Sequence record: OP557969.1
Origin: Escherichia phage ph0011
Strand: one strand, 5' to 3'
Length of the DNA: 64,000 nucleotides
Below are positions 1 through 64,000 of this stretch, one piece after another. The position numbers and the translations under genes were made by a program. Every line of letters begins with the position of its first letter. Positions within the stretch are counted from its first letter, which is position 1. The notes under the pieces were generated by a model. That model was not told the DNA's origin. It ran no database searches and worked only from the letters and a program-made list of their open reading frames with translations.

Positions 1-2
1 TG

Positions 3-212
3 CATTTCAAGTACCAAGATGAAGAGGCAGACAATTATCCTTTACCTAATTTAGTACAAATACAGGAAGAGGAATTATTCCAGTACAGTTTAGTATACGA
101 CATTGATATTTGCACGATGCCAGTATTAATTAATATACAAAAAGTGATGCTCGATATGTATGATAAGCTAATACAAGGTATGTCAGGGAGGATCATTGAA
201 ATCGATATATAA
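3..212 (+). CDS. FQ-family paralog, 5' end truncated by window edge
   Basis: Open frame from window start to TAA at 210-212; contains family core motif EEELFQYSLVYD. Confidence 0.5.
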   Translation, partial: HFKYQDEEADNYPLPNLVQIQEEELFQYSLVYDIDICTMPVLINIQKVMLDMYDKLIQGMSGRIIEIDI

Positions 213-408
213 GAATTTACCTAATGCATATATGTTGAAGTACAAAGAGTTTATTAAAGATGTATATGTAGATCCTTTCAATATAAAATTATCAGAGTTC
301 GATGTATTATTTTATCTAGGGACAATAGTACAGGACCAATACGTTAATAATCTAATAAGGTGTTTGAAAAAGGAGATACAATGCAGACCCAAATGTACAA
401 AAAAATAA
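196..408 (+). CDS. small hypothetical protein, family B (LFYLGT motif)
   Basis: ORF track; probable TTG start after GGGAGG at 185-190; motif LSEFDVLFYLGTIVQ shared with ORFs at 381, 11717, 11913. Confidence 0.4.
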   Translation: MKSIYKNLPNAYMLKYKEFIKDVYVDPFNIKLSEFDVLFYLGTIVQDQYVNNLIRCLKKEIQCRPKCTKK

Positions 409-644
409 ACCGTTATTTGTATGCATCAAAGTACAGGGATTTTTGTTTACAAGGAGGTGAGGACGATTTCGGTCTGAGGTTATCGGAATTTAATATGTTA
501 TTTTATCTTGGTACATCCGTACAAGAAGAAATGGTTCAGAAATTTCTCAATAACCTTGTACAAAAAATTAATATTCAAATTATGATGCATAAATTACAGA
601 ATGAGATAAATGAATATGAATCTAGAAATAGTTCAGGATCTTAA
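381..644 (+). CDS. small hypothetical protein, family B (LFYLGT motif)
   Basis: ATG at 381 preceded by AGGAG; motif LSEFNMLFYLGTSVQ. Confidence 0.55.
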   Translation: MQTQMYKKINRYLYASKYRDFCLQGGEDDFGLRLSEFNMLFYLGTSVQEEMVQKFLNNLVQKINIQIMMHKLQNEINEYESRNSSGS

Positions 645-1005
645 AAAAGTAATATTTCTTTTGAATACAAGAAGCTCTTTATATAAGGAGTTCAAAGATA
701 AGGATAGTTCTTTTAAACCAGTATGTATAGAATTCAATGATTTAATTACAGATGCATTGTTTGAATTTTCCGAGAAATATCAAGATACAGTGTTTGGTGT
801 TAGGAATGCTATTCATCCAATTACAGGCACAAGGAAGATAACGTTATCTCATTTTACATTTGACAATAAAGATTTATTCAGTTATAATCCCAGTACATCT
901 TTATATTTTATTCCAAAAGGAGACAAGAATAGTCCGATTCATTACGGATGGATTATATCTTATGTAGTGCAAGGAAAGGAGTATCCTATCAAATGGCACG
1001 ATTAG
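610..1005 (+). CDS. hypothetical protein
   Basis: ATG-initiated 131-aa ORF, same strand, no FQ motif. Confidence 0.5.
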   Translation: MNMNLEIVQDLKKVIFLLNTRSSLYKEFKDKDSSFKPVCIEFNDLITDALFEFSEKYQDTVFGVRNAIHPITGTRKITLSHFTFDNKDLFSYNPSTSLYFIPKGDKNSPIHYGWIISYVVQGKEYPIKWHD

Positions 1006-1145
1006 GACAGGAAGATTATAGTTTAAATATATTATTAAGAAATATTAATGCGGATTATTGTGTATGGGTTAAGAATCGAGACATGATGTATTATGATTTT
1101 TATTTAGATTATGCCATCAAACGCTTTTTAAGAGAAGAATATTAA
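993..1145 (+). CDS. small hypothetical protein
   Basis: In-frame ATG at 993 after AAGGAAAGGAG; short, uncertain. Confidence 0.3.
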   Translation: MARLGQEDYSLNILLRNINADYCVWVKNRDMMYYDFYLDYAIKRFLREEY

Positions 1146-1321
1146 TGAAAGTGGTTAATACAAAAGCAATAAATGATTTAAATGATTCTTTATTAGTAAG
1201 TATTAAGTTGTATTATAATATTCATTTAAAGGGTGGTATTAACGATTTTAGTTATTACTTAAGTGCAATATCACAAGAGCATTTAAATTATCAAGATCAT
1301 TTATTACATCCAAATCATTAA
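1145..1321 (+). CDS. small hypothetical protein (58 aa)
   Basis: Hand-translated ORF below the track cutoff; TAATG start-stop overlap with upstream ORF; fills an otherwise empty interval. Confidence 0.3.
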   Translation: MKVVNTKAINDLNDSLLVSIKLYYNIHLKGGINDFSYYLSAISQEHLNYQDHLLHPNH

Positions 1322-1329
1322 GGCAAATT

Positions 1330-1890
1330 ATGAATGAGATAGAGTTATTATCACACAAGATTAGTACAATAGCTACAGTACTGAACAACAAAAATAAAGT
1401 ACATAGTTCCTTTTTAAGAATTAATAAAGTTGGTAGTAGTTTATATTTGGAAGTAAAAGCGGGTTTTGCAGGACAGTACAATGATAAAATCAAAGAAGAA
1501 GTTAAGGGAAATGAAGATGCTTTCATTGAGGTTTGTGCAACAGTTGGTTCAAATCCAATTTCAGTATCACCGTTAATGCGAAATGAAAATTCAGAATTTG
1601 ATTCCAGTTTCGAAGGTTATTTGTGGTACAATTATGGTGATAATTATTTTATATATCAGAATTCCAAAACGAATTATAGTGAAGAAGGTATAAAATTCAT
1701 TGATCCTTACAATGAAGCAGAAGTATTTCAGAAATCCCTAATATACAATACAAATCAAATGAAGTATCTTATGTTGTTTAGTACAATGCATTTGAATCCA
1801 TTGAAAGATAATTTAAAATTTTTCATTCGTTTAGAATTAGTTGATATTACTTATGATCTTTTAATCCAAGGAAGTAGTTATGAAGTATAA
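1330..1890 (+). CDS. FQ-family paralog
   Basis: ATG ORF; core motif EAEVFQKSLIYN. Confidence 0.65.
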   Translation: MNEIELLSHKISTIATVLNNKNKVHSSFLRINKVGSSLYLEVKAGFAGQYNDKIKEEVKGNEDAFIEVCATVGSNPISVSPLMRNENSEFDSSFEGYLWYNYGDNYFIYQNSKTNYSEEGIKFIDPYNEAEVFQKSLIYNTNQMKYLMLFSTMHLNPLKDNLKFFIRLELVDITYDLLIQGSSYEV

Positions 1891-2194
1891 AATGATGTAT
1901 ACACCATCATTAGTATATGTAGAATTAGAATCAAATGATAATGGGTGGAATTTCATTAAACATATCGATACCAATACATGGTACATGGCTCACTTGGATA
2001 ATAATGTGGTATCAGACCATTTTATGGATTTCAATATCTTAGATGAAGATGAATTTTTCCAAATGCAATTGGTGCTTGACACAAATGGTTTTGATATGGT
2101 ATTATTAAAGAATATACAGAAAGCTGTTGATGAATTAATAGCTGAACATAATTTGAGCGAAATAAGGATTAGTTATGACCTCGAAGTACTGTGA
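1880..2194 (+). CDS. FQ-family paralog
   Basis: ATG ORF after AGGAAG; core motif EDEFFQMQLVLD. Confidence 0.6.
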   Translation: MKYKMMYTPSLVYVELESNDNGWNFIKHIDTNTWYMAHLDNNVVSDHFMDFNILDEDEFFQMQLVLDTNGFDMVLLKNIQKAVDELIAEHNLSEIRISYDLEVL

Positions 2195-2525
2195 GTTTGA
2201 AATTAATAAGTTAAGAGAATGGTTTTATAATATTGAAATTGAGGCCATTCCTTATCATACATATGAACAAAGTGATTTACAATGTATTGATATTAGGGAG
2301 TTGTACAAATATTATCAAAGTGCGTTAGAGATGCATAAATTATTTTTGAGTACGGATTTCTTTATGCAGTATAATTTTGAGGAATATAATAATTATAACT
2401 TAGTACAGAAATACGTAGTAGCAAAGTACATGTACATTCAAGGTATTAAAGGTTGTATTGAATTCAATACTGTTCTTGCTTTAGTTGAGGTAATTTTATG
2501 TACAGCATGTGCATATCTAATTTAG
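2175..2525 (+). CDS. hypothetical protein
   Basis: ATG ORF 116 aa; no family motif. Confidence 0.5.
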   Translation: MTSKYCEFEINKLREWFYNIEIEAIPYHTYEQSDLQCIDIRELYKYYQSALEMHKLFLSTDFFMQYNFEEYNNYNLVQKYVVAKYMYIQGIKGCIEFNTVLALVEVILCTACAYLI

Positions 2526-3016
2526 AGTTTAGTTTAGATGCAGCCTTTAAATTTGCACATAAGATAGAAACAATATATAGTTTTTTTAGTGAAGTTTATG
2601 AAGTTTGTGCTAAACGATATATCGATACAATAGACATTAGCAATAAGTTCGATGTATGGCACAAAACAATCCAAAGCAAAAAGCAGTGTGCAGCAGTTTT
2701 TAGTGTTTTATCATTTAATCCCAGCAATTGTTACCCAGAGAAGCATGAACGTTATCCCAATGACGACATGTGGTTTGTGTACAAAGAAGATGCTGATATG
2801 TCGTCATTTGAAGTTCCTGATAATTTTGATATCAGTGATTTAACAGAAGAGTGGTGGTTCCAGCAGAATTTAGTACATGATGATATTGATTTATTTTTCT
2901 ATATCGTGTTCAAAATACTTTATCACAACAATATAGTTAAAGATAGTGTATCGTTTTCATGTCTATATATTGATGAGTTGTTCGAAGATATCAAAAATCT
3001 CAAGCCTGTATCGTAA
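2498..3016 (+). CDS. FQ-family paralog
   Basis: ATG ORF; core motif EEWWFQQNLVHD. Confidence 0.65.
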   Translation: MYSMCISNLEFSLDAAFKFAHKIETIYSFFSEVYEVCAKRYIDTIDISNKFDVWHKTIQSKKQCAAVFSVLSFNPSNCYPEKHERYPNDDMWFVYKEDADMSSFEVPDNFDISDLTEEWWFQQNLVHDDIDLFFYIVFKILYHNNIVKDSVSFSCLYIDELFEDIKNLKPVS

Positions 3017-3031
3017 GATATGGGCTTTTTT
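3002..3031 (+). terminator. candidate weak intrinsic terminator
   Basis: AAGCC...GGCTT stem around stop codon followed by TTTTTT. Confidence 0.35.
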
Positions 3032-3033
3032 GT

Positions 3034-3062
3034 TTGACTCAAGTACAAATGAATGGTACAAT
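3034..3062 (+). promoter_or_regulatory. sigma70-like early promoter
   Basis: TTGACT-N17-TACAAT about 25 nt upstream of the ATG at 3088. Confidence 0.45.
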
Positions 3063-3087
3063 GTGAAATCATTTTAAGGAGAACCCT

Positions 3088-3636
3088 ATGGAAAATTTTC
3101 AAATACCACAAGATTACGATACAGCGAAAGAGATGGTACACAAGGTTCATTACATTTTTAATGAATTAATTATTGCAAATTCATCCTGTATGCAAATTGA
3201 GTTAAAGGGTATTAATAGTGAAGAAGTTTTTTTGGCTTCTCCAAGTTCAATTATTCCGTTGTATGGTATGGACCGTTTATGGTTCATGAGAGATGCACCA
3301 ATTGACAGGTACAAAATACAAAAAAAATCAGAGAATGATTTTCTTTATGATTATTTTAATATTTCATTACAAGCACACGATATAAGTACAATGAGTGCAG
3401 AGGAATATTTTCAGCACAGTACAGTGTATAGTCCAGAAGAAATCTTTGTTGTTATGCTTGTTGCAAAATTGAGTACTGTTGATTTTGGGACGTACCCAAA
3501 TAAATCATTCAAGATTATTATTCCTGCATTTGTTGATCTTTATGATTTCATTGTGCACAAGAAAGAAAGTACAGTGTACGATATGCAGCGTTCAAATATC
3601 AGTTTAATTGCAGTAAGTGCAGGGGAATTAAAATGA
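3088..3636 (+). CDS. FQ-family paralog
   Basis: ATG after AAGGAG; core motif AEEYFQHSTVYS. Confidence 0.7.
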   Translation: MENFQIPQDYDTAKEMVHKVHYIFNELIIANSSCMQIELKGINSEEVFLASPSSIIPLYGMDRLWFMRDAPIDRYKIQKKSENDFLYDYFNISLQAHDISTMSAEEYFQHSTVYSPEEIFVVMLVAKLSTVDFGTYPNKSFKIIIPAFVDLYDFIVHKKESTVYDMQRSNISLIAVSAGELK

Positions 3637-4241
3637 ACATAGACCAATTAATGAAGTACAGTAAAAGTACAGTTCCAGTACTAAGTAAAGTGTTAGATGC
3701 CTTCACTGCTAAGTACCCTGAAGGTTCAGAGTTAAATATTCCTTTTACTACACCAGGGATTGATGATACTTACATGGTACACATTGGTAGTTCAGGTATT
3801 GTTTTGAAGCAAAAGTACAGTGATAGTGAATATTATGGTTTGAAACTGGATAAAATTTCAGGAGAGAAGACACCTTTTGAGTTTTGGATTCCGAATAGTA
3901 TTGAATCATGGAATACACATATTAATAAGAGAGACGAAGGTAATATTTCTCTTGTAAATTATAAGGAAAAAAGATTTGACGTATTTTATTATTACAGTAC
4001 AGATACGTTTCCAGAAGAGATTTATTTAAATTCAGAGATGTATGAAGATATTGAATCATTTTTCTTTCAGTTATCATTGGTACATGATATCATGCCATTG
4101 CAAGCGTTCAGGGATGAAATAAATTTAGCGAAAGAGATTTCGGATATGTTACCTGAATTTAGTGTTCTTTATGGTAGTAGAGCTTTACCTGAAAATGTGT
4201 ATATAGAATTTATTTCTTGTGTTCAAGGATTGAATATATAA
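3633..4241 (+). CDS. FQ-family paralog
   Basis: ATGA overlap with upstream stop; core motif ESFFFQLSLVHD. Confidence 0.7.
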   Translation: MNIDQLMKYSKSTVPVLSKVLDAFTAKYPEGSELNIPFTTPGIDDTYMVHIGSSGIVLKQKYSDSEYYGLKLDKISGEKTPFEFWIPNSIESWNTHINKRDEGNISLVNYKEKRFDVFYYYSTDTFPEEIYLNSEMYEDIESFFFQLSLVHDIMPLQAFRDEINLAKEISDMLPEFSVLYGSRALPENVYIEFISCVQGLNI

Positions 4242-4242
4242 T

Positions 4243-4437
4243 ATGAACGAAGATGATATCAAAAAAAGGCATACGAAGTTTGAACTGCTCCCTGACGAAA
4301 TCCACATTGATATAGTTAATTTTAACATCAAAGCGTCCTTGCATCCTATATCACAAGATGATTTTGACAACAGAGTGCTTAACATAGTGGTGATTTTGTG
4401 CTATAATCATTTCAGTGAATATTTTAACAAAAGATGA
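4243..4437 (+). CDS. small hypothetical protein
   Basis: ATG ORF 64 aa directly after upstream stop. Confidence 0.45.
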   Translation: MNEDDIKKRHTKFELLPDEIHIDIVNFNIKASLHPISQDDFDNRVLNIVVILCYNHFSEYFNKR

Positions 4438-4444
4438 GGTACAT

Positions 4445-4966
4445 ATGTATCAGCACACGTACAATACATCATATGAGTATGGGTACAGCATTTTGAAGAT
4501 TATCAAAGCGTTAGAGGGTGGATTGCTTAGTCATAAGTACACCAGAGTAGGTGACAATTGGTTCAGAAATGATGATGATGAGTTCAGAAGTCATAAAATC
4601 GTTTACAGTAATAATTACAGTGCTAATTATCTTCAGGATGTGGTTATGTGCTTTGAATACGTGTTACAGTTCAGGGGTTCCATCAGACCAGAGTTAAGAG
4701 AACACATGTACATTCGATACCTACCAATGCTTGAGGATGAGAAATCAATATTCAATTCAGTACACCACAGAGTACGAGATAGAACATTCAGGAATATTTT
4801 GGAAGATGAAGCTGCCTATTTTCAGCGATCATTGATTGATGCTCCTGATGTGTTACAGATGCAGAATTTGTATAATGTATTAGATGCGAACATCGATACT
4901 GATATCTTTTTTTCCTTAAGTGATTATGAAACATGTTTGGAAGATTTAAAGGAAATAGGATTATGA
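4445..4966 (+). CDS. FQ-family paralog
   Basis: In-frame ATG at 4445 after GAGG; core motif EAAYFQRSLIDA. Confidence 0.65.
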   Translation: MYQHTYNTSYEYGYSILKIIKALEGGLLSHKYTRVGDNWFRNDDDEFRSHKIVYSNNYSANYLQDVVMCFEYVLQFRGSIRPELREHMYIRYLPMLEDEKSIFNSVHHRVRDRTFRNILEDEAAYFQRSLIDAPDVLQMQNLYNVLDANIDTDIFFSLSDYETCLEDLKEIGL

Positions 4967-5307
4967 GTGGATTTACAGTATATATAGTAAACGTCAGTAC
5001 AGATGGTAGTTTAATTGAATTTGATGTAGTTGATGACGATGATAATGCATATGGTATTAAGGTGCAAGACAATGTTGTGCAGTTCAGTACAAGAACAAAT
5101 TACGAAAATCCAGTTCCTGTTCCTAATTTCATAGAAGACGAAGCTGTACGATTCCAATACGAAACTGCCTTTGACAATATAGCGATGCATATTATTATGC
5201 AACACAGTTTAGTTCAATTAGTTCCTTTATTTAGACAAAATGTATATGTACATGAATTGTCGATTAATAACGTTCAAAGTTCCGTTTTGTTCGGCACAAA
5301 TATGTAA
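4963..5307 (+). CDS. FQ-family paralog (divergent)
   Basis: ATG at 4963 overlapping upstream TGA (ATGA); motif EAVRFQYETAF. Confidence 0.55.
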   Translation: MSGFTVYIVNVSTDGSLIEFDVVDDDDNAYGIKVQDNVVQFSTRTNYENPVPVPNFIEDEAVRFQYETAFDNIAMHIIMQHSLVQLVPLFRQNVYVHELSINNVQSSVLFGTNM

Positions 5308-5316
5308 GGAAGGATA

Positions 5317-5859
5317 ATGAGTTTATTAGATACCATAGAAAAAGACAGAAGTGCCATTAAGAGATTAAAAAATCTGGTTCTGTGTATTGTGAACAACGTT
5401 GAAAAGTTTGAAGTCCAAGGAAGAATTGGTGATATTTCACATACAGGAATAAAATCCCTGAAGTCAGATTTATTAATTCATAAGGAAGATAAATTATTAT
5501 TTGTATTGAGTTCAGATTTATTGGTTGCAAGTAATGGTTTCAATTCGGTATCAACACAAGATGGTAGTACTGGATTATATCTATCACAGGGTGTACAGAC
5601 GAATGAACATAAGTGTTTTAGTTCAAGAGTACAGAATCCCTTTAAGTTTAATACAGAACAAGCTACAGAGCTTTTTGAGGCTTCAGAAGAGATGTTATTT
5701 CAGTACAAAATGGTCTATACAGATTTTGAAATACGATGCCTATACGCTGTTAAGCATTATGTACAAGAGTTCGAAGATTTAAATTATCTTTTAGTTCGAA
5801 CGAATACGAAGAACATTGACATATTAGAAGATTACATTTCAACAGTTGTTAGTGTGTAA
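5317..5859 (+). CDS. FQ-family paralog
   Basis: ATG after GGAAGGA; core motif SEEMLFQYKMVY. Confidence 0.65.
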   Translation: MSLLDTIEKDRSAIKRLKNLVLCIVNNVEKFEVQGRIGDISHTGIKSLKSDLLIHKEDKLLFVLSSDLLVASNGFNSVSTQDGSTGLYLSQGVQTNEHKCFSSRVQNPFKFNTEQATELFEASEEMLFQYKMVYTDFEIRCLYAVKHYVQEFEDLNYLLVRTNTKNIDILEDYISTVVSV

Positions 5860-6034
5860 TGGGATGTTGCTTATGAAGGAGTTATTTGATGAACAGTTCA
5901 ATGTATTAATGGATAATATTCTTTTTTATAGCCTTGGTAGTAAACGAGGAAATCGTGCTTACAATATAGATTACATATTAACTGTGTTGAGTTCACAGTA
6001 CACATATGCTGTGCAGAGGACATATTATGAATAG
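5846..6034 (+). CDS. small hypothetical protein (start uncertain)
   Basis: ORF track only; track start is TTG, in-frame ATG at 5873; weak. Confidence 0.25.
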   Translation: MLVCNGMLLMKELFDEQFNVLMDNILFYSLGSKRGNRAYNIDYILTVLSSQYTYAVQRTYYE

Positions 6035-6212
6035 TTATAGTGGTGTTGCTAAGGAGAAGTTAAATTGTAGTTTAGATTTTGGCTTAAATGATTTTCTTAC
6101 GTGCACAATGTTCAGGAATGATGATTATGAACAATCCGTAATTTCGTTGTATAGATATTTTGAAATAATTTACACAAGATACCTTAGAAGGTTAGAGGGA
6201 TTGGAATTATGA
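6027..6212 (+). CDS. small hypothetical protein
   Basis: In-frame ATG at 6027 after AGAGGA. Confidence 0.4.
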   Translation: MNSYSGVAKEKLNCSLDFGLNDFLTCTMFRNDDYEQSVISLYRYFEIIYTRYLRRLEGLEL

Positions 6213-6427
6213 TTTATGAACAAAAAGTACCAAGTGGTTATAGTGTTGATGGTTTTGAATTCATGATGGATTTGGTTTTAAAGAATACATTAGTAGTACA
6301 CCGTGCATTACCGGACCATGTAGATAGTGCGGTTCAACGAATAATGAATGTATACGAGATGACGAGTCGAAAGCTTTGTGCAATGAAAAGGATTGAAGAA
6401 ATCAAGCGTTCTAGGATGAATAATTAG
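6209..6427 (+). CDS. small hypothetical protein
   Basis: ATGA overlap with upstream stop; 72 aa. Confidence 0.45.
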   Translation: MIYEQKVPSGYSVDGFEFMMDLVLKNTLVVHRALPDHVDSAVQRIMNVYEMTSRKLCAMKRIEEIKRSRMNN

Positions 6428-6567
6428 AGACGTTTCGTATGATGTATTCAAACGTACAATAAAACAATACTATATAACTTTTTATAATTGATATTTTTTA
6501 AAAAATACACAATCACAACGTGCTCCTTTTATTGGAATTTACCTTATTAATTATAGTTGAGGGGAAG

Positions 6568-6945
6568 ATGGAAATGAAATATAAAGATTTTCATATAGGG
6601 ACATGGATGTACACTGGTGAGTTTATTACGTGCTGTAATTTATACAAGCGTGATTTAAACTACTCAAGGGAGAAGGTTATAAAGTTCGCAGATTCACAAT
6701 TTTATTTTATGGAGTTAAGTACTGGAATTCGTGTTAAATCAACCGTTATGCTGGATTATACAGTTCTGGATGAGGCACAATTATTTCAGGAGTCATTAGT
6801 ATTTGATAAGAAGTACAACTGTACATTAGAAGAGATAGTTGAAATCCAGCGTAGGATCAAATTTATTCACAAGGATTGTATCGATAAATGGTGTAAAACT
6901 GGTGAAACTAATTTTAGTAATTATTTCAATCTAGGGGAAGAGTGA
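6568..6945 (+). CDS. FQ-family paralog (short form)
   Basis: ATG at 6568 after GAGGGGAAG; core DEAQLFQESLVFDKKYNCTLEE. Confidence 0.7.
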   Translation: MEMKYKDFHIGTWMYTGEFITCCNLYKRDLNYSREKVIKFADSQFYFMELSTGIRVKSTVMLDYTVLDEAQLFQESLVFDKKYNCTLEEIVEIQRRIKFIHKDCIDKWCKTGETNFSNYFNLGEE

Positions 6946-7301
6946 TGGAATTTGATTTTGTAATATCAGTACATTCTTTCAAGAATAGTTTTCAGTACTT
7001 TTGTAATTTAAACAAAGGTGATTTAATGCACAGTGCAAATGAGTATATTCATTACACTGCTGGTAAATTTACATTTATTGATTACGATTCATTACAGTAT
7101 CCACATCAGGATATGCCGGACTTTACATTAATGGATGAGGCCGAACTATTCCAAGCTGCATTAGTATTCGATAAGAAGTACTTGTGTACACTAGAAGAAG
7201 TAATTGCCATACAAAATGAAATAAAAGAGTATGCTGCTTTGAATAAATCCAATGTAAGTATTAATCAAGAATACAAATTCAATATAGGAATTACAGAATG
7301 A
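6942..7301 (+). CDS. FQ-family paralog (short form)
   Basis: ATGA overlap; core DEAELFQAALVFDKKYLCTLEE. Confidence 0.7.
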   Translation: MMEFDFVISVHSFKNSFQYFCNLNKGDLMHSANEYIHYTAGKFTFIDYDSLQYPHQDMPDFTLMDEAELFQAALVFDKKYLCTLEEVIAIQNEIKEYAALNKSNVSINQEYKFNIGITE

Positions 7302-7663
7302 CATTTGATTATTCGATATACGTTTGCAAGTCCAGAACGGGGTGGGATTTGTGCTGTAATCTTGTCAAGGGTGACTCGGAACATGAGTTGAGTTTATATA
7401 TTCAGTACTCGGATTTGTGTTTTAATTTTATTGATGTATTGTATGATGACTTCGACTATAACTCTGAAAGTATTACAGATTATACAGTACTGGATGATGC
7501 TGAACTATTTCAAGCTTCTTTGGTGTTTGACAAGAATAAGTACTCATGTACAATAGAAGATATGATTTTTATACAAAATGAAATGAAGAGATATGTCAAA
7601 GAAAACACCTTTGATACATCTACACCAACAACAAGTAATTATTATTTCAATACAGGTGAGTAA
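7298..7663 (+). CDS. FQ-family paralog (short form)
   Basis: ATGA overlap; core DDAELFQASLVFDKNKYSCTIED. Confidence 0.7.
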   Translation: MTFDYSIYVCKSRTGWDLCCNLVKGDSEHELSLYIQYSDLCFNFIDVLYDDFDYNSESITDYTVLDDAELFQASLVFDKNKYSCTIEDMIFIQNEMKRYVKENTFDTSTPTTSNYYFNTGE

Positions 7664-7664
7664 T

Positions 7665-8006
7665 ATGGAATATGATTTTTCTATTTATATGCCTATAATT
7701 AGTTCACAAGATGTGTATTGTAATCTTAATAAAGGTGATTACGAACACAAAATGGATCAGTACATTAAATTTAATGGTGCGTACTTTAGCTTCATTGATT
7801 ATCAGGCCAAAGGATCAGTTGTAGAAAATATGAAAGACTATACAACAGTACATGGTGAGGCTGAAATATTTCAAGAGTCATTAATATTCGACAAGAAGTA
7901 CTTGTGTACTCTAGAGGAAGTAATTGAACTCCAACAGAAGATGAAAGAATATAGAAGAATCTACACAGAGACTGGTTCCAAAGATAGGTATCGTTTTAAG
8001 CTATGA
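7665..8006 (+). CDS. FQ-family paralog (short form)
   Basis: ATG at 7665 directly after upstream TAA; core GEAEIFQESLIFDKKYLCTLEE. Confidence 0.7.
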   Translation: MEYDFSIYMPIISSQDVYCNLNKGDYEHKMDQYIKFNGAYFSFIDYQAKGSVVENMKDYTTVHGEAEIFQESLIFDKKYLCTLEEVIELQQKMKEYRRIYTETGSKDRYRFKL

Positions 8007-8188
8007 ATAAAAAAGAACAAATGGAATCATTCATGAATACAATACTTCGACGATTCGTAATTGATATTAGACATAACAACATTACCAGGAATGACATGTG
8101 CTTCGGTACATATAATATTAGTGAATTGTATATAGCTAATATTCACATGGTGTACCGAGATTATATCCAGACACTACACGGGAGTTGA
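8003..8188 (+). CDS. small hypothetical protein
   Basis: ATGA overlap; 61 aa. Confidence 0.45.
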   Translation: MNKKEQMESFMNTILRRFVIDIRHNNITRNDMCFGTYNISELYIANIHMVYRDYIQTLHGS

Positions 8189-8189
8189 T

Positions 8190-8660
8190 ATGAGTTTTGA
8201 AAGAGCATTAGAAATTGCTAAGTTAATTGATGTATGTAAAAAAGAAATAGTGCTCAACAGACTCAATGGGTATCTATTCAAGGAAGGTAAATCTTATTGC
8301 CGAATGATATACGATGACAGTAGTGAATATATTCACATGTATGAAGAAAATCTTGATGAATCTGAAACAACACTCACTGGGTGTGATGTTAATCTGGAAG
8401 ATAATTACATGTACTTCTGTCGTGATGCTGATATTTTAATACAAGAAACATCATATCAAACTGGGAATCCAGAGGTATATCTTCCATATTCAGTACTGGA
8501 TAATGACTGGGGAAGTGAAGAGTTCTACTTCCAGCAGAATACTATCTACGATGAAGATGTACTTGACAAGCTTGTCATTCTGTGGTACTTTAAGAACACT
8601 GATACTCCTAACTTCTATATAGATTTGGATCTACTAAGAGTTATTAATGAGGATATATGA
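8190..8660 (+). CDS. FQ-family paralog (long form)
   Basis: ATG after GGGAG; N-terminal MSFERALEIAK; core PYSVLDNDWGSEEFYFQQNTIYD...WYFK. Confidence 0.7.
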   Translation: MSFERALEIAKLIDVCKKEIVLNRLNGYLFKEGKSYCRMIYDDSSEYIHMYEENLDESETTLTGCDVNLEDNYMYFCRDADILIQETSYQTGNPEVYLPYSVLDNDWGSEEFYFQQNTIYDEDVLDKLVILWYFKNTDTPNFYIDLDLLRVINEDI

Positions 8661-9097
8661 GTTTAGTAAGTGCACTTGAACTGGCACACAAAATACACAA
8701 CTTCCATGATAAAATAAAAAGTGGGTTTTATGGTGATAACGTAAGTGAATTTGGTAATGAGTATTATCTATCAAGTTCAAATACATACGCTGATGATATT
8801 TTACTTATGGGTCATGATAAAGACAATACTATACAGTACTCTTCATGTAGTCAATATGCTAGTTTTATGGTATATATTCCAGGAACTAAGATTACTTTTG
8901 ACACATCAAATACACCTGTTGACTTCGGGGTACTTGATGGTCCATGGGGTACTGAAGAGTATTACTTCCAACAGAGTCTTATTTTTAGCCAAGAGATGCT
9001 TGATACCTTGGTTGTGTTGTGGTACTTTAAAGAATTGAATTTTGAACCATTCTTTCTTGACTGGGGAGCATGTGAGTATTTAAGTTCAGGAGAATAA
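8657..9097 (+). CDS. FQ-family paralog (long form)
   Basis: ATGA overlap; N-terminal MSLVSALELAHK; core GPWGTEEYYFQQSLIFS...WYFK. Confidence 0.7.
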   Translation: MSLVSALELAHKIHNFHDKIKSGFYGDNVSEFGNEYYLSSSNTYADDILLMGHDKDNTIQYSSCSQYASFMVYIPGTKITFDTSNTPVDFGVLDGPWGTEEYYFQQSLIFSQEMLDTLVVLWYFKELNFEPFFLDWGACEYLSSGE

Positions 9098-9099
9098 TA

Positions 9100-9567
9100 A
9101 TGTCATTGCGAAGTGCATTGAAAGAAGCAAAGAAGATCCATAATTACATGATTATGGTACAAGAAGGTTCCGTGCCTGGTGTATATAAAACATCTGATAC
9201 TGAATTTTTCGTAAAAGATCGAGATGATTATGATGAGTCAGAGATATGTGCAGAAACGTTAGTACTGCACATTGATACGGATGATACTGATGACTGTGAA
9301 TATCAGATGCACAATCAATACCTTAGTTATTATAGGGATGAAGATATTATAATTTACACTCCTGATTACGATGATGATAACATAATCATTCCGTATTCAG
9401 TTCTGGAAGGTCCATGGGATAGTGAAGAATATTATTTCCAGCAAAGTACTGTGTATAATGAAGATGTTTTAGATGTTATTGTAATTATGTGGTACTTTAA
9501 AAGTATTGATTCTGACAGTTTCTATTTCGATTATGAATACGTAGAGAATACTGTAGGGGGAAGATAA
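9100..9567 (+). CDS. FQ-family paralog (long form)
   Basis: ATG after AGGAG; N-terminal MSLRSALKEAKK; core GPWDSEEYYFQQSTVYN...WYFK. Confidence 0.7.
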   Translation: MSLRSALKEAKKIHNYMIMVQEGSVPGVYKTSDTEFFVKDRDDYDESEICAETLVLHIDTDDTDDCEYQMHNQYLSYYRDEDIIIYTPDYDDDNIIIPYSVLEGPWDSEEYYFQQSTVYNEDVLDVIVIMWYFKSIDSDSFYFDYEYVENTVGGR

Positions 9568-10010
9568 TGTCATTACAAAGTGCTCTTGAAAAAGCAAAAG
9601 AACTTCATGCATATATTGAAGATATTAAGGCTGGGAAGTTCGAAGAAATATACAAAGCCGAGAATGGTAACTACTACAAGGATAGTGATTTTGCTACAAC
9701 TACAGTTATTCTTGGGTTGAATTCCAAAAGTCCAGTAGACTTTTCTCAATACAATCCAGATGCAGAATTTATTAGTTATGCTTATGGTGGCGAAATCCGT
9801 TTTTATAATCGCAGCAGACCTTTAAAATTGAACTTTGAAGTACTGAAAGGTCCGTGGGATAGTGAAGAGTACTACTTCCAGAATAGAACTTTGTATGATG
9901 ATGAAGTTCTAGATACTTTAGTTATTATGTGGTACTTTAAAAGTATTGATAGTACAAGATTTTATTTGGATTATGAATATGTACGTGAAGTTTATAAGGG
10001 TAAACGATGA
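9567..10010 (+). CDS. FQ-family paralog (long form)
   Basis: TAATG overlap; N-terminal MSLQSALEKAKE; core GPWDSEEYYFQNRTLYD...WYFK. Confidence 0.7.
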   Translation: MSLQSALEKAKELHAYIEDIKAGKFEEIYKAENGNYYKDSDFATTTVILGLNSKSPVDFSQYNPDAEFISYAYGGEIRFYNRSRPLKLNFEVLKGPWDSEEYYFQNRTLYDDEVLDTLVIMWYFKSIDSTRFYLDYEYVREVYKGKR

Positions 10011-10321
10011 AATTCTTATACAATATTCAGTACATTCCGGGTACAATTAGTTTAATGTATTTCTTCGACCATGATAATTTCCAACATCTTGCAGTTAGGA
10101 GATGTAATGAATCTTTAATGATCGAATATCTTCACGATTGTGATTATCTTCCTGACTTACTTGAATGTGATTACAGAGATGAGCATGAATCATTTCTGTT
10201 TCAGGAATCACTTGTATGGGACAAGAGAATAAATTTTTATGTTTTACTTGAGATACAAAAACAAGTAAAGTACTACTGGGATTACTTAATCACCCAAGAC
10301 TATATAGAGATTGAAATATAA
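10007..10321 (+). CDS. FQ-family paralog (short form)
   Basis: ATGA overlap; core HESFLFQESLVWDKR. Confidence 0.65.
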   Translation: MKFLYNIQYIPGTISLMYFFDHDNFQHLAVRRCNESLMIEYLHDCDYLPDLLECDYRDEHESFLFQESLVWDKRINFYVLLEIQKQVKYYWDYLITQDYIEIEI

Positions 10322-10764
10322 TGTACGAAAGTGATCTTAAGCACGCTGAAGAATTAGTTAATATAGTAAAGTTCTTTCAAAATAATGTAAAGTACTTAGA
10401 CTATAAAGGGGCTTATATTAGTACTATAAGTGTTGGTACAGATATTCTAGGATTAGGCAATGAATATAAGTACGAGTCCCATGATTATGACTTGGAATTC
10501 AAGTACTTCGTATGGGATTCTGGAACTTTCTATTCTATAGATGAAGATGGCAAATATTTTGAATTCACAGAAGAAGAAGTTCTATTCTTAAATTCAGAAG
10601 ATGCTTACTTTCAATATAGTACTATATACCCAAACGCGGCGTTAAGAGCTTTAGTAGTTTTTAATGCATTTCTGAAAGAGAACTTTAACAATTCTATATT
10701 CATTGATTTAGATTATGTATATGAACTAAATCAGGTGATATATATGGAGTCCAGAAAAGAATGA
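10321..10764 (+). CDS. FQ-family paralog
   Basis: TAATG overlap; core SEDAYFQYSTIYP. Confidence 0.65.
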   Translation: MYESDLKHAEELVNIVKFFQNNVKYLDYKGAYISTISVGTDILGLGNEYKYESHDYDLEFKYFVWDSGTFYSIDEDGKYFEFTEEEVLFLNSEDAYFQYSTIYPNAALRALVVFNAFLKENFNNSIFIDLDYVYELNQVIYMESRKE

Positions 10765-11216
10765 GTTATGAAAGTGCACTAAAAAAGGCTAATGATATTC
10801 TACGCGTTGTTCAGTTCTTAAAGGACTATCCTGTTTATGTAGATGATGAACGCAGAGAAGTTTCTAATGGCACGAAGATTACAATTGATTCTTTATTTGA
10901 CACTAGCAGCAACAACTGTAGTACTATTGAATTAGCATACGATTATATTTCATTGAACAGAAAATATGATGAAGTTACGATAGAGCGTCATGAGGATGAA
11001 GAATCTTTTAAAATTTCTGATATTTTATCCCTGAGTACTGAAGAAGGGTACTTCCAGGGAAGTACTCTTTATAATGAAGAAACACTTGACAATCTATGTA
11101 CATTTAGTGTACTATATCAGAAGTCAGTACTGGATATATTTTATCTAGACACTGAAAAACTTGATAGGTTAGTTGATTTCGTTACTATAGAAGAGGCATC
11201 CTTTGAGAAAAATTAA
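10761..11216 (+). CDS. FQ-family paralog
   Basis: ATGA overlap; N-terminal MSYESALKKAND; core TEEGYFQGSTLYN. Confidence 0.65.
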   Translation: MSYESALKKANDILRVVQFLKDYPVYVDDERREVSNGTKITIDSLFDTSSNNCSTIELAYDYISLNRKYDEVTIERHEDEESFKISDILSLSTEEGYFQGSTLYNEETLDNLCTFSVLYQKSVLDIFYLDTEKLDRLVDFVTIEEASFEKN

Positions 11217-11739
11217 CATTAATGATTATGATGCATTACAAGATTTATCAAAAAAGATTCGCACTATCGTACCAGTACTGAAGAAATGCAGTACTGGATT
11301 AATCGATCCTAGTACAGTTATTAGTGAGAAGTACAATTTTCATAAACTGTTACAAGGGAATGGTGCATTCCAGAAGTGTGAGATACGTGAGACACACGTA
11401 ATTGATACATCATTGTTTTCTATTGGTGCACCTGTGTCGAATAATACTATTTTCCTAGACAACGCTGGAAATATTCAACAATTAACATTTAAGAAAAGGA
11501 AAAAGAACAATAACATTGGTGTGTATGCGATGAAGTGGGGTCAACCTGATTTGAAGCGTGAAATTCACATCCCTAAGTACAATTACAATGCATTTGACGA
11601 ACAGTGTTTTCAACTATCGTGTACTGACCCTGACTATGCTATCATTCAGTTCTATATGGAATTGCAGATTGCATTTAACAGTAATTTGTATATTAACTTA
11701 TTGGCGATGAACATCGATGAAGTATTCAAAAACATTTAA
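11203..11739 (+). CDS. FQ-family paralog (divergent), probable TTG start
   Basis: No in-frame ATG near 5' end; TTG at 11203 after GAAGAGG; motif FDEQCFQLSCTDP. Confidence 0.5.
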   Translation: MRKININDYDALQDLSKKIRTIVPVLKKCSTGLIDPSTVISEKYNFHKLLQGNGAFQKCEIRETHVIDTSLFSIGAPVSNNTIFLDNAGNIQQLTFKKRKKNNNIGVYAMKWGQPDLKREIHIPKYNYNAFDEQCFQLSCTDPDYAIIQFYMELQIAFNSNLYINLLAMNIDEVFKNI

Positions 11740-11935
11740 TCGAATTGAATACATGAGAACTGTGAGTGCAGTGTGGGACATATGGTTCACTACTAAACCA
11801 AAAATGGATTACCATGACTTTAAGCTATTGTTCTTCGTTGGCTCTAACAAACAGGATGTTGCAATGAAGGGTTATATTCAGCACTTACAGGAACTAATCC
11901 AGAAGAGAATATATGAAAATAATAGACCAAGATGA
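11717..11935 (+). CDS. small hypothetical protein, family B
   Basis: ATG ORF; motif DFKLLFFVGSNKQ; overlaps upstream gene by 23 nt, start uncertain. Confidence 0.45.
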   Translation: MKYSKTFNRIEYMRTVSAVWDIWFTTKPKMDYHDFKLLFFVGSNKQDVAMKGYIQHLQELIQKRIYENNRPR

Positions 11936-12104
11936 TATTGCTAAACTATTCAATATATATTCTTCTAAAATGATGCAAATCGACTCATATAGTACTGAAT
12001 TCAAAGAATTAAAAGTACTGATGTATTTGGGTACACAACATCAGGAACAAGTTGTTAAAGAATATATTGATTCATTACAGAAGGATATACGTTATGTACA
12101 ATGA
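11913..12104 (+). CDS. small hypothetical protein, family B
   Basis: ATG ORF; motif LKVLMYLGTQHQEQVV. Confidence 0.5.
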   Translation: MKIIDQDDIAKLFNIYSSKMMQIDSYSTEFKELKVLMYLGTQHQEQVVKEYIDSLQKDIRYVQ

Positions 12105-12648
12105 GCTTGACTTAGCATTTGAACGTGTAAAAATCTTCATTGAAACTTATCTTATGCACAAAACTATATTGAAAACAAAAGGAATATGGTTCACTGATAA
12201 ATTTCTTACTATGGCTAAGAGAGATGGAATGGAACATCTTTACTGTACAGATAGTGCCAGAATTTCAGTACTGAATTATGATGAAAGTGTATCATCTGGT
12301 ACTAGTTTAATTTCGACATATAATGATAATATTACTAGTATTATGTATACTAAAAATTGTTCAAATGTTTCTGTATATAAAAACTGTGATAGTTCATTAT
12401 CGTACAATATCGATCAGTACTTTTATCCTAATACAGAAGAAAACATCTTTCAAAATAGTCTTATATTGGATGATACATCTAATAAATGTATATATCTTTA
12501 TAATAAATTAAAAGAGTACATTGATAACAGTTCAATTAGAACTAATACATTCAGTGTTTCTGTTTTAAATTATAATAAGGAAGATGTGTTTTATTATACA
12601 GAAATTGAAAGAATACATACAATGTATAAGGAACTACTATGTTATTAA
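12094..12648 (+). CDS. FQ-family paralog
   Basis: In-frame ATG at 12094 after GAAGGA; core TEENIFQNSLILD. Confidence 0.6.
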   Translation: MYNELDLAFERVKIFIETYLMHKTILKTKGIWFTDKFLTMAKRDGMEHLYCTDSARISVLNYDESVSSGTSLISTYNDNITSIMYTKNCSNVSVYKNCDSSLSYNIDQYFYPNTEENIFQNSLILDDTSNKCIYLYNKLKEYIDNSSIRTNTFSVSVLNYNKEDVFYYTEIERIHTMYKELLCY

Positions 12649-13241
12649 ATGCAAATAAATGTTGTAGTGCTGATGTTCATGTATATTTTAAGAAATTAGT
12701 CAATGATATCATCTATATGCAAGAAATCATTTATCACAAAAGAATGGACTTAGAAAAAGCATTAGCTCAGTTCTCTTTTAATCTAGATGGTGATATATCT
12801 TTAGATGGTGATGGGTTACGTATAACATTAGACAGCAATTCCAATAGAGTTTTCTTTTGGATAGATAATAAATTATGTTCCTCAATTTGTCGCACTTTTT
12901 ATAACCCTATTTCGGACTTGTATCAATTGGTTTATTCGAAAGGTGCGGTTGAAGCATCATATGGTGATAGTTTTGCACTAGGGAAGTCCATTCCATATAT
13001 GCAAACATTTGATATTGAATTAGTCAGTACTGATGAAGATGTAATGTTCACAAATGATCTAACGATGCAGCGTGAATCTGCAATGAGATATATAACAAAT
13101 TCAATGCATACCTTCTTTAAAATAGCAGAATTTGATAATGTATATATATCAAATGTAAATATTTTCACTGACTTGTGTCAGTTTTTGAGAAATATTTTTG
13201 ATTTTGATGAAAGATATTCTAAGTTTTATACTGAGGTTTAA
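12639..13241 (+). CDS. hypothetical protein (possibly a divergent FQ-family member)
   Basis: ATG ORF 200 aa; only a weak motif-like segment DEDVMFTNDL. Confidence 0.55.
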   Translation: MLLNANKCCSADVHVYFKKLVNDIIYMQEIIYHKRMDLEKALAQFSFNLDGDISLDGDGLRITLDSNSNRVFFWIDNKLCSSICRTFYNPISDLYQLVYSKGAVEASYGDSFALGKSIPYMQTFDIELVSTDEDVMFTNDLTMQRESAMRYITNSMHTFFKIAEFDNVYISNVNIFTDLCQFLRNIFDFDERYSKFYTEV

Positions 13242-13246
13242 ATCAA

Positions 13247-13606
13247 ATGAATACCATTAGTATTACGTACTACACAACTAAAAAATACGTTTGTTGTTTA
13301 CTTTCTTTGAAGACTAATGATGATATGTTCAATAATGTGGCATATACATTAGAATTGTCAGAAGATGGTTTTCAATGTCATGAAGCATACTCAAATACAC
13401 GTGAAGATACAATTGATACTACGCTCATGCAAGAGGATGAATTATTTCAAGAAAGTTTAGTATGGGATAAAAAGTACTATTGTGATTTTGATTTTCTATG
13501 TTTAATCCAGAAAGAAATGAAAAGGATCTTCGACAATTATCCAGTGAAGAGATTAAGTTCTGGACCAGAGCAGTACAGGAGGATGATATTCCGATATGAA
13601 GACTAG
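13247..13606 (+). CDS. FQ-family paralog (short form)
   Basis: ATG after GAGG; core QEDELFQESLVWDKKYYCD. Confidence 0.7.
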   Translation: MNTISITYYTTKKYVCCLLSLKTNDDMFNNVAYTLELSEDGFQCHEAYSNTREDTIDTTLMQEDELFQESLVWDKKYYCDFDFLCLIQKEMKRIFDNYPVKRLSSGPEQYRRMIFRYED

Positions 13607-13931
13607 ATTAGTAAAAGTAATGTATGCTACACATATTAAACTACTTCTTGTGAAATTTGATTATAATAAAAAACACAATGAGTTTTATACTTTAATTCGT
13701 AATGAAGAATCATTTTCATTGAGATGTAATAATATACCAATGAAAATAAACGATTACACCACATTAGATGAGGGAGAACTATTCCAAGAATCATTAGTTA
13801 TTGATAGTAATATAAAAATAGATATAGAAATTATTAAGCAGTACCAGACGTTATTAAACAAAATTATGAATTGTTATCCCTGTAGAATAGAAGGTAATAT
13901 GCAATTTAAATCGAAAATGTACGAGTTGTGA
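13596..13931 (+). CDS. FQ-family paralog (short form)
   Basis: ATG ORF; core DEGELFQESLVID. Confidence 0.65.
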   Translation: MKTRLVKVMYATHIKLLLVKFDYNKKHNEFYTLIRNEESFSLRCNNIPMKINDYTTLDEGELFQESLVIDSNIKIDIEIIKQYQTLLNKIMNCYPCRIEGNMQFKSKMYEL

Positions 13932-13938
13932 GGTTTTT

Positions 13939-14475
13939 ATGTTAGATAAAATAATCAATACTGGAACACCATACAACCATCTTAAGTTGGATACATTTGA
14001 GTCAGCATTAAGTACTGCCCAAGATATAATTGATATTATTAAGTACATTAAAGAAAATAAGATAAAATGTTTAAAAAAGATAAATCATTCAATGTACAAA
14101 GATGACGACATTCATGTATCAGTTCTAAAGCCAAAAGATAAAGTAAATGGGAGAGATTTTTATAATAATAGTGGACAGTATGAATGCGAATATGACCCAG
14201 AATTTCGTGGCGGGTTCATGTGCTACAGTAAAAATGACACATCACATATTGAGATACGTACAATAAACGGTGGTATAACTAGATTGGAGTTCATTGATAT
14301 AGTTTTAAATCAGGAAAATTACTTCCAACAAACATTAATTTATCCTTCTTATTATGTAGGAGTACTATTCATGTACAAGTACTTCTATGTGCACTTAAAT
14401 GAAGATTTCTATATAGACTTAGAAGATTACCAATTAGTATGGGAAGAAATGATAGAACTTCGCAATAACACTTGA
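13939..14475 (+). CDS. FQ-family paralog
   Basis: ATG after GAGG; core NQENYFQQTLIYP. Confidence 0.65.
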   Translation: MLDKIINTGTPYNHLKLDTFESALSTAQDIIDIIKYIKENKIKCLKKINHSMYKDDDIHVSVLKPKDKVNGRDFYNNSGQYECEYDPEFRGGFMCYSKNDTSHIEIRTINGGITRLEFIDIVLNQENYFQQTLIYPSYYVGVLFMYKYFYVHLNEDFYIDLEDYQLVWEEMIELRNNT

Positions 14476-14501
14476 CCCCCACCAAATCTTTGTGATATAA
14501 T
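14472..14501 (+). promoter_or_regulatory. sigma70-like early promoter with extended -10 (TGTGATATAAT)
   Basis: TTGACC-N18-TATAAT with TG two bases upstream of the -10; intergenic. Confidence 0.5.
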
Positions 14502-14534
14502 CTCTTTAAATTAATTGTAAAGGGTTATATCGCA

Positions 14535-15008
14535 ATGTCACCAGACCTCAATTTCGATAATGCACAAAAAATCGCACAATATATCATTAAACTTCATAAG
14601 TTTCTCATAACAGTTAAAGAGGATATAATTCTACCCAAAGGTAAACTTTATGTGGGCAAAAATTATTTGTCATATCGTGGAAATTTATTGTATACTACAG
14701 ATGAAAATTTCTGTGGTATTCGTGTAATTGACGATGTACCAACAGGAAACTTTATCTCATATTGTTTCCGTACATCTAGTCGTTTTAAGTACTATCATCC
14801 TAGATATGATGATGAACATGACACATTTGATGTTAGGACAGAAGAAGATTTTTTCCAGAACAGTACTTTACACGATGAGAGAATTGTGTTGAGTTCTACA
14901 ATTTTTACAGTTCTTAAAGATGAACTCAACGACGCAAATGATAGATTCTATATGGATTTAAACTTCGTAGATGAAATTATGGAGTACATGGAGACGAATG
15001 GTTTATGA
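14535..15008 (+). CDS. FQ-family paralog
   Basis: ATG after AAGGG; core TEEDFFQNSTLHD. Confidence 0.7.
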   Translation: MSPDLNFDNAQKIAQYIIKLHKFLITVKEDIILPKGKLYVGKNYLSYRGNLLYTTDENFCGIRVIDDVPTGNFISYCFRTSSRFKYYHPRYDDEHDTFDVRTEEDFFQNSTLHDERIVLSSTIFTVLKDELNDANDRFYMDLNFVDEIMEYMETNGL

Positions 15009-15475
15009 TTACAACAACATATGATTACGATGGTGTTTTGGAATTTGCATCTAACATTCATCGCATTGCTAAGGAGTTCAGAAGTCCCGAACCGTTTGGT
15101 GGAATGTTCCATTATGACATGTTCAGTTCACCCAAAGGAAAACTTGCCTATAAAAATAATAAGGGTAATCAAGTATATGCTGAAATCTTTGACGATAATG
15201 ACTTTCACTACAAAGCCGAATACATTTCATATTGTCCTGGGTCTGATTTGAAGATTTATATTGATAGGGATAAAGAAAATGTATTTGTTCCATATACTGA
15301 TTTAGTCTTCATGTCAGAGGAAATGTACTTTCAGGAATCATTGATTCATGATATAAAAGTTCTTAATGCTATATTATTATATGGTACACTACTTAATTAT
15401 TACAAATACAATCAAAGATTCTTTTTAGATTTAGAAGTATACTATATATGCGTGGATTATTTGAATGCAAAATAA
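15005..15475 (+). CDS. FQ-family paralog
   Basis: ATGA overlap; core SEEMYFQESLIHD. Confidence 0.7.
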   Translation: MITTTYDYDGVLEFASNIHRIAKEFRSPEPFGGMFHYDMFSSPKGKLAYKNNKGNQVYAEIFDDNDFHYKAEYISYCPGSDLKIYIDRDKENVFVPYTDLVFMSEEMYFQESLIHDIKVLNAILLYGTLLNYYKYNQRFFLDLEVYYICVDYLNAK

Positions 15476-15827
15476 GAAAACAATTCAGTACATCACTGAT
15501 GGCAATGAATACTTTGCTTCAAGATATGAATTCAGTGAGGGTCATTTCGTAACTTATATACCTGAATATAATCAGTTTTATCTCCAGATTTACCAAAAAG
15601 ATTCCAATATAAATGAATTATATACCGAAATAAAAATCCCAGATTATAGTACTTTATCAGAAGAGGAATTGTTTCAGGAGAGCACGATCAGTACTGAAGA
15701 TGTATACGAACTAATTGAATATCAGAAGGTACTTAAATATTTCCATAAATCACATGATATAGAAATGGATATGGTTAAACCGTGGCGTTATAATACATAT
15801 GAGGTAAATTATGTTAGAAATGATTAA
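15465..15827 (+). CDS. FQ-family paralog
   Basis: ATG ORF; core SEEELFQESTIST. Confidence 0.65.
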   Translation: MQNKKTIQYITDGNEYFASRYEFSEGHFVTYIPEYNQFYLQIYQKDSNINELYTEIKIPDYSTLSEEELFQESTISTEDVYELIEYQKVLKYFHKSHDIEMDMVKPWRYNTYEVNYVRND

Positions 15828-16224
15828 AATCATACAACGCTGTCTTGTTGACAAATATGGTATATATGGATATAGTTTAAGTGCTCCTATTGACAAAAAC
15901 AAAACAACCTATGTAAGCTATAATGCAGTGCGTGGGTTTGATATATTCATTAGTACTAATCATCAAATTAAACAAGCTAAAGATGTGTCTATGATGGCCC
16001 CTGACGAGTTGTTTCAGTACAGCTTAGTTCTTCCTACATGTATCGATATACATCGTCTAGGAGCTATACAGAAGGTTTTACGTGAACATAAAATACTACC
16101 TAATAAAATTACACACATCCCAGAAACAATCTTCAAAACCATAGAAGTAGAAACCCCTGATTATATGTTAAGTGATGATGAGTTCTACGAGAAGCACTTC
16201 CCTGGTAAAGTTTGGAGAGACTAA
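15811..16224 (+). CDS. FQ-family paralog
   Basis: ATG after GAGG; core APDELFQYSLVLP. Confidence 0.65.
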   Translation: MLEMIKIIQRCLVDKYGIYGYSLSAPIDKNKTTYVSYNAVRGFDIFISTNHQIKQAKDVSMMAPDELFQYSLVLPTCIDIHRLGAIQKVLREHKILPNKITHIPETIFKTIEVETPDYMLSDDEFYEKHFPGKVWRD

Positions 16225-16691
16225 TGAACCGAAAGTACAGAGAAACTATGAAGTTCACTAAGGAGTGTTTAGAGGTAGTTGATTTCATTTTCGATAACAA
16301 AGACTCTCTGGGTCATCACTTCGTAATTACAAAGAAAGAAGATAAGAGATACAAGTGTCAAAGACTAGGATACAGTATTGAGTTCTCCTTAATGAGTGAT
16401 GGAATGATTAACTCCTTATATGAATGTGGGAAGACTGATTACATTTCATTTAGATCATGGAGTGATAATATAATGTTCTTGAGTCCTAATGGAAGTAAAT
16501 ATCCATTTCTTAATGATTTATCAGAAGAAAGTTACTTTCAAAATAGTTTAATTTACACAGAAAAAGAACTCAAGATGCTATTCATTATGTCGTACTTTAA
16601 AAAGTACTGCAAATTTAAATTATTATCTTTTGAGATTTCATCAATGAAAGTATTCATTAAAAATGTAAAAGAATTAAAGAGGGTTTTTTGA
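16224..16691 (+). CDS. FQ-family paralog
   Basis: ATG at 16224 (TAATG overlap) after GGAGAG; core SEESYFQNSLIYT. Confidence 0.65.
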   Translation: MNRKYRETMKFTKECLEVVDFIFDNKDSLGHHFVITKKEDKRYKCQRLGYSIEFSLMSDGMINSLYECGKTDYISFRSWSDNIMFLSPNGSKYPFLNDLSEESYFQNSLIYTEKELKMLFIMSYFKKYCKFKLLSFEISSMKVFIKNVKELKRVF

Positions 16692-17233
16692 TGTACATAG
16701 AAAATGATAATGTAAAATGCATTTCTGACATTTGTATAAAATTAATGAAAATTTTCATTAACCCAAAATACAAGACTCGTTTATTACGTCATAACATTGA
16801 TGAACATTGTGTAATTACTATTTTAGGTAGTATGCTTGATGTAAAGTACGATGGAAAAATTCTTTTTGGTATAAGAGAAGAAAAGATTGAAGATTCCTTC
16901 TTTACTCCTAAAGATAAATTTGAACCTTCTGATTATAAAGTAATTATTCGTGATGATACACTATACATTAGTAGTGATTATTCCAACTTTTTGGACCAAA
17001 TATATACTGAAAATGTTGACTACTATCATGAATTATTAGATTTACCAAAAACTGACATAGATATGGAGAGAATTAAATTTTCATTATCATATAATGAGTT
17101 CTTAGGTATACAAACATATTATTCACTCAAAGGAAAGATTCCACCTTCTATGTATATAAGGATTGAGATTGGTAATGTATTCAATGAAAAAGTTCTATCA
17201 ATTGCTGATAAAATATTGAGGGTTGAATTATGA
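16691..17233 (+). CDS. hypothetical protein
   Basis: ATG at 16691 overlapping upstream TGA; 180 aa; no clear FQ motif. Confidence 0.55.
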   Translation: MYIENDNVKCISDICIKLMKIFINPKYKTRLLRHNIDEHCVITILGSMLDVKYDGKILFGIREEKIEDSFFTPKDKFEPSDYKVIIRDDTLYISSDYSNFLDQIYTENVDYYHELLDLPKTDIDMERIKFSLSYNEFLGIQTYYSLKGKIPPSMYIRIEIGNVFNEKVLSIADKILRVEL

Positions 17234-17802
17234 ATATTATGAATTTTACAAATTACCAATTTCATAGGCTTGAATTTCGTCATTGTGTTGCATTTGCAAA
17301 AACATTGATGTGTATCATTGACACTCTTTCAAACAAATCATTTCTAAAGGATAATGATTTATTTCTGAAAAAAAATCGTGTGGCATCATCCGATGTCGGT
17401 GTCGAACTATATGTTGAGATCAGTGTTGATACGGAAGATAGTTCAAGAGTGGGGTGTATTGGCACTATTGGTACACATTGTTTTACATGGAATCCAAATA
17501 CAAGTCAAGTTCGTATTGATAGAAACAATTCACGTTGGGTTAATCTTAGTACTGAACCCGATTTAGAATCAGTAATGTTTCAGTTGAGTTTAATACACGA
17601 ACCTAATGAACTTCTTTATATTATTGTATTCAGTTATCTTTCACAAAATTACGATAAACCAACAGGGTTTTTCATAGAATCGGATATAGATGAAATTATG
17701 GAAGAGATTCCTAGTTTAAAGCATATTTTAGTACAGAAAGATTTCTATGAAGACTTCAGAGATTTATATGACATGCACTTAGGGTTATTTAAGAATGGAT
17801 AA
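17230..17802 (+). CDS. FQ-family paralog
   Basis: ATGA overlap after GAGGG; core LESVMFQLSLIHE. Confidence 0.65.
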   Translation: MNIMNFTNYQFHRLEFRHCVAFAKTLMCIIDTLSNKSFLKDNDLFLKKNRVASSDVGVELYVEISVDTEDSSRVGCIGTIGTHCFTWNPNTSQVRIDRNNSRWVNLSTEPDLESVMFQLSLIHEPNELLYIIVFSYLSQNYDKPTGFFIESDIDEIMEEIPSLKHILVQKDFYEDFRDLYDMHLGLFKNG

Positions 17803-18313
17803 AGATGGTATTCTAATTAGACTAATTAAGAGTTTGATGAAGTTCACAAATAATGATGTCGATACATACAAAGTTGGGGATATTGAATTCAAATCATTTG
17901 GTATGTACGGTGAAGCCAAAACATATTATGCATCAATAAAATTACAAGAATCACACGAAATGTTAATATCGTTATCATACGAAGATGTTGACCCAAGATG
18001 GAGTTCCAGTATCTCGTTATCGAGAATGGTAATTCGTAATAATCACCGATACATTTCGTCAAGGAATACTCCTAACTTGTTTGATATTGTTTTGAATGAA
18101 AATACCAACCCTATATCTAAACATGATATCGTACCTTTAACTGATGAAGTTCGTTTTCAGTTGAGCACCATTTGTGACGAAGATGTAATATCATGTATGA
18201 AAATTTACGAGAAGGTTGGGAGTGATATTCCCATGAACTATTACCTAACCATCGATGGAACGTACATCCGAGATGATGTTCTTGTGTACATTGACAGTGT
18301 TTTACCAAAATAA
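17795..18313 (+). CDS. FQ-family paralog
   Basis: ATG ORF; core TDEVRFQLSTICD. Confidence 0.65.
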   Translation: MDKDGILIRLIKSLMKFTNNDVDTYKVGDIEFKSFGMYGEAKTYYASIKLQESHEMLISLSYEDVDPRWSSSISLSRMVIRNNHRYISSRNTPNLFDIVLNENTNPISKHDIVPLTDEVRFQLSTICDEDVISCMKIYEKVGSDIPMNYYLTIDGTYIRDDVLVYIDSVLPK

Positions 18314-18334
18314 AGACCCGTATGGGTCTTTTTG
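18313..18334 (+). terminator. rho-independent terminator
   Basis: AAGACCC-GTAT-GGGTCTT hairpin followed by a T-run, immediately after the stop at 18313. Confidence 0.6.
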
Positions 18335-18344
18335 TGTTTTAGGC

Positions 18345-18373
18345 TTTACATAAGCATTCAGGTGTGTTATACT
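18345..18373 (+). promoter_or_regulatory. candidate sigma70-like promoter
   Basis: TTTACA-N17-TATACT upstream of the ATG at 18401. Confidence 0.4.
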
Positions 18374-18400
18374 TGATTTTAAATAAAATTGGAGGAATAT

Positions 18401-18964
18401 ATGAGTACTGAATTAATTAAAGAAGTCACATTACTTCTGAAACATTGTTTTAAGTACATTCCTGATACTGGTTCACGCCAGTACATTAAAGTTAATGAGA
18501 AATATAACATTAATGTCTTAAAGAATGAAACCGTTAACAGTTATGCAAACATTGAGTTAGATGTTGAGGACAAATACACAGCATTACACATCATTTCGTC
18601 AGGCGATAGAAAACAAGATTATCGTTCTACATTTTATGATGAGAGTGTTACTGTTGGTTATAACTTTCATAAAAATAAAATTGCGTACAAGAATACATAC
18701 ACACATGAAGTAATTGAAGAGTACAATTATAAAATTAAAAAAGACGAGTACGATGTACTTTTATTCAATGCGAACCTCATACATAATGCTTGCACAGTTC
18801 GCAATCTTATGTTAGCATATGAAATTCCAAAGGTGATAGAAAGAAATGAATTGATAATCTTCAAAACTATTTTAAAATTCAGTACAGAAGAATTAGAAGA
18901 ACTAGTACTGGCTCTTAAGATGTTCATCAATGAATATGTGCCTGTTAAATTAGAGGACTTATAA
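18401..18964 (+). CDS. FQ-family paralog (divergent)
   Basis: ATG at 18401 after GGAGGA; C-terminal region LLFNANLIHN...LMLAYEIPK parallels downstream paralog (IFQRSLLNN...LMLCYEAAK). Confidence 0.6.
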   Translation: MSTELIKEVTLLLKHCFKYIPDTGSRQYIKVNEKYNINVLKNETVNSYANIELDVEDKYTALHIISSGDRKQDYRSTFYDESVTVGYNFHKNKIAYKNTYTHEVIEEYNYKIKKDEYDVLLFNANLIHNACTVRNLMLAYEIPKVIERNELIIFKTILKFSTEELEELVLALKMFINEYVPVKLEDL

Positions 18965-19548
18965 TGCAAGCTGAACACATTCAAATTATGAATTTGATGC
19001 ATGACATTGCGGAACTATCTGATAAGTACGATATTACTGTTCATGAGTCTATTGGAAATTATCGACTTAAAGTTGAAAACAAATCACCACATCGTTTTGG
19101 TTCTGTGACACTGGAGTCTTATAAAGATTACGGTTATGGAACGGCAAAAAAGGGTTTCTGGGATACTATGGCAATGTATATACGTACATCAAGACGTAGA
19201 GAACAAATCGGTTCAATTACGCCAAATATGATATTTGTCAATGCTGTACACAGTGATATTAATCGAATTGTTGAATCTAATTTTGGTGACGTTGAGAACG
19301 ATACATATTTGGAAATTCCACCAGAACTAGACCAATGTGAAGACATTCGTGAAGCATACATTTTCCAGAGATCATTACTTAACAACTTCAATGAGTTTCA
19401 GTACTTGATGCTTTGTTATGAAGCTGCAAAAGCTATTAAGACTGGTGAATTGGTAATGTATAATAATTTCATTAACTGCAAATCCGATACACTTAAAGAG
19501 TTACACACTGCCATCAAAAACATCAAGGATACATATGAACGCTTATAG
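18964..19548 (+). CDS. FQ-family paralog
   Basis: TAATG overlap after GAGGA; core REAYIFQRSLLNN. Confidence 0.65.
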   Translation: MQAEHIQIMNLMHDIAELSDKYDITVHESIGNYRLKVENKSPHRFGSVTLESYKDYGYGTAKKGFWDTMAMYIRTSRRREQIGSITPNMIFVNAVHSDINRIVESNFGDVENDTYLEIPPELDQCEDIREAYIFQRSLLNNFNEFQYLMLCYEAAKAIKTGELVMYNNFINCKSDTLKELHTAIKNIKDTYERL

Positions 19549-20113
19549 TTATATGACAGAACGTCATCAGATATTATATGATATCAGTACTAAAATGTTA
19601 TCAATCGTTAATAGTGGAAAAGAAATTGAAAAACAATACCTCATCCGTGATGTAGCAATTTCATCTAAATGTTGGTCCAATGAATATTACAACCACGGTA
19701 TTCTTACGATTTCTGGTGCTAGAAATATTTGTATTGTAAAAAATAAAAACAAAAGTAATGAAGAGTGTGAGATTAGAACCGATATACAAATTAAGGATGA
19801 TGGAAGTTTTTCACACTACCCATTTCATATTAGTACTATTGGTGTTTTATATAATATTAAAGTACTATTCGGTGATGAAGAGTATAAGTTAAAATATATC
19901 GACCCAGAATCGAGTACAGTCCAAGAAGACCTGTTTCAGATGAGCACAATTATGCCCGAAGAAGTTCTTAGTACTGTTGTTTTTTGTAGTTTAATTTATC
20001 ACGAATACAAAAAGAACCAATTCGATTTCCACATGATAGGAACGTACATCTTCAATAATTTGAATGTAGATCGTTTAAAAGCATTAAATTCAGCAATGGA
20101 TAAGGTGCTATAA
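19535..20113 (+). CDS. FQ-family paralog
   Basis: ATG ORF; core VQEDLFQMSTIMP. Confidence 0.65.
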   Translation: MNAYSYMTERHQILYDISTKMLSIVNSGKEIEKQYLIRDVAISSKCWSNEYYNHGILTISGARNICIVKNKNKSNEECEIRTDIQIKDDGSFSHYPFHISTIGVLYNIKVLFGDEEYKLKYIDPESSTVQEDLFQMSTIMPEEVLSTVVFCSLIYHEYKKNQFDFHMIGTYIFNNLNVDRLKALNSAMDKVL

Positions 20114-20541
20114 TGACAAGAGATGATTGTTTGTACATATGGGATGTAGTTGAAAATACACTTTCAAATCCAGAAAAATATAAAACACAAAAAAGACAGC
20201 GACATAAAACATGGATAGATTTGTTCGTTGAGGACATACACGCAGTGACTATTTGGGATTCACCGAGGGCATCAGCATCTACTCTATTGGACAATGAATG
20301 TATTGATTGCATTAATTCCACTTTTCATCTACACGGTTCTACAATTTTCGGTACATTTCTGGATATTGAAAATAAAGATGATATTGATTCACTTGCGTTA
20401 CAATATCAAGTACTGTATAATACTAAATTAATTTATGATTTAGTTCTAGCTTCTTATGTGTATAAATTAATGAAGAAATATAATTATATTTCTGTTTCAG
20501 TTTATACTAAGGATATTCTTTCATTAAGAGACAAAACATGA
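20113..20541 (+). CDS. hypothetical protein
   Basis: TAATG overlap; 142 aa; no clear FQ motif. Confidence 0.55.
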   Translation: MTRDDCLYIWDVVENTLSNPEKYKTQKRQRHKTWIDLFVEDIHAVTIWDSPRASASTLLDNECIDCINSTFHLHGSTIFGTFLDIENKDDIDSLALQYQVLYNTKLIYDLVLASYVYKLMKKYNYISVSVYTKDILSLRDKT

Positions 20542-21047
20542 ATTTATTAAATGCACGCGAATTGGTTGAGATGTATGAGATATTGTCTACATATAAAAAT
20601 TCACCTGACGATGTAATTATCAACAAAAAGTTCCATGTCAGTGTTGATCATATGACAAATATAGATATGATTTCTTTGGTTGAAAGTAATAAGTCAGGTC
20701 TTGAACGTGATATCATGCGTTTGATTTATATTCCCAAACCATCATATCCTAATGATAGTTCAATTAGTAATGAGACTTTTATATATAATCCTTATACTGA
20801 TTGTACTTTAGTTTCGGTATCGAATCAGAAACAAGATACTTTTCAATTCATCTATACCAGTACTGATAACCTTGAAGAAATCGAATTCCAAAATAATACA
20901 TTAAGTCCATGTGGAAGTATTATTGCATTCATGTCATATCTGTGGTCAATCAAATCAGATACCATAGTATATAGTTCAAATTATACACAGGATTGTATTG
21001 TTGAATCATTTAAAGTTCTAAAGGAATACTATGAAAATAACAAATGA
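20538..21047 (+). CDS. FQ-family paralog
   Basis: ATGA overlap; core LEEIEFQNNTLSP. Confidence 0.65.
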   Translation: MNLLNARELVEMYEILSTYKNSPDDVIINKKFHVSVDHMTNIDMISLVESNKSGLERDIMRLIYIPKPSYPNDSSISNETFIYNPYTDCTLVSVSNQKQDTFQFIYTSTDNLEEIEFQNNTLSPCGSIIAFMSYLWSIKSDTIVYSSNYTQDCIVESFKVLKEYYENNK

Positions 21048-21612
21048 TTTTATTAAAAGTTTAGTACACCCTATGCTTAGTGTTATGAAAAAATCACAGT
21101 CTCTACCTGAAGATAACGATTACAAGTATAATCGTTTTGATTCAGATGTGTTTTGTATTGAAATGGAAATTAATAACAATCGTGATTTTTATTTAAAATT
21201 CAAAGAATCTTCAAGTTCGTACTACAATTTTGACATGAATTTCAAAATGGACACAAATATTGAAGAAAACGCAATTTCAAATCATATTAGTAGAAATGGT
21301 TTTATGTATAGATCTAATATGCATAATAATAAAAAAAGTGTTAGATCTAAATGGAACCAGCAATTCACTAAAATTTGTGAAATTGATAGCAGTACTTTTG
21401 GTGAAGAACAATATTTTCAATTAAGCACAATTCATGAACTACCACCATATGATTTTGTTAAAACATGGTTTGATATTCATAATATAATTGATGAAACAAT
21501 TGAACTTCCATTTAGTTTATCAATATCATATACTGCAACTAAAACGTTTATTTTTACTGAAGATATGATTATGAAAAAAATATGGGCAATGCTCCCTCTT
21601 ATGAGTGATTAA
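21031..21612 (+). CDS. FQ-family paralog
   Basis: ATG after AAGGA; core GEEQYFQLSTIHE. Confidence 0.65.
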   Translation: MKITNDFIKSLVHPMLSVMKKSQSLPEDNDYKYNRFDSDVFCIEMEINNNRDFYLKFKESSSSYYNFDMNFKMDTNIEENAISNHISRNGFMYRSNMHNNKKSVRSKWNQQFTKICEIDSSTFGEEQYFQLSTIHELPPYDFVKTWFDIHNIIDETIELPFSLSISYTATKTFIFTEDMIMKKIWAMLPLMSD

Positions 21613-21624
21613 CGGAGAAACTAC

Positions 21625-22176
21625 ATGAATCAAAGTCATGATCTTTTTAAATTATGTGCATCCAAAGATGTTGAAGGATGGACAGATAAAGTCAATACAA
21701 TCATCAATAGATTCCGAGTCTTTAGTGCTCGTGCACGAAGTGATGGTTCTATGAATTTCAAATATTCAATGACAATTGATGGTGTTGTAATTCATGTAGA
21801 TGAAGAAAAACTATCTATTAATCTACATGATTCATGTGTATTTGCTATTCATCAAAAGATGGGTTCAGGATGGGGTTGCAACAACATGAACTCAAAAGCA
21901 TTCTTTTGGGTTGGTCATTACAATACAGTTCTTGATCCTTCCATCAAATCCAATCTATTAGTTAATAATATCGTTTATGATTTATCGTATCCAGAAGAGT
22001 CACATTTTCAATTGAGTACATTACATAATTTAGTCAAATATGAAGATTGTGTCAAAGCATTAGAATTATGTCATTCAATTGATCTTAAAGATAAGTTGAT
22101 ACAAATTTACCCGTTGTTCTTCCATGAAGAAGTACAATGCACACTTGAACATATTTTATATGGGTACGATAAATGA
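21625..22176 (+). CDS. FQ-family paralog
   Basis: ATG after GGAG; core PEESHFQLSTLHN. Confidence 0.65.
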   Translation: MNQSHDLFKLCASKDVEGWTDKVNTIINRFRVFSARARSDGSMNFKYSMTIDGVVIHVDEEKLSINLHDSCVFAIHQKMGSGWGCNNMNSKAFFWVGHYNTVLDPSIKSNLLVNNIVYDLSYPEESHFQLSTLHNLVKYEDCVKALELCHSIDLKDKLIQIYPLFFHEEVQCTLEHILYGYDK

Positions 22177-22775
22177 GAAAAAGTTACCAAGAAGCTATTG
22201 ACCTAATTCGAGAAGTTATTAAGGTTGCACCAGGTGCAATAGCATTCAAGAAGTCTCTATATAAGAAATATGGTCCCATGTCAAGTATGTGCTGTCAAAA
22301 GAAACGTAGTAAATTCACTACGCAGTACTGGCATGACTCTATTATCTTGAGTAATGAACATCAGCGTATTTTAACAATCGAATCAGTAGATAATCAATAT
22401 GGGGAAGGATTGATTTGTATTCCTGACTATGATGAAATTAATTTCAATTGTGGGGATTATGAGACAACATTATTATTACACGAGGGTTATCCTGAAGGTG
22501 ATGTAATGGCAGAGTATAATCCAAAAACAAAAATACTGAAACGTGGTATACAGTTCAAAATCGATAACAAAGATGATGTGGAAGCTGCACTAATGCAACT
22601 GAGTACAAGCGAACCTATCTCTATTGATGTAGAAGAGTTATGGGGAATCATTTCAGTACTTAATGAGTGTTATAAAATTAAATCATTGCATAAGTACTCT
22701 ATAATTTTACATACTAATTGTGCAATGATAAAATGTAAGAACATACAAGAGATGGTGGTTCCAGATGAACTTTAA
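22173..22775 (+). CDS. FQ-family paralog (divergent, F replaced by M)
   Basis: ATGA overlap; motif VEAALMQLSTSEP. Confidence 0.6.
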   Translation: MRKSYQEAIDLIREVIKVAPGAIAFKKSLYKKYGPMSSMCCQKKRSKFTTQYWHDSIILSNEHQRILTIESVDNQYGEGLICIPDYDEINFNCGDYETTLLLHEGYPEGDVMAEYNPKTKILKRGIQFKIDNKDDVEAALMQLSTSEPISIDVEELWGIISVLNECYKIKSLHKYSIILHTNCAMIKCKNIQEMVVPDEL

Positions 22776-23349
22776 AGAAATAGAAAGTAAAATTAAGTAC
22801 TTCAAAGATATCAAAAAACTTTGGGAAAAGTATAAAATTGTTTATCAATTCCAAGATGATGATACTGTTCAAACCATTGATATTAGTATTCGTGTGAAGT
22901 TCAAGAATGGTAGTTATGGTGAAGTTAAATTGAATTCTATGGGTGTATATCTTAGAGACTATGATGGTTCCACTCTTGCACAATTTGACTTCACACCTGA
23001 CCCTGATGATATGTTACTGAGTGAAATCAATGCGTATGACCTTGAGATGTTTGGTGGGAAACCTTTATTATTCCGCTTATCAGATGAATGGGATGAGGTT
23101 TACTACACATACAAAGATGGAGTGATTCGAGACGTGAATGATGAGGTTGTAAATGATATGGAAGAACGTCTATTCCAAGAATCATGTGTGTCATCTGAGT
23201 CATATACATACCAATACCTACTTGACATGTTCGATTTGTATAGTAAAATAGATTCAGAAATGGGTACATTGGGTATTCATTATCTCACAATAAATGACTA
23301 TGCTCAACTCGAAACCGCAGTGAAAGCATTATCTAAAGTTCTGAAATAG
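22765..23349 (+). CDS. FQ-family paralog
   Basis: ATG ORF; core MEERLFQESCVSS. Confidence 0.65.
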   Translation: MNFKEIESKIKYFKDIKKLWEKYKIVYQFQDDDTVQTIDISIRVKFKNGSYGEVKLNSMGVYLRDYDGSTLAQFDFTPDPDDMLLSEINAYDLEMFGGKPLLFRLSDEWDEVYYTYKDGVIRDVNDEVVNDMEERLFQESCVSSESYTYQYLLDMFDLYSKIDSEMGTLGIHYLTINDYAQLETAVKALSKVLK

Positions 23350-23358
23350 GAATGAATT

Positions 23359-23772
23359 ATGAAACTGTATCATGCGAGTACTGTAAAAATTGATAACTTT
23401 TATATCCCGTATGGTGGCCTTCATATGGGAGGTAAACACAGTGCACTTGAAGCTGCATTACGCAAGCTAAGAAGCCCACTGAACGTTGTTGCCGCTGATA
23501 CAGTATACTTGCATACTTTAGAAGTTGATGTTGACAACGTGCTTCTATGGGAGGATTTGGGTAGTGATGATGAGTGGCGTTCACTAATTGAACATTGTAA
23601 TTCTAAAGGTTACGATGCTGTTCAATACACAAATGAATACGAGCCGGATAATGTTCCTAGTTATATGATTTGGGATACGTCTAAGGTTCGCATTGTCGAA
23701 GTTGATGCTATGCATATGGATGATGCAGAAATGATCATCGAAGATTTCCTTGATGAATATGAAGGTGTATAA
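23359..23772 (+). CDS. hypothetical protein (non-family gene within the array)
   Basis: ATG ORF 137 aa; no FQ motif. Confidence 0.6.
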   Translation: MKLYHASTVKIDNFYIPYGGLHMGGKHSALEAALRKLRSPLNVVAADTVYLHTLEVDVDNVLLWEDLGSDDEWRSLIEHCNSKGYDAVQYTNEYEPDNVPSYMIWDTSKVRIVEVDAMHMDDAEMIIEDFLDEYEGV

Positions 23773-24290
23773 TGATTGAACCTATGACAGTACTAGCACG
23801 TACTAAATTATTATTGAAGATTGGTGAGATATTAACTGATATTTTGTACAGTGAGATTGATATACATGAATTATGCATTATACAACCATGGGAATTAACC
23901 AAATTCTCTGCGTTCTATCGTTTATCATATAAAGGGGAAACAGTTCTGGACTGGAACCCCAAAGCCAGATTTATGGAGTATGCAGCTTTATATGGAACAT
24001 GTGGTGGAATAACAAATGATTTTAAAGAAATTAAAACTCAAACAGCGTCACATGAATTTAATGATTTATTATATCCAGAATTTAAGTTAACAGAAGAATC
24101 ATTATTCCAGCACTCATTAATTTTAAAAGATCTTAATGATTTAGAGTACTACAAAGAATTAGTAGATATTTTTATGAATACACGACTTTCAAAAGATATT
24201 GTGATATTCTGGTATACAGAGCATGTTACGGAGGAATTGCTTACTGAATTTCTTCTAAATATGACAGCTATAAAGGAGAAGTTATGTTAG
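23772..24290 (+). CDS. FQ-family paralog
   Basis: TAATG overlap; core TEESLFQHSLILK. Confidence 0.65.
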   Translation: MIEPMTVLARTKLLLKIGEILTDILYSEIDIHELCIIQPWELTKFSAFYRLSYKGETVLDWNPKARFMEYAALYGTCGGITNDFKEIKTQTASHEFNDLLYPEFKLTEESLFQHSLILKDLNDLEYYKELVDIFMNTRLSKDIVIFWYTEHVTEELLTEFLLNMTAIKEKLC

Positions 24291-24757
24291 ATATTTTAGG
24301 AAACATCGATACTGCAAATTATTTTATCCAAGACGCACTGTTTAATACACTACAAAAAGGTTTAGAAGTTCGTCACAATGTATACCAAGGTGATGGTTAT
24401 TTCGTTGATATTATTGAGGCACGAAAGAATACGTTTAATCTTAACGTTACGACGCTTGGAAGACAGAACATTGCACGAATTTTAGTAAGTAAAGATGAAA
24501 TTGTATTAAGATACAGTGCTAAGTTTATGCTGACTTACAAGAAAAAAACTGACATGTTCAGTACTAATTTATTTGATGAGCCATTTGACCTTGAAGATAT
24601 TGAAGCTACTTTCTTCACTCAAAGTACTATGGTAAAATACACTGATGTTCAATTTTCAGCAGACGTTATGTCTGAAACATTACAAATGATCAAGGTATTA
24701 TTTTATGCTTTTGAGCAATTTAGAGAAGAAAGAAATAAGGTTAACAACCACAGATGA
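24284..24757 (+). CDS. FQ-family paralog (divergent)
   Basis: ATG after AAGGAGAAG; motif IEATFFTQSTMVK. Confidence 0.6.
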   Translation: MLDILGNIDTANYFIQDALFNTLQKGLEVRHNVYQGDGYFVDIIEARKNTFNLNVTTLGRQNIARILVSKDEIVLRYSAKFMLTYKKKTDMFSTNLFDEPFDLEDIEATFFTQSTMVKYTDVQFSADVMSETLQMIKVLFYAFEQFREERNKVNNHR

Positions 24758-25118
24758 ACTAATAGAGGCGATTACTAAGGATTCAAAATACCATAAAGGG
24801 ATTCGTCTATACTTTATAGATACTGGCTCAATGGAAGGTACATACATTTATGGCTCACAATCTTTGTCTTATGTTGTAATACCAAATAAAAATGTAAAAA
24901 TCTTTTTAGGTTCAAGTAAAAAAGCGTTCTTGACAGTTAATGACAACAGTGTTATTATGAATTCCTTGGGTCATGACAAGGTAGAAATTGATCTAAACAC
25001 ATTAGAAGAAATGGATTTTTTTCAGTACGAGTGTTTAGGCGTTGACTTACATGGTATCAGTAGTGATATGATAAAATCATTAATTAAATATTTCAAGGGT
25101 GTTTATAAATGTATCTAA
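24705..25118 (+). CDS. FQ-family paralog (start unresolved)
   Basis: Core LEEMDFFQYECLG; only in-frame ATG lies 53 nt inside the upstream gene with no RBS. Confidence 0.5.
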   Translation: MLLSNLEKKEIRLTTTDELIEAITKDSKYHKGIRLYFIDTGSMEGTYIYGSQSLSYVVIPNKNVKIFLGSSKKAFLTVNDNSVIMNSLGHDKVEIDLNTLEEMDFFQYECLGVDLHGISSDMIKSLIKYFKGVYKCI

Positions 25119-25606
25119 CAAAATCGATGAAAAATTCATTTGATAAGATCAAGAGTGTTCTTGGTGGTGAGCATATTACTAGTGTGACTCAAACGGCTGA
25201 CCAAATTCAATGCAGTTCAAATGATTATACTGTAATTCTAGGTTTACATAGTCTACGTTTGACAATAGTAAATAATATTGACAACACTGCAATTGTAATA
25301 ACACCATGCCATATCAAAAATGAAAATGGTGTATATCTTCATCATATGGGAACAGTATTTCATATTTTTAATACAAATGAAAATATTGTTAAAGAATACA
25401 ATACACTTAATATTGATTCAGGTGAATTATTTCAAATGAGCACGTTGTACTCATGTAATTTTACAGATACTTCACGTATTTTACCATTCTTCTTAGAAAT
25501 TATTAAGAAAATGGAAAATTTAAAACGTGAATACAATAAAGAAATGGTTCCTGAAGCTATATTAAATATTACTAATGCTATAGAGAAGTATAATTCAGTG
25601 ACTTAA
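25109..25606 (+). CDS. FQ-family paralog
   Basis: ATG ORF; core DSGELFQMSTLYS. Confidence 0.65.
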   Translation: MYLTKSMKNSFDKIKSVLGGEHITSVTQTADQIQCSSNDYTVILGLHSLRLTIVNNIDNTAIVITPCHIKNENGVYLHHMGTVFHIFNTNENIVKEYNTLNIDSGELFQMSTLYSCNFTDTSRILPFFLEIIKKMENLKREYNKEMVPEAILNITNAIEKYNSVT

Positions 25607-25648
25607 TAAAAACGCACATGGAGTGCATGAGAAGATCAAGGATAGATC

Positions 25649-26122
25649 ATGGAGATTAAAACCGTTGAAAATGGGGAAATTGATGACATTTTAGAGTTGG
25701 ATGCCTTCAAAGTTCATGATATAATGTTCAATGTGAAAGACATTATTCAATGTCTGTTTTTGTGCAGCAAGACTATGCATGACTTTTTTCACAACCCAAA
25801 TACAAATGTTTTTATACTAACAATCAGTACTGAAAGCTCGTTCATCATGGGTATGCCTATGAGTACGAATGAACAGTATATTGATTGTGTTATTCGCAAT
25901 AACGATAGTATTACACCTCAATCTGAAGTACGTAAAAAGAAAAACACTTACACAATCAAAGATGATAAAATTATGATGTGCTGTAGTAAGGGGTTTATAT
26001 TAGATAATTTTATTGTCAAAGATAGTTATCATGACTTTAAAGTTTCCGAAAACCAATCTAATGTAGTTCTTTATGCAAGTGACATAGAAAGTCTAACAGT
26101 AAAAGATCCCAGTTTGGAGTAA
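25649..26122 (+). CDS. hypothetical protein
   Basis: ATG ORF 157 aa; no family motif. Confidence 0.55.
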   Translation: MEIKTVENGEIDDILELDAFKVHDIMFNVKDIIQCLFLCSKTMHDFFHNPNTNVFILTISTESSFIMGMPMSTNEQYIDCVIRNNDSITPQSEVRKKKNTYTIKDDKIMMCCSKGFILDNFIVKDSYHDFKVSENQSNVVLYASDIESLTVKDPSLE

Positions 26123-26234
26123 TTATGTCGAAGAAAGTTAATAATTTCGTACAGAAACACATGAATGAGTTTAATAAACCTCAAACACATGTGGATCGTA
26201 AAAAAGAAATGAAAAATGGTAAAGTAAAACATAA

Positions 26235-26262
26235 GTCGAGATTTATTCTCGACTAATTTTTT
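26235..26262 (+). terminator. candidate rho-independent terminator
   Basis: GTCGAG-ATTTATT-CTCGAC hairpin followed by TAATTTTTT. Confidence 0.45.
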
Positions 26263-26285
26263 GTCCAAATTTATGGAGATTGTAT

Positions 26286-27134
26286 ATGTTAGATAGTACA
26301 GAATTTCGCAACTTCAAAAAGTATTCAGTACTTGAACATATCAACGAATTTCTGAATTCTCCAACACCATTTGGTATCAGTACATCAGATTCATACGATG
26401 GATATAGAATCTTCACATGTAATGACTTTCAAATTTCTGTCAAAAAAGGTACTTCAAAAGAAGTTGCAATTCGTGATGTAGTACTGTATAGCGATTCTTC
26501 CATTTCTTACTGTCATGATGTGAACAATTTTGAATCTCTTTCAACACCTAATTGTTCATACTACAAATCCCATGACACGATGATGTATAAAGAACAACAT
26601 ATCAATGGCGTTTCGTTCTATAAAACTAGCAGTGATAAATCATATACATCTAGAGATGATTTTGGAAAATACACATGTACTATGTACACGGATAATGAAA
26701 AAACAAATTACACTCATTCATTCGAGTCCAAATTCAAAGAAAGTGAAGTTTCAAATATCACTATACAAGAACAGGTATCAGAAGGCATTGTTTATCGTAG
26801 CACTGCATTCTTTCGCATGAAAGATATTGAATCTGGTAGGCCAATGATGTATAATATTGATATATACATGCAAGGTGAAATATCTGAAGTAGTGATTAGT
26901 GTTGGATATCGTACTAGCTTCACATTTACGATAAACTCACCAGATGCATCATTGGTACACCTCTTTGACAAATTGTATACATTCCAAGTTGAGTTTTGTC
27001 TCAATTCAAACGAATATCAAATATTCGATATATTAAAAAGTAATATCATTAATAAATTAGAATATTACTATAAGTTGGGTGGGAAGATGAGTATAGTTAA
27101 TACAATGATACATAATATAAAAGAAACATTATAA
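26286..27134 (+). CDS. hypothetical protein
   Basis: ATG at 26286 after GGAG; 282 aa. Confidence 0.6.
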   Translation: MLDSTEFRNFKKYSVLEHINEFLNSPTPFGISTSDSYDGYRIFTCNDFQISVKKGTSKEVAIRDVVLYSDSSISYCHDVNNFESLSTPNCSYYKSHDTMMYKEQHINGVSFYKTSSDKSYTSRDDFGKYTCTMYTDNEKTNYTHSFESKFKESEVSNITIQEQVSEGIVYRSTAFFRMKDIESGRPMMYNIDIYMQGEISEVVISVGYRTSFTFTINSPDASLVHLFDKLYTFQVEFCLNSNEYQIFDILKSNIINKLEYYYKLGGKMSIVNTMIHNIKETL

Positions 27135-27150
27135 ATCTGGAGGATTTGGT

Positions 27151-27444
27151 ATGGATACTAAATTCAAAATTATTTTTAAAACGAAGCCGTATATACCATA
27201 TACTGCCGAACGTTTTATACCACCTGGTGCAGAGGAAATTATTCACCAAGATGGTACAAAGTTATATCTAGTTCCATGTTCATATGAACGTGCAGTAGAA
27301 ATGCTACTCATGAATTCTAAACTATGCACAAATAAGTATATTAGTTACCTATATAATGAACATATCTTAGAGTTCAATGATGAAAATATGTTTATTCTTG
27401 CAATTGAAGATTTTAATAAATGGTTTGAATTTATTAAAGTCTAA
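27151..27444 (+). CDS. hypothetical protein
   Basis: ATG after GGAGGA; 97 aa. Confidence 0.6.
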   Translation: MDTKFKIIFKTKPYIPYTAERFIPPGAEEIIHQDGTKLYLVPCSYERAVEMLLMNSKLCTNKYISYLYNEHILEFNDENMFILAIEDFNKWFEFIKV

Positions 27445-27457
27445 TGAAAAAAATAAT

Positions 27458-27486
27458 GTGGACAAATTAAATCCCTGTGATATAAT
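27458..27486 (+). promoter_or_regulatory. sigma70-like early promoter with extended -10 (TGTGATATAAT)
   Basis: GTGGACA -35-like, about 16-17 nt spacer, TGaTATAAT; intergenic upstream of 27517. Confidence 0.5.
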
Positions 27487-27516
27487 GTTCGCATCTTTTT
27501 GATAACGGAGATATAG

Positions 27517-27903
27517 ATGAATACAAGTTCAATCCTAAAAGCAATTGGTGGTGTTTTACTCATTGAGGTGAAAGGTGAACCAAAACTATGCTGTTTAGAA
27601 GATATGAAGAACACAAAACACTTCAGTACTGGTCAGATTTTCAATGCAATTCGCGTTCTGAATGACAAATCCATTGCTGATTATGGTAAAGTTTGGCCTG
27701 TATATCAAAATTCTGATGGTGAGATCAGTTCTGATTGGAAAACAATTGAAGAAGTTCGACAAAATTGTGATTGTGATTGGGACTTTATCGTTGAAGTATG
27801 TGACCAACTACAAGAAGATGTACCAGAAATCGTAGAACGAAAGGAAGTTCTGGCAAATCTAGAAAAATTCCGTAATGGAACACTCCAATACGACACAATC
27901 TAA
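27517..27903 (+). CDS. hypothetical protein
   Basis: ATG after GGAG; 128 aa. Confidence 0.6.
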   Translation: MNTSSILKAIGGVLLIEVKGEPKLCCLEDMKNTKHFSTGQIFNAIRVLNDKSIADYGKVWPVYQNSDGEISSDWKTIEEVRQNCDCDWDFIVEVCDQLQEDVPEIVERKEVLANLEKFRNGTLQYDTI

Positions 27904-27952
27904 TCTGCTTATTTAAAAATAGCTAGTTAACATTATATAAAAGGAATTTAAA

Positions 27953-28258
27953 ATGGAAGACAATGGAATGAAATTTGATATGTTTGAGGGTGTGCCTGAG
28001 TTTGATTTTAACAAACTTGAAGAAGGTGAAGCCACTGAACTTGTCAGTGTTACGCTTAAAGCTGATACTAAAAAGAAATATTCACCATCAGTTCGTGCAC
28101 GCTCAAAAGAAGAATATGAAACATTTATTGAGAGTATTCATTATGAAACATTCTATCACAAAGATGGAACTCCATATGAAGTACGTGTAACAGTTCTGAA
28201 GCCTGAAGTAAACCCAATGGAAAATCTACGTCCTGTTTACTGCTGGGCAAGCCACTAA
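27953..28258 (+). CDS. hypothetical protein
   Basis: ATG after AAGGA; 101 aa. Confidence 0.6.
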   Translation: MEDNGMKFDMFEGVPEFDFNKLEEGEATELVSVTLKADTKKKYSPSVRARSKEEYETFIESIHYETFYHKDGTPYEVRVTVLKPEVNPMENLRPVYCWASH

Positions 28259-28267
28259 TAAACCATA

Positions 28268-28298
28268 GGACGGGATATAATATCTCGTCCTTTTTTTT
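28268..28298 (+). terminator. rho-independent terminator
   Basis: GGACGGGAT...ATCTCGTCC hairpin followed by T8, just after the stop at 28258. Confidence 0.55.
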
Positions 28299-28310
28299 GT
28301 CTGGAGATAT

Positions 28311-29159
28311 ATGAAACTTTATCTAATCGTTGACTACAGTAAGGGTTATTATGACTACGCAGAAGAATCTGAAGGGTATTGCTCGTCTACTAATGTCAAT
28401 GTACGCACCAGTAGTACACATGAGCATGAATCTATTACAAATCTAAAAGATTTTATTGCATATCGAGCATTTGAAAAGAATTTCTGTCGTAGTAGATATT
28501 CGAAGTTTGAGTACCCGTTAATTGATGTTCCTGATGAATTGATGTTCCAGTTAATGCTCACTGGAGTACAAGATTATGATTACATTGCGTACAATCACAT
28601 TACTAAGAAAATTTATATCGGTACGTCAACGCATGACATTTCTATGTATGCATCATGCCCCGATGATCGAATGAATGATAGAAAATCATACTATAGTGGT
28701 TCAGTTGGTTCAAATGTTCCATCAAATAAAAATTTATTCTTTGAGTACGAGTTTGATAATCATCGAGGGAAAACAGACCGAGAAGATTATTGTACTGAAA
28801 TTAATAGTTCAAATGGATATGAAGAAGTGAAAGAAGCAATAATGCCATATATCCTAGACAAGTACTACAAAGATTTTCAGTACTGTAGTAATTTTCTAAT
28901 CCGAAATTCTATCAAAATCGGTCGTCAAAGCACTGCATTCTCTAAGTACTACAATGATTCCCCTGTTGCTGAAAATGAATACTGTAATGTTCTCTCAATC
29001 CCACGTGAAGATATGGTATTCATGTTCACATCTTTCATTGAAGATGATGAGTTGTATGTAAAAAACAAGCACAGGTTCATGCTAAGTAATATTGAGGTTA
29101 TGAGAAGCTTAAGTGCAGATATATTAACGAATTTCACTGAAAAAACAGAATACAACTGA
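28311..29159 (+). CDS. FQ-family-related protein (atypical, long C-terminal extension)
   Basis: ATG after GGAG; motif PDELMFQLMLTG near residue 75 of 282. Confidence 0.6.
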   Translation: MKLYLIVDYSKGYYDYAEESEGYCSSTNVNVRTSSTHEHESITNLKDFIAYRAFEKNFCRSRYSKFEYPLIDVPDELMFQLMLTGVQDYDYIAYNHITKKIYIGTSTHDISMYASCPDDRMNDRKSYYSGSVGSNVPSNKNLFFEYEFDNHRGKTDREDYCTEINSSNGYEEVKEAIMPYILDKYYKDFQYCSNFLIRNSIKIGRQSTAFSKYYNDSPVAENEYCNVLSIPREDMVFMFTSFIEDDELYVKNKHRFMLSNIEVMRSLSADILTNFTEKTEYN

Positions 29160-29189
29160 GACATACCATAAGTTTATGATATAATATAA

Positions 29190-29220
29190 GGTGACAGCAG
29201 AATATGTTGTCACCTTTTTT
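29190..29220 (+). terminator. rho-independent terminator
   Basis: GGTGACA-11 nt loop-TGTCACC hairpin followed by TTTTTT, 30 nt after the stop at 29159. Confidence 0.6.
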
Positions 29221-29762
29221 AATCCTGAAAGGTTCCTTTAAAGGAAACGTTTAAAACCTAATCCACTCGAAAATGTAGAGGGTAGATGAGTAGTCCTTTC
29301 AGTACGAACAGCAGATGAAACCCGTTAGATGATGGCATAGTTTGAACCACTCACGGCAATGCGGCTGTATAAAGAACTCCAATAGGATAAAGAGAGTTCC
29401 TCGATAGACATATAAGGATCGCACCTTACCAATTATCTAAGGGAGATTTCATGAGAAATATGCGGTCGGAATTATACAATATAGTTGCGTCCAAATTTTG
29501 TGAAATCAAATACAAGTACTGGTCATATGGTATTTGTATTATGTGTTGGGATGTTTAAGACCAACGACCGTTGCTACAAGAACCGCGATAGAGAGAAACC
29601 GAGCAACCCGCTTTCGTCTCGTATGAGAATTCGTGATATGAACTATGTGAAGACCACCAGCGTCAAATTTTTTTGTTCTTTCCCCTGCGGGGGGATGAAA
29701 TATGCTCAAACAAACCTCGTCAATATTAATTAAAAGAATTATTATTACTTGTAGAATTTGAC
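29221..29762 (+). other. ORF-free island of about 540 bp; candidate structured non-coding RNA or regulatory region
   Basis: No convincing ORF on either strand in an otherwise densely coding genome; appears locally G+C-richer by eye with several short inverted repeats (e.g. CCCCTGCGGGG at about 29682-29692). Confidence 0.3.
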
Positions 29763-30386
29763 ATGCGTAGCATGGATAATTCTACTGGTGTTGATGTAAT
29801 CAACATCACGTATATATTCATTGAAGTTTCCACAGGAATAATGATGGCATTTATTAAAAAACAAAAAACATTTACCTATAAGACTTTGGATTTTATTGAT
29901 TGCGAAAATCAAACACAGAATGAAGATAACTTTACTGGATTTGTTGTTATTAAAGAAAAAGGATGTATTTCGTATATCAAGGAATTACAAAATGGAATTG
30001 AAGTAACGTCGGTTAAATTACTTCCTACACAAAAGCCAACAATATCCAAAGCACAATATGGTAATTATTTTGAGGAAAGATATAGTAATAATTTAATAAG
30101 TGTTAAGGCTCATATTATAAAAGGAGAACTAGAAGGAGAATATAGAAAATTCAATCCACAAGGAAAATGTGTTTGGGTTAAATACTTCAATTCAGGAAAT
30201 GATGTAACATCTGAAATAATTGAGTTTTTAGGTTTAACATGTACCCCTGAAACTCTTCATGACTACAAATTTAATGCTGAAGAAGAGTTTAATCTGATGA
30301 TGCGTTATGGAACACATTTTAAATTTTTATATGAATATAACATTGACAGTGGTGTTTTTGATAGGATAGTACAAAACTGTCTTTAA
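29763..30386 (+). CDS. hypothetical protein with MORN/YwqK-like repeat segment (start uncertain)
   Basis: ATG ORF; segment GEYRKFNPQGKCVWVKYFNSG resembles MORN-type repeats; alternative ATG further downstream. Confidence 0.45.
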   Translation: MRSMDNSTGVDVINITYIFIEVSTGIMMAFIKKQKTFTYKTLDFIDCENQTQNEDNFTGFVVIKEKGCISYIKELQNGIEVTSVKLLPTQKPTISKAQYGNYFEERYSNNLISVKAHIIKGELEGEYRKFNPQGKCVWVKYFNSGNDVTSEIIEFLGLTCTPETLHDYKFNAEEEFNLMMRYGTHFKFLYEYNIDSGVFDRIVQNCL

Positions 30387-30402
30387 CAAAAGGATTTATA
30401 AC

Positions 30403-30927
30403 ATGTCGAAGAAGGATACTTCGAAGAAAAAGCAATCAGTACATTTCAGTACTGGAAAAGATAACTGGACAACTCCAAAGGATTTCTTTGAAGAGTTGGA
30501 TGAGTTATGGGGATTCACACTTGATGCTGCTTGTGTTGATGAGACGGCATTATGTGAAAATTATTTTACACCAAATGACGATTCTCTATCACAGGATTGG
30601 GGAAAGAATATAGTTTGGTTAAACCCGCCATATAGTGATTTGAAAACATGGTTATCTAAAGCAGTAGATGCGTATAATAAAGGAGCAACAGTCGTAATTC
30701 TAGTTCCATCACGAACTGATACAATAGCCTTCCATGAATATGCTGCAAAAGTTTGTGATTGTATTTGTTTCATTAAAGGAAGATTACGATTTGGTATCCC
30801 AGAAGAACCAGAGAAGAAGACAGATTCAGCACCATTTCCTTCATGTCTTATAGTTCTTGATAATTACTTAACTACTGCTAAAATAAATTATCTTAAATCT
30901 ATTGGGTTGGTAATGAAGAAACTATGA
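30403..30927 (+). CDS. dam: DNA N6-adenine methyltransferase, phage Dam family
   Basis: ATG after AAGGA; motifs WTTPKDFFEEL and catalytic NPPY (VWLNPPYS) typical of phage N6-adenine methyltransferases. Confidence 0.88.
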   Translation: MSKKDTSKKKQSVHFSTGKDNWTTPKDFFEELDELWGFTLDAACVDETALCENYFTPNDDSLSQDWGKNIVWLNPPYSDLKTWLSKAVDAYNKGATVVILVPSRTDTIAFHEYAAKVCDCICFIKGRLRFGIPEEPEKKTDSAPFPSCLIVLDNYLTTAKINYLKSIGLVMKKL

Positions 30928-31457
30928 AAGAAACATGTATTTTATCATTTATGAGATGTAACCCTGTACATAATGGACATGGTTTAGTTTTTGAAAAGGC
31001 CAAAACATTACAAGAACAGTACAATGCTGATTTGAAAATATATCTAAGTACCAGTACTGACAATATAAAAAACCAACTCCCACCTGAACTAAAAATGTAT
31101 TATACAGAGGGATTTTATCCTTCAGTACAAGAGAACATCTACACCGAAGACAATCTATTTGATATAATGAGAGAACTGGATGGAAAATACTTAGATGTAT
31201 TTTTCATATGTGGTTCAGACCGTATTGAATCTTTTCAGAAAACTCTTGACAGTTACAATGGGAAATTATATAATTTTTGTAATATAAAAGCAATTCAAGC
31301 AGGTATTGATCGCCAATCAAGTCAATATAGTTCAACACAAATGCGTAACTTCGCAAAAAATGAAGATTTTGATAATTTTCGAGAATTTTTACCAGGTAAT
31401 GATGAGGACTTAAAAATTCAATTATTTGAAGATGTTATCAAATACATGAGGAAATAA
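30924..31457 (+). CDS. HxGH-motif nucleotidyltransferase (NMN/NaMN adenylyltransferase-like)
   Basis: ATGA overlap with dam; N-terminal CNPVHNGHG (HxGH) and C-terminal SSTQMRN (ISSTxxR-like) motifs. Confidence 0.7.
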   Translation: MKETCILSFMRCNPVHNGHGLVFEKAKTLQEQYNADLKIYLSTSTDNIKNQLPPELKMYYTEGFYPSVQENIYTEDNLFDIMRELDGKYLDVFFICGSDRIESFQKTLDSYNGKLYNFCNIKAIQAGIDRQSSQYSSTQMRNFAKNEDFDNFREFLPGNDEDLKIQLFEDVIKYMRK

Positions 31458-31459
31458 CT

Positions 31460-31753
31460 ATGACAGTACTGTTCAAAACTAATCCAGTTCTTTGGGAACA
31501 AAATGAGCAAGCAGGATTCCGTTCTATCCATGTTGAATACAAGGGTAACACGGTAGTTGCAATTATTGCTAATAAAACTTTAGGAAAATGGACTGCACAA
31601 GTTGTTCCTATGGGATATTCTTATACATCTGATGAGGTAGAATTTTTGGCTGATCTTTATCGTCAAATGCCTTTTATCATTAATGTTCTAGAACAAAGTG
31701 ATACATTAACACATGAAGATGTAATCAACTTTCTTGGAAACTTACATGTGTGA
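31460..31753 (+). CDS. hypothetical protein
   Basis: ATG after GAGGA; 97 aa. Confidence 0.6.
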   Translation: MTVLFKTNPVLWEQNEQAGFRSIHVEYKGNTVVAIIANKTLGKWTAQVVPMGYSYTSDEVEFLADLYRQMPFIINVLEQSDTLTHEDVINFLGNLHV

Positions 31754-32033
31754 TGTGATTAATCTTACTGGATATTTTTTACAAGAATCAATGATTAAAT
31801 TTAGTGAACACTTTCCAGTACTGGATGGTATAGAAATGTGGCATGTTAAGCCACTTTTCAACTCTTTCAGTAAAGAGCACAAAATGTTATTGACAGAAGC
31901 GAGTAAATCTAATAACATATGTGAAATCAAGATTGGTGTGAATGTCTATAAAGGGTTGGTAATCTTTTTTGACAATAACAGCAATTATTTTTATATTGTT
32001 AAGGAGCATTACGTTGACAAATACAAATACTAA
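31746..32033 (+). CDS. hypothetical protein
   Basis: In-frame ATG at 31746; 95 aa. Confidence 0.45.
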   Translation: MCDVINLTGYFLQESMIKFSEHFPVLDGIEMWHVKPLFNSFSKEHKMLLTEASKSNNICEIKIGVNVYKGLVIFFDNNSNYFYIVKEHYVDKYKY

Positions 32034-32625
32034 TACATACTTTAGATATCTTCGCCTTGGTCTTTCCCTACGTCCTATTCGTGGTAAGTGTGATTCGCTT
32101 ACAGATCTTGATTATGCATATGCATTACATCATGAAGGTGTACAGTATGTATTAGGTGATTATGGCGAATTTGAAGAAACAAATGACAGTACTGCTATTA
32201 ATGCAGGTGTTGAAAATCTTAACAACATTGCTAATAGTTCTCGTCATGATATTGTGTTACAAATCCAGAACTTTATTGAACAACACACAGGTAAACGTGT
32301 TTGGTGCTATGTAGGCACTGATGCACAAATGTCAATTTCCTTCGGGAACGATGAAGGATATGTTGCACAGCTTATTATGGATTTTGAATCTGAAGAGAAG
32401 TTTTTAGAATTTAAAGAGAAAATCATCCAGTCACTCGTTGATATGGGTATCCCAGAAGATAAAATGCCAGAAGTTCAAAACATCGATGAATTTGTTTTGA
32501 TTCCATCTGATGAAAAGTATGATGCAATGTTTACTGCTCTTAATATTCCCGGAGTTATTGTGGAGTACTTTGATGATGGTGATGATAGTATCTATATCGA
32601 CCTAGATGATGATGATGATGAATAA
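32014..32625 (+). CDS. hypothetical protein with poly-acidic C-terminus, probable TTG start
   Basis: No in-frame ATG; TTG at 32014 is 7 nt after AAGGAG; C-terminal DDGDDSIYIDLDDDDDE. Confidence 0.45.
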   Translation: MTNTNTNTYFRYLRLGLSLRPIRGKCDSLTDLDYAYALHHEGVQYVLGDYGEFEETNDSTAINAGVENLNNIANSSRHDIVLQIQNFIEQHTGKRVWCYVGTDAQMSISFGNDEGYVAQLIMDFESEEKFLEFKEKIIQSLVDMGIPEDKMPEVQNIDEFVLIPSDEKYDAMFTALNIPGVIVEYFDDGDDSIYIDLDDDDDE

Positions 32626-32632
32626 TGCAAAC

Positions 32633-32659
32633 AGCCCGACATAAGTTCGGGCTATTTTT
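32633..32659 (+). terminator. rho-independent terminator
   Basis: AGCCCGA-CATAAGT-TCGGGCT hairpin followed by ATTTTT. Confidence 0.6.
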
Positions 32660-32671
32660 GTAAGGAAAAAT

Positions 32672-32941
32672 ATGAATTACAAAAATATACAATTCACTTA
32701 TATGGAATTATTTAAATTACACCATAAAAACAGAAGTTCTAACACAATTATTAAAAATGCGTTTACCCATAAACTATGGACAAATTACCTAGAAGAATTG
32801 CGTGAATATTTTGTTGATACTGAAATTTTCATTGGTGGTAAAAAACGAAAAATACTTAGAGTCGATAGTTTTGGTGGTCGATTAGTTCTTTCATATAAAC
32901 TTAATAACGATCTATGTTCTGTGAATTTGGTAGATTTATGA
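32672..32941 (+). CDS. small hypothetical protein, family C (N-terminal NIQFTY motif)
   Basis: ATG after AAGGA; MNYKNIQFTY; C-terminal beta-rich segment shared with next four genes. Confidence 0.6.
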   Translation: MNYKNIQFTYMELFKLHHKNRSSNTIIKNAFTHKLWTNYLEELREYFVDTEIFIGGKKRKILRVDSFGGRLVLSYKLNNDLCSVNLVDL

Positions 32942-33198
32942 ATTATAAAGATTTCCAATTTACATTCAAATATATTCGTAGTATAGCAGATAAAAATAAT
33001 AGTGTGTTTTTAGAAGACACATGTTCTGAAATGATTAATACTGTTCGTGATAGGATTAAAGAAAAATTCAGTACTGTTATTATTAACGATGAACATGCAG
33101 AATTTTCAGATATAATAATTCGACGAGATGGTAAAGTTGAGGTTCAGTACTACACTGATTTTGGATTTACCAGTGTTACGTTGGAGATATTCCCTTGA
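32938..33198 (+). CDS. small hypothetical protein, family C
   Basis: ATG at 32938 (ATGA overlap); MNYKDFQFTF. Confidence 0.55.
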   Translation: MNYKDFQFTFKYIRSIADKNNSVFLEDTCSEMINTVRDRIKEKFSTVIINDEHAEFSDIIIRRDGKVEVQYYTDFGFTSVTLEIFP

Positions 33199-33506
33199 GA
33201 TTAAATTTAAATGATATTCAATTTACATATAAAAATATATACGATTTGTATGATATGTATCTTTTTAGTGGGAAGATTGGTAACCATACTGAATCAAAAG
33301 AATCACCATTTATCCAAAATTACTTTGATTACTTAGATGCAGTTGGTGAATATATAAAAAAGAATTACAGTACTTACACTGATGGAGATGATATGTTTGA
33401 ATATTCAGGTATAAAATCTTATCAAGGAATTATCCATGTTGAGTTTCTTGAAAAAACTGATAGGGAGTTTATAGAGATCAAAGTGATGAAGTTAACGGAC
33501 CTGTAA
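33195..33506 (+). CDS. small hypothetical protein, family C, probable TTG start
   Basis: TTG after GGAG; LNDIQFTY motif. Confidence 0.5.
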   Translation: MRLNLNDIQFTYKNIYDLYDMYLFSGKIGNHTESKESPFIQNYFDYLDAVGEYIKKNYSTYTDGDDMFEYSGIKSYQGIIHVEFLEKTDREFIEIKVMKLTDL

Positions 33507-33516
33507 GGATTGACAT

Positions 33517-33807
33517 ATGATTCTTAATGATATACAATTCACATATAGAGTTTTATACATGGAGTACTCTCATACTGATCCTAAAGACTATCACTATTAT
33601 GAAACCTTTCGAACGATATGGATTGAATTTTTAGATGAATTAAAAGCGTATTACGGTAGTGTTCGTATTGTTCGTGATGGTAGAATTTACACTTGTAAAG
33701 ATGTTGTCAGTCATAGTGGTAAGCTACGATTAGAATTATATACAGAAGGACATGGTTGGATTGGTGTAAATTTACTGGATTTAGATAATGAAACACAACT
33801 TAAATGA
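33517..33807 (+). CDS. small hypothetical protein, family C
   Basis: ATG after AAGGA; MILNDIQFTY. Confidence 0.6.
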   Translation: MILNDIQFTYRVLYMEYSHTDPKDYHYYETFRTIWIEFLDELKAYYGSVRIVRDGRIYTCKDVVSHSGKLRLELYTEGHGWIGVNLLDLDNETQLK

Positions 33808-34066
33808 CATACAAGTGTTCTATAGCTTCGTATATGAATCTTATGCATCAGAAGGTTACTATGAAAGTGTGTATTATTTTTTATGGCAACAATACCGTAC
33901 TATAGTACGAGATTTATATATAGGAAAATATATAACATACTGTGATAGTAGAATGATGTGCACAGATGTTCTTAGTTATCATGGTAGGTTGGTATTCCAG
34001 TTCGAAGACAGTGAAGGTAGTATGTCTTTAAATGTAAGAGATTTAAAAGGAGTGCATTTTGAATAA
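33788..34066 (+). CDS. small hypothetical protein, family C
   Basis: ATG ORF; NLNDIQVFY motif. Confidence 0.55.
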   Translation: MKHNLNDIQVFYSFVYESYASEGYYESVYYFLWQQYRTIVRDLYIGKYITYCDSRMMCTDVLSYHGRLVFQFEDSEGSMSLNVRDLKGVHFE

Positions 34067-34259
34067 GTGTCCATATTGTAACAGTACTCAATTAGCTCGT
34101 TTCCGTTTAGATTCAGACTGGGCCACTGGTGCTGGTGATTTCTTTCCTATCAATGATGATGCAGAATATACAGAAGAACAGCACAAAGATTTTGATAAAT
34201 CATGGCGACCTGACATTGAGTGCATTTATTGTCTTAATTGTGAGCGTATACATGACTAA
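34059..34259 (+). CDS. small zinc-ribbon protein (CxxC...CxxC), probable TTG start
   Basis: TTG after AAAGGAG; CPYC ... CIYCLNC cysteine pairs. Confidence 0.45.
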   Translation: MNKCPYCNSTQLARFRLDSDWATGAGDFFPINDDAEYTEEQHKDFDKSWRPDIECIYCLNCERIHD

Positions 34260-34515
34260 AGCTGAACTGATCGTACAAACACTGCGTTTATTGAGGGATT
34301 TAGATATCCCACGCATGGATGTGAAACTTGAAGATATCTACATTGAATCTCTTAGTGAAGATTACACCGATACCGTAATGATGCTGAATGACGTGCTTTA
34401 TCGTATAGATAGCATCAGTCGTCTTGGAAGTACTTTAAAAGTGAATATGGAAAGAGTTGATAAACTTTATGTACATATATATAGTCTACCTATTTCAATA
34501 TTAAACTATAGATGA
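34252..34515 (+). CDS. small hypothetical protein
   Basis: In-frame ATG at 34252; 87 aa. Confidence 0.4.
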   Translation: MTKAELIVQTLRLLRDLDIPRMDVKLEDIYIESLSEDYTDTVMMLNDVLYRIDSISRLGSTLKVNMERVDKLYVHIYSLPISILNYR

Positions 34516-34802
34516 ATATTATATTGATACAAAAAACATATGCGTTATTGATGAAAGAATATACTAATACTTATGATGAAAAGTGCAGTGCAAATCATAA
34601 TATGTATAAATTCATTACCCAAGAGTACAGGGATTATATATATGCTGCGTTAGTGGGTAGATATTTCAGTACTAAAAAACGTAAAGAACTCAAAGTTGTA
34701 GATATTACTTTTTTCTACAACGGGCATATAACAATTCATGGTGTTGAACATAATTCACAAATATATCGTAACTATTCATTCAATGAGGTAACAATTATAT
34801 GA
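34512..34802 (+). CDS. small hypothetical protein
   Basis: ATGA overlap; 96 aa. Confidence 0.5.
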   Translation: MNIILIQKTYALLMKEYTNTYDEKCSANHNMYKFITQEYRDYIYAALVGRYFSTKKRKELKVVDITFFYNGHITIHGVEHNSQIYRNYSFNEVTII

Positions 34803-34981
34803 GAGTAGTATTTTTTATCTGGAGTCTTTTCTCACTAGCAGTACTGACAGTTTCAGGTGCTTATTCTTTTTTAACAATGAACACATGGTATGTTAATTTA
34901 CTATTCCCAATTGTTGGTGTCGGTTTAGGATTTACTTTACATAGTGTATGTAAGGATTACAATGACAAATACAACAAATGA
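34799..34981 (+). CDS. small predicted membrane protein
   Basis: ATGA overlap; two hydrophobic segments in 60 aa. Confidence 0.45.
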   Translation: MRVVFFIWSLFSLAVLTVSGAYSFLTMNTWYVNLLFPIVGVGLGFTLHSVCKDYNDKYNK

Positions 34982-35240
34982 AGTTCTTATTGCTGAAACA
35001 ATGAATATGATTTATTTTATTACTACGGCACAGGATTTGTCTTATCCAGTGAAATCGTTACTTAGGTCAATGTATATTGATATTGTAAAAGAATATTATA
35101 AATCTAAACACAGAAGTATTATTAGTGTTTATCGTGATTATGAAAGGATTCGTATTTTATTCTGGAACAAGAACCGAGTTCGTGAGGAATGTGATCTAGT
35201 AGATTTTAAATTAGAGAATCTTTATTGTTACAAAATTTAA
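34962..35240 (+). CDS. small hypothetical protein
   Basis: In-frame ATG at 34962 after AAGGA. Confidence 0.5.
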   Translation: MTNTTNEVLIAETMNMIYFITTAQDLSYPVKSLLRSMYIDIVKEYYKSKHRSIISVYRDYERIRILFWNKNRVREECDLVDFKLENLYCYKI

Positions 35241-35296
35241 AAGATGATAAATATTTTACAAAAGAATGTTTTTTTAGAAAAAAAAGGATTTTGTAA

Positions 35297-36781
35297 ATGA
35301 AAGTATGTACGAATTTAAATGTTACTGGTGATATAACGTCTAATGGGATGACGTTAAGCAAGAATCATAATTATGAGAATTTTAGTGACCTACAAGAAAG
35401 ATGTACTAAAATGCTTTTACAATTTGATAAACCTGAAGTATACGATCCTGATATTACTATTACAATAACTACTAAAAATGTAAATTATACATATAAAGGA
35501 CCAATTGATGGTATGTGTGATATAGAAAATCCTTCATTGTATAAAATTTCCATGTATGTATACACTGACAAAGAGTATTTTATAAACGATGTACAATTAT
35601 CAGATGATGGTAGTTTTCATTTTTCTAAAACGAATAATGGCTCAAAACAATTTAGACTAATTAGAATATCTGATAATAAATGGATTGATACATTAGAATA
35701 TGCATTATTGACTAGAAGTTATATAATACCAGAAACTGAAGATTCGCAAGTTAGAAATACAATGAAAGATCGTTGTTACACATATGATCAAGCGGCAGTT
35801 GCTATTGCATTAATGGTACAAAACCACCCAGAGATGGATAGATATGTATATGGTTTGTGTCAATTGGTTGAGGAAAATGGTGGAATAAAATTTTTTGTTA
35901 ATAGGATATCGGCATTTTCCAATAGAGCATACTATAGAATGGGTAATGCTGCATGGGTATTATATGGATTAGCTTTTTACTTATGGAAATTCCCAGATGG
36001 GGTATATGCGAATTTGGCCCGTGAAAAACTTTTGTTAGGGTTAGAATGGGTATCAACTTTTAAAGTAACTACACCCGGTGATAAAAGAGAAGGTTTATAT
36101 ATGGGTGGAAAAGGAAAATTTATCAATAATGGTTCTCAATTTGACCCGAATTACATTGCTAGTTGGTGTGCAATGGAACACAATTTAGATCTTTGGTTTT
36201 TATTTGATCTATGCTCTGTTATTGGAATTCAGAATTATGATACAATAGCAAAGGAATTACATAATAATATAAATGATAAATTGTGGATAGAAAGTGAAGG
36301 ACGTTTTCGTCAAGGTGTACATGAAACAACAGATGATAATGCTGCTGCATTAGATCAATCATCATGGGGTGGTTTGTATTCTTTATATGCAGATGGTAAT
36401 GATACAAAAGCAGTAAAATGTCACAAATATATGGAACGTTTTATGTTTGGTACGTTGGAATGTGAGGGATATACGCCTTATAATAAATTATTTGGTTATC
36501 CAAATGCAGTACAAGGTGTATGGACTGAAGGAACTGCTGGTGTGGCTTTGTTTGAACGTGCATTGGGTAATGACAGAACTGCCGCAAAATTAATTGCTAA
36601 TTTGAAGCCTATATGTGACCCAGTTTATGGATATCGTGACTCATGTGATGACCCAGATTACGATGTTCTTCCAGATTGGCCTTCCTCGTGTAATACAGCA
36701 TGGATTATTCTGGCTATTAACCCACAAGGTTTCTGGAAAGTTGAAGCCCCACTGATGGATATTGGGCTTGTGAAATATTAA
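35297..36781 (+). CDS. large hypothetical protein, possible alpha/alpha-toroid (six-hairpin) glycoside-hydrolase-like fold
   Basis: ATG after AAGGA; 494 aa; repeated aromatic/Gly-rich segments (NAAWVLYGLAFY, LDQSSWGGLY, VWTEGTAGVALF, SCNTAWIILA); fold call is my pattern-based guess. Confidence 0.5.
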   Translation: MKVCTNLNVTGDITSNGMTLSKNHNYENFSDLQERCTKMLLQFDKPEVYDPDITITITTKNVNYTYKGPIDGMCDIENPSLYKISMYVYTDKEYFINDVQLSDDGSFHFSKTNNGSKQFRLIRISDNKWIDTLEYALLTRSYIIPETEDSQVRNTMKDRCYTYDQAAVAIALMVQNHPEMDRYVYGLCQLVEENGGIKFFVNRISAFSNRAYYRMGNAAWVLYGLAFYLWKFPDGVYANLAREKLLLGLEWVSTFKVTTPGDKREGLYMGGKGKFINNGSQFDPNYIASWCAMEHNLDLWFLFDLCSVIGIQNYDTIAKELHNNINDKLWIESEGRFRQGVHETTDDNAAALDQSSWGGLYSLYADGNDTKAVKCHKYMERFMFGTLECEGYTPYNKLFGYPNAVQGVWTEGTAGVALFERALGNDRTAAKLIANLKPICDPVYGYRDSCDDPDYDVLPDWPSSCNTAWIILAINPQGFWKVEAPLMDIGLVKY

Positions 36782-36793
36782 TTATAATAAAAA

Positions 36794-36825
36794 ATGAACA
36801 TATAAAAATATATGTTCATTTTTTT
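36794..36825 (+). terminator. rho-independent terminator
   Basis: ATGAACATATA-loop-TATATGTTCAT hairpin followed by T7. Confidence 0.6.
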
Positions 36826-36826
36826 A

Positions 36827-36854
36827 TGGACATTATTAATATTTGTGATATAAT
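36827..36854 (+). promoter_or_regulatory. sigma70-like early promoter with extended -10 (TGTGATATAAT)
   Basis: TGGACA-N16-TGaTATAAT directly downstream of the terminator. Confidence 0.5.
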
Positions 36855-36894
36855 ATTGGATAAGGAACAATAACTAACACAAGGAGTGTGGAAA

Positions 36895-37623
36895 GTGCTT
36901 GACCGTATCCGTTTTGCCACAGAGATGGCGAATGAATTAAACATGGCAAATTTTCAAATGTTAACATCAGTGATGGCTGAACATGCATGTGCTTATTCTG
37001 TAAGTGGTGTGCAGTGTGGTCAGGAGAATATGTTAGCAGATGTATATAGCGAAGTTCAAAGTAAACAATACAGTGTAAAGACGTACAAGGATAAGTTCGT
37101 TAGTCTTTATATGAATGAAGACATTTCAGAAGACCGCAAATATACTGATTTTATTATTGAACGAAGAGTATCAGGTGTATCTAATCCTAACGCACCAAGT
37201 GATGAAGTTTTTTCAGAAGTACTGAAAGATATATACGAAAATGAATTGAAAAGTAAGAATCATTACAATGTACGTGAAACTAACACTGTGCTCTTGGGAT
37301 ATGATGAAGACGATCAATATTATTATTTCCGTATGACAGAAGTCCCTTTTGAATACAAATCACCAAGTACTACTGCTGTAAAAGAATTTACCGAGAAAAG
37401 CAAGAACTACAAGAAACATGAAGGCAACCGTTGTAGTATAAATGGTTATAATGAAGATGGTGTTCATATATATGAATGGGTTCATCCTAATTGCCAGACA
37501 TATACCCGTTGCTTGAAGAAACGTTATAATTTAGAAGACAATGAATCCTTCTACTTTAAAGTTAAGAAACAAAGCTATACTCGCCCTGAAGATTCAGAAT
37601 TGATGGGTATGGTATATTTCTAA
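36895..37623 (+). CDS. hypothetical protein (start uncertain: GTG at 36895 or ATG at 36925)
   Basis: ORF track frame; AAGGAG at 36881-36886. Confidence 0.5.
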   Translation: MLDRIRFATEMANELNMANFQMLTSVMAEHACAYSVSGVQCGQENMLADVYSEVQSKQYSVKTYKDKFVSLYMNEDISEDRKYTDFIIERRVSGVSNPNAPSDEVFSEVLKDIYENELKSKNHYNVRETNTVLLGYDEDDQYYYFRMTEVPFEYKSPSTTAVKEFTEKSKNYKKHEGNRCSINGYNEDGVHIYEWVHPNCQTYTRCLKKRYNLEDNESFYFKVKKQSYTRPEDSELMGMVYF

Positions 37624-37632
37624 GGAACTGTT

Positions 37633-37914
37633 ATGGATTTTTACCTACACACATGGTCATACGAACAATACATTACATTATATCTTGAGATTATTAATAC
37701 TGATCCCAGATATGGTTGTGATTTTGCTGATATTATAAAAGAGTATGCAGATGAGTTTGAGTTTGTATATCTTGGCTCTGACCTATTCGTGAAGAGTGTA
37801 GGTAAAACCGGACGCATCACTGAGATTGATTATGATACTGTTAGTGTGAATTTCTATGTTGATTTTCCTTGTGATGGCGTTGATGGTGTATATTGTCTAT
37901 ATGAAATAATTTAA
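37633..37914 (+). CDS. hypothetical protein
   Basis: ATG after AAGGA; 93 aa. Confidence 0.6.
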   Translation: MDFYLHTWSYEQYITLYLEIINTDPRYGCDFADIIKEYADEFEFVYLGSDLFVKSVGKTGRITEIDYDTVSVNFYVDFPCDGVDGVYCLYEII

Positions 37915-37931
37915 ATTTTTAGGCCAGCGTT

Positions 37932-37955
37932 TGCTGGTCTTTTTTCGCAGGTACA
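37932..37955 (+). terminator. rho-independent terminator
   Basis: GGCCAGC-GTTT-GCTGGTC hairpin followed by T6. Confidence 0.6.
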
Positions 37956-37958
37956 AAG

Positions 37959-38258
37959 ATGATTAGTATAGATTTAATTAACAGTACTATAAAGTTGTTG
38001 GCTGATGTAGTGAGAGAATCCAATGGAACTGTATACCCATCAATGTATAAAATCTTTGAACGATACATCAAGGATTGTAACATATCCTTATATGGACTGG
38101 CGGTTGATATAGACGACCACTATGAAATTAATACTTCATATAAAACAGGAATGTTAATTGGTATTAATATGATGGGATATTTTCCTTATTACTGTATAGG
38201 ATTACCAGATAGTACTATGGTAGATTACCCAGCCAGTACTATTAAATTAAGAGGATAA
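37959..38258 (+). CDS. hypothetical protein
   Basis: ATG ORF 99 aa. Confidence 0.55.
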   Translation: MISIDLINSTIKLLADVVRESNGTVYPSMYKIFERYIKDCNISLYGLAVDIDDHYEINTSYKTGMLIGINMMGYFPYYCIGLPDSTMVDYPASTIKLRG

Positions 38259-38265
38259 AACTAAA

Positions 38266-38844
38266 ATGAATGTATTAGAATTAAGTACTAAGCTTATTAG
38301 TATGCGTAATGAGTGGTACGATTGGTTTTATAAAGGCACTGATATGGATTTTTCAAAATATCCATTTATGGAATCAGGATGTGATGCAAACTACCGCTGG
38401 TTGAGCAAAAGTGATTCTGGTTTATTCATTCGAATTGATGATAGTGGTCAAGGAATTTTAAAAGATTTAATTCGAGTTGAAGAACTCGTCCATGACAATT
38501 GGTGTGATAATGATCCATACCTTGGAAATATGATTTATGTAAGTGAAAATGATTGCATATTCGTTATCCAGCGTCATGGTGATTCTATGTTTTATGTAGC
38601 AGACAACAGTACACCTGACGGTGCGGCAGCCAGTGAACTTATGCCTAAGATTGGTATATTGGAATTTGGATTACCTGAGCACTTTCAGATTAGTACTTTA
38701 TACGATATTCCACCACTTGAGTTCTTTGAAGAATTTAAATTATACTACAATGATCTTCAAAAATTGAGTTCTGAACATCGAATTGAAATAATAGTCAAGT
38801 ACATGGATGGGACAAAATTAACCGATACGGGGATAGAATTTTGA
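38266..38844 (+). CDS. FQ-family paralog (outlier copy)
   Basis: ATG after GAGGA; core LPEHFQISTLYD. Confidence 0.65.
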   Translation: MNVLELSTKLISMRNEWYDWFYKGTDMDFSKYPFMESGCDANYRWLSKSDSGLFIRIDDSGQGILKDLIRVEELVHDNWCDNDPYLGNMIYVSENDCIFVIQRHGDSMFYVADNSTPDGAAASELMPKIGILEFGLPEHFQISTLYDIPPLEFFEEFKLYYNDLQKLSSEHRIEIIVKYMDGTKLTDTGIEF

Positions 38845-39530
38845 TTAAAGATTTAGATAGAATTTTATATGTACTAAGGGGTGTGATTACATTGCATCCA
38901 CAGATTAATCGCATGGAGCGTGTATTTGAATTAAAATCAATAGAAACTCCATATTCACATATATCAAATGTAGTTGGATCATTCAGTACTGAAGACTCTC
39001 CATATGATATTTGTGTATGTGAAGTACAACCAAGTTCGGATATTGGATTTGCTATTTTTGATAAAAATCGAAATCTTATTAGTATGTTTCAGTGCAATAA
39101 TCCTTTTTGGAAAACATGCCTGTATCCAGAGTGGGCTATGCTTGATCCAACAAAGAGTAACATTAAAGTGTACGACTCTAAAAACAAAGAAGTCGTTATT
39201 GATTTGGATGAGTCAATGACTGAGGAAGAACACTTTCAGTTAATGATGTTGCGAGCTATGCCTGAATACAATGCAATGATTAACACTGTGAAATATATTA
39301 ATGATACTATGCAATCATTGCGTACACATGAGTTTTGTCATCCAGTATTGTATGAAAATTTAGATTTAGACTTCAGTACTATTAAATTTAAAGATAATGT
39401 TGTAAATTACATTCAAGAGAATGTTAAATTTGATTTTATTAATACTATGAATAATAATCCAAAAACAAATTTCAGGCATCAGTATAATGAATCGCTCTCT
39501 AATGGACGCGATACCAGTTGGTGGAAATAA
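38841..39530 (+). CDS. FQ-family paralog (outlier copy), probable TTG start
   Basis: TTG overlapping upstream TGA; core TEEEHFQLMMLRA. Confidence 0.5.
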   Translation: MIKDLDRILYVLRGVITLHPQINRMERVFELKSIETPYSHISNVVGSFSTEDSPYDICVCEVQPSSDIGFAIFDKNRNLISMFQCNNPFWKTCLYPEWAMLDPTKSNIKVYDSKNKEVVIDLDESMTEEEHFQLMMLRAMPEYNAMINTVKYINDTMQSLRTHEFCHPVLYENLDLDFSTIKFKDNVVNYIQENVKFDFINTMNNNPKTNFRHQYNESLSNGRDTSWWK

Positions 39531-39531
39531 T

Positions 39532-39795
39532 ATGAATATCCAAGATAGATTACAATTGTTGTGCACACTTGAACAAGCTGCTTATGAACTTGTTAATAAA
39601 ATCTCTGAAGAACTTCCCAAAGGAACTAGAGTTCGTGTTCGTGAAATGGATTATGTAACGGGTGAAATTGAAGAAAAAGTTTTAACAGTGGTTAAAGTAA
39701 CATACTATGAGTCAGAGCTATCAATTCAATGTAAGTCAGATAATGGTTACATTTCCTACTATGGCACTGATATAGAGATGGAGGTAATCAAATGA
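39532..39795 (+). CDS. small hypothetical protein
   Basis: In-frame ATG at 39532 after GGTGGA. Confidence 0.5.
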   Translation: MNIQDRLQLLCTLEQAAYELVNKISEELPKGTRVRVREMDYVTGEIEEKVLTVVKVTYYESELSIQCKSDNGYISYYGTDIEMEVIK

Positions 39796-40934
39796 CCCTT
39801 TTACAAATATATGAAGATTTGATGCACTTATGTAATACCCGTGAGGCTTTCTTTTATGTAGATCATAAAAGTCCTGCTGGTGGCACATATCGTGTATTCA
39901 GTTATCGACTAGCATCATATACTGATTTCATGCAACCGAATGCATTGGAAACCCGTGGTTCTATGTGGGAAATCGATGACGATGGCAACATGATACGTTG
40001 TGCATCACGTTGTATGAAAAAGTTCTTTAATGCTTACGAAAATCCTGCTACGATGTTCCCTGCTGATACCAAATGTGATGACATTGCAGTAGTGATGCCT
40101 AAGTTGGATGGTTCAATTATCAGTTCTTACCGTGATAATGATGGTATTATTCGTTGTAAATCACATACCTCATTGTATTCTGACCATGCAATTAACAGTA
40201 CTCGACTAATTAACGAGAACCAGAATTTGTATCAGTACATTGATGAAGCTGAACGTTTGGGTTACACGGTTAACATGGAGTACACAAGCCCAGAGTACCG
40301 AATCGTATTGCCATATCAGGTAGAACAACTATTTGTTCTAAACGTCCGTCATCGTGTAAGTGGTGAATTGTTGTGTGGTAAAGCATTACGCGAAAAGTTT
40401 CCTTGTCTTTCACAGTACAGCACCAATATGACAGGTAAAGATATTCATCACACGTTTCCGGTAAGAAATACATTTCGTGAAAGTGTTGAAGAAGTTCATA
40501 AAATGCTTGATATTGAGGGTTTTGTTTGTATTCTAAAAGATGGGACAATGTGTAAAATAAAGACGGATTGGTATAGTTCATTACATCTAACAAAAGACAG
40601 TATCATTATTGATTCACATTTGTTCGAAGCTGTGTTAAATGGTTCAAGTGACGACTTGAAACAATTATTCAGTACTGACGAATATGCTATGCAAAAGATA
40701 TTGAGAATGGAACAATTGGTATTTTCGTGCTATAATTCATTACAAGATGAGGTAGAAAACTTCGTCAATACACACAAGCACTTGGGACGAAAGGAATTCG
40801 CAATGAAGGTTCAGGAGTGTTTGACTAATGAACTAAATCGTCAGGGCTTGGCCTTTGCAATGTATAACAATAAGTATGTTGATTATAAAGAAACTCTTAT
40901 CAAATACATGAAAGTAGTACTAAAGGACTTTTAG
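39792..40934 (+). CDS. rnlA: RNA ligase 1 (T4 Rnl1/gp63-like)
   Basis: ATGA overlap after GAGG; 380 aa; N-terminal segment FFYVDHKSPAGGTYRVFSYRLASYTDFMQPNALETRGSMWEID closely parallels T4 Rnl1 as I recall it, including the adenylylation-site lysine context. Confidence 0.9.
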   Translation: MTLLQIYEDLMHLCNTREAFFYVDHKSPAGGTYRVFSYRLASYTDFMQPNALETRGSMWEIDDDGNMIRCASRCMKKFFNAYENPATMFPADTKCDDIAVVMPKLDGSIISSYRDNDGIIRCKSHTSLYSDHAINSTRLINENQNLYQYIDEAERLGYTVNMEYTSPEYRIVLPYQVEQLFVLNVRHRVSGELLCGKALREKFPCLSQYSTNMTGKDIHHTFPVRNTFRESVEEVHKMLDIEGFVCILKDGTMCKIKTDWYSSLHLTKDSIIIDSHLFEAVLNGSSDDLKQLFSTDEYAMQKILRMEQLVFSCYNSLQDEVENFVNTHKHLGRKEFAMKVQECLTNELNRQGLAFAMYNNKYVDYKETLIKYMKVVLKDF

Positions 40935-40966
40935 TATAATCTATAGCCTAAGCACAAGGAGAAGTG

Positions 40967-41221
40967 ATGGCTAAACCTAAGTATAGAAATGACGGTTCCC
41001 TTTCTCCAACAGAGTTCAGGAAGATACAAGAAGAAATCGATACATTACAGCACAAACGCTCTAAGAAAGGTGTGAAGATTAGTAAGAAACGAATCGAGAA
41101 TACTTTCGGTTGTAGTAGTACTGAATATAAAAAGAAAAGGAAACCGAAAGATGTTAGACCGAGAATATATGATATTACTCGTTATACATCAAGACGTGAA
41201 AATAAGTTTGATCCACTATAA
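40967..41221 (+). CDS. small basic hypothetical protein
   Basis: ATG after AAGGAG; Lys/Arg-rich 84 aa. Confidence 0.55.
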   Translation: MAKPKYRNDGSLSPTEFRKIQEEIDTLQHKRSKKGVKISKKRIENTFGCSSTEYKKKRKPKDVRPRIYDITRYTSRRENKFDPL

Positions 41222-41230
41222 GGAGTTCAT

Positions 41231-41461
41231 ATGAAAGTTGAAGTTCAGCATAGTATTGTTCAAGATATGTCGGTAGTGAAATTTCATTCTCTGAAAGATT
41301 ACTTCAGGTGTATCAAGTTTCTAGAAGAATCTCATTTACAGTGGACTCCATTGAAATACAGTTCATTTAATGATACAGCTAGTATTCGTTGTGATGAATC
41401 TGTACTTGTAAAAATTACAAAACGATTTGGGTTAGGTAAAATTAATGAGCACAGTAAATGA
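41231..41461 (+). CDS. small hypothetical protein
   Basis: ATG after AAGGAG. Confidence 0.55.
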   Translation: MKVEVQHSIVQDMSVVKFHSLKDYFRCIKFLEESHLQWTPLKYSSFNDTASIRCDESVLVKITKRFGLGKINEHSK

Positions 41462-41699
41462 CCTAAAATACTACAACCAAACTGCGGATACCTTTATTAC
41501 CCATTTATATGAAGAATTCAGTCGTATCCGCAATGAATATACTGGTAAATGTATTTTATATAGCTTTTATCATAGTGGTGAAATTGAACTTGCTTACATT
41601 ACTAAAGTGAAGTTTTCAGATGACTATCAATTACTCTTTGAATTAGACAATAGTTTCGTTATTGAAGCTAATTTGATAGTTGATGTACTAGATAAGTGA
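41445..41699 (+). CDS. small hypothetical protein
   Basis: ATG ORF 84 aa. Confidence 0.5.
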   Translation: MSTVNDLKYYNQTADTFITHLYEEFSRIRNEYTGKCILYSFYHSGEIELAYITKVKFSDDYQLLFELDNSFVIEANLIVDVLDK

Positions 41700-41705
41700 G
41701 GACAC

Positions 41706-42020
41706 ATGAATAAAGAACTTGCTCAAAAAGGCATTGATCAGTTAAAGTACATTGAAAAGGAACTAATAGAATCAGTTGAATTAATGGTCGAAGATTTCGT
41801 GTTTGATTTTAAGAAAACATTGATTGGATGTAAAGTCAAATGCTGGGACCATACTATCAGGGAATGGTTTAGTACTATAATCCTTGATGTTAAAGTATCG
41901 CGTACTGCTTTTGGTAACTTAGTAAATGGTGAATGCTTTGTATACACTGAATACAATAACGGAACAAGACACCTTTCAAAAGGATGGCACAGACTCGAAG
42001 ATGTAGAATTCATTGAGTAG
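41706..42020 (+). CDS. small hypothetical protein
   Basis: ATG after GAGGA. Confidence 0.55.
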   Translation: MNKELAQKGIDQLKYIEKELIESVELMVEDFVFDFKKTLIGCKVKCWDHTIREWFSTIILDVKVSRTAFGNLVNGECFVYTEYNNGTRHLSKGWHRLEDVEFIE

Positions 42021-42032
42021 TAAGGAGTAATA

Positions 42033-42965
42033 ATGCCGACTATCACACTAACAGTTGGTTTACCTGGATGTGGTAAAACAACATGGGCAGTACAAGAGAT
42101 TAAAAAAGCCAAATCCAAGACTATCAATATCAACCGTGATGATATTCGTGAATCGATGGCTGGGTCACATGATGCTTACAAATTCAATGATGCTAATGAG
42201 AAGTACGTAACTAATTTACAGTTCAGTGCAGCAAAATTAGCAGCAGAGAATGGTTGGAATATTATTGTATCCGACACAAACCTTAAACCACATTTCCGTG
42301 AACAATGGAAAATGTGGGCTAAAGATAATGGTTATGATTATAAAGAAAAGAACTTCTATGATGATTTTGTACCAAAGGAAGACCGTGGTGCAGATGTTCA
42401 TGAATTCTTTAAGATTAAAGAGTTTGTAAAACTTTGTAAGAAATATAACCTCCAGCGTGAGCGTTCAGTACAAGATAATATCATTGACACAATGGCAGAT
42501 ACGTACTATTATAGTAAGGCATTGCATATTGGTTACTATGGTAATTCTCGTGAAGAAGCGATTATCGTTGATATCGATGGAACTCTTGCTCATAAATGGA
42601 ACCGCAATCCATTTGATGAAAGTACAGTTCTCCAAGATACACCAGACGAAGAAGTTATTTTGTCTGTTATCGCCGAAGCAGTTTTTCATAAACGCAAGAT
42701 TATTGTCATGAGTGGTCGTACTGAAGGGTGTCGTGCTGACACAGAACAGTGGTTGAAGAATTGGGGTGTTCCCTACGATGCATTGTTTATGCGAGGCATT
42801 GATGATAAACGTCCCGATGATGTTGTTAAATTCGACCTGTACATGAAAAATGTGGTTGATCATTACGATGTTAAAAAAGTATATGATGACAGAGCACAAG
42901 TCGTATTCATGTGGCGTAAACTACTTGGATTGAAAGTGATGCAAGTTGCGGAAGGAAATTTTTAG
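42033..42965 (+). CDS. pseT: polynucleotide 5'-kinase/3'-phosphatase (T4 Pnk-like)
   Basis: ATG after AAGGAG; P-loop GLPGCGKTT in kinase domain; phosphatase DxDGT motif (VDIDGTL); collinear with T4 PseT as I recall it. Confidence 0.92.
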   Translation: MPTITLTVGLPGCGKTTWAVQEIKKAKSKTININRDDIRESMAGSHDAYKFNDANEKYVTNLQFSAAKLAAENGWNIIVSDTNLKPHFREQWKMWAKDNGYDYKEKNFYDDFVPKEDRGADVHEFFKIKEFVKLCKKYNLQRERSVQDNIIDTMADTYYYSKALHIGYYGNSREEAIIVDIDGTLAHKWNRNPFDESTVLQDTPDEEVILSVIAEAVFHKRKIIVMSGRTEGCRADTEQWLKNWGVPYDALFMRGIDDKRPDDVVKFDLYMKNVVDHYDVKKVYDDRAQVVFMWRKLLGLKVMQVAEGNF

Positions 42966-42973
42966 TACAAAAA

Positions 42974-42997
42974 GGGATCAGTATATGATCCCTTTTT
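42974..42997 (+). terminator. rho-independent terminator
   Basis: GGGATCA-GTATA-TGATCCC hairpin followed by T5. Confidence 0.65.
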
Positions 42998-43034
42998 CTT
43001 TTAAGGTACATTATAGTGAATGTAACAACACAAA

Positions 43035-43193
43035 TGTTATTACGAAAAGATTATTTAGAAAATATAGAAAGATTCTATAGAATGTCTTTGTATGAAAATA
43101 AGCATAAAAATTATAATTTTGATAAACTGCTAAATTCCAGTACTGATGATTATTTATTTTCATCAATGTTTTATGTGAGAGGATTATTGTAAT
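43035..43193 (+). CDS. small hypothetical protein (52 aa)
   Basis: Hand-translated ORF below the track cutoff; TAATG overlap with the next gene. Confidence 0.25.
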
Positions 43194-43452
43194 GGATAAA
43201 TTTCATACAGATATAACACAGATAGGTAACCTTATCAATAGTCTAATTACTGATTTAGAAGAAAAGTACTTAGGGCGAAATGTATACGTAGAAATGTATG
43301 AAACATATGGTGTTATTGATATGATTTATTATAGTGCATTGAAATATGAAATACGTTTAACTGTATGTTTATATGAAAAAGGTACATTTAAAAGAAGTTC
43401 TGCAATCCGTCAAGTCGGAGTTGACGACATTGAATTATACGAGGAACAATGA
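43192..43452 (+). CDS. small hypothetical protein
   Basis: ATG ORF 86 aa. Confidence 0.55.
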   Translation: MDKFHTDITQIGNLINSLITDLEEKYLGRNVYVEMYETYGVIDMIYYSALKYEIRLTVCLYEKGTFKRSSAIRQVGVDDIELYEEQ

Positions 43453-43703
43453 TGTTTGAGCAGGACTTAGAGCTATTCAAAAGTTATATTGAGTACTTAG
43501 TTACTTTAGAAAAAGAGCTAACTGCAAAGTACAAGGGTGTTCGTGTTCAGTGCTGGTATGACGATTGTGATTATAAACGTGAACTTATTATTGACCGAAT
43601 ATATTTCATCGATGGTGTATTGAATGTACATGGTGTTAATGATTTTGGACATTCATATACTTATTCAAATAATGCAAAATTCAAGAGGATTGACAATGAA
43701 TGA
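43449..43703 (+). CDS. small hypothetical protein
   Basis: ATGA overlap after GAGGAA. Confidence 0.55.
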   Translation: MMFEQDLELFKSYIEYLVTLEKELTAKYKGVRVQCWYDDCDYKRELIIDRIYFIDGVLNVHGVNDFGHSYTYSNNAKFKRIDNE

Positions 43704-43998
43704 GTATTATCAAAATTTATTCAAATACATAAAACTAATAGATGATCTTGCTTTTGATTTTCTTAGTACTGATAAAGTTGATGAGCCTTTATATTATGAT
43801 TGTATTGGTTCACTTTGTTCATATGAAAAAGAAATATTAGAAAACAATTTACCATCAACGCTCTGTATTATCAATGGTTCTAAAGCGGTGGTGGTAGATG
43901 TTAATTTTTATAAATCACTTAATACAATTGTTTACAAGTTTGATAACACTGGGTTTAATCATATAACAGGTAATATTAAATCTGTGAGGTTCTTATGA
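43696..43998 (+). CDS. small hypothetical protein
   Basis: In-frame ATG at 43696 after AGAGGA. Confidence 0.5.
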   Translation: MNEYYQNLFKYIKLIDDLAFDFLSTDKVDEPLYYDCIGSLCSYEKEILENNLPSTLCIINGSKAVVVDVNFYKSLNTIVYKFDNTGFNHITGNIKSVRFL

Positions 43999-44291
43999 AT
44001 TTAAAACATTTGTTAGAACAGGCTCATTTATTGTATAGCTGTGCTGATGGTTCTGGTAAGGAGTATAGTGAAGTTTATTTAGAACTGTTTAGAACGGAAA
44101 TACACATAATTAGAAGATACTTAATTGATAATAAAACTGAAGTAAAAGTTAGATACCATAATGGTACTTTAAAGAATGGTATAATTATTGGATTGATAGT
44201 TTCACGAATGTCTAGTAATATTAAAGTTGCAATTAGATTAATGACTGATGATGGTGTCTACACCATAGAAGTAAGTGAGATTATATATTAA
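43995..44291 (+). CDS. small hypothetical protein
   Basis: ATGA overlap. Confidence 0.55.
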   Translation: MNLKHLLEQAHLLYSCADGSGKEYSEVYLELFRTEIHIIRRYLIDNKTEVKVRYHNGTLKNGIIIGLIVSRMSSNIKVAIRLMTDDGVYTIEVSEIIY

Positions 44292-44597
44292 ATGGATATA
44301 CAAACATTCAATAAACTTAAGTACTACGACAATGGTTTTACTATTATTATTAATGAACTGGATGGGATACCATATGAGTATCATAATGGTGTAATGAAAA
44401 TATTAAAAAGTATTTGTGATGATTTAAAAACTATATTTGAAAATGAATATGTTTACGACTTAGGCATAAACAATAAAAAATTATACATAAAGAAATTCAG
44501 TGGGACGCATTGTGGGCTGATGGTTAATTTGGGTTTATGTGCTGACAATAATTTTGAAGCATGTAGTTTATATCTGGATGAAATGCGAATCTCATGA
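44292..44597 (+). CDS. small hypothetical protein
   Basis: ATG directly after upstream TAA. Confidence 0.55.
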   Translation: MDIQTFNKLKYYDNGFTIIINELDGIPYEYHNGVMKILKSICDDLKTIFENEYVYDLGINNKKLYIKKFSGTHCGLMVNLGLCADNNFEACSLYLDEMRIS

Positions 44598-44655
44598 GAC
44601 ATATCTTGAATCGGTGATATAATTTCATTACAACACTGACAATGGAGTAGATGTT

Positions 44656-44985
44656 GTGGATGACGATTTTTTTAAAACGTTGGATAAAACGATAGTTATT
44701 CTATCTAGTTCATTAATGCACATTTTCAGTACTGATAATTCTTATAGTTCACATACATTTGATTTAATATGTAATAACTATGTAAATGGTATATCAGATG
44801 ATTTATGTCCATTTATTGCATATTTACTCGATGATAGTGAAGAATTTAATATATGCAACATTAGTTGTGGATTTGGTGATTGGATTGTGTTAAATGAACG
44901 TGGTGGGATCTGTTTATACACCGAAGATATTGGTAAATTTATATATAAAGGAGTAGAATATGTTAACAATCGCAGCAGTTATTAG
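44656..44985 (+). CDS. hypothetical protein, probable GTG start
   Basis: ORF track frame; GTG 9 nt after GGAG. Confidence 0.4.
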   Translation: MDDDFFKTLDKTIVILSSSLMHIFSTDNSYSSHTFDLICNNYVNGISDDLCPFIAYLLDDSEEFNICNISCGFGDWIVLNERGGICLYTEDIGKFIYKGVEYVNNRSSY

Positions 44986-45550
44986 TGTACTAGGCGTAGC
45001 CATTACAGGTATGCTTGCTTACAATTACAACCGTAGTGTTATCGGTTATGTACTACTTAGTCTAGTACTAACACCAGTACTAGCCATCGTTACTTTATTA
45101 GTATTAGGTGAACGTAAAATCAACTTCATTATTAATGATAAACGTGATCAAGTTACACCCGAACCCGAAAAAGTTATCAATGAAGAACGAGAAGAGCAAA
45201 AAGTTGAAGTTCAAATGAAAGTGAATGTTCACAACGCACTTGATGAAACTGACCCTAAAGTTAATATTACTGTTGTTCCTAAAGTCAATGAAGTAAAGCC
45301 TAAAACAGCAACAAAAAGTTCTAAATCAAAGAAAAGCACCAAGACCACAAAGAAAGCTCGCAACACAAAAGGTAAGAATAAAAACAAAGTTCAAGATGAA
45401 CCACAACAAGACACACATGATCATACTTCCCATATTATTACAGCAGCTACAACCGCAGCAGTTGTGACACCATATATCTCTTCTGCTGATACTGGTTCAT
45501 ATGATAGCTCTAGCTGTGATTCAAACACTAGTTCTGGAAGCGGTGATTAA
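44960..45550 (+). CDS. predicted membrane protein with Lys-rich basic tail
   Basis: ATG after AAGGAG; two N-terminal hydrophobic helices then KSSKSKKSTKTTKKARNTKGKNKNK. Confidence 0.6.
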   Translation: MLTIAAVISVLGVAITGMLAYNYNRSVIGYVLLSLVLTPVLAIVTLLVLGERKINFIINDKRDQVTPEPEKVINEEREEQKVEVQMKVNVHNALDETDPKVNITVVPKVNEVKPKTATKSSKSKKSTKTTKKARNTKGKNKNKVQDEPQQDTHDHTSHIITAATTAAVVTPYISSADTGSYDSSSCDSNTSSGSGD

Positions 45551-45552
45551 CA

Positions 45553-45885
45553 ATGAAACATCTTGTACAATATAATCAGTACTTGATTTCATTACACAAA
45601 ATGAAAGATGATTTCTTTAGAAGTGCTGAGATTGAACTCGTTGGTAAGATAGTAAAATTTACTGACGAGTATATCAAAAGATACACTGACATAGATGATG
45701 ACCCAGAGTATGAATCATACTACCAGTACATAAATCAATATACTAGAATGCGAATTGTTGGAATTTTAAAATTCGGTATACGATTAGTTGCACATGTGGA
45801 ATTCATCAATTACGAAGCAATTGATGCAGCAGCCTTTGGGGATGAAATTAGTTTAGATCATCTTATACTAGTTGATGAGGAATAA
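45553..45885 (+). CDS. hypothetical protein
   Basis: ATG ORF 110 aa. Confidence 0.55.
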   Translation: MKHLVQYNQYLISLHKMKDDFFRSAEIELVGKIVKFTDEYIKRYTDIDDDPEYESYYQYINQYTRMRIVGILKFGIRLVAHVEFINYEAIDAAAFGDEISLDHLILVDEE

Positions 45886-45887
45886 TA

Positions 45888-46103
45888 ATGATTACATTTT
45901 TTGCAATATATGGGTTTGTTGCGTTTTGTTCATTTATATGTAACTTTCTAGTACTAAATTGGAATTGTTTCAAAGATGAAATCATAACTGCAATGAGTCT
46001 GCAATCAGCAGCACTAATGGCTATAATTTGGCCTGTAACTATGGTGTATCTTTTTATCTCAATAATAAAAGATATCACATCCCACTTCAAGAGAAAGAAA
46101 TAA
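45888..46103 (+). CDS. small predicted membrane protein
   Basis: ATG ORF; hydrophobic 71 aa. Confidence 0.5.
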   Translation: MITFFAIYGFVAFCSFICNFLVLNWNCFKDEIITAMSLQSAALMAIIWPVTMVYLFISIIKDITSHFKRKK

Positions 46104-46354
46104 TGTTTAACACAGACTATTCACATTTACGATATCTTATGTCTTTGGCTGATGATTTTATTAATGATTTGAAGCCTAAGTATATTGGACAGGAAGTAAG
46201 TTTGATAAACTCTAGGGGTTATGGAAAGTACATTATTACTGATATGTATATTAGCGGTGGAGAATGGCGTTTCAAAGTTAATACGTATCTTAAAGATGGT
46301 TCTTTTGCAGGTACACAAGTTACAAAACACACTAACATTATATGGTTGAAATAA
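46103..46354 (+). CDS. small hypothetical protein
   Basis: ATG at 46103 (TAATG overlap). Confidence 0.5.
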   Translation: MFNTDYSHLRYLMSLADDFINDLKPKYIGQEVSLINSRGYGKYIITDMYISGGEWRFKVNTYLKDGSFAGTQVTKHTNIIWLK

Positions 46355-46356
46355 TA

Positions 46357-47100
46357 ATGAAACATTTCTTAGAAGTTACAGTACCGGATGATAAAGATTT
46401 ATATATTGTTGGTGATTTACATGGTAATGGAAAACTGTGGGACGCGACTAAGAAAGAGTTCGGTGTCACCAACGAAGATTACGTGTTTTCTGTTGGTGAT
46501 GTTATTGACCGTGGTGACCAGAACTCTAAGCTTCTATTTGAATTCCTTTTCGGTGAAAACCGTTTTATGATTACTGGGAACCACGAGATGATGTGTGTTG
46601 ATTCTGAAACTCATCGTGACTGGTATCACTGTTGGGTCCAAAATGGTGGAGATAAGTTCATTGATGAAGTTGGGGTAACAGGCATTCAATTCTTTCGTCA
46701 GTACTTAAATGATCTCCCTATGATTATCCAAATCAATCACCGAGGATTGAAGATTGGGTTAGTTCATGCAGGTGTTCCATTGGAATATACAACATGGGAA
46801 CGTTTCGTTAATGGGACAAAATCACTTAGTGCTGATATAATTGAGAAGTGCTTGTGGGAACGTGATACATTTGACTACTGCAAGAAAAATAACACATATT
46901 ACGCCCCTAGACTTGATGGTATCCATTGCGTATTTAGTGGTCATACCGCAGTATCTGACCCACTCATTTATGGTAATCGTATTTGGATTGATAGTCAGTT
47001 TTTAACAGGTGATTTGACTCTTGCAACTCCACAAAGCGGTGGGATGAGATACTTACGTAAAGAAAAAGATGAGTACTCATTCAATCGTTTCAAAAGGTAA
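46357..47100 (+). CDS. metallophosphoesterase (Ser/Thr-phosphatase-like)
   Basis: Motifs GDLHG, GDVIDRG, GNHE characteristic of calcineurin-like phosphoesterases; start could also be the ATG at 46342. Confidence 0.75.
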   Translation: MKHFLEVTVPDDKDLYIVGDLHGNGKLWDATKKEFGVTNEDYVFSVGDVIDRGDQNSKLLFEFLFGENRFMITGNHEMMCVDSETHRDWYHCWVQNGGDKFIDEVGVTGIQFFRQYLNDLPMIIQINHRGLKIGLVHAGVPLEYTTWERFVNGTKSLSADIIEKCLWERDTFDYCKKNNTYYAPRLDGIHCVFSGHTAVSDPLIYGNRIWIDSQFLTGDLTLATPQSGGMRYLRKEKDEYSFNRFKR

Positions 47101-47105
47101 TAATT

Positions 47106-47366
47106 ATGCATGACGTAATTAAAAAATACTTAAATGATAGATATGTCCTGACAAAATCTATTAATTCTATACTAAAAGACCATGCTAATCAAATACATGA
47201 GATTCTATCCGAGAAACTTATTGGTTGTTCAGTTGAATTTGACTACAAAAAGAATATCGGAGTTATTCGACGTGTAGTTGATGTTTATGAACAAAATGTA
47301 TATGTTGAAATTGTATATGATGGTAAATTATTACAACTAAGTACTGAAGATTTGACATTTTTATAA
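47106..47366 (+). CDS. small hypothetical protein
   Basis: ATG after AAAGG. Confidence 0.55.
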   Translation: MHDVIKKYLNDRYVLTKSINSILKDHANQIHEILSEKLIGCSVEFDYKKNIGVIRRVVDVYEQNVYVEIVYDGKLLQLSTEDLTFL

Positions 47367-47376
47367 GGAAATAGAA

Positions 47377-47604
47377 ATGAAAGTAATTCAAGTTATGGTA
47401 GAAAAATACCAAACTGAAGATGGTCGCATTTTTGATTCAGCAAAACAAGCTGAACATCATGAACGTATTATTTCTGGTACACGTAAAGTGTGTCCTACAT
47501 GTAATGGAACACAACAAGTACCGTCAGAGGATTACCGCAGCTTTTATGCTTGTCCACAGTGTGACGGTAAAGGTTACGTAGAAAAACAAGAGGTATGGAA
47601 ATGA
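47377..47604 (+). CDS. small zinc-ribbon protein
   Basis: ATG after AAGGA; CPTC ... CPQC cysteine pairs. Confidence 0.55.
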   Translation: MKVIQVMVEKYQTEDGRIFDSAKQAEHHERIISGTRKVCPTCNGTQQVPSEDYRSFYACPQCDGKGYVEKQEVWK

Positions 47605-48014
47605 AATTATATTGCTTAACTAATATGTATTGTCAAGGTGTCCAAGCTGGTATTCAAGCATTTCATGCTGGAGTTAAACTAATCAAAGAATATGAAGGTT
47701 CTTCGTTCAGTACTATGATTGATGAATGGTACAATGAGCATGAAACTATTGTAGTACTAAATGCGGGTGGACATGATAAATTAAATTCTTATTATAAAGA
47801 CCTTAACAAACAGGGAACAGTTCCGTTTGCCAAATTCAATGAAGCTGGATTGAATGATGCTATTACATGTATAGCAGTACTGTGTACATCTGAAATGGTT
47901 GAAGATATGTCTATTATGCGTATGAATCTTCCTGCTGGTGATCAGTTAATGCAGGTGAAATATGGATCATTATTTGACACATTAAAAGCAATTAGTACTA
48001 TGAGGACTATTTGA
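47601..48014 (+). CDS. hypothetical protein
   Basis: ATG at 47601 (ATGA overlap) 8 nt after AGAGG. Confidence 0.55.
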   Translation: MKLYCLTNMYCQGVQAGIQAFHAGVKLIKEYEGSSFSTMIDEWYNEHETIVVLNAGGHDKLNSYYKDLNKQGTVPFAKFNEAGLNDAITCIAVLCTSEMVEDMSIMRMNLPAGDQLMQVKYGSLFDTLKAISTMRTI

Positions 48015-49213
48015 TGGATTTTCCAGAGAAGTTATTTGTTGCACGTTCCTATATAAACCACAACCAAGTTAATGGTTATATTATCGATGCAACAAAATCA
48101 CACACAAAAGCATTCGAAACAAAGAAAGAAAGAGCTGAGTACTGGGCCAACAAGAACAAACTCCCATCGTTGTATATTGATAATGTACCAACTACAGGTT
48201 TTTGTGTAGTTGATAAATTGACAATTCATGCACGTGAAACATATTTCACTATCCGACATCCTGAAGGATTTGAATTTATGATTAGTTCCAAAAACATGAA
48301 TGATTTGATTATTAATAATGATATAATTAAAGGTGTTTTTGTTGACCCAATGTTTTTCAATAATAACTTAGAGTTGATCAATGGTAAAACAAAAGCATTT
48401 GCTAAGTTGGTTGATAAAGAAAATAAAAAAGAAAAACAAAAAGAAATTGTAGCAGGACTCAAAGTTGGTGATGGCTTCACTTATAACAAAGAAGATTACT
48501 ATTACTGTGGTAAAGTACATGCAATTTGTATAAAGAAAACTAAAGAATTTGCATACCCAGATAAAAGTTCAGTATATCATTTAGTGTTTAATAGTTCTCG
48601 TGGAACTTATGCTTTGAATCAACGTTTGGATAATTACAAACTGGAACCTCGTGCTCTTTTGAATAAGAAGACTACAACAGATGAAGAAATTAAACTTGCT
48701 AATGAATTTTGGCAAAGCTATAGAACAAACAGACATAACCCATTAGGTGAATCTAACATTCCAGTACTGGTACACAATAAATCATTTAAAGCAAAAGACC
48801 TTAAAATTAAATACGAAGAAATAAATGTTGATGATCTTATGAACAATGGACGTTTCAACGAAAACGTACCATTCATGACTAAAGATAATGAACAATCTTA
48901 TCGCGTATTTTTTGGTGTAAGTAATAATACAACACGTAGTTATTACGGGCGTAGTGGAGATTACACTATCCATTACAATGATAAATTTGAACGATTTAGT
49001 GCATATCCAGTTCAAATAGATGATAATGGAATTATGGTAATGGATGTTGATATTAACACACACTCTTCATTCAGTACATGGAATGGTCATCGTTCTCCAT
49101 TCTTTCCACCAAATGAACGCAAAACATCAAGTACTCGTTACTATCAAGATAAGCCGTGTCACGTACAACTAGCAATCAGCAATCCACTTTACATTGGAAA
49201 GTATTATCTATAA
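48014..49213 (+). CDS. hypothetical protein (399 aa)
   Basis: ATG at 48014 overlapping upstream TGA, 8 nt after GAGGA. Confidence 0.65.
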   Translation: MDFPEKLFVARSYINHNQVNGYIIDATKSHTKAFETKKERAEYWANKNKLPSLYIDNVPTTGFCVVDKLTIHARETYFTIRHPEGFEFMISSKNMNDLIINNDIIKGVFVDPMFFNNNLELINGKTKAFAKLVDKENKKEKQKEIVAGLKVGDGFTYNKEDYYYCGKVHAICIKKTKEFAYPDKSSVYHLVFNSSRGTYALNQRLDNYKLEPRALLNKKTTTDEEIKLANEFWQSYRTNRHNPLGESNIPVLVHNKSFKAKDLKIKYEEINVDDLMNNGRFNENVPFMTKDNEQSYRVFFGVSNNTTRSYYGRSGDYTIHYNDKFERFSAYPVQIDDNGIMVMDVDINTHSSFSTWNGHRSPFFPPNERKTSSTRYYQDKPCHVQLAISNPLYIGKYYL

Positions 49214-49224
49214 AGGAATATACA

Positions 49225-50643
49225 ATGAGCATTTTAGCAATTATTGAAAGCATTAAAAATACTAGTAGTACACTAGGCAAAAAAGCTATCCTTGAACAAA
49301 ATAAAGATAACTTAACTTTACAAAAAGTACTGAAATATACTCTCGACCCTTCAATTGTAAGTGGCTATAAGAAACTCCCTGCCGCTGATGACGTAGATCA
49401 ACATATGACGTTAGATGAAGCAATTGATAAGCTAGAATGCATTTACAAGCGTAGCTTGACAGGAAATGCGGGGCGTGATTTCATTGCTTCAGTACTGGGT
49501 TCAGTATCAGAAGATGATCAGGAAGTTCTCCGTAAAATGCTCACTAAGAACCTTGATTGTGGTATCCAAGAAAAGAACTGCAATGATGTGTTTGGTAAAG
49601 GATTCATCAAAGACGAACCATATATGCGTTGTTCTTTGATTGACAAAAAGACTGCAAAGAACATTAACTTCAAAGACTATGGCTATGCAGTCTCTGAGGT
49701 GAAAATGGATGGTCAGTACTTGAACCACGTTGTCATTAATGGTTCATTAACTTCTACATCCCGTAATGGTAAACTCTACGACTTCCTGGGTTGTCGTGAT
49801 GGTGAGATGGCAGGTCTTGCTCACATCATCCAAAGTAAAGATGAACGTTTTAGTAGTGGTGTAGTCTTTATGGGTGAAGGTGTAGTACTGGATACTGATG
49901 GAGAAACCATTCTCCCGCGTACTACAGGTAATGGTATTATTCAGAAAGCTGGAAAAGATTCAATCACTCAAAGTGAAGCAATGCGTACTGTATTCGTTCT
50001 ATGGGATGTTGTTCCATATGATGCATTCAGTGAAGGTGTATGGAATGTAAAACGTAAAGAACGCCGCGAGATCTTAGTTGGTGCAATCAATGAACTCGGT
50101 AGTGAATTTGTTCGTATGGTTGGGTTCCGTAAAGTTAACAACATCAAAGAAGCATTTGAGTACAACAGTGAACTGATGAACAAAGGTGAAGAAGGTTCAG
50201 TACTGAAATGTGAAGATGGTATCTGGAAATCTCATACTTCTCCTAAGCAGTTGAAAATGAAACTTAAGATGCAATTGGATTTGCGTATTGTTGGTTTCAA
50301 TGAAGGTGAAGGTAAGCGTAAAGGTAGCCTTGGTTCTTTACAACTGGAAAGTGCATGTGGTACACTAAAAGTAAATGTAGGTACAGGTATCCGTGAAAAA
50401 GATGCCGAATGGACGTTTAAAACCATTTGGGAAAGAATGCAAGAACTCATTGGTAAAGTAGTAACCGTGGAGTGCAATGATATAGTACAAGATAAGCGTA
50501 CTGGCGAACCATCACTATTTTTACCTGTGTTTATTGAATTTAGATTTGACAAAAACACTTGCGACGATTATACTCGTATCTTAGAAATTCGTGATAGTGC
50601 AGTTGAAGTGTTTTCAAACAGTATTATTGAAGTTTTAGGTTAA
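49225..50643 (+). CDS. 30: ATP-dependent DNA ligase (T4 gp30-like)
   Basis: ATG at 49225 after AAAGGAA; N-terminal KKAILEQNKDN and active-site KMDG (Kx-DG) motif; overall collinear with T4 DNA ligase as I recall it. Confidence 0.9.
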   Translation: MSILAIIESIKNTSSTLGKKAILEQNKDNLTLQKVLKYTLDPSIVSGYKKLPAADDVDQHMTLDEAIDKLECIYKRSLTGNAGRDFIASVLGSVSEDDQEVLRKMLTKNLDCGIQEKNCNDVFGKGFIKDEPYMRCSLIDKKTAKNINFKDYGYAVSEVKMDGQYLNHVVINGSLTSTSRNGKLYDFLGCRDGEMAGLAHIIQSKDERFSSGVVFMGEGVVLDTDGETILPRTTGNGIIQKAGKDSITQSEAMRTVFVLWDVVPYDAFSEGVWNVKRKERREILVGAINELGSEFVRMVGFRKVNNIKEAFEYNSELMNKGEEGSVLKCEDGIWKSHTSPKQLKMKLKMQLDLRIVGFNEGEGKRKGSLGSLQLESACGTLKVNVGTGIREKDAEWTFKTIWERMQELIGKVVTVECNDIVQDKRTGEPSLFLPVFIEFRFDKNTCDDYTRILEIRDSAVEVFSNSIIEVLG

Positions 50644-50662
50644 CCATTTATTGGAGGTAATT

Positions 50663-51454
50663 ATGAAATTTGTCGTAACATCTGATGTACACGGTAGTAC
50701 TGATTACCTCCATAGTGGGGATTACAGCGATACAGTACTGATTATTGCGGGAGACTTCGATGAAGTTAAACGAAGTCGTTATCGTACTGGTATTGAATCA
50801 CTGTGTAAGCAGTTCAAGAATGTAGTTCTGGTTCCAGGAAACCATGAGTATTATGGTTCAAACATTCACAAAACGCATCGAGTACTGTCCGATATGCAAG
50901 ATGAGATTCCAAATTTCATCTTTTTGCAAAACAAATTTGTATGGCTGGATGGTGTACTGCTCGTTGGTAGCACACTATGGACTGACTTTGATAAAGGCAA
51001 TGCACTGGTTAAGTTTGATGCTCAACAAAAGATGAATGATTATAAACACATTCGTCATGGAACAACATCAGAACCGTGGAAACGTAAACTCAAACCTGAT
51101 GATGTTGAGTTCATGCATTATCAGGATAAACAATTTATCAAAAATTCAGTTGATACAGTTCGTCTAATGAATGATAATGATATCAAGGTTGTGGTGGTAA
51201 CACATCATGCACCAAGTTATCAGAGTGTATCTCCGAGATACAAGAATGACTCACTGAATGGATGTTATTGTTCTGATATGGACCAGTACATCGAAGATTT
51301 GGGTGCTGATGTTTGGATTCATGGTCACGTTCATAGTAGCTTTGACTACCACATTGGTAAGACACGTATCATTTGTAATCCACGAGGCTATGAATCGTAC
51401 AGTGGTGCTTGTGAGAATTTTGATTACAATCCAAAATTTGTAGTTGAAATCTAA
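50663..51454 (+). CDS. metallophosphoesterase
   Basis: ATG after GGAGG; motifs SDVHG, GDFDE, GNHE, GHVH typical of the calcineurin-like superfamily. Confidence 0.75.
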   Translation: MKFVVTSDVHGSTDYLHSGDYSDTVLIIAGDFDEVKRSRYRTGIESLCKQFKNVVLVPGNHEYYGSNIHKTHRVLSDMQDEIPNFIFLQNKFVWLDGVLLVGSTLWTDFDKGNALVKFDAQQKMNDYKHIRHGTTSEPWKRKLKPDDVEFMHYQDKQFIKNSVDTVRLMNDNDIKVVVVTHHAPSYQSVSPRYKNDSLNGCYCSDMDQYIEDLGADVWIHGHVHSSFDYHIGKTRIICNPRGYESYSGACENFDYNPKFVVEI

Positions 51455-51463
51455 GGTAAGGTT

Positions 51464-51859
51464 ATGATACATACATTTCACATTGATGATAAGATGCTTG
51501 TTATATTGAGTTGCTGTCATATGTTTCAACGATTGGGTATGCGTATGCTATACTCTTGTGACAAAATCCAATACTACAATCCTGATGGTACTGGTACAGT
51601 GATGAAAGATAGATATAACTTCACCCGTGATGTAAAACGAGCAGACGATTTAGATTCATTTGTGGGAAAGGCGTATGTTCTTGTTCATGATGACAGTCGT
51701 GGTGATGTGTTACCATTCAGCACTTTATCAATTAATATGTTCTTTAAATATGAACAATTTTCAAATACACTAAGAATGATTGAGATTGATTTTGATAACA
51801 TTCCTGTTGGTACACGTTATGAATTTCTTTATGCCCTTACCACAATAGGGGTGTACTGA
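51464..51859 (+). CDS. hypothetical protein
   Basis: ATG after AAGG; 131 aa. Confidence 0.55.
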   Translation: MIHTFHIDDKMLVILSCCHMFQRLGMRMLYSCDKIQYYNPDGTGTVMKDRYNFTRDVKRADDLDSFVGKAYVLVHDDSRGDVLPFSTLSINMFFKYEQFSNTLRMIEIDFDNIPVGTRYEFLYALTTIGVY

Positions 51860-52242
51860 TGGAAAATGTCGTTGTATATGTATTTGAGATCAATAATGAA
51901 ATCAAGTACGTAATTAATGGTTATAAACATTACACAAGAGCAGACCGAAAGCTGGAAATATATTCAAAAGAAGCAAGAAACTACTGCTTAGGTGATGATT
52001 CAGTTGAGGTTTGGATTGATGGAAATGCAGAGTATTTTGATGCTGACTTCTATGATGATCTTGACAAATCAAATGACTTGTACATTTATGTAGAAAATGA
52101 ACATTATTACACAAATTCTTTGTTTGACATTACCGACAGTACAGTATATGATACTGCTATGGTTAAGTTACTAAAGATTGACCACGATATGTTTAATAAA
52201 CATACAATTTGTGGTTTATTAGATTTTTTCAGAAACTTGTAG
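51859..52242 (+). CDS. hypothetical protein
   Basis: ATG overlapping upstream TGA; 127 aa. Confidence 0.55.
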   Translation: MENVVVYVFEINNEIKYVINGYKHYTRADRKLEIYSKEARNYCLGDDSVEVWIDGNAEYFDADFYDDLDKSNDLYIYVENEHYYTNSLFDITDSTVYDTAMVKLLKIDHDMFNKHTICGLLDFFRNL

Positions 52243-52267
52243 ACAAATACGATCACTGTGATATAAT
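52240..52267 (+). promoter_or_regulatory. sigma70-like early promoter with extended -10 (TGTGATATAAT)
   Basis: TAGACA-N16-TGaTATAAT in the intergenic region upstream of the ClpP-like gene. Confidence 0.45.
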
Positions 52268-52301
52268 ACTCACATAAATGAAACAATAGAGGAAAATAAC
52301 A

Positions 52302-52997
52302 ATGGTTGAACAATTCAATTTTGGTGGTTATGCTAATGGTGAAGTAAGTAACATTTCTATTCCATATGTAGTTGAGAAAGTTAATGGTTCAGAACGTACA
52401 TATGATCTAGCATCTCGTATGATGCAAGACCGTATCATTTTCCTTGATACTGACTTCAATGACCAAATGGCACATATCATCAAACAACAATTGGTGTGGT
52501 TAGACTCACAAGGTGATTCCCCTATTACATTCTATATTAGCTCACCGGGCGGTTCAGTACACGCAGGATTGGGTATTGCAGATGTTGCCAAGTCTTGTGT
52601 TTCACCAATTCGTACTGTAGTAATGGGTTATGCAGCTTCAATGGGGTGTTATACTCAATCGGTAATTGGTACTAAAGGTTTTCGTTTAGGTGGTAAGCGT
52701 TCTTACTTTATGTGTCATCAAGTAAGTTCTGGCACACAAGGTTTAATTACCGACCAGAAGATTTCACTTAAACATTCTGATGAATTGAATACACTATTGA
52801 CCAAAGAAATCGCAGAAGCAGTAGGTGTTTCTCATGAACAACTACTGAAAGATGCAGACCGTGATTTGTGGTTGAATGCTGAAGAAGCACTCGAATATGG
52901 TGAAAAAGGATTTATCGATGGTATTATCCTTGGACCACGCAACGAGAAAGGTCAATACCTAGTCAAGCGTCGTGGTGGTGTTGAAGAGTGGGTGTAA
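52302..52997 (+). CDS. ClpP-like serine protease (peptidase S14 family)
   Basis: ATG after GAGGAAAA; segments RIIFLDTDFND, ISSPGGSVHAG, GYAASMGC (Ser), MCHQ (His) align with canonical ClpP. Confidence 0.85.
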   Translation: MVEQFNFGGYANGEVSNISIPYVVEKVNGSERTYDLASRMMQDRIIFLDTDFNDQMAHIIKQQLVWLDSQGDSPITFYISSPGGSVHAGLGIADVAKSCVSPIRTVVMGYAASMGCYTQSVIGTKGFRLGGKRSYFMCHQVSSGTQGLITDQKISLKHSDELNTLLTKEIAEAVGVSHEQLLKDADRDLWLNAEEALEYGEKGFIDGIILGPRNEKGQYLVKRRGGVEEWV

Positions 52998-53045
52998 AAT
53001 AGTTTTATTGATACCCCAAATGGGGTATCATCTTTTGGAGATTAT

Positions 53046-53336
53046 ATGAAAGTTCTAGTTCGTAATAATACTGAAGTGGAAAGTGTATTAGATGATTCCG
53101 ATTTTATTAATGTTGCATTCGACCAAATGAGCACAGTAGTGCTTGAATTAAAAAATATAGATGAAGCCGAACGTGTACTGAATGGATTTGCAATTGTGCT
53201 TGAATTAATGAAAGAAGTATTAATTAAAAAGAACATGAATCCAGGTGATGTGGTTAAACATGCAGAAGCTGAGCGTAAAGAACACGGGTCATTCTCTGAT
53301 AAAAAATACATTCAAACTGATGAGGTAAAAGAATAA
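53046..53336 (+). CDS. hypothetical protein
   Basis: ATG after GGAG; 96 aa. Confidence 0.55.
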   Translation: MKVLVRNNTEVESVLDDSDFINVAFDQMSTVVLELKNIDEAERVLNGFAIVLELMKEVLIKKNMNPGDVVKHAEAERKEHGSFSDKKYIQTDEVKE

Positions 53337-53337
53337 T

Positions 53338-53784
53338 ATGTCCAATGCACAATATAAAGATGGTTATGACGCATACAAAGCAAAAGTAGTTCTAAGTGCT
53401 GAACAACTAAAAATGCAGCACCCATTGTATCGTCAGGGTTATCGTGCAGCACAAGCAGAATCGATGAAGAAAAATAATGTAACTTTCCCTACGACGTTAT
53501 ATGATATTCCAAAACGCCCACACATTTTTAAAGCAGAATGGACTGATATTATGGCAGCAACTAAACGTCCTCGTTTTGCTAAACTTCACACTGATGAAGG
53601 TCGATGGCTACTAATGGGTATTATGAAAGCAGTTGAGAATCAATCTCACAAAATCGTTCGTTATAAAGATGTTGTGGCTATGGTTGATAAAGCATTTGAT
53701 CTCGTGCTACAATACGGCTATGAAGAAGGCGTATTAACTGTTGCAGATTGTGAACAATATCAGTACACACCTTTTCAAAAATAG
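53338..53784 (+). CDS. hypothetical protein
   Basis: ATG ORF 148 aa. Confidence 0.55.
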   Translation: MSNAQYKDGYDAYKAKVVLSAEQLKMQHPLYRQGYRAAQAESMKKNNVTFPTTLYDIPKRPHIFKAEWTDIMAATKRPRFAKLHTDEGRWLLMGIMKAVENQSHKIVRYKDVVAMVDKAFDLVLQYGYEEGVLTVADCEQYQYTPFQK

Positions 53785-53795
53785 TATAACAAAAA

Positions 53796-53822
53796 GGAAT
53801 CCAGATCTGGATTCCTTTTCTT
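53796..53822 (+). terminator. rho-independent terminator
   Basis: GGAATCCAGA/TCTGGATTCC palindrome followed by a T-run. Confidence 0.65.
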
Positions 53823-53875
53823 ATTACTGTATACTTAAATGAATATATGAAATTAGTTCTGGTTTAGAGGACATA

Positions 53876-54400
53876 ATGAAATATACACAACTAAACAACA
53901 ATGATACTAATATATGGTTAGGAAATATATCTAAAACACTTGAATTGGTTAAATTCACACTACAAAAATCGGTCGATATTGAAATTAATATTAAGAAAGA
54001 AATATTAAAACATTATCATAAAAATAAATTTTACAAGTTTATTTCTAAATTAATCTATGGGTTATATGATATTGAAGATATTTGTATTGGGTACAGTACT
54101 GGTATTTGTTTCACTACTGATGGTATAATGAATGATTTAAATTTTCGACTAACCCGCGAAGAACAAGATTTTCGTATATTTTGTGATAATATCATGAATG
54201 AAGATAAAATCCAATTTGTGATTGAATTGAGTCAGATATGGTCTGTATATGCAGACAAACCATTCGAAATTAATGAATCAGATATATTAAACTATATTCG
54301 AATAATGAAAATTCATGATTTATGTAAAAACGCATTACTAAGTATTGGAGCCTATGATGAAGCATACGACGTGGTTAAAGATAGCAGAAGTGGTTGCTGA
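53876..54400 (+). CDS. hypothetical protein
   Basis: ATG after GAGGA; 174 aa; 3' end overlaps the cd start by about 44 nt in another frame. Confidence 0.5.
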   Translation: MKYTQLNNNDTNIWLGNISKTLELVKFTLQKSVDIEINIKKEILKHYHKNKFYKFISKLIYGLYDIEDICIGYSTGICFTTDGIMNDLNFRLTREEQDFRIFCDNIMNEDKIQFVIELSQIWSVYADKPFEINESDILNYIRIMKIHDLCKNALLSIGAYDEAYDVVKDSRSGC

Positions 54401-54836
54401 AGAAAGTAAATGTCTTTCTCAAAAAGTTGGGTGTGTGATTGTTAAAAATAACCGAGTATTGAGTACTGGTTATAATGGTACTCCATCTAAACAACCTAAT
54501 TGTTGTGATGTTAATCAACATTTAGTTAAGAATGGTCGTTTTCAAGACTGGATTAGTGATGAAGCAAAGCATGAACACCATGAGTGGAGTAATATTCATG
54601 AAATACATGCAGAAATGAATGCACTGTTATATAGTTCTCCGACTGAGCGTCAAGGTTCAACACTTTACACAACACTCCAACCGTGTTATACTTGTTCTAA
54701 ATTGATAGCGGGGAGTGGTGTTTCTCGTGTAATTTATCAAAAAAGTTATCCTCGTACTCCACCAGAGGCTATTAAAGTACTGGAAGATGCTGGGATTATT
54801 GTAAATTGCATTTATGATAAGGATCTTGACAAATGA
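54357..54836 (+). CDS. cd: dCMP deaminase
   Basis: ATG 6 nt after GGAG; zinc-binding motifs HAEMNAL and PCYTCSKLI (HAE...PCxxC) and ESKC N-terminal segment as in T4 Cd; the ATG at 54354 is an alternative start. Confidence 0.88.
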   Translation: MKHTTWLKIAEVVAEESKCLSQKVGCVIVKNNRVLSTGYNGTPSKQPNCCDVNQHLVKNGRFQDWISDEAKHEHHEWSNIHEIHAEMNALLYSSPTERQGSTLYTTLQPCYTCSKLIAGSGVSRVIYQKSYPRTPPEAIKVLEDAGIIVNCIYDKDLDK

Positions 54837-55090
54837 CATTATTGGCAATCGCTGGTTTTTTGTTTATATTAGTTTTCTTGTTATTATTGGTAATGTTTGT
54901 TATTGATGATAACGATGGATATTTCAGAAATTATAAAGTACGCTTTTCTGCACAAAATAATAAGTATTATATTGTGAATTGTATTAAACATCGTGAAAAG
55001 AATGTAACAAATAGATTTGGATTTACAATTTATTACAAAGACCGCGTAGAGGCTGATATGATTTGTCAAAAACTTAACACAGTAGAATAA
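54833..55090 (+). CDS. small predicted membrane protein
   Basis: ATGA overlap; N-terminal hydrophobic helix. Confidence 0.5.
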   Translation: MTLLAIAGFLFILVFLLLLVMFVIDDNDGYFRNYKVRFSAQNNKYYIVNCIKHREKNVTNRFGFTIYYKDRVEADMICQKLNTVE

Positions 55091-55118
55091 AAAAAGGAGC
55101 CATATGGCTCCTTTTTTA
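55088..55118. terminator. bidirectional rho-independent terminator
   Basis: A-run, GGAGCCA-TA-TGGCTCC hairpin, T-run; sits between convergent + genes and the minus-strand gene. Confidence 0.7.
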
Positions 55119-55320
55119 TGTTTTTACGTAAGATGTATAGATCATTATTCAATTTGATTTTGTGAATCATATACATAGAACAAAAACCTCCAACACCTGC
55201 TTTTTCATCTTTTAATTTAATGAAGAAAGTATCATCTCTTAGACTTTCATCTGAATTTTCGATACTATCAATAGAAAAAGGAAGTCTTCCGGTTAATGCA
55301 ATTATGCTACTCTAAGGAAA

Positions 55321-55342
55321 GTGCATGATAATTATCATGCAC
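55321..55342 (-). terminator. candidate hairpin downstream of the minus-strand gene
   Basis: GTGCATGATA/TATCATGCAC palindrome 15 nt beyond the stop; weak U-run. Confidence 0.3.
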
Positions 55343-55356
55343 TATATTATTAAAAA

Positions 55357-58029
55357 TTAAGCACTGATTGTTACAGTTGCAGTATCTTTTTTATTACCAT
55401 CCACTGTAGTCACTGTAATGATTACAGAACCTTCTTCTAGAGCAGTTACTAATCCATCATCACTAATAGATACTTTAGTAGGTTTATCTGCACTATAAGT
55501 TACTGATTTGTTAGTTGCTTTAGCTGGTAGAACTTCTGGAACTAGTTGAACTGTTTTAGTTCCTGATAGTGAAAGTTCAGTAGTTTTAGGTGTTAAACTA
55601 ACACTGGATACTGGAACTGGAATATTAACGATTACTGATGTTTGACCAGTAACATCACTACCATCAGCGGCAGTAGCGATAATATTTGCAGTACCATTAG
55701 TTAGTGCAGTTACGATACCAGTATTAGCATCTACTTTAGCAATTTCTGGAGCACTGGATGACCAAATTACATTTTTATTGGTTGCATCACTTGGGGTAAT
55801 TGCAGCAGCCATTTGTTTAGTTGCATTCAATGTAGTCAAAGTTTGATCTTTAGGAGTTACATCAATTGCAGTTACTGGCACTGGAATATTAACAGTAATA
55901 ACACCTTGACCTGTTTTACCACTTCCATCAGCAGCAGTTGCGATAATGTTTGCAGAACCGTTAGTTAACGCAGTTACAACACCAGTACTAGCATCTACTT
56001 TCGCTACAGCAGGTTTACTGGAAGACCATGTTACAGATTTATTTGTTGCGTTAGTTGGAAGAACTTCAGCAGCCATTGCTTGAGTTGCGTTAACAGCAGT
56101 CAATGTTTTAGTTGCTGGAGTAACATTAATAGATGCGACTGGAACTGGAATTGCTACAGTTACCGCACATTTTGCAGTTTTTGCTCCATCAGCAGTTGTT
56201 ACTGTGATATCAGCAGTGCCATTTGCTACAGCAGTGATTAAACCAGTTGGACTAACAGTTGCCACTCCATCAGCAGAAGTACTATAAGTTACTGCTTTGT
56301 TGGTAGCATTAGGTGGTAGTACAGTTGGTGTTAGTTGTTGAGTATCACCGACTGAAGTTAATTTAGCACTTGTTGGAGATACTGATACACTTGCAACAGG
56401 AACTGGAATGTTAACAGTTACCACGCAAACTTTAGAAAATCCACCATCAGATGTGGTTGCTGTAATATTTGCAGTACCGTTTGCAACAGCAGTGATTAAA
56501 CCAGTTGGACTTACCGTTGCGACACCCTCAGCAGAAGTAGTGTATGAAATATCTTTACGACGAGCGTTATCTGGAATAACAGATGCAGTTAGTTGTTGAG
56601 TAGCACCTACAGAAGTTAGGGTTGCTGTCAACGGAGTCATATTAATTCCAGTTACTGGGATCGTTACATCAATCACTGATTCAGCAGTTTTAGCACCATC
56701 ATCAGTGGTAACAGTAATAGTTGTAGTACCGTTATCAACCGAAGTTACTAGACCAGTATTACTAACTTTTGCTACGTCTGGATATGAAGAAACATATGAA
56801 ACTGCTTTATTGGATGCAGTTGCAGGAGCAACGGTTGTTTCTAATTGTTTAGTATCACCTAATGTTGAGAATGTATAAGTACTAGGAGTCATTGTGACAC
56901 CAGATACTGGTGTTTTCACTGTGATTGTAGTAGTGTCCGTTTTAGCACCATCTTCGGTTGTAGCTGTAATCACCACTGTGCCGTTAGCCACACCAGTTAC
57001 TAGACCAGAAGTAGGGTTAACAGTTGCTATATCAGGTGTTGCTGAAGACCACGTGACGTTTTTATTAGTTGCATCATCAGGAGATATTGTAGCAGTTAAT
57101 TGTTGAGTACTGCCAACGTTAATTGATGCAGTTTTAGGAGAAACAACAACACCACTAACTGGAGTTGTTACAGTAACAGTACATTTTGAAACAAATGAAC
57201 CATCAACTGTAGTTGCAATTACATCAGTACTGCCATCTGCAATACCAGTTACCATACCAGTTGGACTTACAGTTGCGAAGCGTGGTATACTGGATGACCA
57301 AATAACACTTTTATCACTTGCATCATCGGGTGATACGGTAGCTGTTAGTTGATGAGTTTTACCAACACCAAGAGATAGAGTTGAAGGAGAAACAACAACA
57401 CCACTAACTGGAGTTGTTACAGTAAATGCACAAACATCGGTGAAACCACCATCATGAGTAGTAACTGTTACATTTGCATTACCATTAGCACGGGCAATTG
57501 CTAAACCAGTTTGAGCATCAACTTCAACTATTGTTGGAGCAGAGGAACTATAACTTACTGTTGGATCATTTGCATAATCTGGATTAATTGTAGCTGATAG
57601 TTGTTGTGTGCTACCAACTTTAAGTGCTACTACTTTGGGTGAAATAATAACACCATTAACTGGTGTAGTATAATCACGTTTAACCACACGACCATTGTTC
57701 AATTTAATAATACGACCCATATAAAGAGTAGCATATCCCTTACTAATCCCATCATCTACATAAATCATAAATGAATTGTCTTGAACCATATTAATTGCGT
57801 CTACTGGCTTAACAGTATTTGGAATGTCGATACCACGGGTATCATACCAACACATGGAAACTTTGTAATATATATCACCATTATCATTGATGAGATCATA
57901 CACGTTACTGGAACGTTGACGGTTAATATATAAAGTTTCGGTTAATACCTTACCATCGATTTTAGCGACAGAAACTTTAATACCACCAATACCAAATGGC
58001 AATTTACCTTCACTAGATATTGCTTTCAT
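55357..58029 (-). CDS. large virion-surface-type protein with about nine to ten tandem Ig-like (Big_2-type) domains
   Basis: 890-aa ORF, the only strong minus-strand gene; AAGGAAA RBS; repeated 85-90-aa units TPVSGV..SP...L.VG.TQQLTATV.P.DATNK.V.WSS..P..A.V...G.VT.VA.GT..ITATT.DG; ~120-aa non-repeat N-terminal domain. Confidence 0.85.
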   Translation of the reverse strand: MKAISSEGKLPFGIGGIKVSVAKIDGKVLTETLYINRQRSSNVYDLINDNGDIYYKVSMCWYDTRGIDIPNTVKPVDAINMVQDNSFMIYVDDGISKGYATLYMGRIIKLNNGRVVKRDYTTPVNGVIISPKVVALKVGSTQQLSATINPDYANDPTVSYSSSAPTIVEVDAQTGLAIARANGNANVTVTTHDGGFTDVCAFTVTTPVSGVVVSPSTLSLGVGKTHQLTATVSPDDASDKSVIWSSSIPRFATVSPTGMVTGIADGSTDVIATTVDGSFVSKCTVTVTTPVSGVVVSPKTASINVGSTQQLTATISPDDATNKNVTWSSATPDIATVNPTSGLVTGVANGTVVITATTEDGAKTDTTTITVKTPVSGVTMTPSTYTFSTLGDTKQLETTVAPATASNKAVSYVSSYPDVAKVSNTGLVTSVDNGTTTITVTTDDGAKTAESVIDVTIPVTGINMTPLTATLTSVGATQQLTASVIPDNARRKDISYTTSAEGVATVSPTGLITAVANGTANITATTSDGGFSKVCVVTVNIPVPVASVSVSPTSAKLTSVGDTQQLTPTVLPPNATNKAVTYSTSADGVATVSPTGLITAVANGTADITVTTADGAKTAKCAVTVAIPVPVASINVTPATKTLTAVNATQAMAAEVLPTNATNKSVTWSSSKPAVAKVDASTGVVTALTNGSANIIATAADGSGKTGQGVITVNIPVPVTAIDVTPKDQTLTTLNATKQMAAAITPSDATNKNVIWSSSAPEIAKVDANTGIVTALTNGTANIIATAADGSDVTGQTSVIVNIPVPVSSVSLTPKTTELSLSGTKTVQLVPEVLPAKATNKSVTYSADKPTKVSISDDGLVTALEEGSVIITVTTVDGNKKDTATVTISA
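55360..57670 (-). repeat. in-frame tandem repeats of about 255-270 bp encoding Ig-like domains
   Basis: Recurrent nucleotide and peptide units visible across the gene body. Confidence 0.65.
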
Positions 58030-58066
58030 ATACTTTCCTTTATAAAATTGTATTGTATTGTTATAT

Positions 58067-58074
58067 TATTTATA
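58067..58074 (-). promoter_or_regulatory. T4-type late promoter (TATAAATA)
   Basis: TATAAATA on the minus strand 38 nt upstream of the ATG at 58029. Confidence 0.45.
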
Positions 58075-58265
58075 TTATAACAAAATTATTTTAGTATTAA
58101 AAAGGTGTTCGAATGCTTCTTGAAATCTGGCTTGGACAGGTCAATCTTTGCTTTTAAAATGGAATTGTAAACTGCCTCCTGATATGATATCATAGTTTAA
58201 ATGGTAAATCAATAAACTTAACAAAAAAAACTTGCTACTACAGTCATAATTGTTCAATTTTGTAC

Positions 58266-58294
58266 TTGACATAATTAATCAATTATTGTACTAT
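58266..58294 (+). promoter_or_regulatory. candidate sigma70-like promoter
   Basis: TTGACA-N17-TACTAT about 35 nt upstream of the ATG at 58330. Confidence 0.4.
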
Positions 58295-58329
58295 TGTTAA
58301 TGTTCCTTAACTCAAATCCGAGGTAATCA

Positions 58330-58935
58330 ATGAAACTATTCTTGAAAGAGATTGTACAAACCGTTGTTTTAATCGCTGCATTAAATTTTCCAGCAGCGGC
58401 AGAAGTTTCAAAAAAAGCATCTGTTCTTCTATTAAATGAACAGGTTGTATCAATGGATGGTGAACTAAATGATAATACGGTACAAGAAGTAGAGCAGTTG
58501 TGGAAAGAAAAAAGATTTAAAATTTTAACAATTACATCACCTGGGGGTGATTTTGATGCTGGTATTAAAATGGCAAATTTTGTTAGAGACAATGGTATAA
58601 ATTTAATTGTTTCTAAATATTGCAATTCGGCATGTACTGTGGTATTCTTTAGTGTATCCCCAGAAAAGCGATATATGACAAATCAATCAGTACTGGGATT
58701 GCATAATATTTCAATCAAAAGTAACGTTAAAGATATGGATCATACTTTCGTATCTGTTAGACAACTATCATCATTTACTGAAGAAATGGCAACAAAAGTA
58801 GGATTTTTATTTACACTATATTCAGCTAATGGTATTCCACCTAGCATTCTATATAAAGTTAGTCGTTCACGTGGTGAAGATGTTGTTATCTTAACAAAAA
58901 CAGACCTAATAAATTACGGTTCAGTCAATCCATGA
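58330..58935 (+). CDS. putative secreted ClpP/SppA-fold serine peptidase-like protein
   Basis: ATG after GAGG; N-terminal signal-peptide-like hydrophobic segment; ITSPGGDFDAG and CNSACTVVFF resemble the ClpP/S49 SPGG and Ser regions. Confidence 0.45.
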   Translation: MKLFLKEIVQTVVLIAALNFPAAAEVSKKASVLLLNEQVVSMDGELNDNTVQEVEQLWKEKRFKILTITSPGGDFDAGIKMANFVRDNGINLIVSKYCNSACTVVFFSVSPEKRYMTNQSVLGLHNISIKSNVKDMDHTFVSVRQLSSFTEEMATKVGFLFTLYSANGIPPSILYKVSRSRGEDVVILTKTDLINYGSVNP

Positions 58936-59003
58936 AAATAATTATAATAACAGGATGATTATGTTGTTCTTCCTTTGTTATTAACTATATCGGAAATATA
59001 ACC

Positions 59004-59264
59004 ATGACAAACATCCAGAATTTGACATCTATTATTTTTTATGCTACAGTGGTGATATATGCTATTGTACTTATTTTAACAGTTTTTATATACAAAGATT
59101 ACAAAAAAGGCTTTATTAATAGCACAACAATCAAGTTCAATTCTAAATTTAAAGAAATTATATTTTATGTTTTGACAACATCATATTTGTTGTGTATATT
59201 GTTACTAGGGCCATTGATTTATATTTTATATACAACATTATTTGCAATTGGAGCTATTTTATGA
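59004..59264 (+). CDS. small predicted membrane protein
   Basis: ATG ORF; two hydrophobic helices; stop overlaps next start (ATGA). Confidence 0.5.
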   Translation: MTNIQNLTSIIFYATVVIYAIVLILTVFIYKDYKKGFINSTTIKFNSKFKEIIFYVLTTSYLLCILLLGPLIYILYTTLFAIGAIL

Positions 59265-59857
59265 CATGTATTATTGCACACACTAACGGTGTAACTTCAT
59301 TTATTGCAGGGGACAAGATGGGGAGTGATGGTTTTACGAAATCAATCCAAACAGAGCCGAAAGTGTTTGAGAAAGAATTCGTAAAGATTAGTGGTGATGA
59401 CGGCTTGACTCGTACAAAAGATGTTATGACTTTTGGATTCACTACATCATTTCGTATGGGGCAACTGCTAACTTACAATTTAAATTTACCAGACCAAAAT
59501 TCAAATGAGACGTTTCTACAGTACTTAGTACTGAAAGTTATTCCTATTATTCGCCAAATGTTTAAAGACGAATGGGGTGCACGTGATACATCACAAGATG
59601 TTGGTGGTGGTCAATTTATTATTTTACACAATCATAAGATTTATGAAATTCAGGAAGATTTTTCAGTTCTCCAGTCAAAATCAAGTATTGCATCAGTTGG
59701 TAGTGGTACATATCATGCAATTGCAGCGATGCAAGCATACATTGAACTCGAAAAAGAAACTAACGTACAACTTCATGAACGTATCAAATCTATTTTCAAA
59801 ATTGTCAGTGATAATGTGTCGAGTGTAAGTGAAGAGTTTGATGTATTAAAATATTAA
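59261..59857 (+). CDS. proteasome-type Ntn-hydrolase (HslV-like peptidase)
   Basis: ATG at 59261; N-terminal MTCIIAHTNGVTSFIAGD (Thr directly after Met) and IASVGSGTYHAIAAMQAYIE parallel HslV TTIV...IAGD and IAIGSGGPYA segments. Confidence 0.65.
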   Translation: MTCIIAHTNGVTSFIAGDKMGSDGFTKSIQTEPKVFEKEFVKISGDDGLTRTKDVMTFGFTTSFRMGQLLTYNLNLPDQNSNETFLQYLVLKVIPIIRQMFKDEWGARDTSQDVGGGQFIILHNHKIYEIQEDFSVLQSKSSIASVGSGTYHAIAAMQAYIELEKETNVQLHERIKSIFKIVSDNVSSVSEEFDVLKY

Positions 59858-59872
59858 AATTATAAGAGAGAA

Positions 59873-60067
59873 ATGATGGCATACACAATTTATGAATGGA
59901 TTTTGAGTTTTATTATAGTATTTTTTATGGTTGTAATTTACAATAATGCTAAATGCTTATATAGAGATTTAAAATCCAATGGTTATCATGCAAACAATAA
60001 TTTAATGTATGCCTATCATATTGGAATCATTCTATTATTATCAATATATTTAATTGGCTTTATATAA
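59873..60067 (+). CDS. small predicted membrane protein
   Basis: ATG ORF; hydrophobic 64 aa. Confidence 0.5.
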   Translation: MMAYTIYEWILSFIIVFFMVVIYNNAKCLYRDLKSNGYHANNNLMYAYHIGIILLLSIYLIGFI

Positions 60068-60076
60068 GGATTACGT

Positions 60077-60829
60077 ATGATATCAGAAAAATTCATAAGT
60101 AATGAGGGAAACAAGAGATTACTTATCATCTCAGGAGCAGGTCTTTCCGTTGAAAGTGGTATGGACCCATTTCGTTTCGATGATGGCCTATGGGATACAT
60201 TTAAAATTAATGATGTATGTAATATTGCAAATTTAGATACAAAATATCATATTGTTCATTCGTTTTATAACACGCTGCGTGTTAAACTGGGTCAATGTGA
60301 ACCAAATGCAATGCATTATTTTATAAAATCATTAGAGGAACAATATGGTGATTGTTTCCTTCATATGACTTCAAATATGGATGATCTTTACACCCGTATT
60401 GGCGGTAAAGAACTTAAACTTCATGGTAATTTATGTGAAGTGATAGAAAATTATAGTATTAATGGTGATGATTACAACATTGTTAACTGTGGTTATGAGC
60501 CATATATCCCAAAACATGATATTTTTGCTAAACCAAATGTAGTGATGATTGGTGAGTATCATCGTTATGTAGATGGTGTACGCCTACCAATATATGAAGA
60601 ACGAAATAATGTCTTGAAATCCCTTGATGAAAATGATACAGTTATTGTTATTGGTAGCAGCGATACTGTTCTTGTATGGTCCCGATTGGTAGCATCATTG
60701 CCATGTTATAGTGTCAATGTTAATATTAGAAAGAATGATAATGATTTTTTGTTTAATGAAAAAATTATCAAGCCAGCAACCAAAGCAATACCACAACTAG
60801 AGACTATAATTAAGGAACGTATGAAATGA
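60077..60829 (+). CDS. Sir2-like (sirtuin family) protein
   Basis: ATG after AAGGA; LLIISGAGLSVESGMDPFR (GAGxS.ESG..FR), LHGNL (catalytic His), VVMIGE and TVIVIGSS motifs; canonical Zn CxxC pairs not evident. Confidence 0.78.
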   Translation: MISEKFISNEGNKRLLIISGAGLSVESGMDPFRFDDGLWDTFKINDVCNIANLDTKYHIVHSFYNTLRVKLGQCEPNAMHYFIKSLEEQYGDCFLHMTSNMDDLYTRIGGKELKLHGNLCEVIENYSINGDDYNIVNCGYEPYIPKHDIFAKPNVVMIGEYHRYVDGVRLPIYEERNNVLKSLDENDTVIVIGSSDTVLVWSRLVASLPCYSVNVNIRKNDNDFLFNEKIIKPATKAIPQLETIIKERMK

Positions 60830-61377
60830 GTGTTAAAGAAGTTCCCTTTGGTGAATATGGTTCACGTGCAAATTTTGTATTCTGCTATTTCTTTGCAAGA
60901 GGATGTAATCCCTACGAAAACTATGAGTTGAATGATATACCAGAAGTAAATTTAGTATTACTTCAACTACGATGGGATGGCCTTCTGGGTGGATGTGGTG
61001 GTACAGTTGAAAGTACTGATATCTCATTAGAAGATGCGTTGCGTCGTGAAATACAAGAAGAAATGAACTACTATATTTTTGTTTCTCACCTAAAACCACT
61101 TAAAACGTTTGAAATTTACCCAGGTGCAAACAGTCATAGTTTCAGTTATGAAGTAACATATGATGAGTTAAAATACATTCGTGATGGGTATACAACTGCC
61201 AAACATGCAAGTGCCGAAGTTGCTGGTGTAAATTTATGTCACATTTCTCGTTATTCTAAGGGACAAAATCGAGAAGCGGGATATAATAATCTTATGACAC
61301 AGAACTTCATCGGTACAGCAAAACACGAATTAGCGTATCTGGTACAAAAAGAGAACTTACTAATTAGCTATCTATAG
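60826..61377 (+). CDS. Nudix-like hydrolase (tentative)
   Basis: ATGA overlap with the Sir2-like gene; Nudix-box-like GCGGTVE...RREIQEEMN with non-canonical spacing. Confidence 0.45.
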   Translation: MSVKEVPFGEYGSRANFVFCYFFARGCNPYENYELNDIPEVNLVLLQLRWDGLLGGCGGTVESTDISLEDALRREIQEEMNYYIFVSHLKPLKTFEIYPGANSHSFSYEVTYDELKYIRDGYTTAKHASAEVAGVNLCHISRYSKGQNREAGYNNLMTQNFIGTAKHELAYLVQKENLLISYL

Positions 61378-61387
61378 GAGTTTAAAA

Positions 61388-61708
61388 ATGTCTTACTCTA
61401 TGTTTTTGGATGACATTCGTGATGCAAAACAATATTACCCTAATCAAGATATGGTAGTATGTCGTGATTTTAACAGTGCGTGTGAATATGTTGTTAAAAA
61501 TGGAATTCCAGCATTTGTATCATTTGACCATGACTTGGGTGATATGAGTGGAGACGAAAAAACTGGATATTCTTTTGCTAAATTTCTTATTGATTATATG
61601 TTTGATAATAATATTAAAGAACCGTTTGAGTACTTTGTGCACAGTAGTAACCCAGTTGGTAAAGTTAACATTGAAACATACTTAAACAATGGATTTAATG
61701 CATTATGA
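61388..61708 (+). CDS. hypothetical protein
   Basis: ATG after AGGAG; 106 aa. Confidence 0.55.
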   Translation: MSYSMFLDDIRDAKQYYPNQDMVVCRDFNSACEYVVKNGIPAFVSFDHDLGDMSGDEKTGYSFAKFLIDYMFDNNIKEPFEYFVHSSNPVGKVNIETYLNNGFNAL

Positions 61709-62007
61709 TTCAAACACATATTAAAAGTATCATTTGCACTATACTACTAGGTGTAGGAGTTCTATGGTTCAGTAATTATCACGAGAACACTAAGCGTACA
61801 AATATTCACTATAATACCGCAGAAGTTGTAAGTTTAGGACAATGTAGTGAGTACAAATGTTCGTTTATGTACAAAACCAGTAATGGTGAAGTACGTAATG
61901 GACTATCTAGTGAACCAGTTTCGATTGGTCAAATTGTTTACCAGGAGTGCTGGGAAGAAAAGGTTCGAGGTTCACGATGTTATGTTGAATACGAACCAAA
62001 AATGTAA
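61705..62007 (+). CDS. hypothetical protein with N-terminal transmembrane segment
   Basis: ATGA overlap; hydrophobic N-terminus. Confidence 0.5.
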   Translation: MIQTHIKSIICTILLGVGVLWFSNYHENTKRTNIHYNTAEVVSLGQCSEYKCSFMYKTSNGEVRNGLSSEPVSIGQIVYQECWEEKVRGSRCYVEYEPKM

Positions 62008-62070
62008 TAATAACATGAGTCAATAATAATAGCCGAGTACAAGGATGTACTCACAATTCAAGGATGTTTT

Positions 62071-63510
62071 ATGAAAAAATATACAATTGACACAAACGTA
62101 CTACTATCTGATCCAAATGCATCTGTTGCTTTTGATGGTGCTGCAATCATTCTACCATTTACAGTACTGGAAGAATTGGATTCGATTAAGAGTCGCAATG
62201 TTGATGTTTCACGTGATGCTCGTGTTGCGATTCGTAACATTGAAGCAATTATTGCAGAGGCATCACATAATGAGATTAGTTGTACTGGTGTTAATATTGC
62301 TGATGTTCATACCAATATGAGTCCTGAAAGCAAATTGTTTGTTATTACAAACGAAGAAGCTGAAGCACTAATTCGTACTAAGGCAATTGAAGATAAAGTT
62401 CAAACACTTCTCAAAAGTTCTGTACCAGATGATAAAATTATCTTAGTCGCTTTAGCAACTGATTCAGTACTGGTTACCCGTGATATCAATATGCGTATCA
62501 AGGCTCTTAGTTATGGAGTTGAAGTACAGGATTATCGTCATGATGTGGTTATCGGTGATAGCGATCTAATGCACGTAGGTCAACATCATCTCGATATCGA
62601 TTTCTGGGCAGAATTCAGTGGGATTGAAAATGCTGAAATTAAATCTGAAAAAACAGGTCGCCGCCTGTATCATTATATCCCAACACATCTAATCAAAGAT
62701 CTTCTTCCACAAAATCTTTGTATTGGTGACTATCTATATGATAATGCTGATGTGCTCTTTGTTTACGAAGGTCAGTCTGCAATCGAAGAAGATGATGGTA
62801 GTCTAACACCAGAAGATATTTTGGTCTTCCAAGATATTGGTCAATCTGTTGCATTACGTGCTAATGTATGGGATATTAAAGCTAAGAATGTCAAACAAGC
62901 ACTAGCTATTAATAGTATTCTCGATCCCGATGTACATCTAACAGTTCTACTAGGTTCTGCTGGGACAGGAAAAACACTAATTACGATTGCTACTGCACTA
63001 GAGTTAGTTCTGGAAAAACGTAAATACGACCGTATTATCTTCTCTAAAACACAAGATTCACAGTTTGAAGATATCGGATTCTTGCCTGGTTCAGAGGCCG
63101 AGAAAGTGATTCCATTTTGTGGTCCAGCGATTGACGCACTAGAGTACCTACATAAAGATGATGCAAATCCACAAGGTAGCATTGAGGAAATCATGAAACG
63201 TAATGTTATCCAGTTCAAAGCATTGAACTTTATTCGTGGTCGTTCTTTTGCCAATACAATTCTAATTGTGGATGAAGCACAGAACTTAACACCAGCCCAG
63301 CTAAAAACTGTCTTGACAAGAGCCGGAGAAAACTGTAAAGTAATCATACTTGGTAACCTAGCACAGATCGATAACAAGTTTATCAGTCCAGTAAACAGCG
63401 GTCTAACTTATGTAACTGAGAAATTTAAAAATTGGTCTGGTTGTCGTATCATTGAATTGGAAGGTGTTGTTCGTTCACCACTTGCTGAATTTGCTGAAGA
63501 AAATATGTAA
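62071..63510 (+). CDS. phoH: PhoH-like ATPase with N-terminal PIN domain (YlaK type)
   Basis: ATG after AAGGA; PIN-like N-terminus (YTIDTNVLLSDPNA...LEELD); Walker A LLGSAGTGKT, Walker B ILIVDEAQNL. Confidence 0.88.
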   Translation: MKKYTIDTNVLLSDPNASVAFDGAAIILPFTVLEELDSIKSRNVDVSRDARVAIRNIEAIIAEASHNEISCTGVNIADVHTNMSPESKLFVITNEEAEALIRTKAIEDKVQTLLKSSVPDDKIILVALATDSVLVTRDINMRIKALSYGVEVQDYRHDVVIGDSDLMHVGQHHLDIDFWAEFSGIENAEIKSEKTGRRLYHYIPTHLIKDLLPQNLCIGDYLYDNADVLFVYEGQSAIEEDDGSLTPEDILVFQDIGQSVALRANVWDIKAKNVKQALAINSILDPDVHLTVLLGSAGTGKTLITIATALELVLEKRKYDRIIFSKTQDSQFEDIGFLPGSEAEKVIPFCGPAIDALEYLHKDDANPQGSIEEIMKRNVIQFKALNFIRGRSFANTILIVDEAQNLTPAQLKTVLTRAGENCKVIILGNLAQIDNKFISPVNSGLTYVTEKFKNWSGCRIIELEGVVRSPLAEFAEENM

Positions 63511-63538
63511 TATTGTATGGGACAATATGTCCCATACA

Positions 63539-63547
63539 TGATATAAT
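63539..63547 (+). promoter_or_regulatory. candidate extended -10 promoter (TGaTATAAT)
   Basis: Follows an 8-bp hairpin immediately after the phoH stop; upstream of the ATG at 63580. Confidence 0.4.
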
Positions 63548-63579
63548 GCTGTTATCATAATACAGAAGGAGATAGTAAA

Positions 63580-63768
63580 ATGGCTAAACAACCTAAGAAA
63601 AAAGAACCAGTAGCTAAAGTTAAAAAAGCAAAAGTTATTACATCCACAGAACAACGTATGTACGAACAACGTAAGAGTGAAACACTTTCTGGTCTACAAG
63701 CTCTTCGCAAACAAGGAGTCCTAACTCGTGCACAATATCGTAAGTTGGTAACACAAAAAGGTTATTGA
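63580..63768 (+). CDS. small basic hypothetical protein
   Basis: ATG after AAGGAG; Lys-rich 62 aa. Confidence 0.55.
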   Translation: MAKQPKKKEPVAKVKKAKVITSTEQRMYEQRKSETLSGLQALRKQGVLTRAQYRKLVTQKGY

Positions 63769-63870
63769 TACATTTGAAGTAATATTATGGGGTTCTTAAT
63801 AAATAACCTTATAAGAATAATAATACTTTTTATTAAATTAAAAAGAACTCCATGTGTTATTTCAGTTTTT

Positions 63871-63897
63871 ATCCCTGTCGGTTGGCAGGGATTTTTT
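63871..63897 (+). terminator. rho-independent terminator
   Basis: ATCCCTG-loop-CAGGGAT hairpin followed by T6. Confidence 0.5.
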
Positions 63898-63994
63898 CTA
63901 TCTATGTATTGACAAAAGGATTAATTTATGAGAACATGTATAAAAGGCCGTATGACATTCCATTAGGTTAGTTTTTAACTTAAAGGAGATATAT

Positions 63995-64000
63995 ATGTTT
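63995..64000 (+). CDS. start of a gene truncated by the window end
   Basis: ATG 8 nt after AAGGAG at the last six bases of the window. Confidence 0.3.

Follow-up and report, generated by a model that had tools for sequence, protein, structure and literature searches.

The 64,000-nucleotide stretch of Escherichia phage ph0011 DNA analysed here (sequence record OP557969.1; hereafter the window) contains, 11 kb apart, two tandem pairs of small genes whose products share a short motif. The original prediction took this arrangement to be consistent with segmental duplication of sections of an array of FQ-motif genes. We asked whether the two pairs are indeed copies of one another and, if not, to what kind of family they belong. 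The four genes (members A to D, taken from the list of open reading frames) and their immediate neighbours are as follows.

3..212, + strand: 3′ part of an FQ-motif gene (EELFQYSLVYD), cut by the start of the window and read from the frame-3 translation; adjoins member A upstream
196..408, + strand: member A, 70 aa, TTG start 5 nt after GGGAGG
381..644, + strand: member B, 87 aa, ATG at 381 after AAGGAG
610..1005, + strand: gene downstream of member B, 131 aa, phrog_29252, without the FQ motif
11203..11739, + strand: FQ-motif gene upstream of member C, 178 aa, phrog_18780
11717..11935, + strand: member C, 72 aa
11913..12104, + strand: member D, 63 aa
12094..12648, + strand: FQ-motif gene downstream of member D, 184 aa from the ATG at 12094, phrog_32681

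The reading frames overlap within each pair, by 28 nt for A/B and 23 nt for C/D, in agreement with the predicted tandem arrangement. The starts of members A and C overlap the FQ gene on their upstream side by 17 and 23 nt, respectively, and the end of member D overlaps the FQ gene on its downstream side by 11 nt. Member B has an alternative GTG start at 360 that would give a 94-aa protein, and it carries a C-terminal extension of about 25 aa. The truncated FQ gene at 3..212 has its ortholog at 7901-8212 of Turkey3 L001. Both loci had been placed inside the FQ array; this is the case for C/D, whereas A/B lies at the upstream edge of the array. In public data, protein P0001 is identical to member A and P0002 is 100% identical to member B, for which 37 ortholog clusters were found. 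A common origin of the small family and the FQ family was considered and rejected (hhalign probability 0.03%).

To establish the relationship among the four proteins, HMMs trained on three of them were run against the 929 stop-to-stop segments (58,317 aa) from all six frames of the window. The left-out member was the best non-training match every time (E values of 1.9e-12 for A, 2.8e-10 for B, 8.1e-6 for C and 2.8e-10 for D), and the next-best matches had E values of at least 0.04. A broader family HMM recovered the four members in the window with E values of 4e-19 or lower and everything else at 0.09 or higher; neither this HMM nor one built from the four sequences identified a fifth member within the 64 kb. 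All four proteins also independently matched phrog_4148 (D 1.4e-17, A 8.7e-6, B 4.5e-4 and C 8e-4) over most of their length, with D covering positions 1-70 and A positions 9-68 of the 74-position profile, which makes them members of this group. The motif expression as originally written fits only member D. Its core, L[FM][YF][LV]G[TS]..Q, fits all four and, in the six frames of the window, occurs in exactly these four ORFs and no other. Alignment similarity among the four spans about 55-65 residues and is thus not limited to the motif. Pairwise BLASTP scores were 45 bits for A-B, 33 for A-D, 31 for B-D, 26 for C-D and about 23 for C against A or B; member C is the most divergent, with FFVGSNKQD instead of LGTNxQE. 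We define the LGT-N-x-Q-E family as proteins of about 60-95 aa in which a turn of the form [LIVMF]-G-[TS]-x-x-Q-[EDQ] lies some 25 residues before the C-terminus and a Leu is conserved 11 residues after the Q, features that all four proteins display in the alignments and the conservation table. We conclude that the four ORFs are real protein-coding genes on the + strand, related small paralogs as had been proposed, and that they belong to one lineage-specific family of about 70 aa (LGT-N-x-Q-E, phrog_4148).

The idea that a single segment of the FQ array was duplicated to give both A/B and C/D draws on the fact that both loci are overlapping tandem pairs of one family, on the same strand, beside FQ-motif genes. 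A sensitive blastn comparison of positions 1-1400 with 10901-12900 produced only short, non-collinear matches. The best of these (35 bits) was within the background of 25 control chunks of the window (mean 27.5, maximum 39.7), so that nucleotide similarity between the loci does not exceed that of the window at large, and a repeat search of the window revealed no segment common to the two loci. The flanking proteins fall in different PHROGs and lack homology, whether the genes upstream of A and C or those downstream of B and D are compared (E values of 0.5 and 3.9). If a pair had been duplicated, A would be expected to group with C, and B with D. Bootstrapped neighbour joining gave 8% for A+C and 4% for B+D, compared with 57% for A+B and 0% for C+D; A was nearest to B, D fell among members of the main array described below, and C was on a long isolated branch. 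Moreover, the two-pair layout is already fixed in all of the Asteriusvirus genomes examined. Neither pair is a copy of the other, and we regard their origin by segmental duplication as very improbable and, on current data, effectively refuted.

The two pairs instead belong to a much larger set. The window derives from an Asteriusvirus-type jumbo coliphage, and some 1.3 kb upstream of its first position ends a gapless array that holds about 27 further members. This main array is present in Turkey3, PBECO4, CMSTMSU, phAPEC6, fEgEco12 and metagenome scaffold L010, the last of which is 98.7% identical and has the array upstream. The family as a whole consists of the gapless same-strand array with overlapping starts and stops (about 27-28 copies), a single isolated copy, A/B some 1.3 kb further along, and C/D, which lies within the adjacent FQ array. 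There are 30 members up to and including A/B on L010 and 32-34 over the whole region in PBECO4, Turkey3 and phAPEC6, giving 32-34 family copies per genome. Only four outliers were visible to the original prediction because the window begins just after the main array; since its edge cuts off about 27 members, the description as two pairs is correct within the window but understates the family.

Comparison between genomes showed that 28-29 of 30 members are collinear reciprocal best hits (42-98% identity). Orthologs of all four members occupy the same positions in PBECO4, Turkey3, phAPEC6 and CMSTMSU, indicating that nothing recent occurred at these loci; the phAPEC6 ortholog of member A is intact and has the same TTG context, although it is unannotated. 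Paralogs share about 15-40% identity and are separated by at least 1.35 substitutions per site, far above the ortholog distances. The copies are ancient tandem duplicates, each kept individually and with collinear 1:1 orthology. Values of dN/dS were 0.28-0.44 for member B, 0.06-0.44 for member C (97% aa identity to PBECO4) and 0.08-0.23 for member D. For member A, dN/dS was 0.44 against PBECO4 and about 1 against the closest relatives, the latter from few substitutions. The range for B, C and D (0.06-0.44) indicates, at the level of sequence comparison, that the family copies are under purifying selection.

Carriers of the family are Asteriusvirus-type jumbo coliphages and a few uncultured relatives. 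An exhaustive HMMER search of 1.84 billion representatives returned 64 matches, all of 52-96 aa except one spurious match, and word-indexed homolog searches gave only Asteriusvirus orthologs among the matches listed. The GenBank phage matches were all in Escherichia records; the sole non-Escherichia records found were from Salmonella phages, SD-1_S14 and relatives. Arrays interleaved with FQ-like genes also occur in two divergent uncultured lineages.

Structure prediction suggested that the protein is a compact three-helix bundle. AF2 with the family alignment modelled member D confidently (pLDDT 93.8, pTM 0.77), with helices at residues 6-21, 28-38 and 44-62. For member C, modelled with its three orthologs only, confidence was low (pLDDT 61.5), and the predicted three-helix layout was that of D, with a break at G42-S43. 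When superposed, the BFVD models of paralogs from 121Q and UB reach TM 0.72-0.83. A three-helix bundle is therefore the predicted shared fold, confidently so for D and with low confidence for C. In the AF2 model of D the LGT-N-x-Q-E motif lies at the turn between helices 2 and 3, and the conserved residues of the family make up the hydrophobic core and a G-T-N-x-Q-E turn with which helix 3 begins. This turn, which on our reading of the model may be a helix capping box, is the sole conserved polar feature of the family fold. The surfaces are hypervariable: pI ranges from 4.4 to 10 and net charge from -7 to +10, with half of the members acidic. Searches for relatives yielded only sub-threshold matches in Pfam (Ty3_capsid, E 0.0012, and NTP_transf_6) and among the PADLOC-DB anti-defence and defence profiles (E 0.01-0.03), which do not place the family in any of these groups. 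The best match among PDB sequences was SarA, which was not significant (E 0.19). Foldseek against the PDB retrieved no informative relative (best E 4.3, HIV-1 CA), and a BFVD structure search retrieved same-family models only. The HIV-1 CA structural match and the weak Ty3-capsid Pfam match coincide, both being insignificant.

The position of the array in the genome bears on function. The terminal repeat of fEgEco12 is 20,993 bp long (PMC13070987). The first family gene in this phage starts at 21,091, 98 bp inside relative to the inner border of the repeat, and the 250-nt gap preceding it contains TTGACT-16-TATTAT, a match to the promoter consensus only. A promoter/terminator scan showed no overall enrichment of promoter-like sites and nothing specific to the two pairs. 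The phAPEC6 family orthologs are gp432c, gp433c, gp462c and gp467c-489c. None of the phAPEC6 proteins gp39x-gp49x, a set to which these orthologs belong, is in the virion mass-spectrometry table of 62 proteins (PMC7247149), a method by which small proteins are easily missed. The border position in fEgEco12 and the virion list of phAPEC6 agree with what is expected of an early host-takeover cluster. We therefore favour, with moderate confidence, the explanation that phrog_4148 is a multigene family of ancient tandem duplicates encoding three-helix proteins that would act as early host-interaction modules. The proteins would be early and non-virion, and a host-type promoter at the left terminal repeat's inner edge would drive their transcription. 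They may constitute a diversified set of small modules for protein binding that have separate host (or phage) targets and serve host take-over or counter-defence. A role as early non-structural host-interaction proteins is likely on these grounds. With its steady copy number and 1:1 orthology, the family does not look like a fast arms-race 'accordion', which makes the counter-defence variant somewhat weaker. A more elaborate version, which we consider doubtful, is a stable inherited repertoire of about 32 three-helix 'binders', each neutralising a different host factor or defence system right after DNA entry. Such a repertoire might form, with the adjacent FQ family, a conserved module of two families that marks out a deep, mostly uncultured jumbo-phage clade, and the fold would be a new, small scaffold for protein-protein inhibition.

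Other readings of the family fit the data less well. Because the four ORFs are short, overlap their neighbours, include one with a TTG start and have several orthologs that are unannotated in GenBank records, they could be taken for chance open frames in AT-rich DNA, with the motif a by-product of a nucleotide repeat. However, all relatives examined, with the UNVERIFIED CMSTMSU assembly as the one exception, keep the ORFs intact, with protein divergence reaching 30%; dN/dS is below 0.5 for B, C and D; the profile matches are significant and the predicted fold is confident; and neither the repeat search nor blastn found a nucleotide repeat beneath the motif. This extremely improbable reading is already refuted by conservation. 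The predicted three-helix bundle, whose second and third helices are joined by a turn that contains glycine, would also suit small helix-turn-helix-like DNA-binding regulators able to adjust transcription in phage or host, and the top PDB sequence match, SarA, is a winged-helix regulator. Yet that match is not significant, no helix-turn-helix Pfam family matches and the family does not classify with them. The charge range, with its acidic half, is also at odds with DNA binding, and the would-be recognition helix has core hydrophobics at its conserved positions and is variable elsewhere. We consider such regulators quite unlikely.

A two-component system, in which the small proteins would serve the neighbouring FQ proteins as dedicated adaptors, inhibitors or chaperones, is also unlikely, if somewhat less so. 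Where the two arrays join, and within the FQ array, members of the family and FQ genes are interleaved, both in Asteriusvirus and in the two uncultured lineages, and the overlapping reading frames suggest coupled translation. Nevertheless, most copies (about 27 of 32) follow one another in an array that no FQ gene interrupts, the copy numbers of the two families do not pair up, and the families are unrelated by the hhalign comparison. Adjacency of two tandemly expanding families would also account for the interleaving.

The host-interaction explanation can be set beside known systems. The SPO1 terminal-redundancy module, the T5 pre-early region and the T4 small early ORFs are host-takeover clusters at genome ends. 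Like the present family, they comprise many small, uncharacterised, same-strand non-structural genes at or beside a long terminal repeat, with sequences resembling host-type promoters ahead of them. They consist mostly of unrelated genes with their own promoters, whereas the putative early cluster described here repeats one fold about 32 times without intergenic space. The ASFV MGFs, poxvirus K3L amplification and phage T4 tifA amplification are multigene families or 'genomic accordions', which are recent and have nearly identical copies in variable number. These systems share with our family the tandem expansion of a small gene near a genome end and a surface diversified on a conserved scaffold. 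In contrast, the paralogs here are deeply diverged and their number is stable at 32-34 in the genus; a recent accordion-type amplification does not fit 13-36% paralog identity and 28-29 collinear reciprocal best hits.

In the literature we found no study of the family and no transcriptome or interaction data on it, only a one-sentence mention of a tandem array for 121Q and for phAPEC6. In 121Q, an Asteriusvirus, a run of about 30 same-strand paralogs was read as tandem duplication and a route to genome expansion (2017, mBio, PMC5646251), a remark repeated by the phAPEC6 authors. The run resembles the array described here. The paper gives no coordinates or family definition, and could mean this family or the larger FQ array; it terms the paralogs 'very similar', whereas the copies here are about 15-40% identical. 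The four genes are orthologs of catalogued proteins of known jumbo coliphages: phrog_4148 members are annotated as hypothetical proteins of PBECO4, 121Q, phAPEC6, G17 and related phages, and to this extent they form an ordinary uncharacterised multigene family. The phrog_4148 entry carries no description of function, structure or genomic context. The copy number, layout, fold and distribution come from this analysis, and what is new is the definition of a family with about 32 ancient copies, an array at the terminal-repeat border, a predicted fold and a narrow distribution. If its members are early host-interaction factors, they would provide a compact, tractable panel for finding new phage-host interfaces and would also help to explain how jumbo phage genomes grow by tandem duplication. 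About 2% of a 350-kb genome is given over to this one tiny fold.

The original prediction described two tandem pairs of small open reading frames (ORFs) in this DNA as paralogs whose placement is consistent with segmental duplication of sections of the FQ array, a set of neighbouring larger genes whose products carry an FQ motif. We found all four ORFs as described:

A: 196-408, + strand, TTG start downstream of a GGGAGG Shine-Dalgarno sequence
B: 381-644, + strand, ATG start downstream of AAGGAG
C: 11717-11935, + strand
D: 11913-12104, + strand

A and B overlap by 28 nt and C and D by 23 nt, and each pair overlaps its outer neighbours as well. BLASTP scores among the four proteins ranged from 45 bits (A-B) down to ~23 bits (C versus A or B). 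Because the weakest pairs were unconvincing alone, leave-one-out tests were carried out in which three-member hidden Markov models (HMMs) were searched against all 929 stop-to-stop segments from the six reading frames of the window. The left-out member was the top new match each time (E 1.9e-12, 2.8e-10, 8.1e-6 and 2.8e-10), with noise beginning at E 0.04. A broader family profile identified A-D at E ≤4e-19 and everything else in the window at E ≥0.09, and each of the four proteins matched phrog_4148 from an independent library. As judged from their sequences, the relatedness of the four ORFs is thus real and statistically sound. The regular expression originally proposed for them was over-specified in its full form, which matched D only, whereas its core, L[FM][YF][LV]G[TS]..Q, matched exactly A-D. 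Family HMM searches of the window identified no fifth member. A-D belong to a phage family that is already catalogued but uncharacterised, and for this reason their interest is modest.

A megablast search of GenBank phages matched window positions 1-13000 only to the ~350-kb Asteriusvirus-group jumbo coliphages and Salmonella phages, the best matches being Turkey3, fEgEco12 and CMSTMSU at ~90% identity, with PBECO4 at ~82%. The metagenome scaffold L010 (ENA ERZ28597589, 348,427 bp) was 98.7% identical to, and collinear with, window positions 1-10636. The window is AT-rich (G+C ~32%), with most ORFs of ≥85 aa on the + strand (120 versus 25 six-frame segments). GC skew was positive in every 2-kb bin of positions 1-64000, consistent with mainly + strand coding, and ARAGORN found no tRNA or tmRNA genes in the same interval.

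These relatives allowed the family to be followed past the window edge. An HMM built from the four sequences detected ~27 more small ORFs, arranged head to tail, directly upstream of the Turkey3 position equivalent to window base 1. The iterated HMM converged on 32-33 members in Turkey3 and found none in the 22 kb preceding the array. The same layout recurs in PBECO4, CMSTMSU, phAPEC6, fEgEco12 and L010: a gapless run of 27-28 genes is followed by two FQ-type genes, a solitary member, 2-3 other genes and the A/B pair, after which ~11 kb of FQ-type genes lead to the C/D pair. Since the main run stops ~1.3 kb ahead of window position 1 in L010, A and B are the 29th and 30th members of a series rather than an isolated pair, and it is the window boundary that makes the family look like two pairs. 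Alignment of 32 members gave a signature of ~70 residues: M-K-x-L-T-x-x-E-Y lies at the N-terminus, L-G-T-[NDQ]-x-Q-[ED] is nearly invariant, and V..YI..L...I..K comes after it. One divergent member (P0135/P0153; positions 2137-2388 of L001, the Turkey3 sequence) has an insertion at the signature turn, where LMTGTDK...AI.. replaces LGTNYQE; the first HMM failed to detect this variant, which is conserved genus-wide. Between the solitary member and the FQ genes preceding A/B, Turkey3 also contains an 81-aa ORF (L001 7323-7568) with a strongly hydrophobic N-terminus, whose predicted product is probably membrane-anchored.

The possibility that A-D are not genes is extremely unlikely. Their frames were intact in the relatives examined, with protein identities of ~70-97%, as were those of other members with identities down to ~42%; apparent frameshifts in family ORFs were seen in CMSTMSU, an UNVERIFIED assembly. 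Nei-Gojobori estimates of dN/dS were 0.28-0.44 for B, 0.06-0.44 for C and 0.08-0.23 for D. For A the ratio was 0.44 versus PBECO4 and near 1 versus the closest relatives, the latter value coming from just 6-11 substitutions. GenBank annotation omits intact members at Turkey3 L001 4157-4411 and 8351-8650 and at 9172-9411 of L005 (phAPEC6). Among these are the Turkey3 ortholog of B and the phAPEC6 ortholog of A, both with open frames; gene overlaps and the TTG start are the likely reasons for the omissions.

Duplication of a segment carrying one pair to give the other, as originally proposed, is likewise very unlikely, since flanking DNA, flanking proteins, tree topology and paralog depth all argue against it. 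Sensitive blastn between the two loci gave only short, non-collinear matches, the best of which (35 bits) was no better than those of locus 1 to 25 unrelated window chunks (mean 27.5, maximum 39.7 bits). A repeat search found no segment shared by the A/B and C/D loci, and the proteins flanking them are unrelated and fall into different PHROGs. Duplication of a pair predicts that A groups with C and B with D; these groupings received 8% and 4% support in a bootstrapped neighbor-joining tree of 36 family members, in which A and B grouped in 57% of replicates and C and D in 0%. D fell among main-array members, and C lay on a long isolated branch. Moreover, paralogs were separated by at least 1.35 substitutions per site, versus 0-0.35 for orthologs of the window and PBECO4. 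A and B may have arisen one from the other by tandem duplication long ago, and C and D are simply neighbours. When L010 was compared with three other genomes, reciprocal best hits were collinear for 28-29 of 30 members, indicating that the family is old and that each copy has been individually retained. From these data we conclude that this is a lineage-specific family of ~32 copies of small, predicted three-helix proteins that arose by ancient tandem duplication and was kept copy by copy. Tandem duplication was also the interpretation given to ~30 same-strand paralogs of phage 121Q, which could be either this family or the larger FQ array (PMC5646251), a remark echoed in the phAPEC6 paper. 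Across window positions 11203-12648, nucleotide identity to PBECO4 was 95% in the upstream gene, 98.6% in C, 86.8% in D and 61.6% (52% aa) in the downstream gene; so abrupt a shift in divergence across the pair suggests that recombination left a mosaic breakpoint within C/D or at its edge.

The FQ array occupies window positions ~1-25600 on the + strand, where at least 28 ORFs (≥85 aa) encode the motif [ED]..[FYW][FL]Q.[S..], of which F and Q were the sole invariant columns in 16 aligned members. No Pfam family was found for it, and its members are split over many PHROGs. A terminator-like hairpin at 3002-3027 (+ strand; 11-bp stem followed by a T-run), the only one on the + strand in 1-13000, spans the stop codon (3014-3016) of the gene at 2498-3016 and extends 11 nt beyond it in the otherwise gapless array; the number of such hairpins in 1-13000 was not above expectation.

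Word-indexed searches returned Asteriusvirus orthologs only, among the matches listed. HMMER, run exhaustively over 1.84 billion cluster representatives, identified 64 proteins at E ≤1e-3, all of 52-96 aa except one spurious actinobacterial repeat protein. Some came from a second coliphage lineage (Turkey5, JNE01 and A4); other members were not found in GenBank phages. Packed arrays were present in the two uncultured contigs that we inspected, with at least 11 members in L006 (29% G+C) and at least 16 in L008 (34.5% G+C). In both, FQ-motif genes of ~160-200 aa are interleaved with and follow the small genes, indicating that the association of the two families predates the genus. A ParE_like gene (PF24732; L008 4172-4423, ENA ERZ14189038) among spaced small genes upstream of the L008 array was the sole Pfam-annotated gene in 20 kb.

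An AlphaFold2 model of D from a 59-sequence family alignment (pLDDT 93.8, pTM 0.77) contained helices at residues 6-21, 28-38 and 44-62, with a one-residue bridge joining the N-terminus and the G-T turn. Conserved positions comprised buried hydrophobics and a second group, E8, E32, G40, T41, N42, Q44, E45 and K62; in the model, the T-x-x-Q/E sequence with which helix 3 begins resembles a helix capping box. The remaining positions each had an entropy >3 bits, and predicted pI ranged from 4.4 to 10.0, with 16 of 36 members acidic. Such a pattern is that of a conserved scaffold with diversified surfaces, and is unlike that of an enzyme or a uniform nucleic-acid binder. No informative relatives were found in Pfam, PADLOC or PDB sequences, Foldseek gave no informative PDB match (best E 4.3), and BFVD returned same-family models only (121Q, UB, PBECO4 and slurp01). 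Resemblance of D to a retroelement capsid N-terminal domain was hinted at independently by Pfam Ty3_capsid (E 0.0012, below cut-off) and by HIV-1 CA among the top Foldseek PDB matches (E >4); as both were insignificant, we took this as coincidence.

The physical ends of fEgEco12 were determined experimentally, giving a direct terminal repeat of 20,993 bp (PMC13070987). In this genome (L013) a 250-nt gap separates the repeat's final spaced small gene, which ends at 20,841, from the first family gene, which begins at 21,091. Two TTGACT boxes lie in the gap, one of them in a TTGACT-16-TATTAT match ~30 nt ahead of the ribosome-binding site. The gap also contains a G-rich stretch, GGGGGCTAAAGGGCGGG, unusual in an AT-rich genome. 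From the first family gene the array continues for ~6 kb without intergenic space and with 4-nt ATGA-type overlaps, an arrangement that suggests a single long transcript with coupled translation. Mass spectrometry of phAPEC6 identified 62 virion proteins, with no gp39x-gp49x protein among them (PMC7247149); the phAPEC6 orthologs are gp467c-489c, gp462c, gp433c and gp432c. The family was thus not detected in virions, and its array adjoins the terminal repeat at the inner border.

We tentatively propose that a host-type promoter would drive early expression of the family proteins, and that these would be a set of small modules that bind different proteins of the host or the phage and serve in host take-over or counter-defence. 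We consider this proposal possible but not probable. That the small proteins are partners of the FQ proteins, alongside which they are encoded, appears unlikely; hhalign detected no kinship between the two families (probability 0.03%). A role as helix-turn-helix-like regulators is somewhat less likely still, the surface pattern being unlike that of a uniform nucleic-acid binder. Five promoter-like sites matching at least 11 of 12 positions occur in window positions 1-13000, all on the + strand; promoter-like sites as a whole were not enriched. A perfect sigma-70 consensus (TTGACA, 17 nt, TATAAT) lies at 860-888 (+ strand) within the coding region of the gene at 610-1005, downstream of A/B, and is conserved in Turkey3 (L001 8869-8897).

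Follow-up and report, generated by a model that had tools for sequence, protein, structure and literature searches.

The window analyzed here is a 64,000-nucleotide stretch of the genome of Escherichia phage ph0011 (record OP557969.1), also designated vB_EcoM_Uniso11 (PMC9692438). This phage is an Asteriusvirus, a ~350-kb jumbo myovirus of the PBECO4/121Q-like type that infects E. coli, and the top nucleotide match to the window is CMSTMSU (92%). Within an array of genes carrying a common motif, four consecutive short open reading frames, here termed A–D, lie on the + strand. They begin at 6568, 6942 or 6945, 7298, and 7665, in line with a first-pass annotation of the window, and encode proteins of 113–125 residues. 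The array, the four genes, and their immediate surroundings are as follows.

1330..25606, + strand: same-strand array of ~40 open reading frames with the motif [DE]-E-x-x-F-Q-x-S; outliers at 28311, 38266, and 38841
6428..6567, + strand: AT-rich gap of 140 nt before A, a possible operon promoter
6568..6945, + strand: gene A, 125 aa, short-form FQ-family protein, phrog_15629 (E = 3.2e-47), identical to WAE76963.1
6945..7301, + strand: gene B, 118 aa from ATG 6945, phrog_15629 (E = 2.5e-53), identical to WAE76964.1
7298..7663, + strand: gene C, 121 aa, phrog_15629 (E = 8.1e-47), identical to WAE76965.1
7665..8006, + strand: gene D, 113 aa, phrog_15629 (E = 1.7e-31), identical to WAE76966.1
8003..8188, + strand: 61-aa open reading frame that accompanies D (ATGA overlap), outside the FQ family

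The proteins of A–D are exact matches to consecutive GenBank "hypothetical proteins" of ph0011, WAE76963–WAE76966. Each aligns end to end with the profile of phrog_15629 (~1–120 of 121 profile positions), which is likewise annotated "hypothetical protein" in PHROGs v4. Gene A is preceded by a Shine–Dalgarno sequence, GAGGGG, 4–9 nt upstream of its start, and gene B could alternatively start at GTG 6942, yielding 119 residues. The stops and starts of successive genes overlap or abut (TGATG at A/B, ATGA at B/C, a 1-nt spacer at C/D, and ATGA between D and the 61-aa open reading frame), an arrangement that fits a translationally coupled operon. The 61-aa open reading frame has no PHROG or Pfam match. 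Of 33 matching phage records, 7 contain it together with D (two phages have duplicate deposits); in other phages, the slot of D is occupied by a 147–164-aa long-form paralogue that is ~60% identical to gene 9100 of the window.

The position of the locus is best seen in phage fEgEco12, the genome termini of which have been verified experimentally (PMC13070987). The fEgEco12 orthologues of A–D, g111–g114, are located at 37.2–38.7 kb, just inward of the left terminal repeat of 21 kb, and the genes there are all directed inward. Other members of phrog_15629 include gp365, gp368, and gp369 of phage 121Q and gp443c–gp447c of phage phAPEC6; the GenBank label "amidohydrolase 3" of phAPEC6 gp447c finds no support in this analysis. 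A search of complete E. coli genomes gave zero matches, a scan of IMG/VR returned the 121Q genome as its sole match, and a word-indexed homologue search returned 12 close relatives only.

Similarity and Age of the Four Copies

A common block, ...DYT.LD[DE]AELFQ[EA][SA]L[VI]FDKKY.CT[LI]E[ED]..IQ, is present in all four proteins, as the first-pass annotation had pointed out. This core of ~36 residues is 61–69% identical between copies, and the N-terminal ~58 residues are 25–39% identical. Over their full length, the A–D proteins are 39–47% identical (about 43%), with a codon-aligned DNA identity of 56–59%. The copies are mutually closest: against sixteen other members of the array, identities are mostly 17–37% for protein and 33–54% for DNA, a few spurious values of 75% that semi-global pairwise alignment produced from very short overlaps being disregarded. 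The identity among A–D thus exceeds that between random array members and, because all four also match phrog_15629, A–D constitute a genuine subfamily.

The further description of the copies as near-identical is incorrect. Overall nucleotide identity is below 60%, synonymous divergence is saturated (dS of 0.95–2.57 by the Nei–Gojobori method), and Tandem Repeats Finder, run on 6000–8500, detects no tandem repeat. A direct-repeat search recovers a period of ~360 nt, in which just the cores, over ~66–108 nt, reach 64–79% nucleotide identity. The conserved core blocks are the following.

6747..6867, + strand: core block of A, spanning strand 5, the FQ helix, and the start of helix 2
7112..7232, + strand: core block of B, from the direct-repeat search
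7471..7590, + strand: core block of C, from the direct-repeat search
7832..7952, + strand: core block of D, from the direct-repeat search

Three further genes of the array, at 10007, 13247, and 13596, had been assigned to the same subtype. They are indeed short forms with the same motif, and a profile of A–D matches them with E values of 3.6e-5, 1.2e-14, and 3.3e-8, respectively, but they belong to different PHROGs (phrog_32253, phrog_13866, and phrog_34600). Additional short forms are found at 1880, 15465, and 15811.

10007..10321, + strand: short form of another subfamily, phrog_32253
13247..13931, + strand: two adjacent short forms, phrog_13866 and phrog_34600, which are fused in Salmonella phage SD-1_S14

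An origin of A–D by tandem duplication is supported. The duplications are old, however, and not recent or ongoing as had been proposed. Compared with its counterpart in phage Turkey3 or 121Q, each copy has an orthologue dS of 0.10–0.52, with dN/dS of ~0.1–0.5. In a neighbor-joining tree built from 118 columns, 29 copies sampled in nine genomes cluster by position and not by genome, with bootstrap values of 100 for A, 96 for B, 99 for C, and 98 for D. Positional clades that extend across phages place the duplications before the radiation of the PBECO4/121Q-type phages, and each copy has since been retained as a separate gene under purifying to relaxed selection. The deep nodes of the tree, including the one that bears on whether D was gained or lost, have bootstrap values of 10–50. 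The divergent phage EJP2 is the only one in which three of the four copies cluster (bootstrap 78), and these are just 42–60% identical, the closest pair at 60%. A recent duplicate was sought in 20 genomes and metagenomic contigs and none was found, the top identity within a locus being 61%.

These values bear directly on the reading that the cluster is an expanding phage "gene accordion", composed of recent, near-identical tandem duplicates that arise through ongoing unequal recombination. Such a reading would account for the head-to-tail genes, the ~360-nt period, and the nucleotide identity of the core blocks, and isolates do differ in copy number through documented recombination between copies. 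The low overall identities, the saturated synonymous sites, the negative Tandem Repeats Finder result, the positional clades, and the lack of any pair above 61% in 20 loci all argue against it, as does the nature of each copy-number change described below, and we regard it as almost certainly wrong. A–D instead have the makeup of a birth-and-death gene family, being tandem paralogues that have diverged and whose positional orthologues are conserved.

Recombination Between Copies

Comparison across related isolates, which the first-pass annotation had suggested, shows that copy number varies: the subfamily has 1–4 copies in 20 genomes and contigs. The order A-B-C-D seen in the window, lacking the X cassette described below, is also present in fEgEco12 and CMSTMSU and, as judged from hit tables, in WPEC3 and WPEC5. 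Some contigs keep B and C only. The copy-number changes seen are deletions through fusion or the insertion of a foreign cassette, with no fresh tandem duplicate among them. The earlier proposal of unequal recombination between copies is therefore borne out as a means of altering copy number, since fusions are observed, but not as a source of ongoing duplication.

Three fusions have been identified. The first joins A to B in a single short-read Logan contig, SRR27732228, giving the layout A/B-C-D. The 5' part of this chimera differs at three positions from Turkey3 A up to the core block, the 3' part is 100% identical to Turkey3 B, and the crossover lies at TGTACATT, inside the core block orthologous to 6747..6867 of the window. 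In the second, found in vB_Ec-M-J and TH47, a C/D fusion replaces separate C and D genes, giving A-B-(C/D). Here, the region upstream of C and its first ~10 nt are followed by sequence that is 100% identical to Turkey3 D; the junction, T(A/T)TGATT, falls at codons 3–4, and one unit of ~367 bp has been lost in register. Contig SRR13001969 has an MTFDF-type start and the same layout as this fusion, and contig ERR11558579 has an A-B-D-like layout, as in the C/D fusion isolates. The third fusion connects genes of the 13247 and 13596 types at CCAGA, within conserved IQ codons, in Salmonella phage SD-1_S14, the record of which is 310 kb and heavily deleted.

A different type of change is visualized in eleven phages, including phAPEC6, 121Q, and Turkey3, in which 530 nt are inserted between A and B. 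In this insert, 83 nt from the start of B are followed by the 3' tail of a 12639-type gene and then by a short-form gene of phrog_13866, termed X.

6945..7027, + strand: first 83 nt of B, duplicated in the 11 related phages, where the two copies flank the inserted X cassette

Both junctions of the cassette contain microhomologies of 7–8 nt, the left one at GATTTGAT (codon 27 of B) and the other at TGATGGA, a stop/start overlap. A4, a divergent phage, has this tail and X, with 93% identity, at the place of the 13247 gene of the window. On this comparison, X is a paralogue cassette that was moved ectopically, the transfer probably having occurred between co-infecting phages. The gene content of the array turns over between close relatives, with X carried by 11 phages versus the 7 of 33 records with D.

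The B genes of Turkey3 and fEgEco12 contain a stretch of 26 nt identical to A, inside the core block corresponding to 7112..7232. Relative to B of the window, this stretch has five clustered differences, every one of them to the A state, and it is a probable A-to-B micro gene conversion.

Such tracts invite the alternative that gene conversion homogenizes the core block, in which case the likeness of A–D would be a product of concerted evolution and would not denote a younger subfamily. Beyond the 26-nt tract, this alternative is consistent with the concentration of identity in the core and with the ES and AA variants of the FQxxL motif, which form a mosaic among A, B, and C across phages. The subfamily likeness extends outside the core, however, as in the CNL.KGD motif and the shared identity of the N-terminal region, and third-position identity over whole genes is only 45–54%. 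In addition, the copies cluster by position and not by genome. The core is conserved at the protein level throughout the superfamily, and most of the likeness is therefore attributable to purifying selection. Conversion as the main cause of the resemblance is unlikely.

Losses, gains, fusions, and fragments, as anticipated under birth-and-death evolution, are all represented at the locus by the three fusions, the 5' fragment of B with X, and the contigs with only B and C. A–D form an old multigene cluster of the ordinary birth-and-death type, with unusually clear natural recombinants. Natural isolates preserve three in-register fusions, one cassette with both junctions, and one probable conversion tract, and these junctions reveal how such arrays contract, swap cassettes, and convert.

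The Wider Superfamily and Its Predicted Fold

A–D are one subfamily of a lineage-specific superfamily whose genes occupy the left arm of Asteriusvirus genomes. In the window, the array comprises long forms of 140–200 residues and short forms of 104–137 residues, with a few non-family genes in between, and its ~40 members make up roughly 7% of the gene complement of the phage. Most of the proteins are acidic, with a median pI of 4.9, and they are aromatic-rich. In an alignment of 26 sequences, the Phe of the motif is invariant and the Gln is nearly so. Alignment of short-form and long-form profiles with hhalign matches the motif only (18–25 columns, E = 1e-4 to 4e-4), and one PHROG cross-hit connects the two forms. 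As the link is limited to the motif, homology of the short and long forms within one superfamily is considered probable and not proven. When 1.84 billion representatives were searched exhaustively with a profile, 42 clusters were returned, all of small proteins of 99–160 residues.

AlphaFold2 models were obtained for one protein of each form. The model of gene B (pLDDT of 86, pTM of 0.82) starts with five strands, continues with the FQ helix and a long helix, and ends with one more strand. The model of the long form encoded at 9100 (pLDDT of 91) has the same order of elements with additional N- and C-terminal helices. Although confident, the models correspond to no solved fold or Pfam family. 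Fold relatives in BFVD come only from Asteriusvirus, Klebsiella phage RaK2, and Yersinia phage fHe-Yen9-04, and all are uncharacterized jumbo-phage proteins. Ten family members gave only subthreshold noise in Pfam (RINGv, DUF7335), no PADLOC defense profile matched up to E = 1, and a sequence profile search of the PDB yielded nothing below E = 0.65. In these comparisons, no similarity of the family to a known anti-defense or takeover protein was seen. Immunity arrays of the SUKH/SMI1-KNR4 type, which we considered in view of the tandem small alpha+beta proteins, were rejected because neither the fold nor the profiles resemble SUKH structures or Pfam models. The family is undescribed in the literature that was searched, in which paralogues of RaK2-like phages are mentioned in general terms only. 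As judged from dN/dS below 1 and the confident models, the family proteins are real, folded, and selectively maintained.

The models also bear on a resemblance of the motif, E-x-x-[YLF]-F-Q-x-S, to the TEV/3C-type protease site E-x-x-Y-x-Q|S/G, according to which the family would act as substrates or decoys of a protease from the phage or the host. Sequences such as EEYYFQQS, EESYFQNS, and EENIFQNS are suggestive of such a site, and the window encodes a ClpP-family protease at 52302–52997. The residue that follows Gln is variable, however (Gln, Glu, Ala, Asn, Leu, Met, Arg, His, Tyr, or Gly), and Ser or Thr occurs one position later, a misfit to P1'. In both models, furthermore, the motif makes up the first turns of a helix that is predicted with confidence and lies within a compact domain instead of an exposed linker. 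ClpP is not known to recognize TEV/3C-type sites. A protease-site reading is highly improbable and was rejected on account of the variable P1' residue and the helical context.

Expression Setting, Proposed Role, and Comparison with Known Systems

The gap before A contains a perfect −10 hexamer, TATAAT (6483–6488), with a weak −35 element. Elsewhere in the array, four gap promoters have TG-extended −10 boxes, and two of these directly follow terminators. Similarly, the gaps of the fEgEco12 terminal repeat contain near-consensus sigma-70 promoters, 31 of 44 scoring at least 10/12 and 12 being perfect. The conserved F-D-K codons (TTTGACAAG) account for a sigma-70-like match inside C (7527–7554), which was discounted as a chance occurrence.

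The products are not among the proteins detected in a virion: gp437c–gp453c are absent from the 62 virion proteins of phAPEC6, a related phage for which this is one proteome (PMC7247149, Table 1). Paralogous families in phiKZ-like jumbo phages include packaged head proteins of the inner-body or ejection type, and A–D, which are small, acidic, and paralogous, could be imagined to serve in the same way; phAPEC6 and 121Q do have an inner body, the components of which are unidentified (PMC7247149). We consider this very unlikely. The reading is rejected on the phAPEC6 proteome, and further points against it are the lack of an N-terminal propeptide-like extension and the location of the genes in a left-arm array with sigma-70-type promoters, distant from the structural modules.

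The account that we favor is that A–D are old, diverged tandem paralogues that undergo birth-and-death remodeling and have an early role in host interaction; taken as a whole, we judge it likely to be correct. Recombination at short stretches of common sequence remodels the cluster in three ways. In-register crossovers join neighboring copies and remove one unit, insertion at microhomologies adds a paralogous cassette taken from a divergent relative, and short conversion tracts probably pass between copies, with a net outcome of birth and death that leaves 1–4 copies per genome. The products would be nonvirion proteins of the cytoplasm, expressed from long operons with translational coupling. 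These operons appear to sit in the first-entering part of the genome, rich in sigma-70 promoters, and their expression may be early or delayed-early. From this context, the proteins may be diversified binders of host components, acting in takeover or counter-defense. The FQ helix pair may serve as the fold scaffold, and the variable beta-sheet may set the target of each copy.

A more far-reaching reading, to which we give only tentative credence, is that the superfamily is a modular arsenal of putative inhibitors of host factors or defenses, with one target per paralogue, and that its cassettes help to set host range. The cassette content would then be reshuffled through microhomology between co-infecting Asteriusviruses. 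The predicted fold, which resembles no solved structure, would combine a conserved helical scaffold with a hypervariable beta-sheet.

Whatever their role, the ~40 genes in each Asteriusvirus genome represent one undescribed family with an orphan fold, and this large family, to which A–D belong, may merit experiments. Asteriusviruses often persist in E. coli isolates (bioRxiv 10.1101/2024.12.31.630880). They are also under development for therapy, and being able to locate the fast-turnover accessory region of their genomes is of help in comparing isolates and in choosing targets for deletion.

Several known systems resemble the locus in part. Hyperplastic regions of T4-like phages and the paralogue expansions of jumbo phages are likewise clusters of small, functionally uncharacterized genes that differ from one relative to another, and RaK2-like phages, which belong to the same wider group, hold fold relatives of the short form. 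In contrast, the superfamily defined by E-E-x-x-F-Q-x-S, its ~40 members per genome, and its recombinant alleles are not described in the papers on those phages.

In the poxvirus "gene accordion", K3L is amplified under selection, and near-identical copies appear within a few passages. Similar to that system, the locus is a tandem array of one family in which recombination changes copy number. It differs in that A–D are diverged and saturated at synonymous sites and in that contractions or foreign insertions are the only changes seen. Near-identical copies would have meant observing amplification of a phage gene family while it takes place, which is not the case here.

Another likeness is to multigene families located toward the ends of large DNA virus genomes, for example, MGF360, MGF505, and MGF110 of African swine fever virus and the host-range families of poxviruses. 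Similar to the array described here, these are sets of dozens of diverged paralogues, arrayed in tandem on a single strand close to a terminus, their products are nonstructural, and close isolates differ in copies through inter-copy recombination that includes the formation of fusion genes. There is no kinship in sequence or fold, the virus considered here is a bacterial one, and the role in host interaction that has been shown for some of those genes is only proposed for this family. If the superfamily is indeed a modular arsenal, it would be the bacterial-virus counterpart of the African swine fever virus and poxvirus multigene families.

Predicted promoters and terminators, and small-protein families, around the FQ array

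The FQ array is a run of about 40 plus-strand ORFs carrying the [DE]-E-x-x-F-Q-x-S motif (window 1330-25606). The features of the array, of its neighbourhood and of the related phage fEgEco12 considered here are as follows (window coordinates unless another record is named).

3002-3062 and 18312-18373: terminator-like hairpins, with sigma-70-like promoters with TG-extended -10 boxes directly after
196-644 and 11717-12104: LSEF..LFYLGT family, four members in the window, two within the FQ array
23359-23772: 137-aa gene embedded in the FQ array
32914-35240: third tandem family, proteins of ~92-103 aa with LNDIQFTY-like N-termini
L011 (fEgEco12, PP777464.1) 1-21000: 21-kb direct terminal repeat made up of small, spaced genes

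The FQ array has few intergenic gaps, and the hairpin-promoter pairs lie in two of them, a placement that suggests operon boundaries. In the terminal repeat of fEgEco12, 31 of the 44 intergenic gaps contain a sigma-70 promoter with a score of 10/12 or more, and 12 perfect TTGACA-16/17-TATAAT promoters are present among these gaps; judged by its sequence, the repeat looks like a dense immediate-early region.

The LSEF..LFYLGT proteins, of ~65-95 aa, constitute a second paralogue family. In fEgEco12, the region just upstream holds a ~9-kb run of overlapping genes, each of ~70-85 aa, that may or may not belong to this family (L011 21091-30445). Members of the third family include the genes at 33195, 33517, 33788 and 34512 and their neighbours. 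The 137-aa gene lacks the FQ motif and has no Pfam match.

Recombinant relatives and record quality

In 11 phages, a cassette composed of a 5' segment of gene B, a tail of the type of window gene 12639 and an X gene is inserted between A and B, the first two of the old, diverged tandem paralogues A-D (window 6568-8006). The chimeric ORF joining the B 5' segment to the 12639-type tail encodes 74 aa in 121Q (L004 2915-3139), as opposed to 53 aa in Turkey3 (L002 2929-3090) and phAPEC6, in which an internal deletion lies between SSN[VI]L and CNIL. This shortening is a secondary microhomology deletion within the inserted cassette. In Salmonella phage SD-1_S14 (OR699183.1), relatives of window genes 13247 and 13596 are fused into one gene (L010 3001-3345), near which many very short genes are called. 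The 310-kb genome of this Asteriusvirus is ~40 kb below those of its relatives and may be either multiply deleted or a problematic assembly.

In CMSTMSU (L001, MH494197.1, labelled 'UNVERIFIED_ORG'), A and D are frameshifted (2741-2800 and 3827-3890), and their annotation is fragmented as a result. The frameshift sites read GACAAAAGTAC, where other phages read GACAAGAAGTAC, and are probably sequencing errors. The gene A orthologue of phAPEC6, gp447c (MK817115.1, L003 2553-2930), is labelled 'amidohydrolase 3' in GenBank; gene A of the window has no Pfam match, and the fold matches of the family lend the label no support.

Many members of the database clusters of A-D proteins are labelled Escherichia coli and lie on 350-360-kb contigs. 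This agrees with reports that, of the virulent phages, Asteriusviruses are some of those most often found to persist in assemblies of bacterial isolates (bioRxiv 10.1101/2024.12.31.630880). A single member carries the label Actinomadura adrarensis, for which contamination is the presumed cause.

Genes with recognised domains

Recognised domains were found in the following window genes.

30403-30927: Dam methyltransferase
52302-52997: ClpP-family protease
55357-58029, minus strand: protein of 890 aa containing nine Ig-like domains of the Big_2 family (Pfam E 9e-136)
60077-61377: SIR2-family gene (E 1e-19) adjoining a Nudt16-like NUDIX gene (E 2e-18)

The 890-aa Big_2 gene is among the very few minus-strand genes that are confidently coding, and its product may have to do with the 'hairs' that have been reported on the capsid or tail of phAPEC6 and 121Q.

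Follow-up and report, generated by a model that had tools for sequence, protein, structure and literature searches.

Locus and gene organisation

The window analysed here, a stretch of 64,000 nucleotides from Escherichia phage ph0011 (OP557969.1), is 84–94% identical at the DNA level to the genomes of Asteriusvirus (121Q/PBECO4-like) jumbo coliphages. Its identity to the GenBank record of phage phAPEC6 (MK817115) is only 83.6%, which shows that the two are different phages. Four consecutive genes, designated copies 1–4 (Table 1), are located in a region that corresponds to 38.6–42.6 kb of phage fEgEco12, which has a direct terminal repeat of 20,993 bp (PMC13070987). The array containing these genes sits just inside the left genome end, and every gene of the syntenic region in the related phages is annotated as hypothetical.

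All four genes proposed in the first-pass annotation are real plus-strand ORFs. They had also been described as butt-joined, which holds for the overlaps at 8657 (ATGA), at 9567 (TAATG) and at 10007, where the 3' end of copy 4 overlaps through ATGA with a short-form member of the family (10007–10321), but not for the junction at 9097–9100, which reads TAA-TA-ATG and contains a 2-nt spacer. A single base separates the upstream stop codon from the ATG of copy 1; this gene is preceded by the Shine-Dalgarno sequence GGGAG, and that of copy 2 (GAGGA) lies within the 3' end of copy 1. Copy 3 is 100% identical to one database protein. A nested alternative-frame ORF within copy 2 (8745–9038) is probably spurious, with an early stop in 8/8 orthologous loci; with that stop in all orthologues, it was also rejected as the cause of the low dS in the middle part of copy 2. 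All intergenic gaps in the gene block around the four copies are shorter than 25 nt, and 45 of the 67 junctions across 1–30.9 kb are overlapping. Rfam and tRNA scans of the window revealed no RNA genes.

Table 1. Positions of the four genes, their conserved blocks and the surrounding features in the window
Feature	Position	Strand	Description
Paralogue array	1330..25606	+	31 members (iterative HMM search converged), all on the plus strand; long forms 146–198 aa, short forms 104–141 aa
Gap-free gene block	6520..14475	+	20 genes including the four copies, mostly with overlapping start/stop codons
Variable slot	7665..8188	+	short-form member 7665–8006 and 61-aa ORF 8003–8188
Copy 1	8190..8660	+	156 aa, net charge -21, pI 4.1; fEgEco12 g116 is an orthologue
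C-terminal block, copy 1	8492..8636	+	direct-repeat family D1, 67% identical to reference; EEFYFQ 8517–8540, WYFK 8583–8594
Copy 2	8657..9097	+	146 aa, net charge -15; start codon overlaps the end of copy 1 (ATGA)
C-terminal block, copy 2	8929..9073	+	D1, 61% identical to reference; EEYYFQ 8954–8977, WYFK 9020–9031
Copy 3	9100..9567	+	155 aa, net charge -26; copy used for the AF2 model
C-terminal block, copy 3	9399..9543	+	D1 reference copy; EEYYFQ 9424–9447, WYFK 9490–9501
Copy 4	9567..10010	+	147 aa, net charge -6; start codon overlaps the end of copy 3 (TAATG)
C-terminal block, copy 4	9839..9983	+	D1, 81% identical to the copy 3 block; EEYYFQ 9864–9887, WYFK 9930–9941
Putative promoter	14472..14501	+	sigma-70-type, TTGACC-18-TATAAT, the -10 being extended by an upstream TG; lies in the gap closing the block

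The proteins encoded by the four genes are each other's best BLASTP matches within the family (30–48% identity). Their alignment contains the invariant residues M1, S2, A6, L7 and A10, followed by the pattern V-L..W..EE.YFQ...LD..V..WYFK...F..D, and the reported sharing of both termini was confirmed, all four proteins possessing the MS.xSAL..A start, EE.YFQ and WYFK. The tail motif needs some restriction: E-E-[FY]-Y-F-Q is common to all copies, but the residues after it differ (QN, QS, QS and NR in EEFYFQQN, EEYYFQQS, EEYYFQQS and EEYYFQNR, at residues 110, 100, 109 and 100 of copies 1–4, respectively). The Ser of the family motif EE-x-[YHF]-F-Q-x-[ST], situated at about 70% of the protein length, is missing in two of the four copies. 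At the DNA level, the conserved C-terminal part constitutes a block of 145 nt in each copy.

The family and the extent of the array

All four proteins match PHROG 9317 over its full length (E=3e-52, 7e-53, 5e-61 and 2e-50 for copies 1–4), covering profile positions 1 to 154–156 of 160; they also show a weaker match to PHROG 12674, which is the best match for the neighbouring genes 10321 and 10761. The PHROGs database gives the function as unknown and carries no structure, family description, record of the FQ motif or link between the long and short forms of the family. An HMM built from the four copies recognised each of them with E-values of 1e-38 to 1e-46, and the iterated family HMM did so with 7e-38 to 1e-45; neither gave any match among shuffled ORFs. 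The array count in Table 1 is a lower bound, so that the window contains at least 31 members; seven borderline ORFs, the furthest at 38266–38844, have FQxS at the expected position. Comparison of the profiles of the long and short forms with hhalign indicated their relatedness (probability 82%, E=1e-5), and the aligned region has the FQ motif at its centre. Phage fEgEco12 possesses 39 members of the family in the syntenic 44 kb, and phage Turkey5 has 29 in 24.5 kb.

A search among 1.84 billion representative proteins yielded 141 clusters at E<=1e-3, all of them of 39–202 aa, with no fusion to another domain in any of these clusters. Searches against Pfam, NCBIfam and PDB-sequence profiles gave nothing above noise for the family, PADLOC found no defence-system match (a single hit with E=0.036 among the 31 members is noise), and no functional study of the family was found in the literature. 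The combination of a very acidic surface and a known mimic fold, expected of DNA-mimic anti-restriction proteins (Ocr, ArdA, Arn), was not found. The four genes are tandem paralogues and make up one subfamily (PHROG 9317); the family as a whole is lineage-restricted and consists of small cytoplasmic proteins, most of which are acidic.

Across 153 homologues, whose identity is otherwise about 20%, a short motif of polar and aromatic residues has been retained: F113 occurs in 153/153, Q114 in 151/153, S116 in 138, E109 in 131 and E110 in 126. Near-invariance of E109, E110, Q114 and S116 in such a divergent family might suggest an active site in a family of small enzymes, with the variable sheet described below setting the substrate specificity. 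Sequence and structure searches found no similarity to any enzyme, however, and the 153 homologues contain no invariant His, Cys, Asp, Lys or Arg; more than 30 paralogous enzymes of 105–200 aa in one phage would also be unusual. We consider an enzymatic role quite improbable.

A tandem array in phage 121Q was reported in one sentence by Hua et al. in 2017 in mBio (PMC5646251), and the remark was repeated in a 2026 review of jumbo phages (PMC13282480). The phage belongs to the same genus, but the report neither gave coordinates nor defined a family, and did not deal with structure, selection or function (PMC5646251); it may refer either to the family described here or to a family of ~70-aa proteins further upstream.

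Predicted fold, divergence of paralogues and selection

Pairwise identity among the four copies is 0.45 in alignment columns 1–20, 0.13 in columns 21–112 and 0.51 in columns 113–165, and all the indels are located in the middle part; when orthologues are included, the identity between paralogues is 0.41, 0.18 and 0.46 for the N-terminal, middle and C-terminal parts. The multiple alignment therefore bears out the expectation that variability is concentrated between conserved termini and is not spread evenly, the contrast having p<=1e-4 by permutation of column labels and being reached by 5 of 156 circular shifts. The middle part had also been called acidic. It is strongly so in two copies, where D+E/K+R is 16/5 and 23/4, but not in the other two (8/3 and 9/8).

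AF2 modelling of copy 3, a long form, predicted a single compact alpha/beta domain (pLDDT 88.9, pTM 0.84), in which conserved helices flank the variable part: the N-terminal helix comprises residues 3–22 (pLDDT 93–97), and the C-terminal helices comprise residues 109–115 (EEYYFQQ) and 121–135 (LDVIVIMWYFK). The middle part forms a seven-stranded beta-sheet with strands between residues 28 and 97 and holds the aromatic positions Y74 and Y77, conserved in the family. The model of a short form (pLDDT 85.6, pTM 0.82) begins and finishes with a strand; it has neither the N-terminal nor the last helix and retains the motif. This comparison confirmed the architecture of the long form, in which helices 3–22 and 146–152 are additional to the sheet, the FQ helix and the long helix common to both forms. 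The fixed scaffold suggested by the first-pass annotation thus finds a counterpart in the terminal helices, but the middle part is no exposed loop or hypervariable insert, being modelled as an ordered sheet integral to the fold. Paralogues with 20–40% identity keep one predicted fold, where the sheet between the shared N-terminal helix and the C-terminal helical part is specific to each paralogue. The only structural relatives found were uncharacterised proteins of phages 121Q, SP27, RaK2 and GAP32, Serratia phage BF and Yersinia phage fHe-Yen9; Polo-box-like modules, composed of a sheet and a helix (PLK1, PLK2, PLK4, Cdc5, KKT3, ZYG-1), are among the closest known systems.

When the motif is plotted as a helical wheel, its conserved polar residues share faces with the invariant Phe, and the variable residues 111 and 115 are opposite; judging by this arrangement, the EE..FQ motif may be a signature of the fold instead of a binding site.

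Low identity between the paralogues in the middle part (0.13–0.18), with all the indels located there, makes it attractive to regard the genes as actively diversifying binders, where a hypervariable insert is under continuing positive selection or targeted mutagenesis. Pairwise and regional Nei-Gojobori estimates, made with the low-quality CMSTMSU record left out, do not agree with such a scheme. The dN/dS ratio for the whole gene is 0.30, 0.24, 0.13 and 0.34 for copies 1–4, and the ratio for the middle part is 0.14–0.72; although the highest regional value, 0.72 in copy 2, belongs to the middle part, no gene or region exceeds 1. Among the orthologues from nine phages the middle part is about as conserved as the ends (identity 0.89 versus 0.91–0.92), the orthologues of copy 1 being 84–87% identical. 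Inspection by eye of the ORF translations from the window revealed no ORF resembling the reverse transcriptase of a diversity-generating retroelement (DGR), and there is no near-identical pair of template and variable repeats, the best repeat being the 145-nt block, which is 61–81% identical and is located in the conserved part. Together with the ordered sheet, these observations have already largely refuted continuing diversification, which we rate as distinctly improbable. The divergence of the paralogues is old and was followed by purifying selection on each of them; a middle part that varies between paralogues is not proof of continuing hypervariation, and the attractive reading is corrected accordingly.

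The subcluster contains three to five copies in different phages. Turkey5 has three copies, and SP27, BF17 and phAPEC6 possess a fifth long-form copy immediately upstream of the copy 1 orthologue, the five copies of phAPEC6 being gp438c–gp442c. The fifth copy of SP27 (CDS 169533–170024, 163 aa) can be aligned with copies 1–4 and shares 58% identity with copy 3, and the similarity in DNA alignments drops precisely across the slot at 7665–8188. Proteins P0006–P0013 (57–58% identical to copy 3) are not fast-evolving orthologues but the fifth paralogue of other phages. The chimeric contig L012 aligns to positions 8783–9543 and 9839–11120 of the window, and the two alignments overlap in the 145-nt block, which indicates the probable loss of one unit by recombination between copies 3 and 4 inside this block. 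By contrast, P0014 was rejected as a real chimera, being a read-through fusion from the CMSTMSU record. Gene g10321 is replaced in the BF17 clade. The DNA identity of the array is 84–89%, as against 86–88% for the adjoining enzyme-rich region; over such short distances the array does not clearly evolve faster.

The copies arose through tandem duplication, and each paralogue has been kept under purifying selection as a separate orthologue across the genus. Variation in copy number could also be expected if the array were genome filler, that is, a neutral product of tandem duplication occupying an enlarged capsid, in line with the ratchet that Hua et al. proposed in 2017. Purifying selection on every tested copy (dN/dS 0.13–0.34), the reading frames, Shine-Dalgarno sequences and start/stop overlaps kept across the compared phages and the single predicted fold of divergent paralogues all argue against this proposal, which is disfavoured and very improbable.

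Timing, location and possible role

The promoter-like sequence in the gap closing the gene block has counterparts at 3017–3087, 18314–18388 and 27445–27516, where similar TGnTATAAT sites occur, accompanied by terminators or not. Promoter-like sites are not enriched in the region overall (133 found versus 131 expected from shuffled sequences), and for this reason the promoter reading is restricted to those in intergenic gaps. In phage CBB, RpoD-like promoters concentrate among short hypothetical genes adjoining the terminal repeat, and the authors suspected early host-takeover genes in that region (PMC5259590); RNA-seq of phage PA5oct showed that the uncharacterised genes between gp34 and gp105, described as lying within the long direct terminal repeat, are early (PMC7318152). 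Taking into account the promoters in the gaps, matches to a consensus, and these relatives, which are distant, we infer early expression by the host RNA polymerase from sigma-70-type promoters. The early host-takeover regions of large lytic phages, such as the early small ORFs of T4, the T5 pre-early region and the regions proposed in CBB and shown in PA5oct, likewise contain small, co-oriented genes of unknown function, which are packed close to an end of the genome or to a terminal repeat and have sigma-70-type promoters; those regions, however, consist mostly of unrelated genes, whereas at least 31 genes of the Asteriusvirus array belong to a single family.

The conserved N-terminus could be a capsid-targeting sequence, removed by a prohead protease, of packaged proteins like the T4 internal proteins or the paralogue families of the phiKZ inner body. 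The cleavage motif of the T4 prohead protease is L/I-x-E, and L-K-E at residues 7–9 of copy 3 fits it; A-L-E, present in the remaining three copies, does not, and the N-terminal helix is predicted with confidence to be part of the domain. Phage 121Q shows a bubblegram pattern resembling an inner body (PMC5646251). Mass spectrometry of phAPEC6 virions, on the other hand, identified 62 proteins, none numbered between gp347 and gp549 (PMC7247149), and the array of this phage (gp404c–gp466c in MK817115) is missing from the list, a weak negative for proteins of 15–20 kDa in one dataset. In view of this list, the proteins are probably non-virion. A capsid-targeting sequence was rejected on the motif, the model and the virion proteome, and packaging as inner-body proteins is extremely improbable.

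Tandem paralogues near a genome end, which change in number by unequal recombination and combine conserved and variable parts, are also known from the MGF360/505 families of ASFV and the ankyrin/PRANC proteins of poxviruses. The layout is the same, but there is no relationship of sequence or fold with the phage array, and the likeness is an analogy only. In another scheme, the conserved helical part of the phage proteins would dock on one shared partner, such as the phage ClpP (encoded at 52302–52997, Pfam E=1.6e-41) or the host RNA polymerase, and the paralogue-specific sheet would recruit a different host protein in each case, the array being an expandable set of adaptors. The combination of a fixed and a variable part, the motif kept at low overall identity and the presence in the window of the ClpP gene and of a second, weakly ClpP-like protein agree with this arrangement. 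Nothing ties the family to ClpP or any other partner, however; the helical wheel suggests that the motif faces the protein core, and the short forms, which keep the motif but not the terminal helices, make it difficult to assign a constant docking part. Adaptors of this kind are unlikely, and the narrower version, in which they deliver host proteins, e.g., defence components, to a shared machine such as the phage ClpP, is slightly less likely still. If true, the adaptor reading would supply a bacterial-virus counterpart of poxvirus ankyrin/F-box-like families, with a fold new among solved structures.

The explanation preferred here is that the array genes would be read early by the host RNA polymerase from sigma-70-type promoters and that their products would stay inside the cell without entering the virion, with the sheet surface of each paralogue binding a different host (or phage) target. 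The family would then represent a stockpile of host-takeover or anti-defence binders and not a hypervariable cassette. The structural and evolutionary part of this explanation is highly probable. None of the tools used provided a functional link for the family, and the earlier wording "binder or inhibitor" seems a reasonable guess; the binder role is tentative and somewhat more doubtful than not, and the explanation as a whole, with structure, evolution and early non-virion binders taken together, falls just on the doubtful side of an even balance.

One uncharacterised family takes up about 25 kb of a phage genome of 350 kb, and selection has preserved all the tested copies, which means that the phage needs them. 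The family can now be recognised by an HMM and a diagnostic motif. It comprises long and short forms with confident models that have no relative in the PDB, its distribution is restricted to RaK2-like jumbo phages, and a route by which the copy number changes has been described. Should the proteins indeed be host-takeover or anti-defence binders, the array would rank among the largest single-family sets of effectors known in a phage, and new inhibitors of E. coli proteins could readily be drawn from it.

Reading frames and extent of the family

The four long-form genes proposed in the first-pass annotation (copies 1–4) are all present as open reading frames on the plus strand (Table). Their alignment contains 22 invariant positions, namely M1, S2, A6, L7 and A10 at the N-terminus and those of the C-terminal pattern V-L..W..EE.YFQ...LD..V..WYFK...F..D. 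The copies are one another's best BLASTP matches inside the family (30–48% identity), and an HMM trained on them and run iteratively over the window ORFs scored them at E 1e-38 to 1e-46, with no matches among shuffled ORFs. The proposed overlapping joins were found at 8657 (ATGA), 9567 (TAATG) and 10007 (ATGA), but not at 9097/9100, where there is a 2-nt spacer. A Shine–Dalgarno sequence precedes every start (GGGAG, GAGGA, AGGAG and GGGGGAAG), and those of copies 2–4 sit within the final codons of the preceding copy, which accounts for the Gly/Glu-rich tails. A nested ORF of 97 aa, in an alternative frame within copy 2, coincides with unusually low dS (0.05–0.10) in the middle of that copy; it has an early stop in 8/8 orthologous loci and is therefore probably not a gene.

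At convergence, the iterated HMM recovered 31 paralogues in the window (1330–25606), all on the plus strand, and seven further borderline-scoring ORFs carry FQxS at the expected position. Long forms (146–198 aa) and short forms (104–141 aa) can be distinguished, and their profiles align over the FQ motif (hhalign probability 82%, E = 1e-5); most members are acidic (pI 4.1–5.3) and two are basic. At the syntenic positions, fEgEco12 carries 39 members and Turkey5 carries 29. When 1.84 billion representative proteins were searched with a profile, only 141 clusters were returned, all of 39–202 aa, none of which showed fusion to another domain. These searches show that the family is lineage-restricted and tandemly duplicated, and that its EE..FQ.S motif is near-invariant: among 153 homologues, otherwise about 20% identical, F113 (copy 3 numbering) is conserved in 153, Q114 in 151, S116 in 138, E109 in 131 and E110 in 126.

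The potyvirus NIa/TEV protease site is E-x-x-Y-x-Q/(S/G). The consensus E-E-x-Y-F-Q-x-S resembles it, and the neighbouring gene 10761–11216 carries EEGYFQG, an exact match; the likeness is probably a coincidence, and internal cleavage is worth watching for if TEV-cleavable tags are placed on family proteins.

Coordinates of the four copies, of the predicted elements of copy 3 and of other features of the window
Feature	Position	Strand	Length or detail
Copy 1	8190–8660	+	156 aa
Copy 2	8657–9097	+	146 aa
Copy 3	9100–9567	+	155 aa
Copy 4	9567–10010	+	147 aa
Nested ORF in copy 2	8745–9038	+	97 aa
E-E-x-Y-F-Q-x-S consensus	8517–8540, 8954–8977, 9424–9447, 9864–9887		
Copy 3 model, helix	residues 3–22		
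Copy 3 model, seven strands	within residues 28–97		
Copy 3 model, short helix	residues 99–103		
Copy 3 model, short helix	residues 109–115		EEYYFQQ
Copy 3 model, helix	residues 121–135		LDVIVIMWYFK
Copy 3 model, strand	residues 141–144		
Copy 3 model, helix	residues 146–152		
LSEF[DN][VM]LFYLGT family	196–408, 360–644, 11717–11935, 11913–12104		63–94 aa
Third tandem family	32914–35240		about six proteins of ~95 aa
Rnl1-like RNA ligase and polynucleotide kinase-phosphatase	39792–40934, 42033–42965		
ClpP, ClpP-like, Sir2-family, Nudix and Dam-type genes	52302–52997, 58330–58935, 60077–60829, 60826–61377, 30403–30927		

Conserved ends, variable middle and predicted fold

The copies had been described as having conserved termini and a variable, acidic middle. 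Pair identity bears out the first part, being 0.45 over alignment columns 1–20, 0.13 over columns 21–112 and 0.51 over columns 113–165, with every gap within the middle; the middle is acidic in copies 1 and 3, but not in copies 2 and 4. The dN/dS ratio (Nei–Gojobori), obtained with orthologues, taken from eight other Asteriusviruses, of the four copies and of four neighbouring genes, is 0.30, 0.24, 0.13 and 0.34 for whole copies 1–4 and 0.14–0.72 for the middle regions, with none above 1, showing that every one of the four is under purifying selection. It is against these values that filler DNA, one of the main alternative explanations of the array, has to be weighed. In a joint alignment, identity of the N-terminal, middle and C-terminal regions is 0.91, 0.89 and 0.92 within orthologues vs 0.41, 0.18 and 0.46 between paralogues; the middle is therefore paralogue-specific, yet stably maintained, which is not the behaviour of the diversifying family that had been suggested.

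AlphaFold2 modelling of copy 3 (31-sequence alignment) predicted a single confident domain (pLDDT 88.9, pTM 0.84), weak only at residues 41–50 (pLDDT 57), so that the variable middle is an ordered β-sheet with variable loops, and neither an insert nor an exposed loop. Overall, the interpretation of the middle as a diversifying hypervariable insert is only partly supported. The model of the short form 7298–7660 (pLDDT 85.6) contains five strands, the FQ helix, a long helix and a terminal strand, and is without the N-terminal and last helices of the long form. Searches of Pfam, NCBIfam, PADLOC and PDB sequences with the family gave no match; the modelling shows a confidently predicted fold without a characterised relative, and it is here that an enzyme family, another main alternative, has to be considered. 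In a helical wheel, E109, Y112, F113 and S116 lie on one face and E110, Q114 and T117 on the next, with the variable positions 111 and 115 opposite the conserved residues. This arrangement suggests that the motif may be a fold signature instead of a docking site, a point to be set beside the further alternative that the proteins are adaptors sharing one partner.

Relatives, copy number and recombination

The window DNA is 84–94% identical to Asteriusvirus jumbo coliphages, e.g., TH47, Turkey3, fEgEco12, SP27, PBECO4 and 121Q, and no GenBank phage (August 2025 collection) exceeded ~89% identity over 1–25000 or ~88.5% over 39001–64000. Phage phAPEC6 (MK817115) is only 83.6% identical, so the window belongs to a separate Asteriusvirus lineage. 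Copy 3 is 100% identical to the database protein vBEcoMphAPEC6_0056, a label that conflicts with the MK817115 record. The four genes are syntenic and labelled "hypothetical protein" in all annotated genomes inspected, and their region maps to fEgEco12 38.6–42.6 kb counted from the left end; the direct terminal repeat of that phage is 20,993 bp (PMC13070987). At the DNA level, the array has diverged from other Asteriusviruses about as much as the enzyme-rich region downstream; megablast cover in the more distant relatives A4, Turkey5 and JNE01 was 2–8% for the array query vs 31–56% for the enzyme-region query.

Comparison of the phages showed between 3 and 5 copies, and recombination inside a conserved block was apparent in one case. 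Turkey5 has three copies, and SP27, BF17 and phAPEC6 carry a fifth directly upstream of the copy-1 orthologue, which in SP27 (L010 3034–3525) encodes 163 aa and is 58% identical to copy 3. In the window, the place of this fifth copy is taken by a cassette (7665–8188) comprising a short-form member and a 61-aa ORF. The metagenomic contig L012 (ENA ERZ28642444 scaffold_10318) matches window 8783–9543 and 9839–11120, the alignments overlapping in a 145-nt block (L012 617–761 vs window 9399–9543 and 9839–9983), and its protein P0004 is a chimera of copy 3 (N-terminus and middle) and copy 4 (C-terminus). The contig apparently represents a one-unit deletion with a crossover within the conserved block; the chimera may instead be an assembly collapse. 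The gene at 10321–10764 (147 aa) is replaced by a 102-aa gene in the clade of BF17, CRJP21 and SD-6_S16 (L002 2452–2760 in BF17; also L007 and L008). In this clade, copy 4 and the genes 10007–10321 and 10761–11216 fall to ~69% identity, which suggests a recombination boundary within the array.

Expression, genomic surroundings and possible role

No intergenic gap of ≥25 nt occurs within 6520–14475, and 45/67 junctions overlap across 1–30.9 kb. Terminator hairpins and sigma-70-type extended −10 promoters were found in the few gaps (3017–3087, 14476–14534, 18314–18388 and 27445–27516); promoter-like sites over the whole region were not enriched relative to shuffles. A 603-nt stretch without an ORF of annotated size (29160–29762) has a TGATATAAT-type promoter at its start and, after it, a strong hairpin (GGTGACAGC...GTTGTCACC) with a T-run; it matched no Rfam family or tRNA and could be a small RNA or regulatory region.

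Downstream of the array, the window encodes a T4-type RNA repair pair (Pfam: Rnl1-like RNA ligase, E = 2e-15 and 5e-17; polynucleotide kinase-phosphatase, E = 7e-43), which in T4 counters anticodon-nuclease defence. Also encoded downstream are a phage ClpP (E = 2e-41), a second, weakly matching ClpP-like protein, a Dam-type adenine methyltransferase, and a Sir2-family protein and a Nudix (Nudt16-like) protein whose genes overlap; host manipulation or anti-defence is plausible for these five. Two other tandem families are present: one, unrelated to the array, has the motif LSEF[DN][VM]LFYLGT, and most members of the other carry an N-terminal LNDIQ[FV][TF]Y-type motif.

An array of >30 genes was reported in 121Q by Hua et al. 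(PMC5646251), a point restated in a 2026 jumbo-phage review (PMC13282480), and the phAPEC6 paper likewise mentions an array of related genes. The array of Hua et al. could equally be fEgEco12 g057–g084 (L001 2436–8625), a run of 28 consecutive small genes that starts ≤100 bp from where the 21-kb terminal repeat ends and contains candidate LSEF[DN][VM]LFYLGT family members. A literature search found no paper on the definition, structure or function of the present family, and its PHROGs entry reads unknown function.

In the related phage CBB, RpoD-like promoters are concentrated among short hypothetical genes adjoining the terminal repeat, a block in which the authors suspect early takeover genes (PMC5259590); RNA-seq of PA5oct classed as early the uncharacterised genes in the gp34–gp105 interval, which is described as part of the long direct terminal repeat (PMC7318152). 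The array corresponds to gp404c–gp466c of phAPEC6, and mass spectrometry of the virion, which identified 62 proteins, detected none of them (PMC7247149), a result that bears on the remaining main alternative, packaged proteins. The array genes would be expressed early from host-type promoters and their products would act in the cytoplasm, each paralogue perhaps binding a different target via its own sheet. Such a binder role, in host takeover or anti-defence, is proposed tentatively, at somewhat less than an even chance. Tandem families of accessory genes are known from large viruses, and this family is of that general kind; its size and a fold matching nothing solved make it notable.
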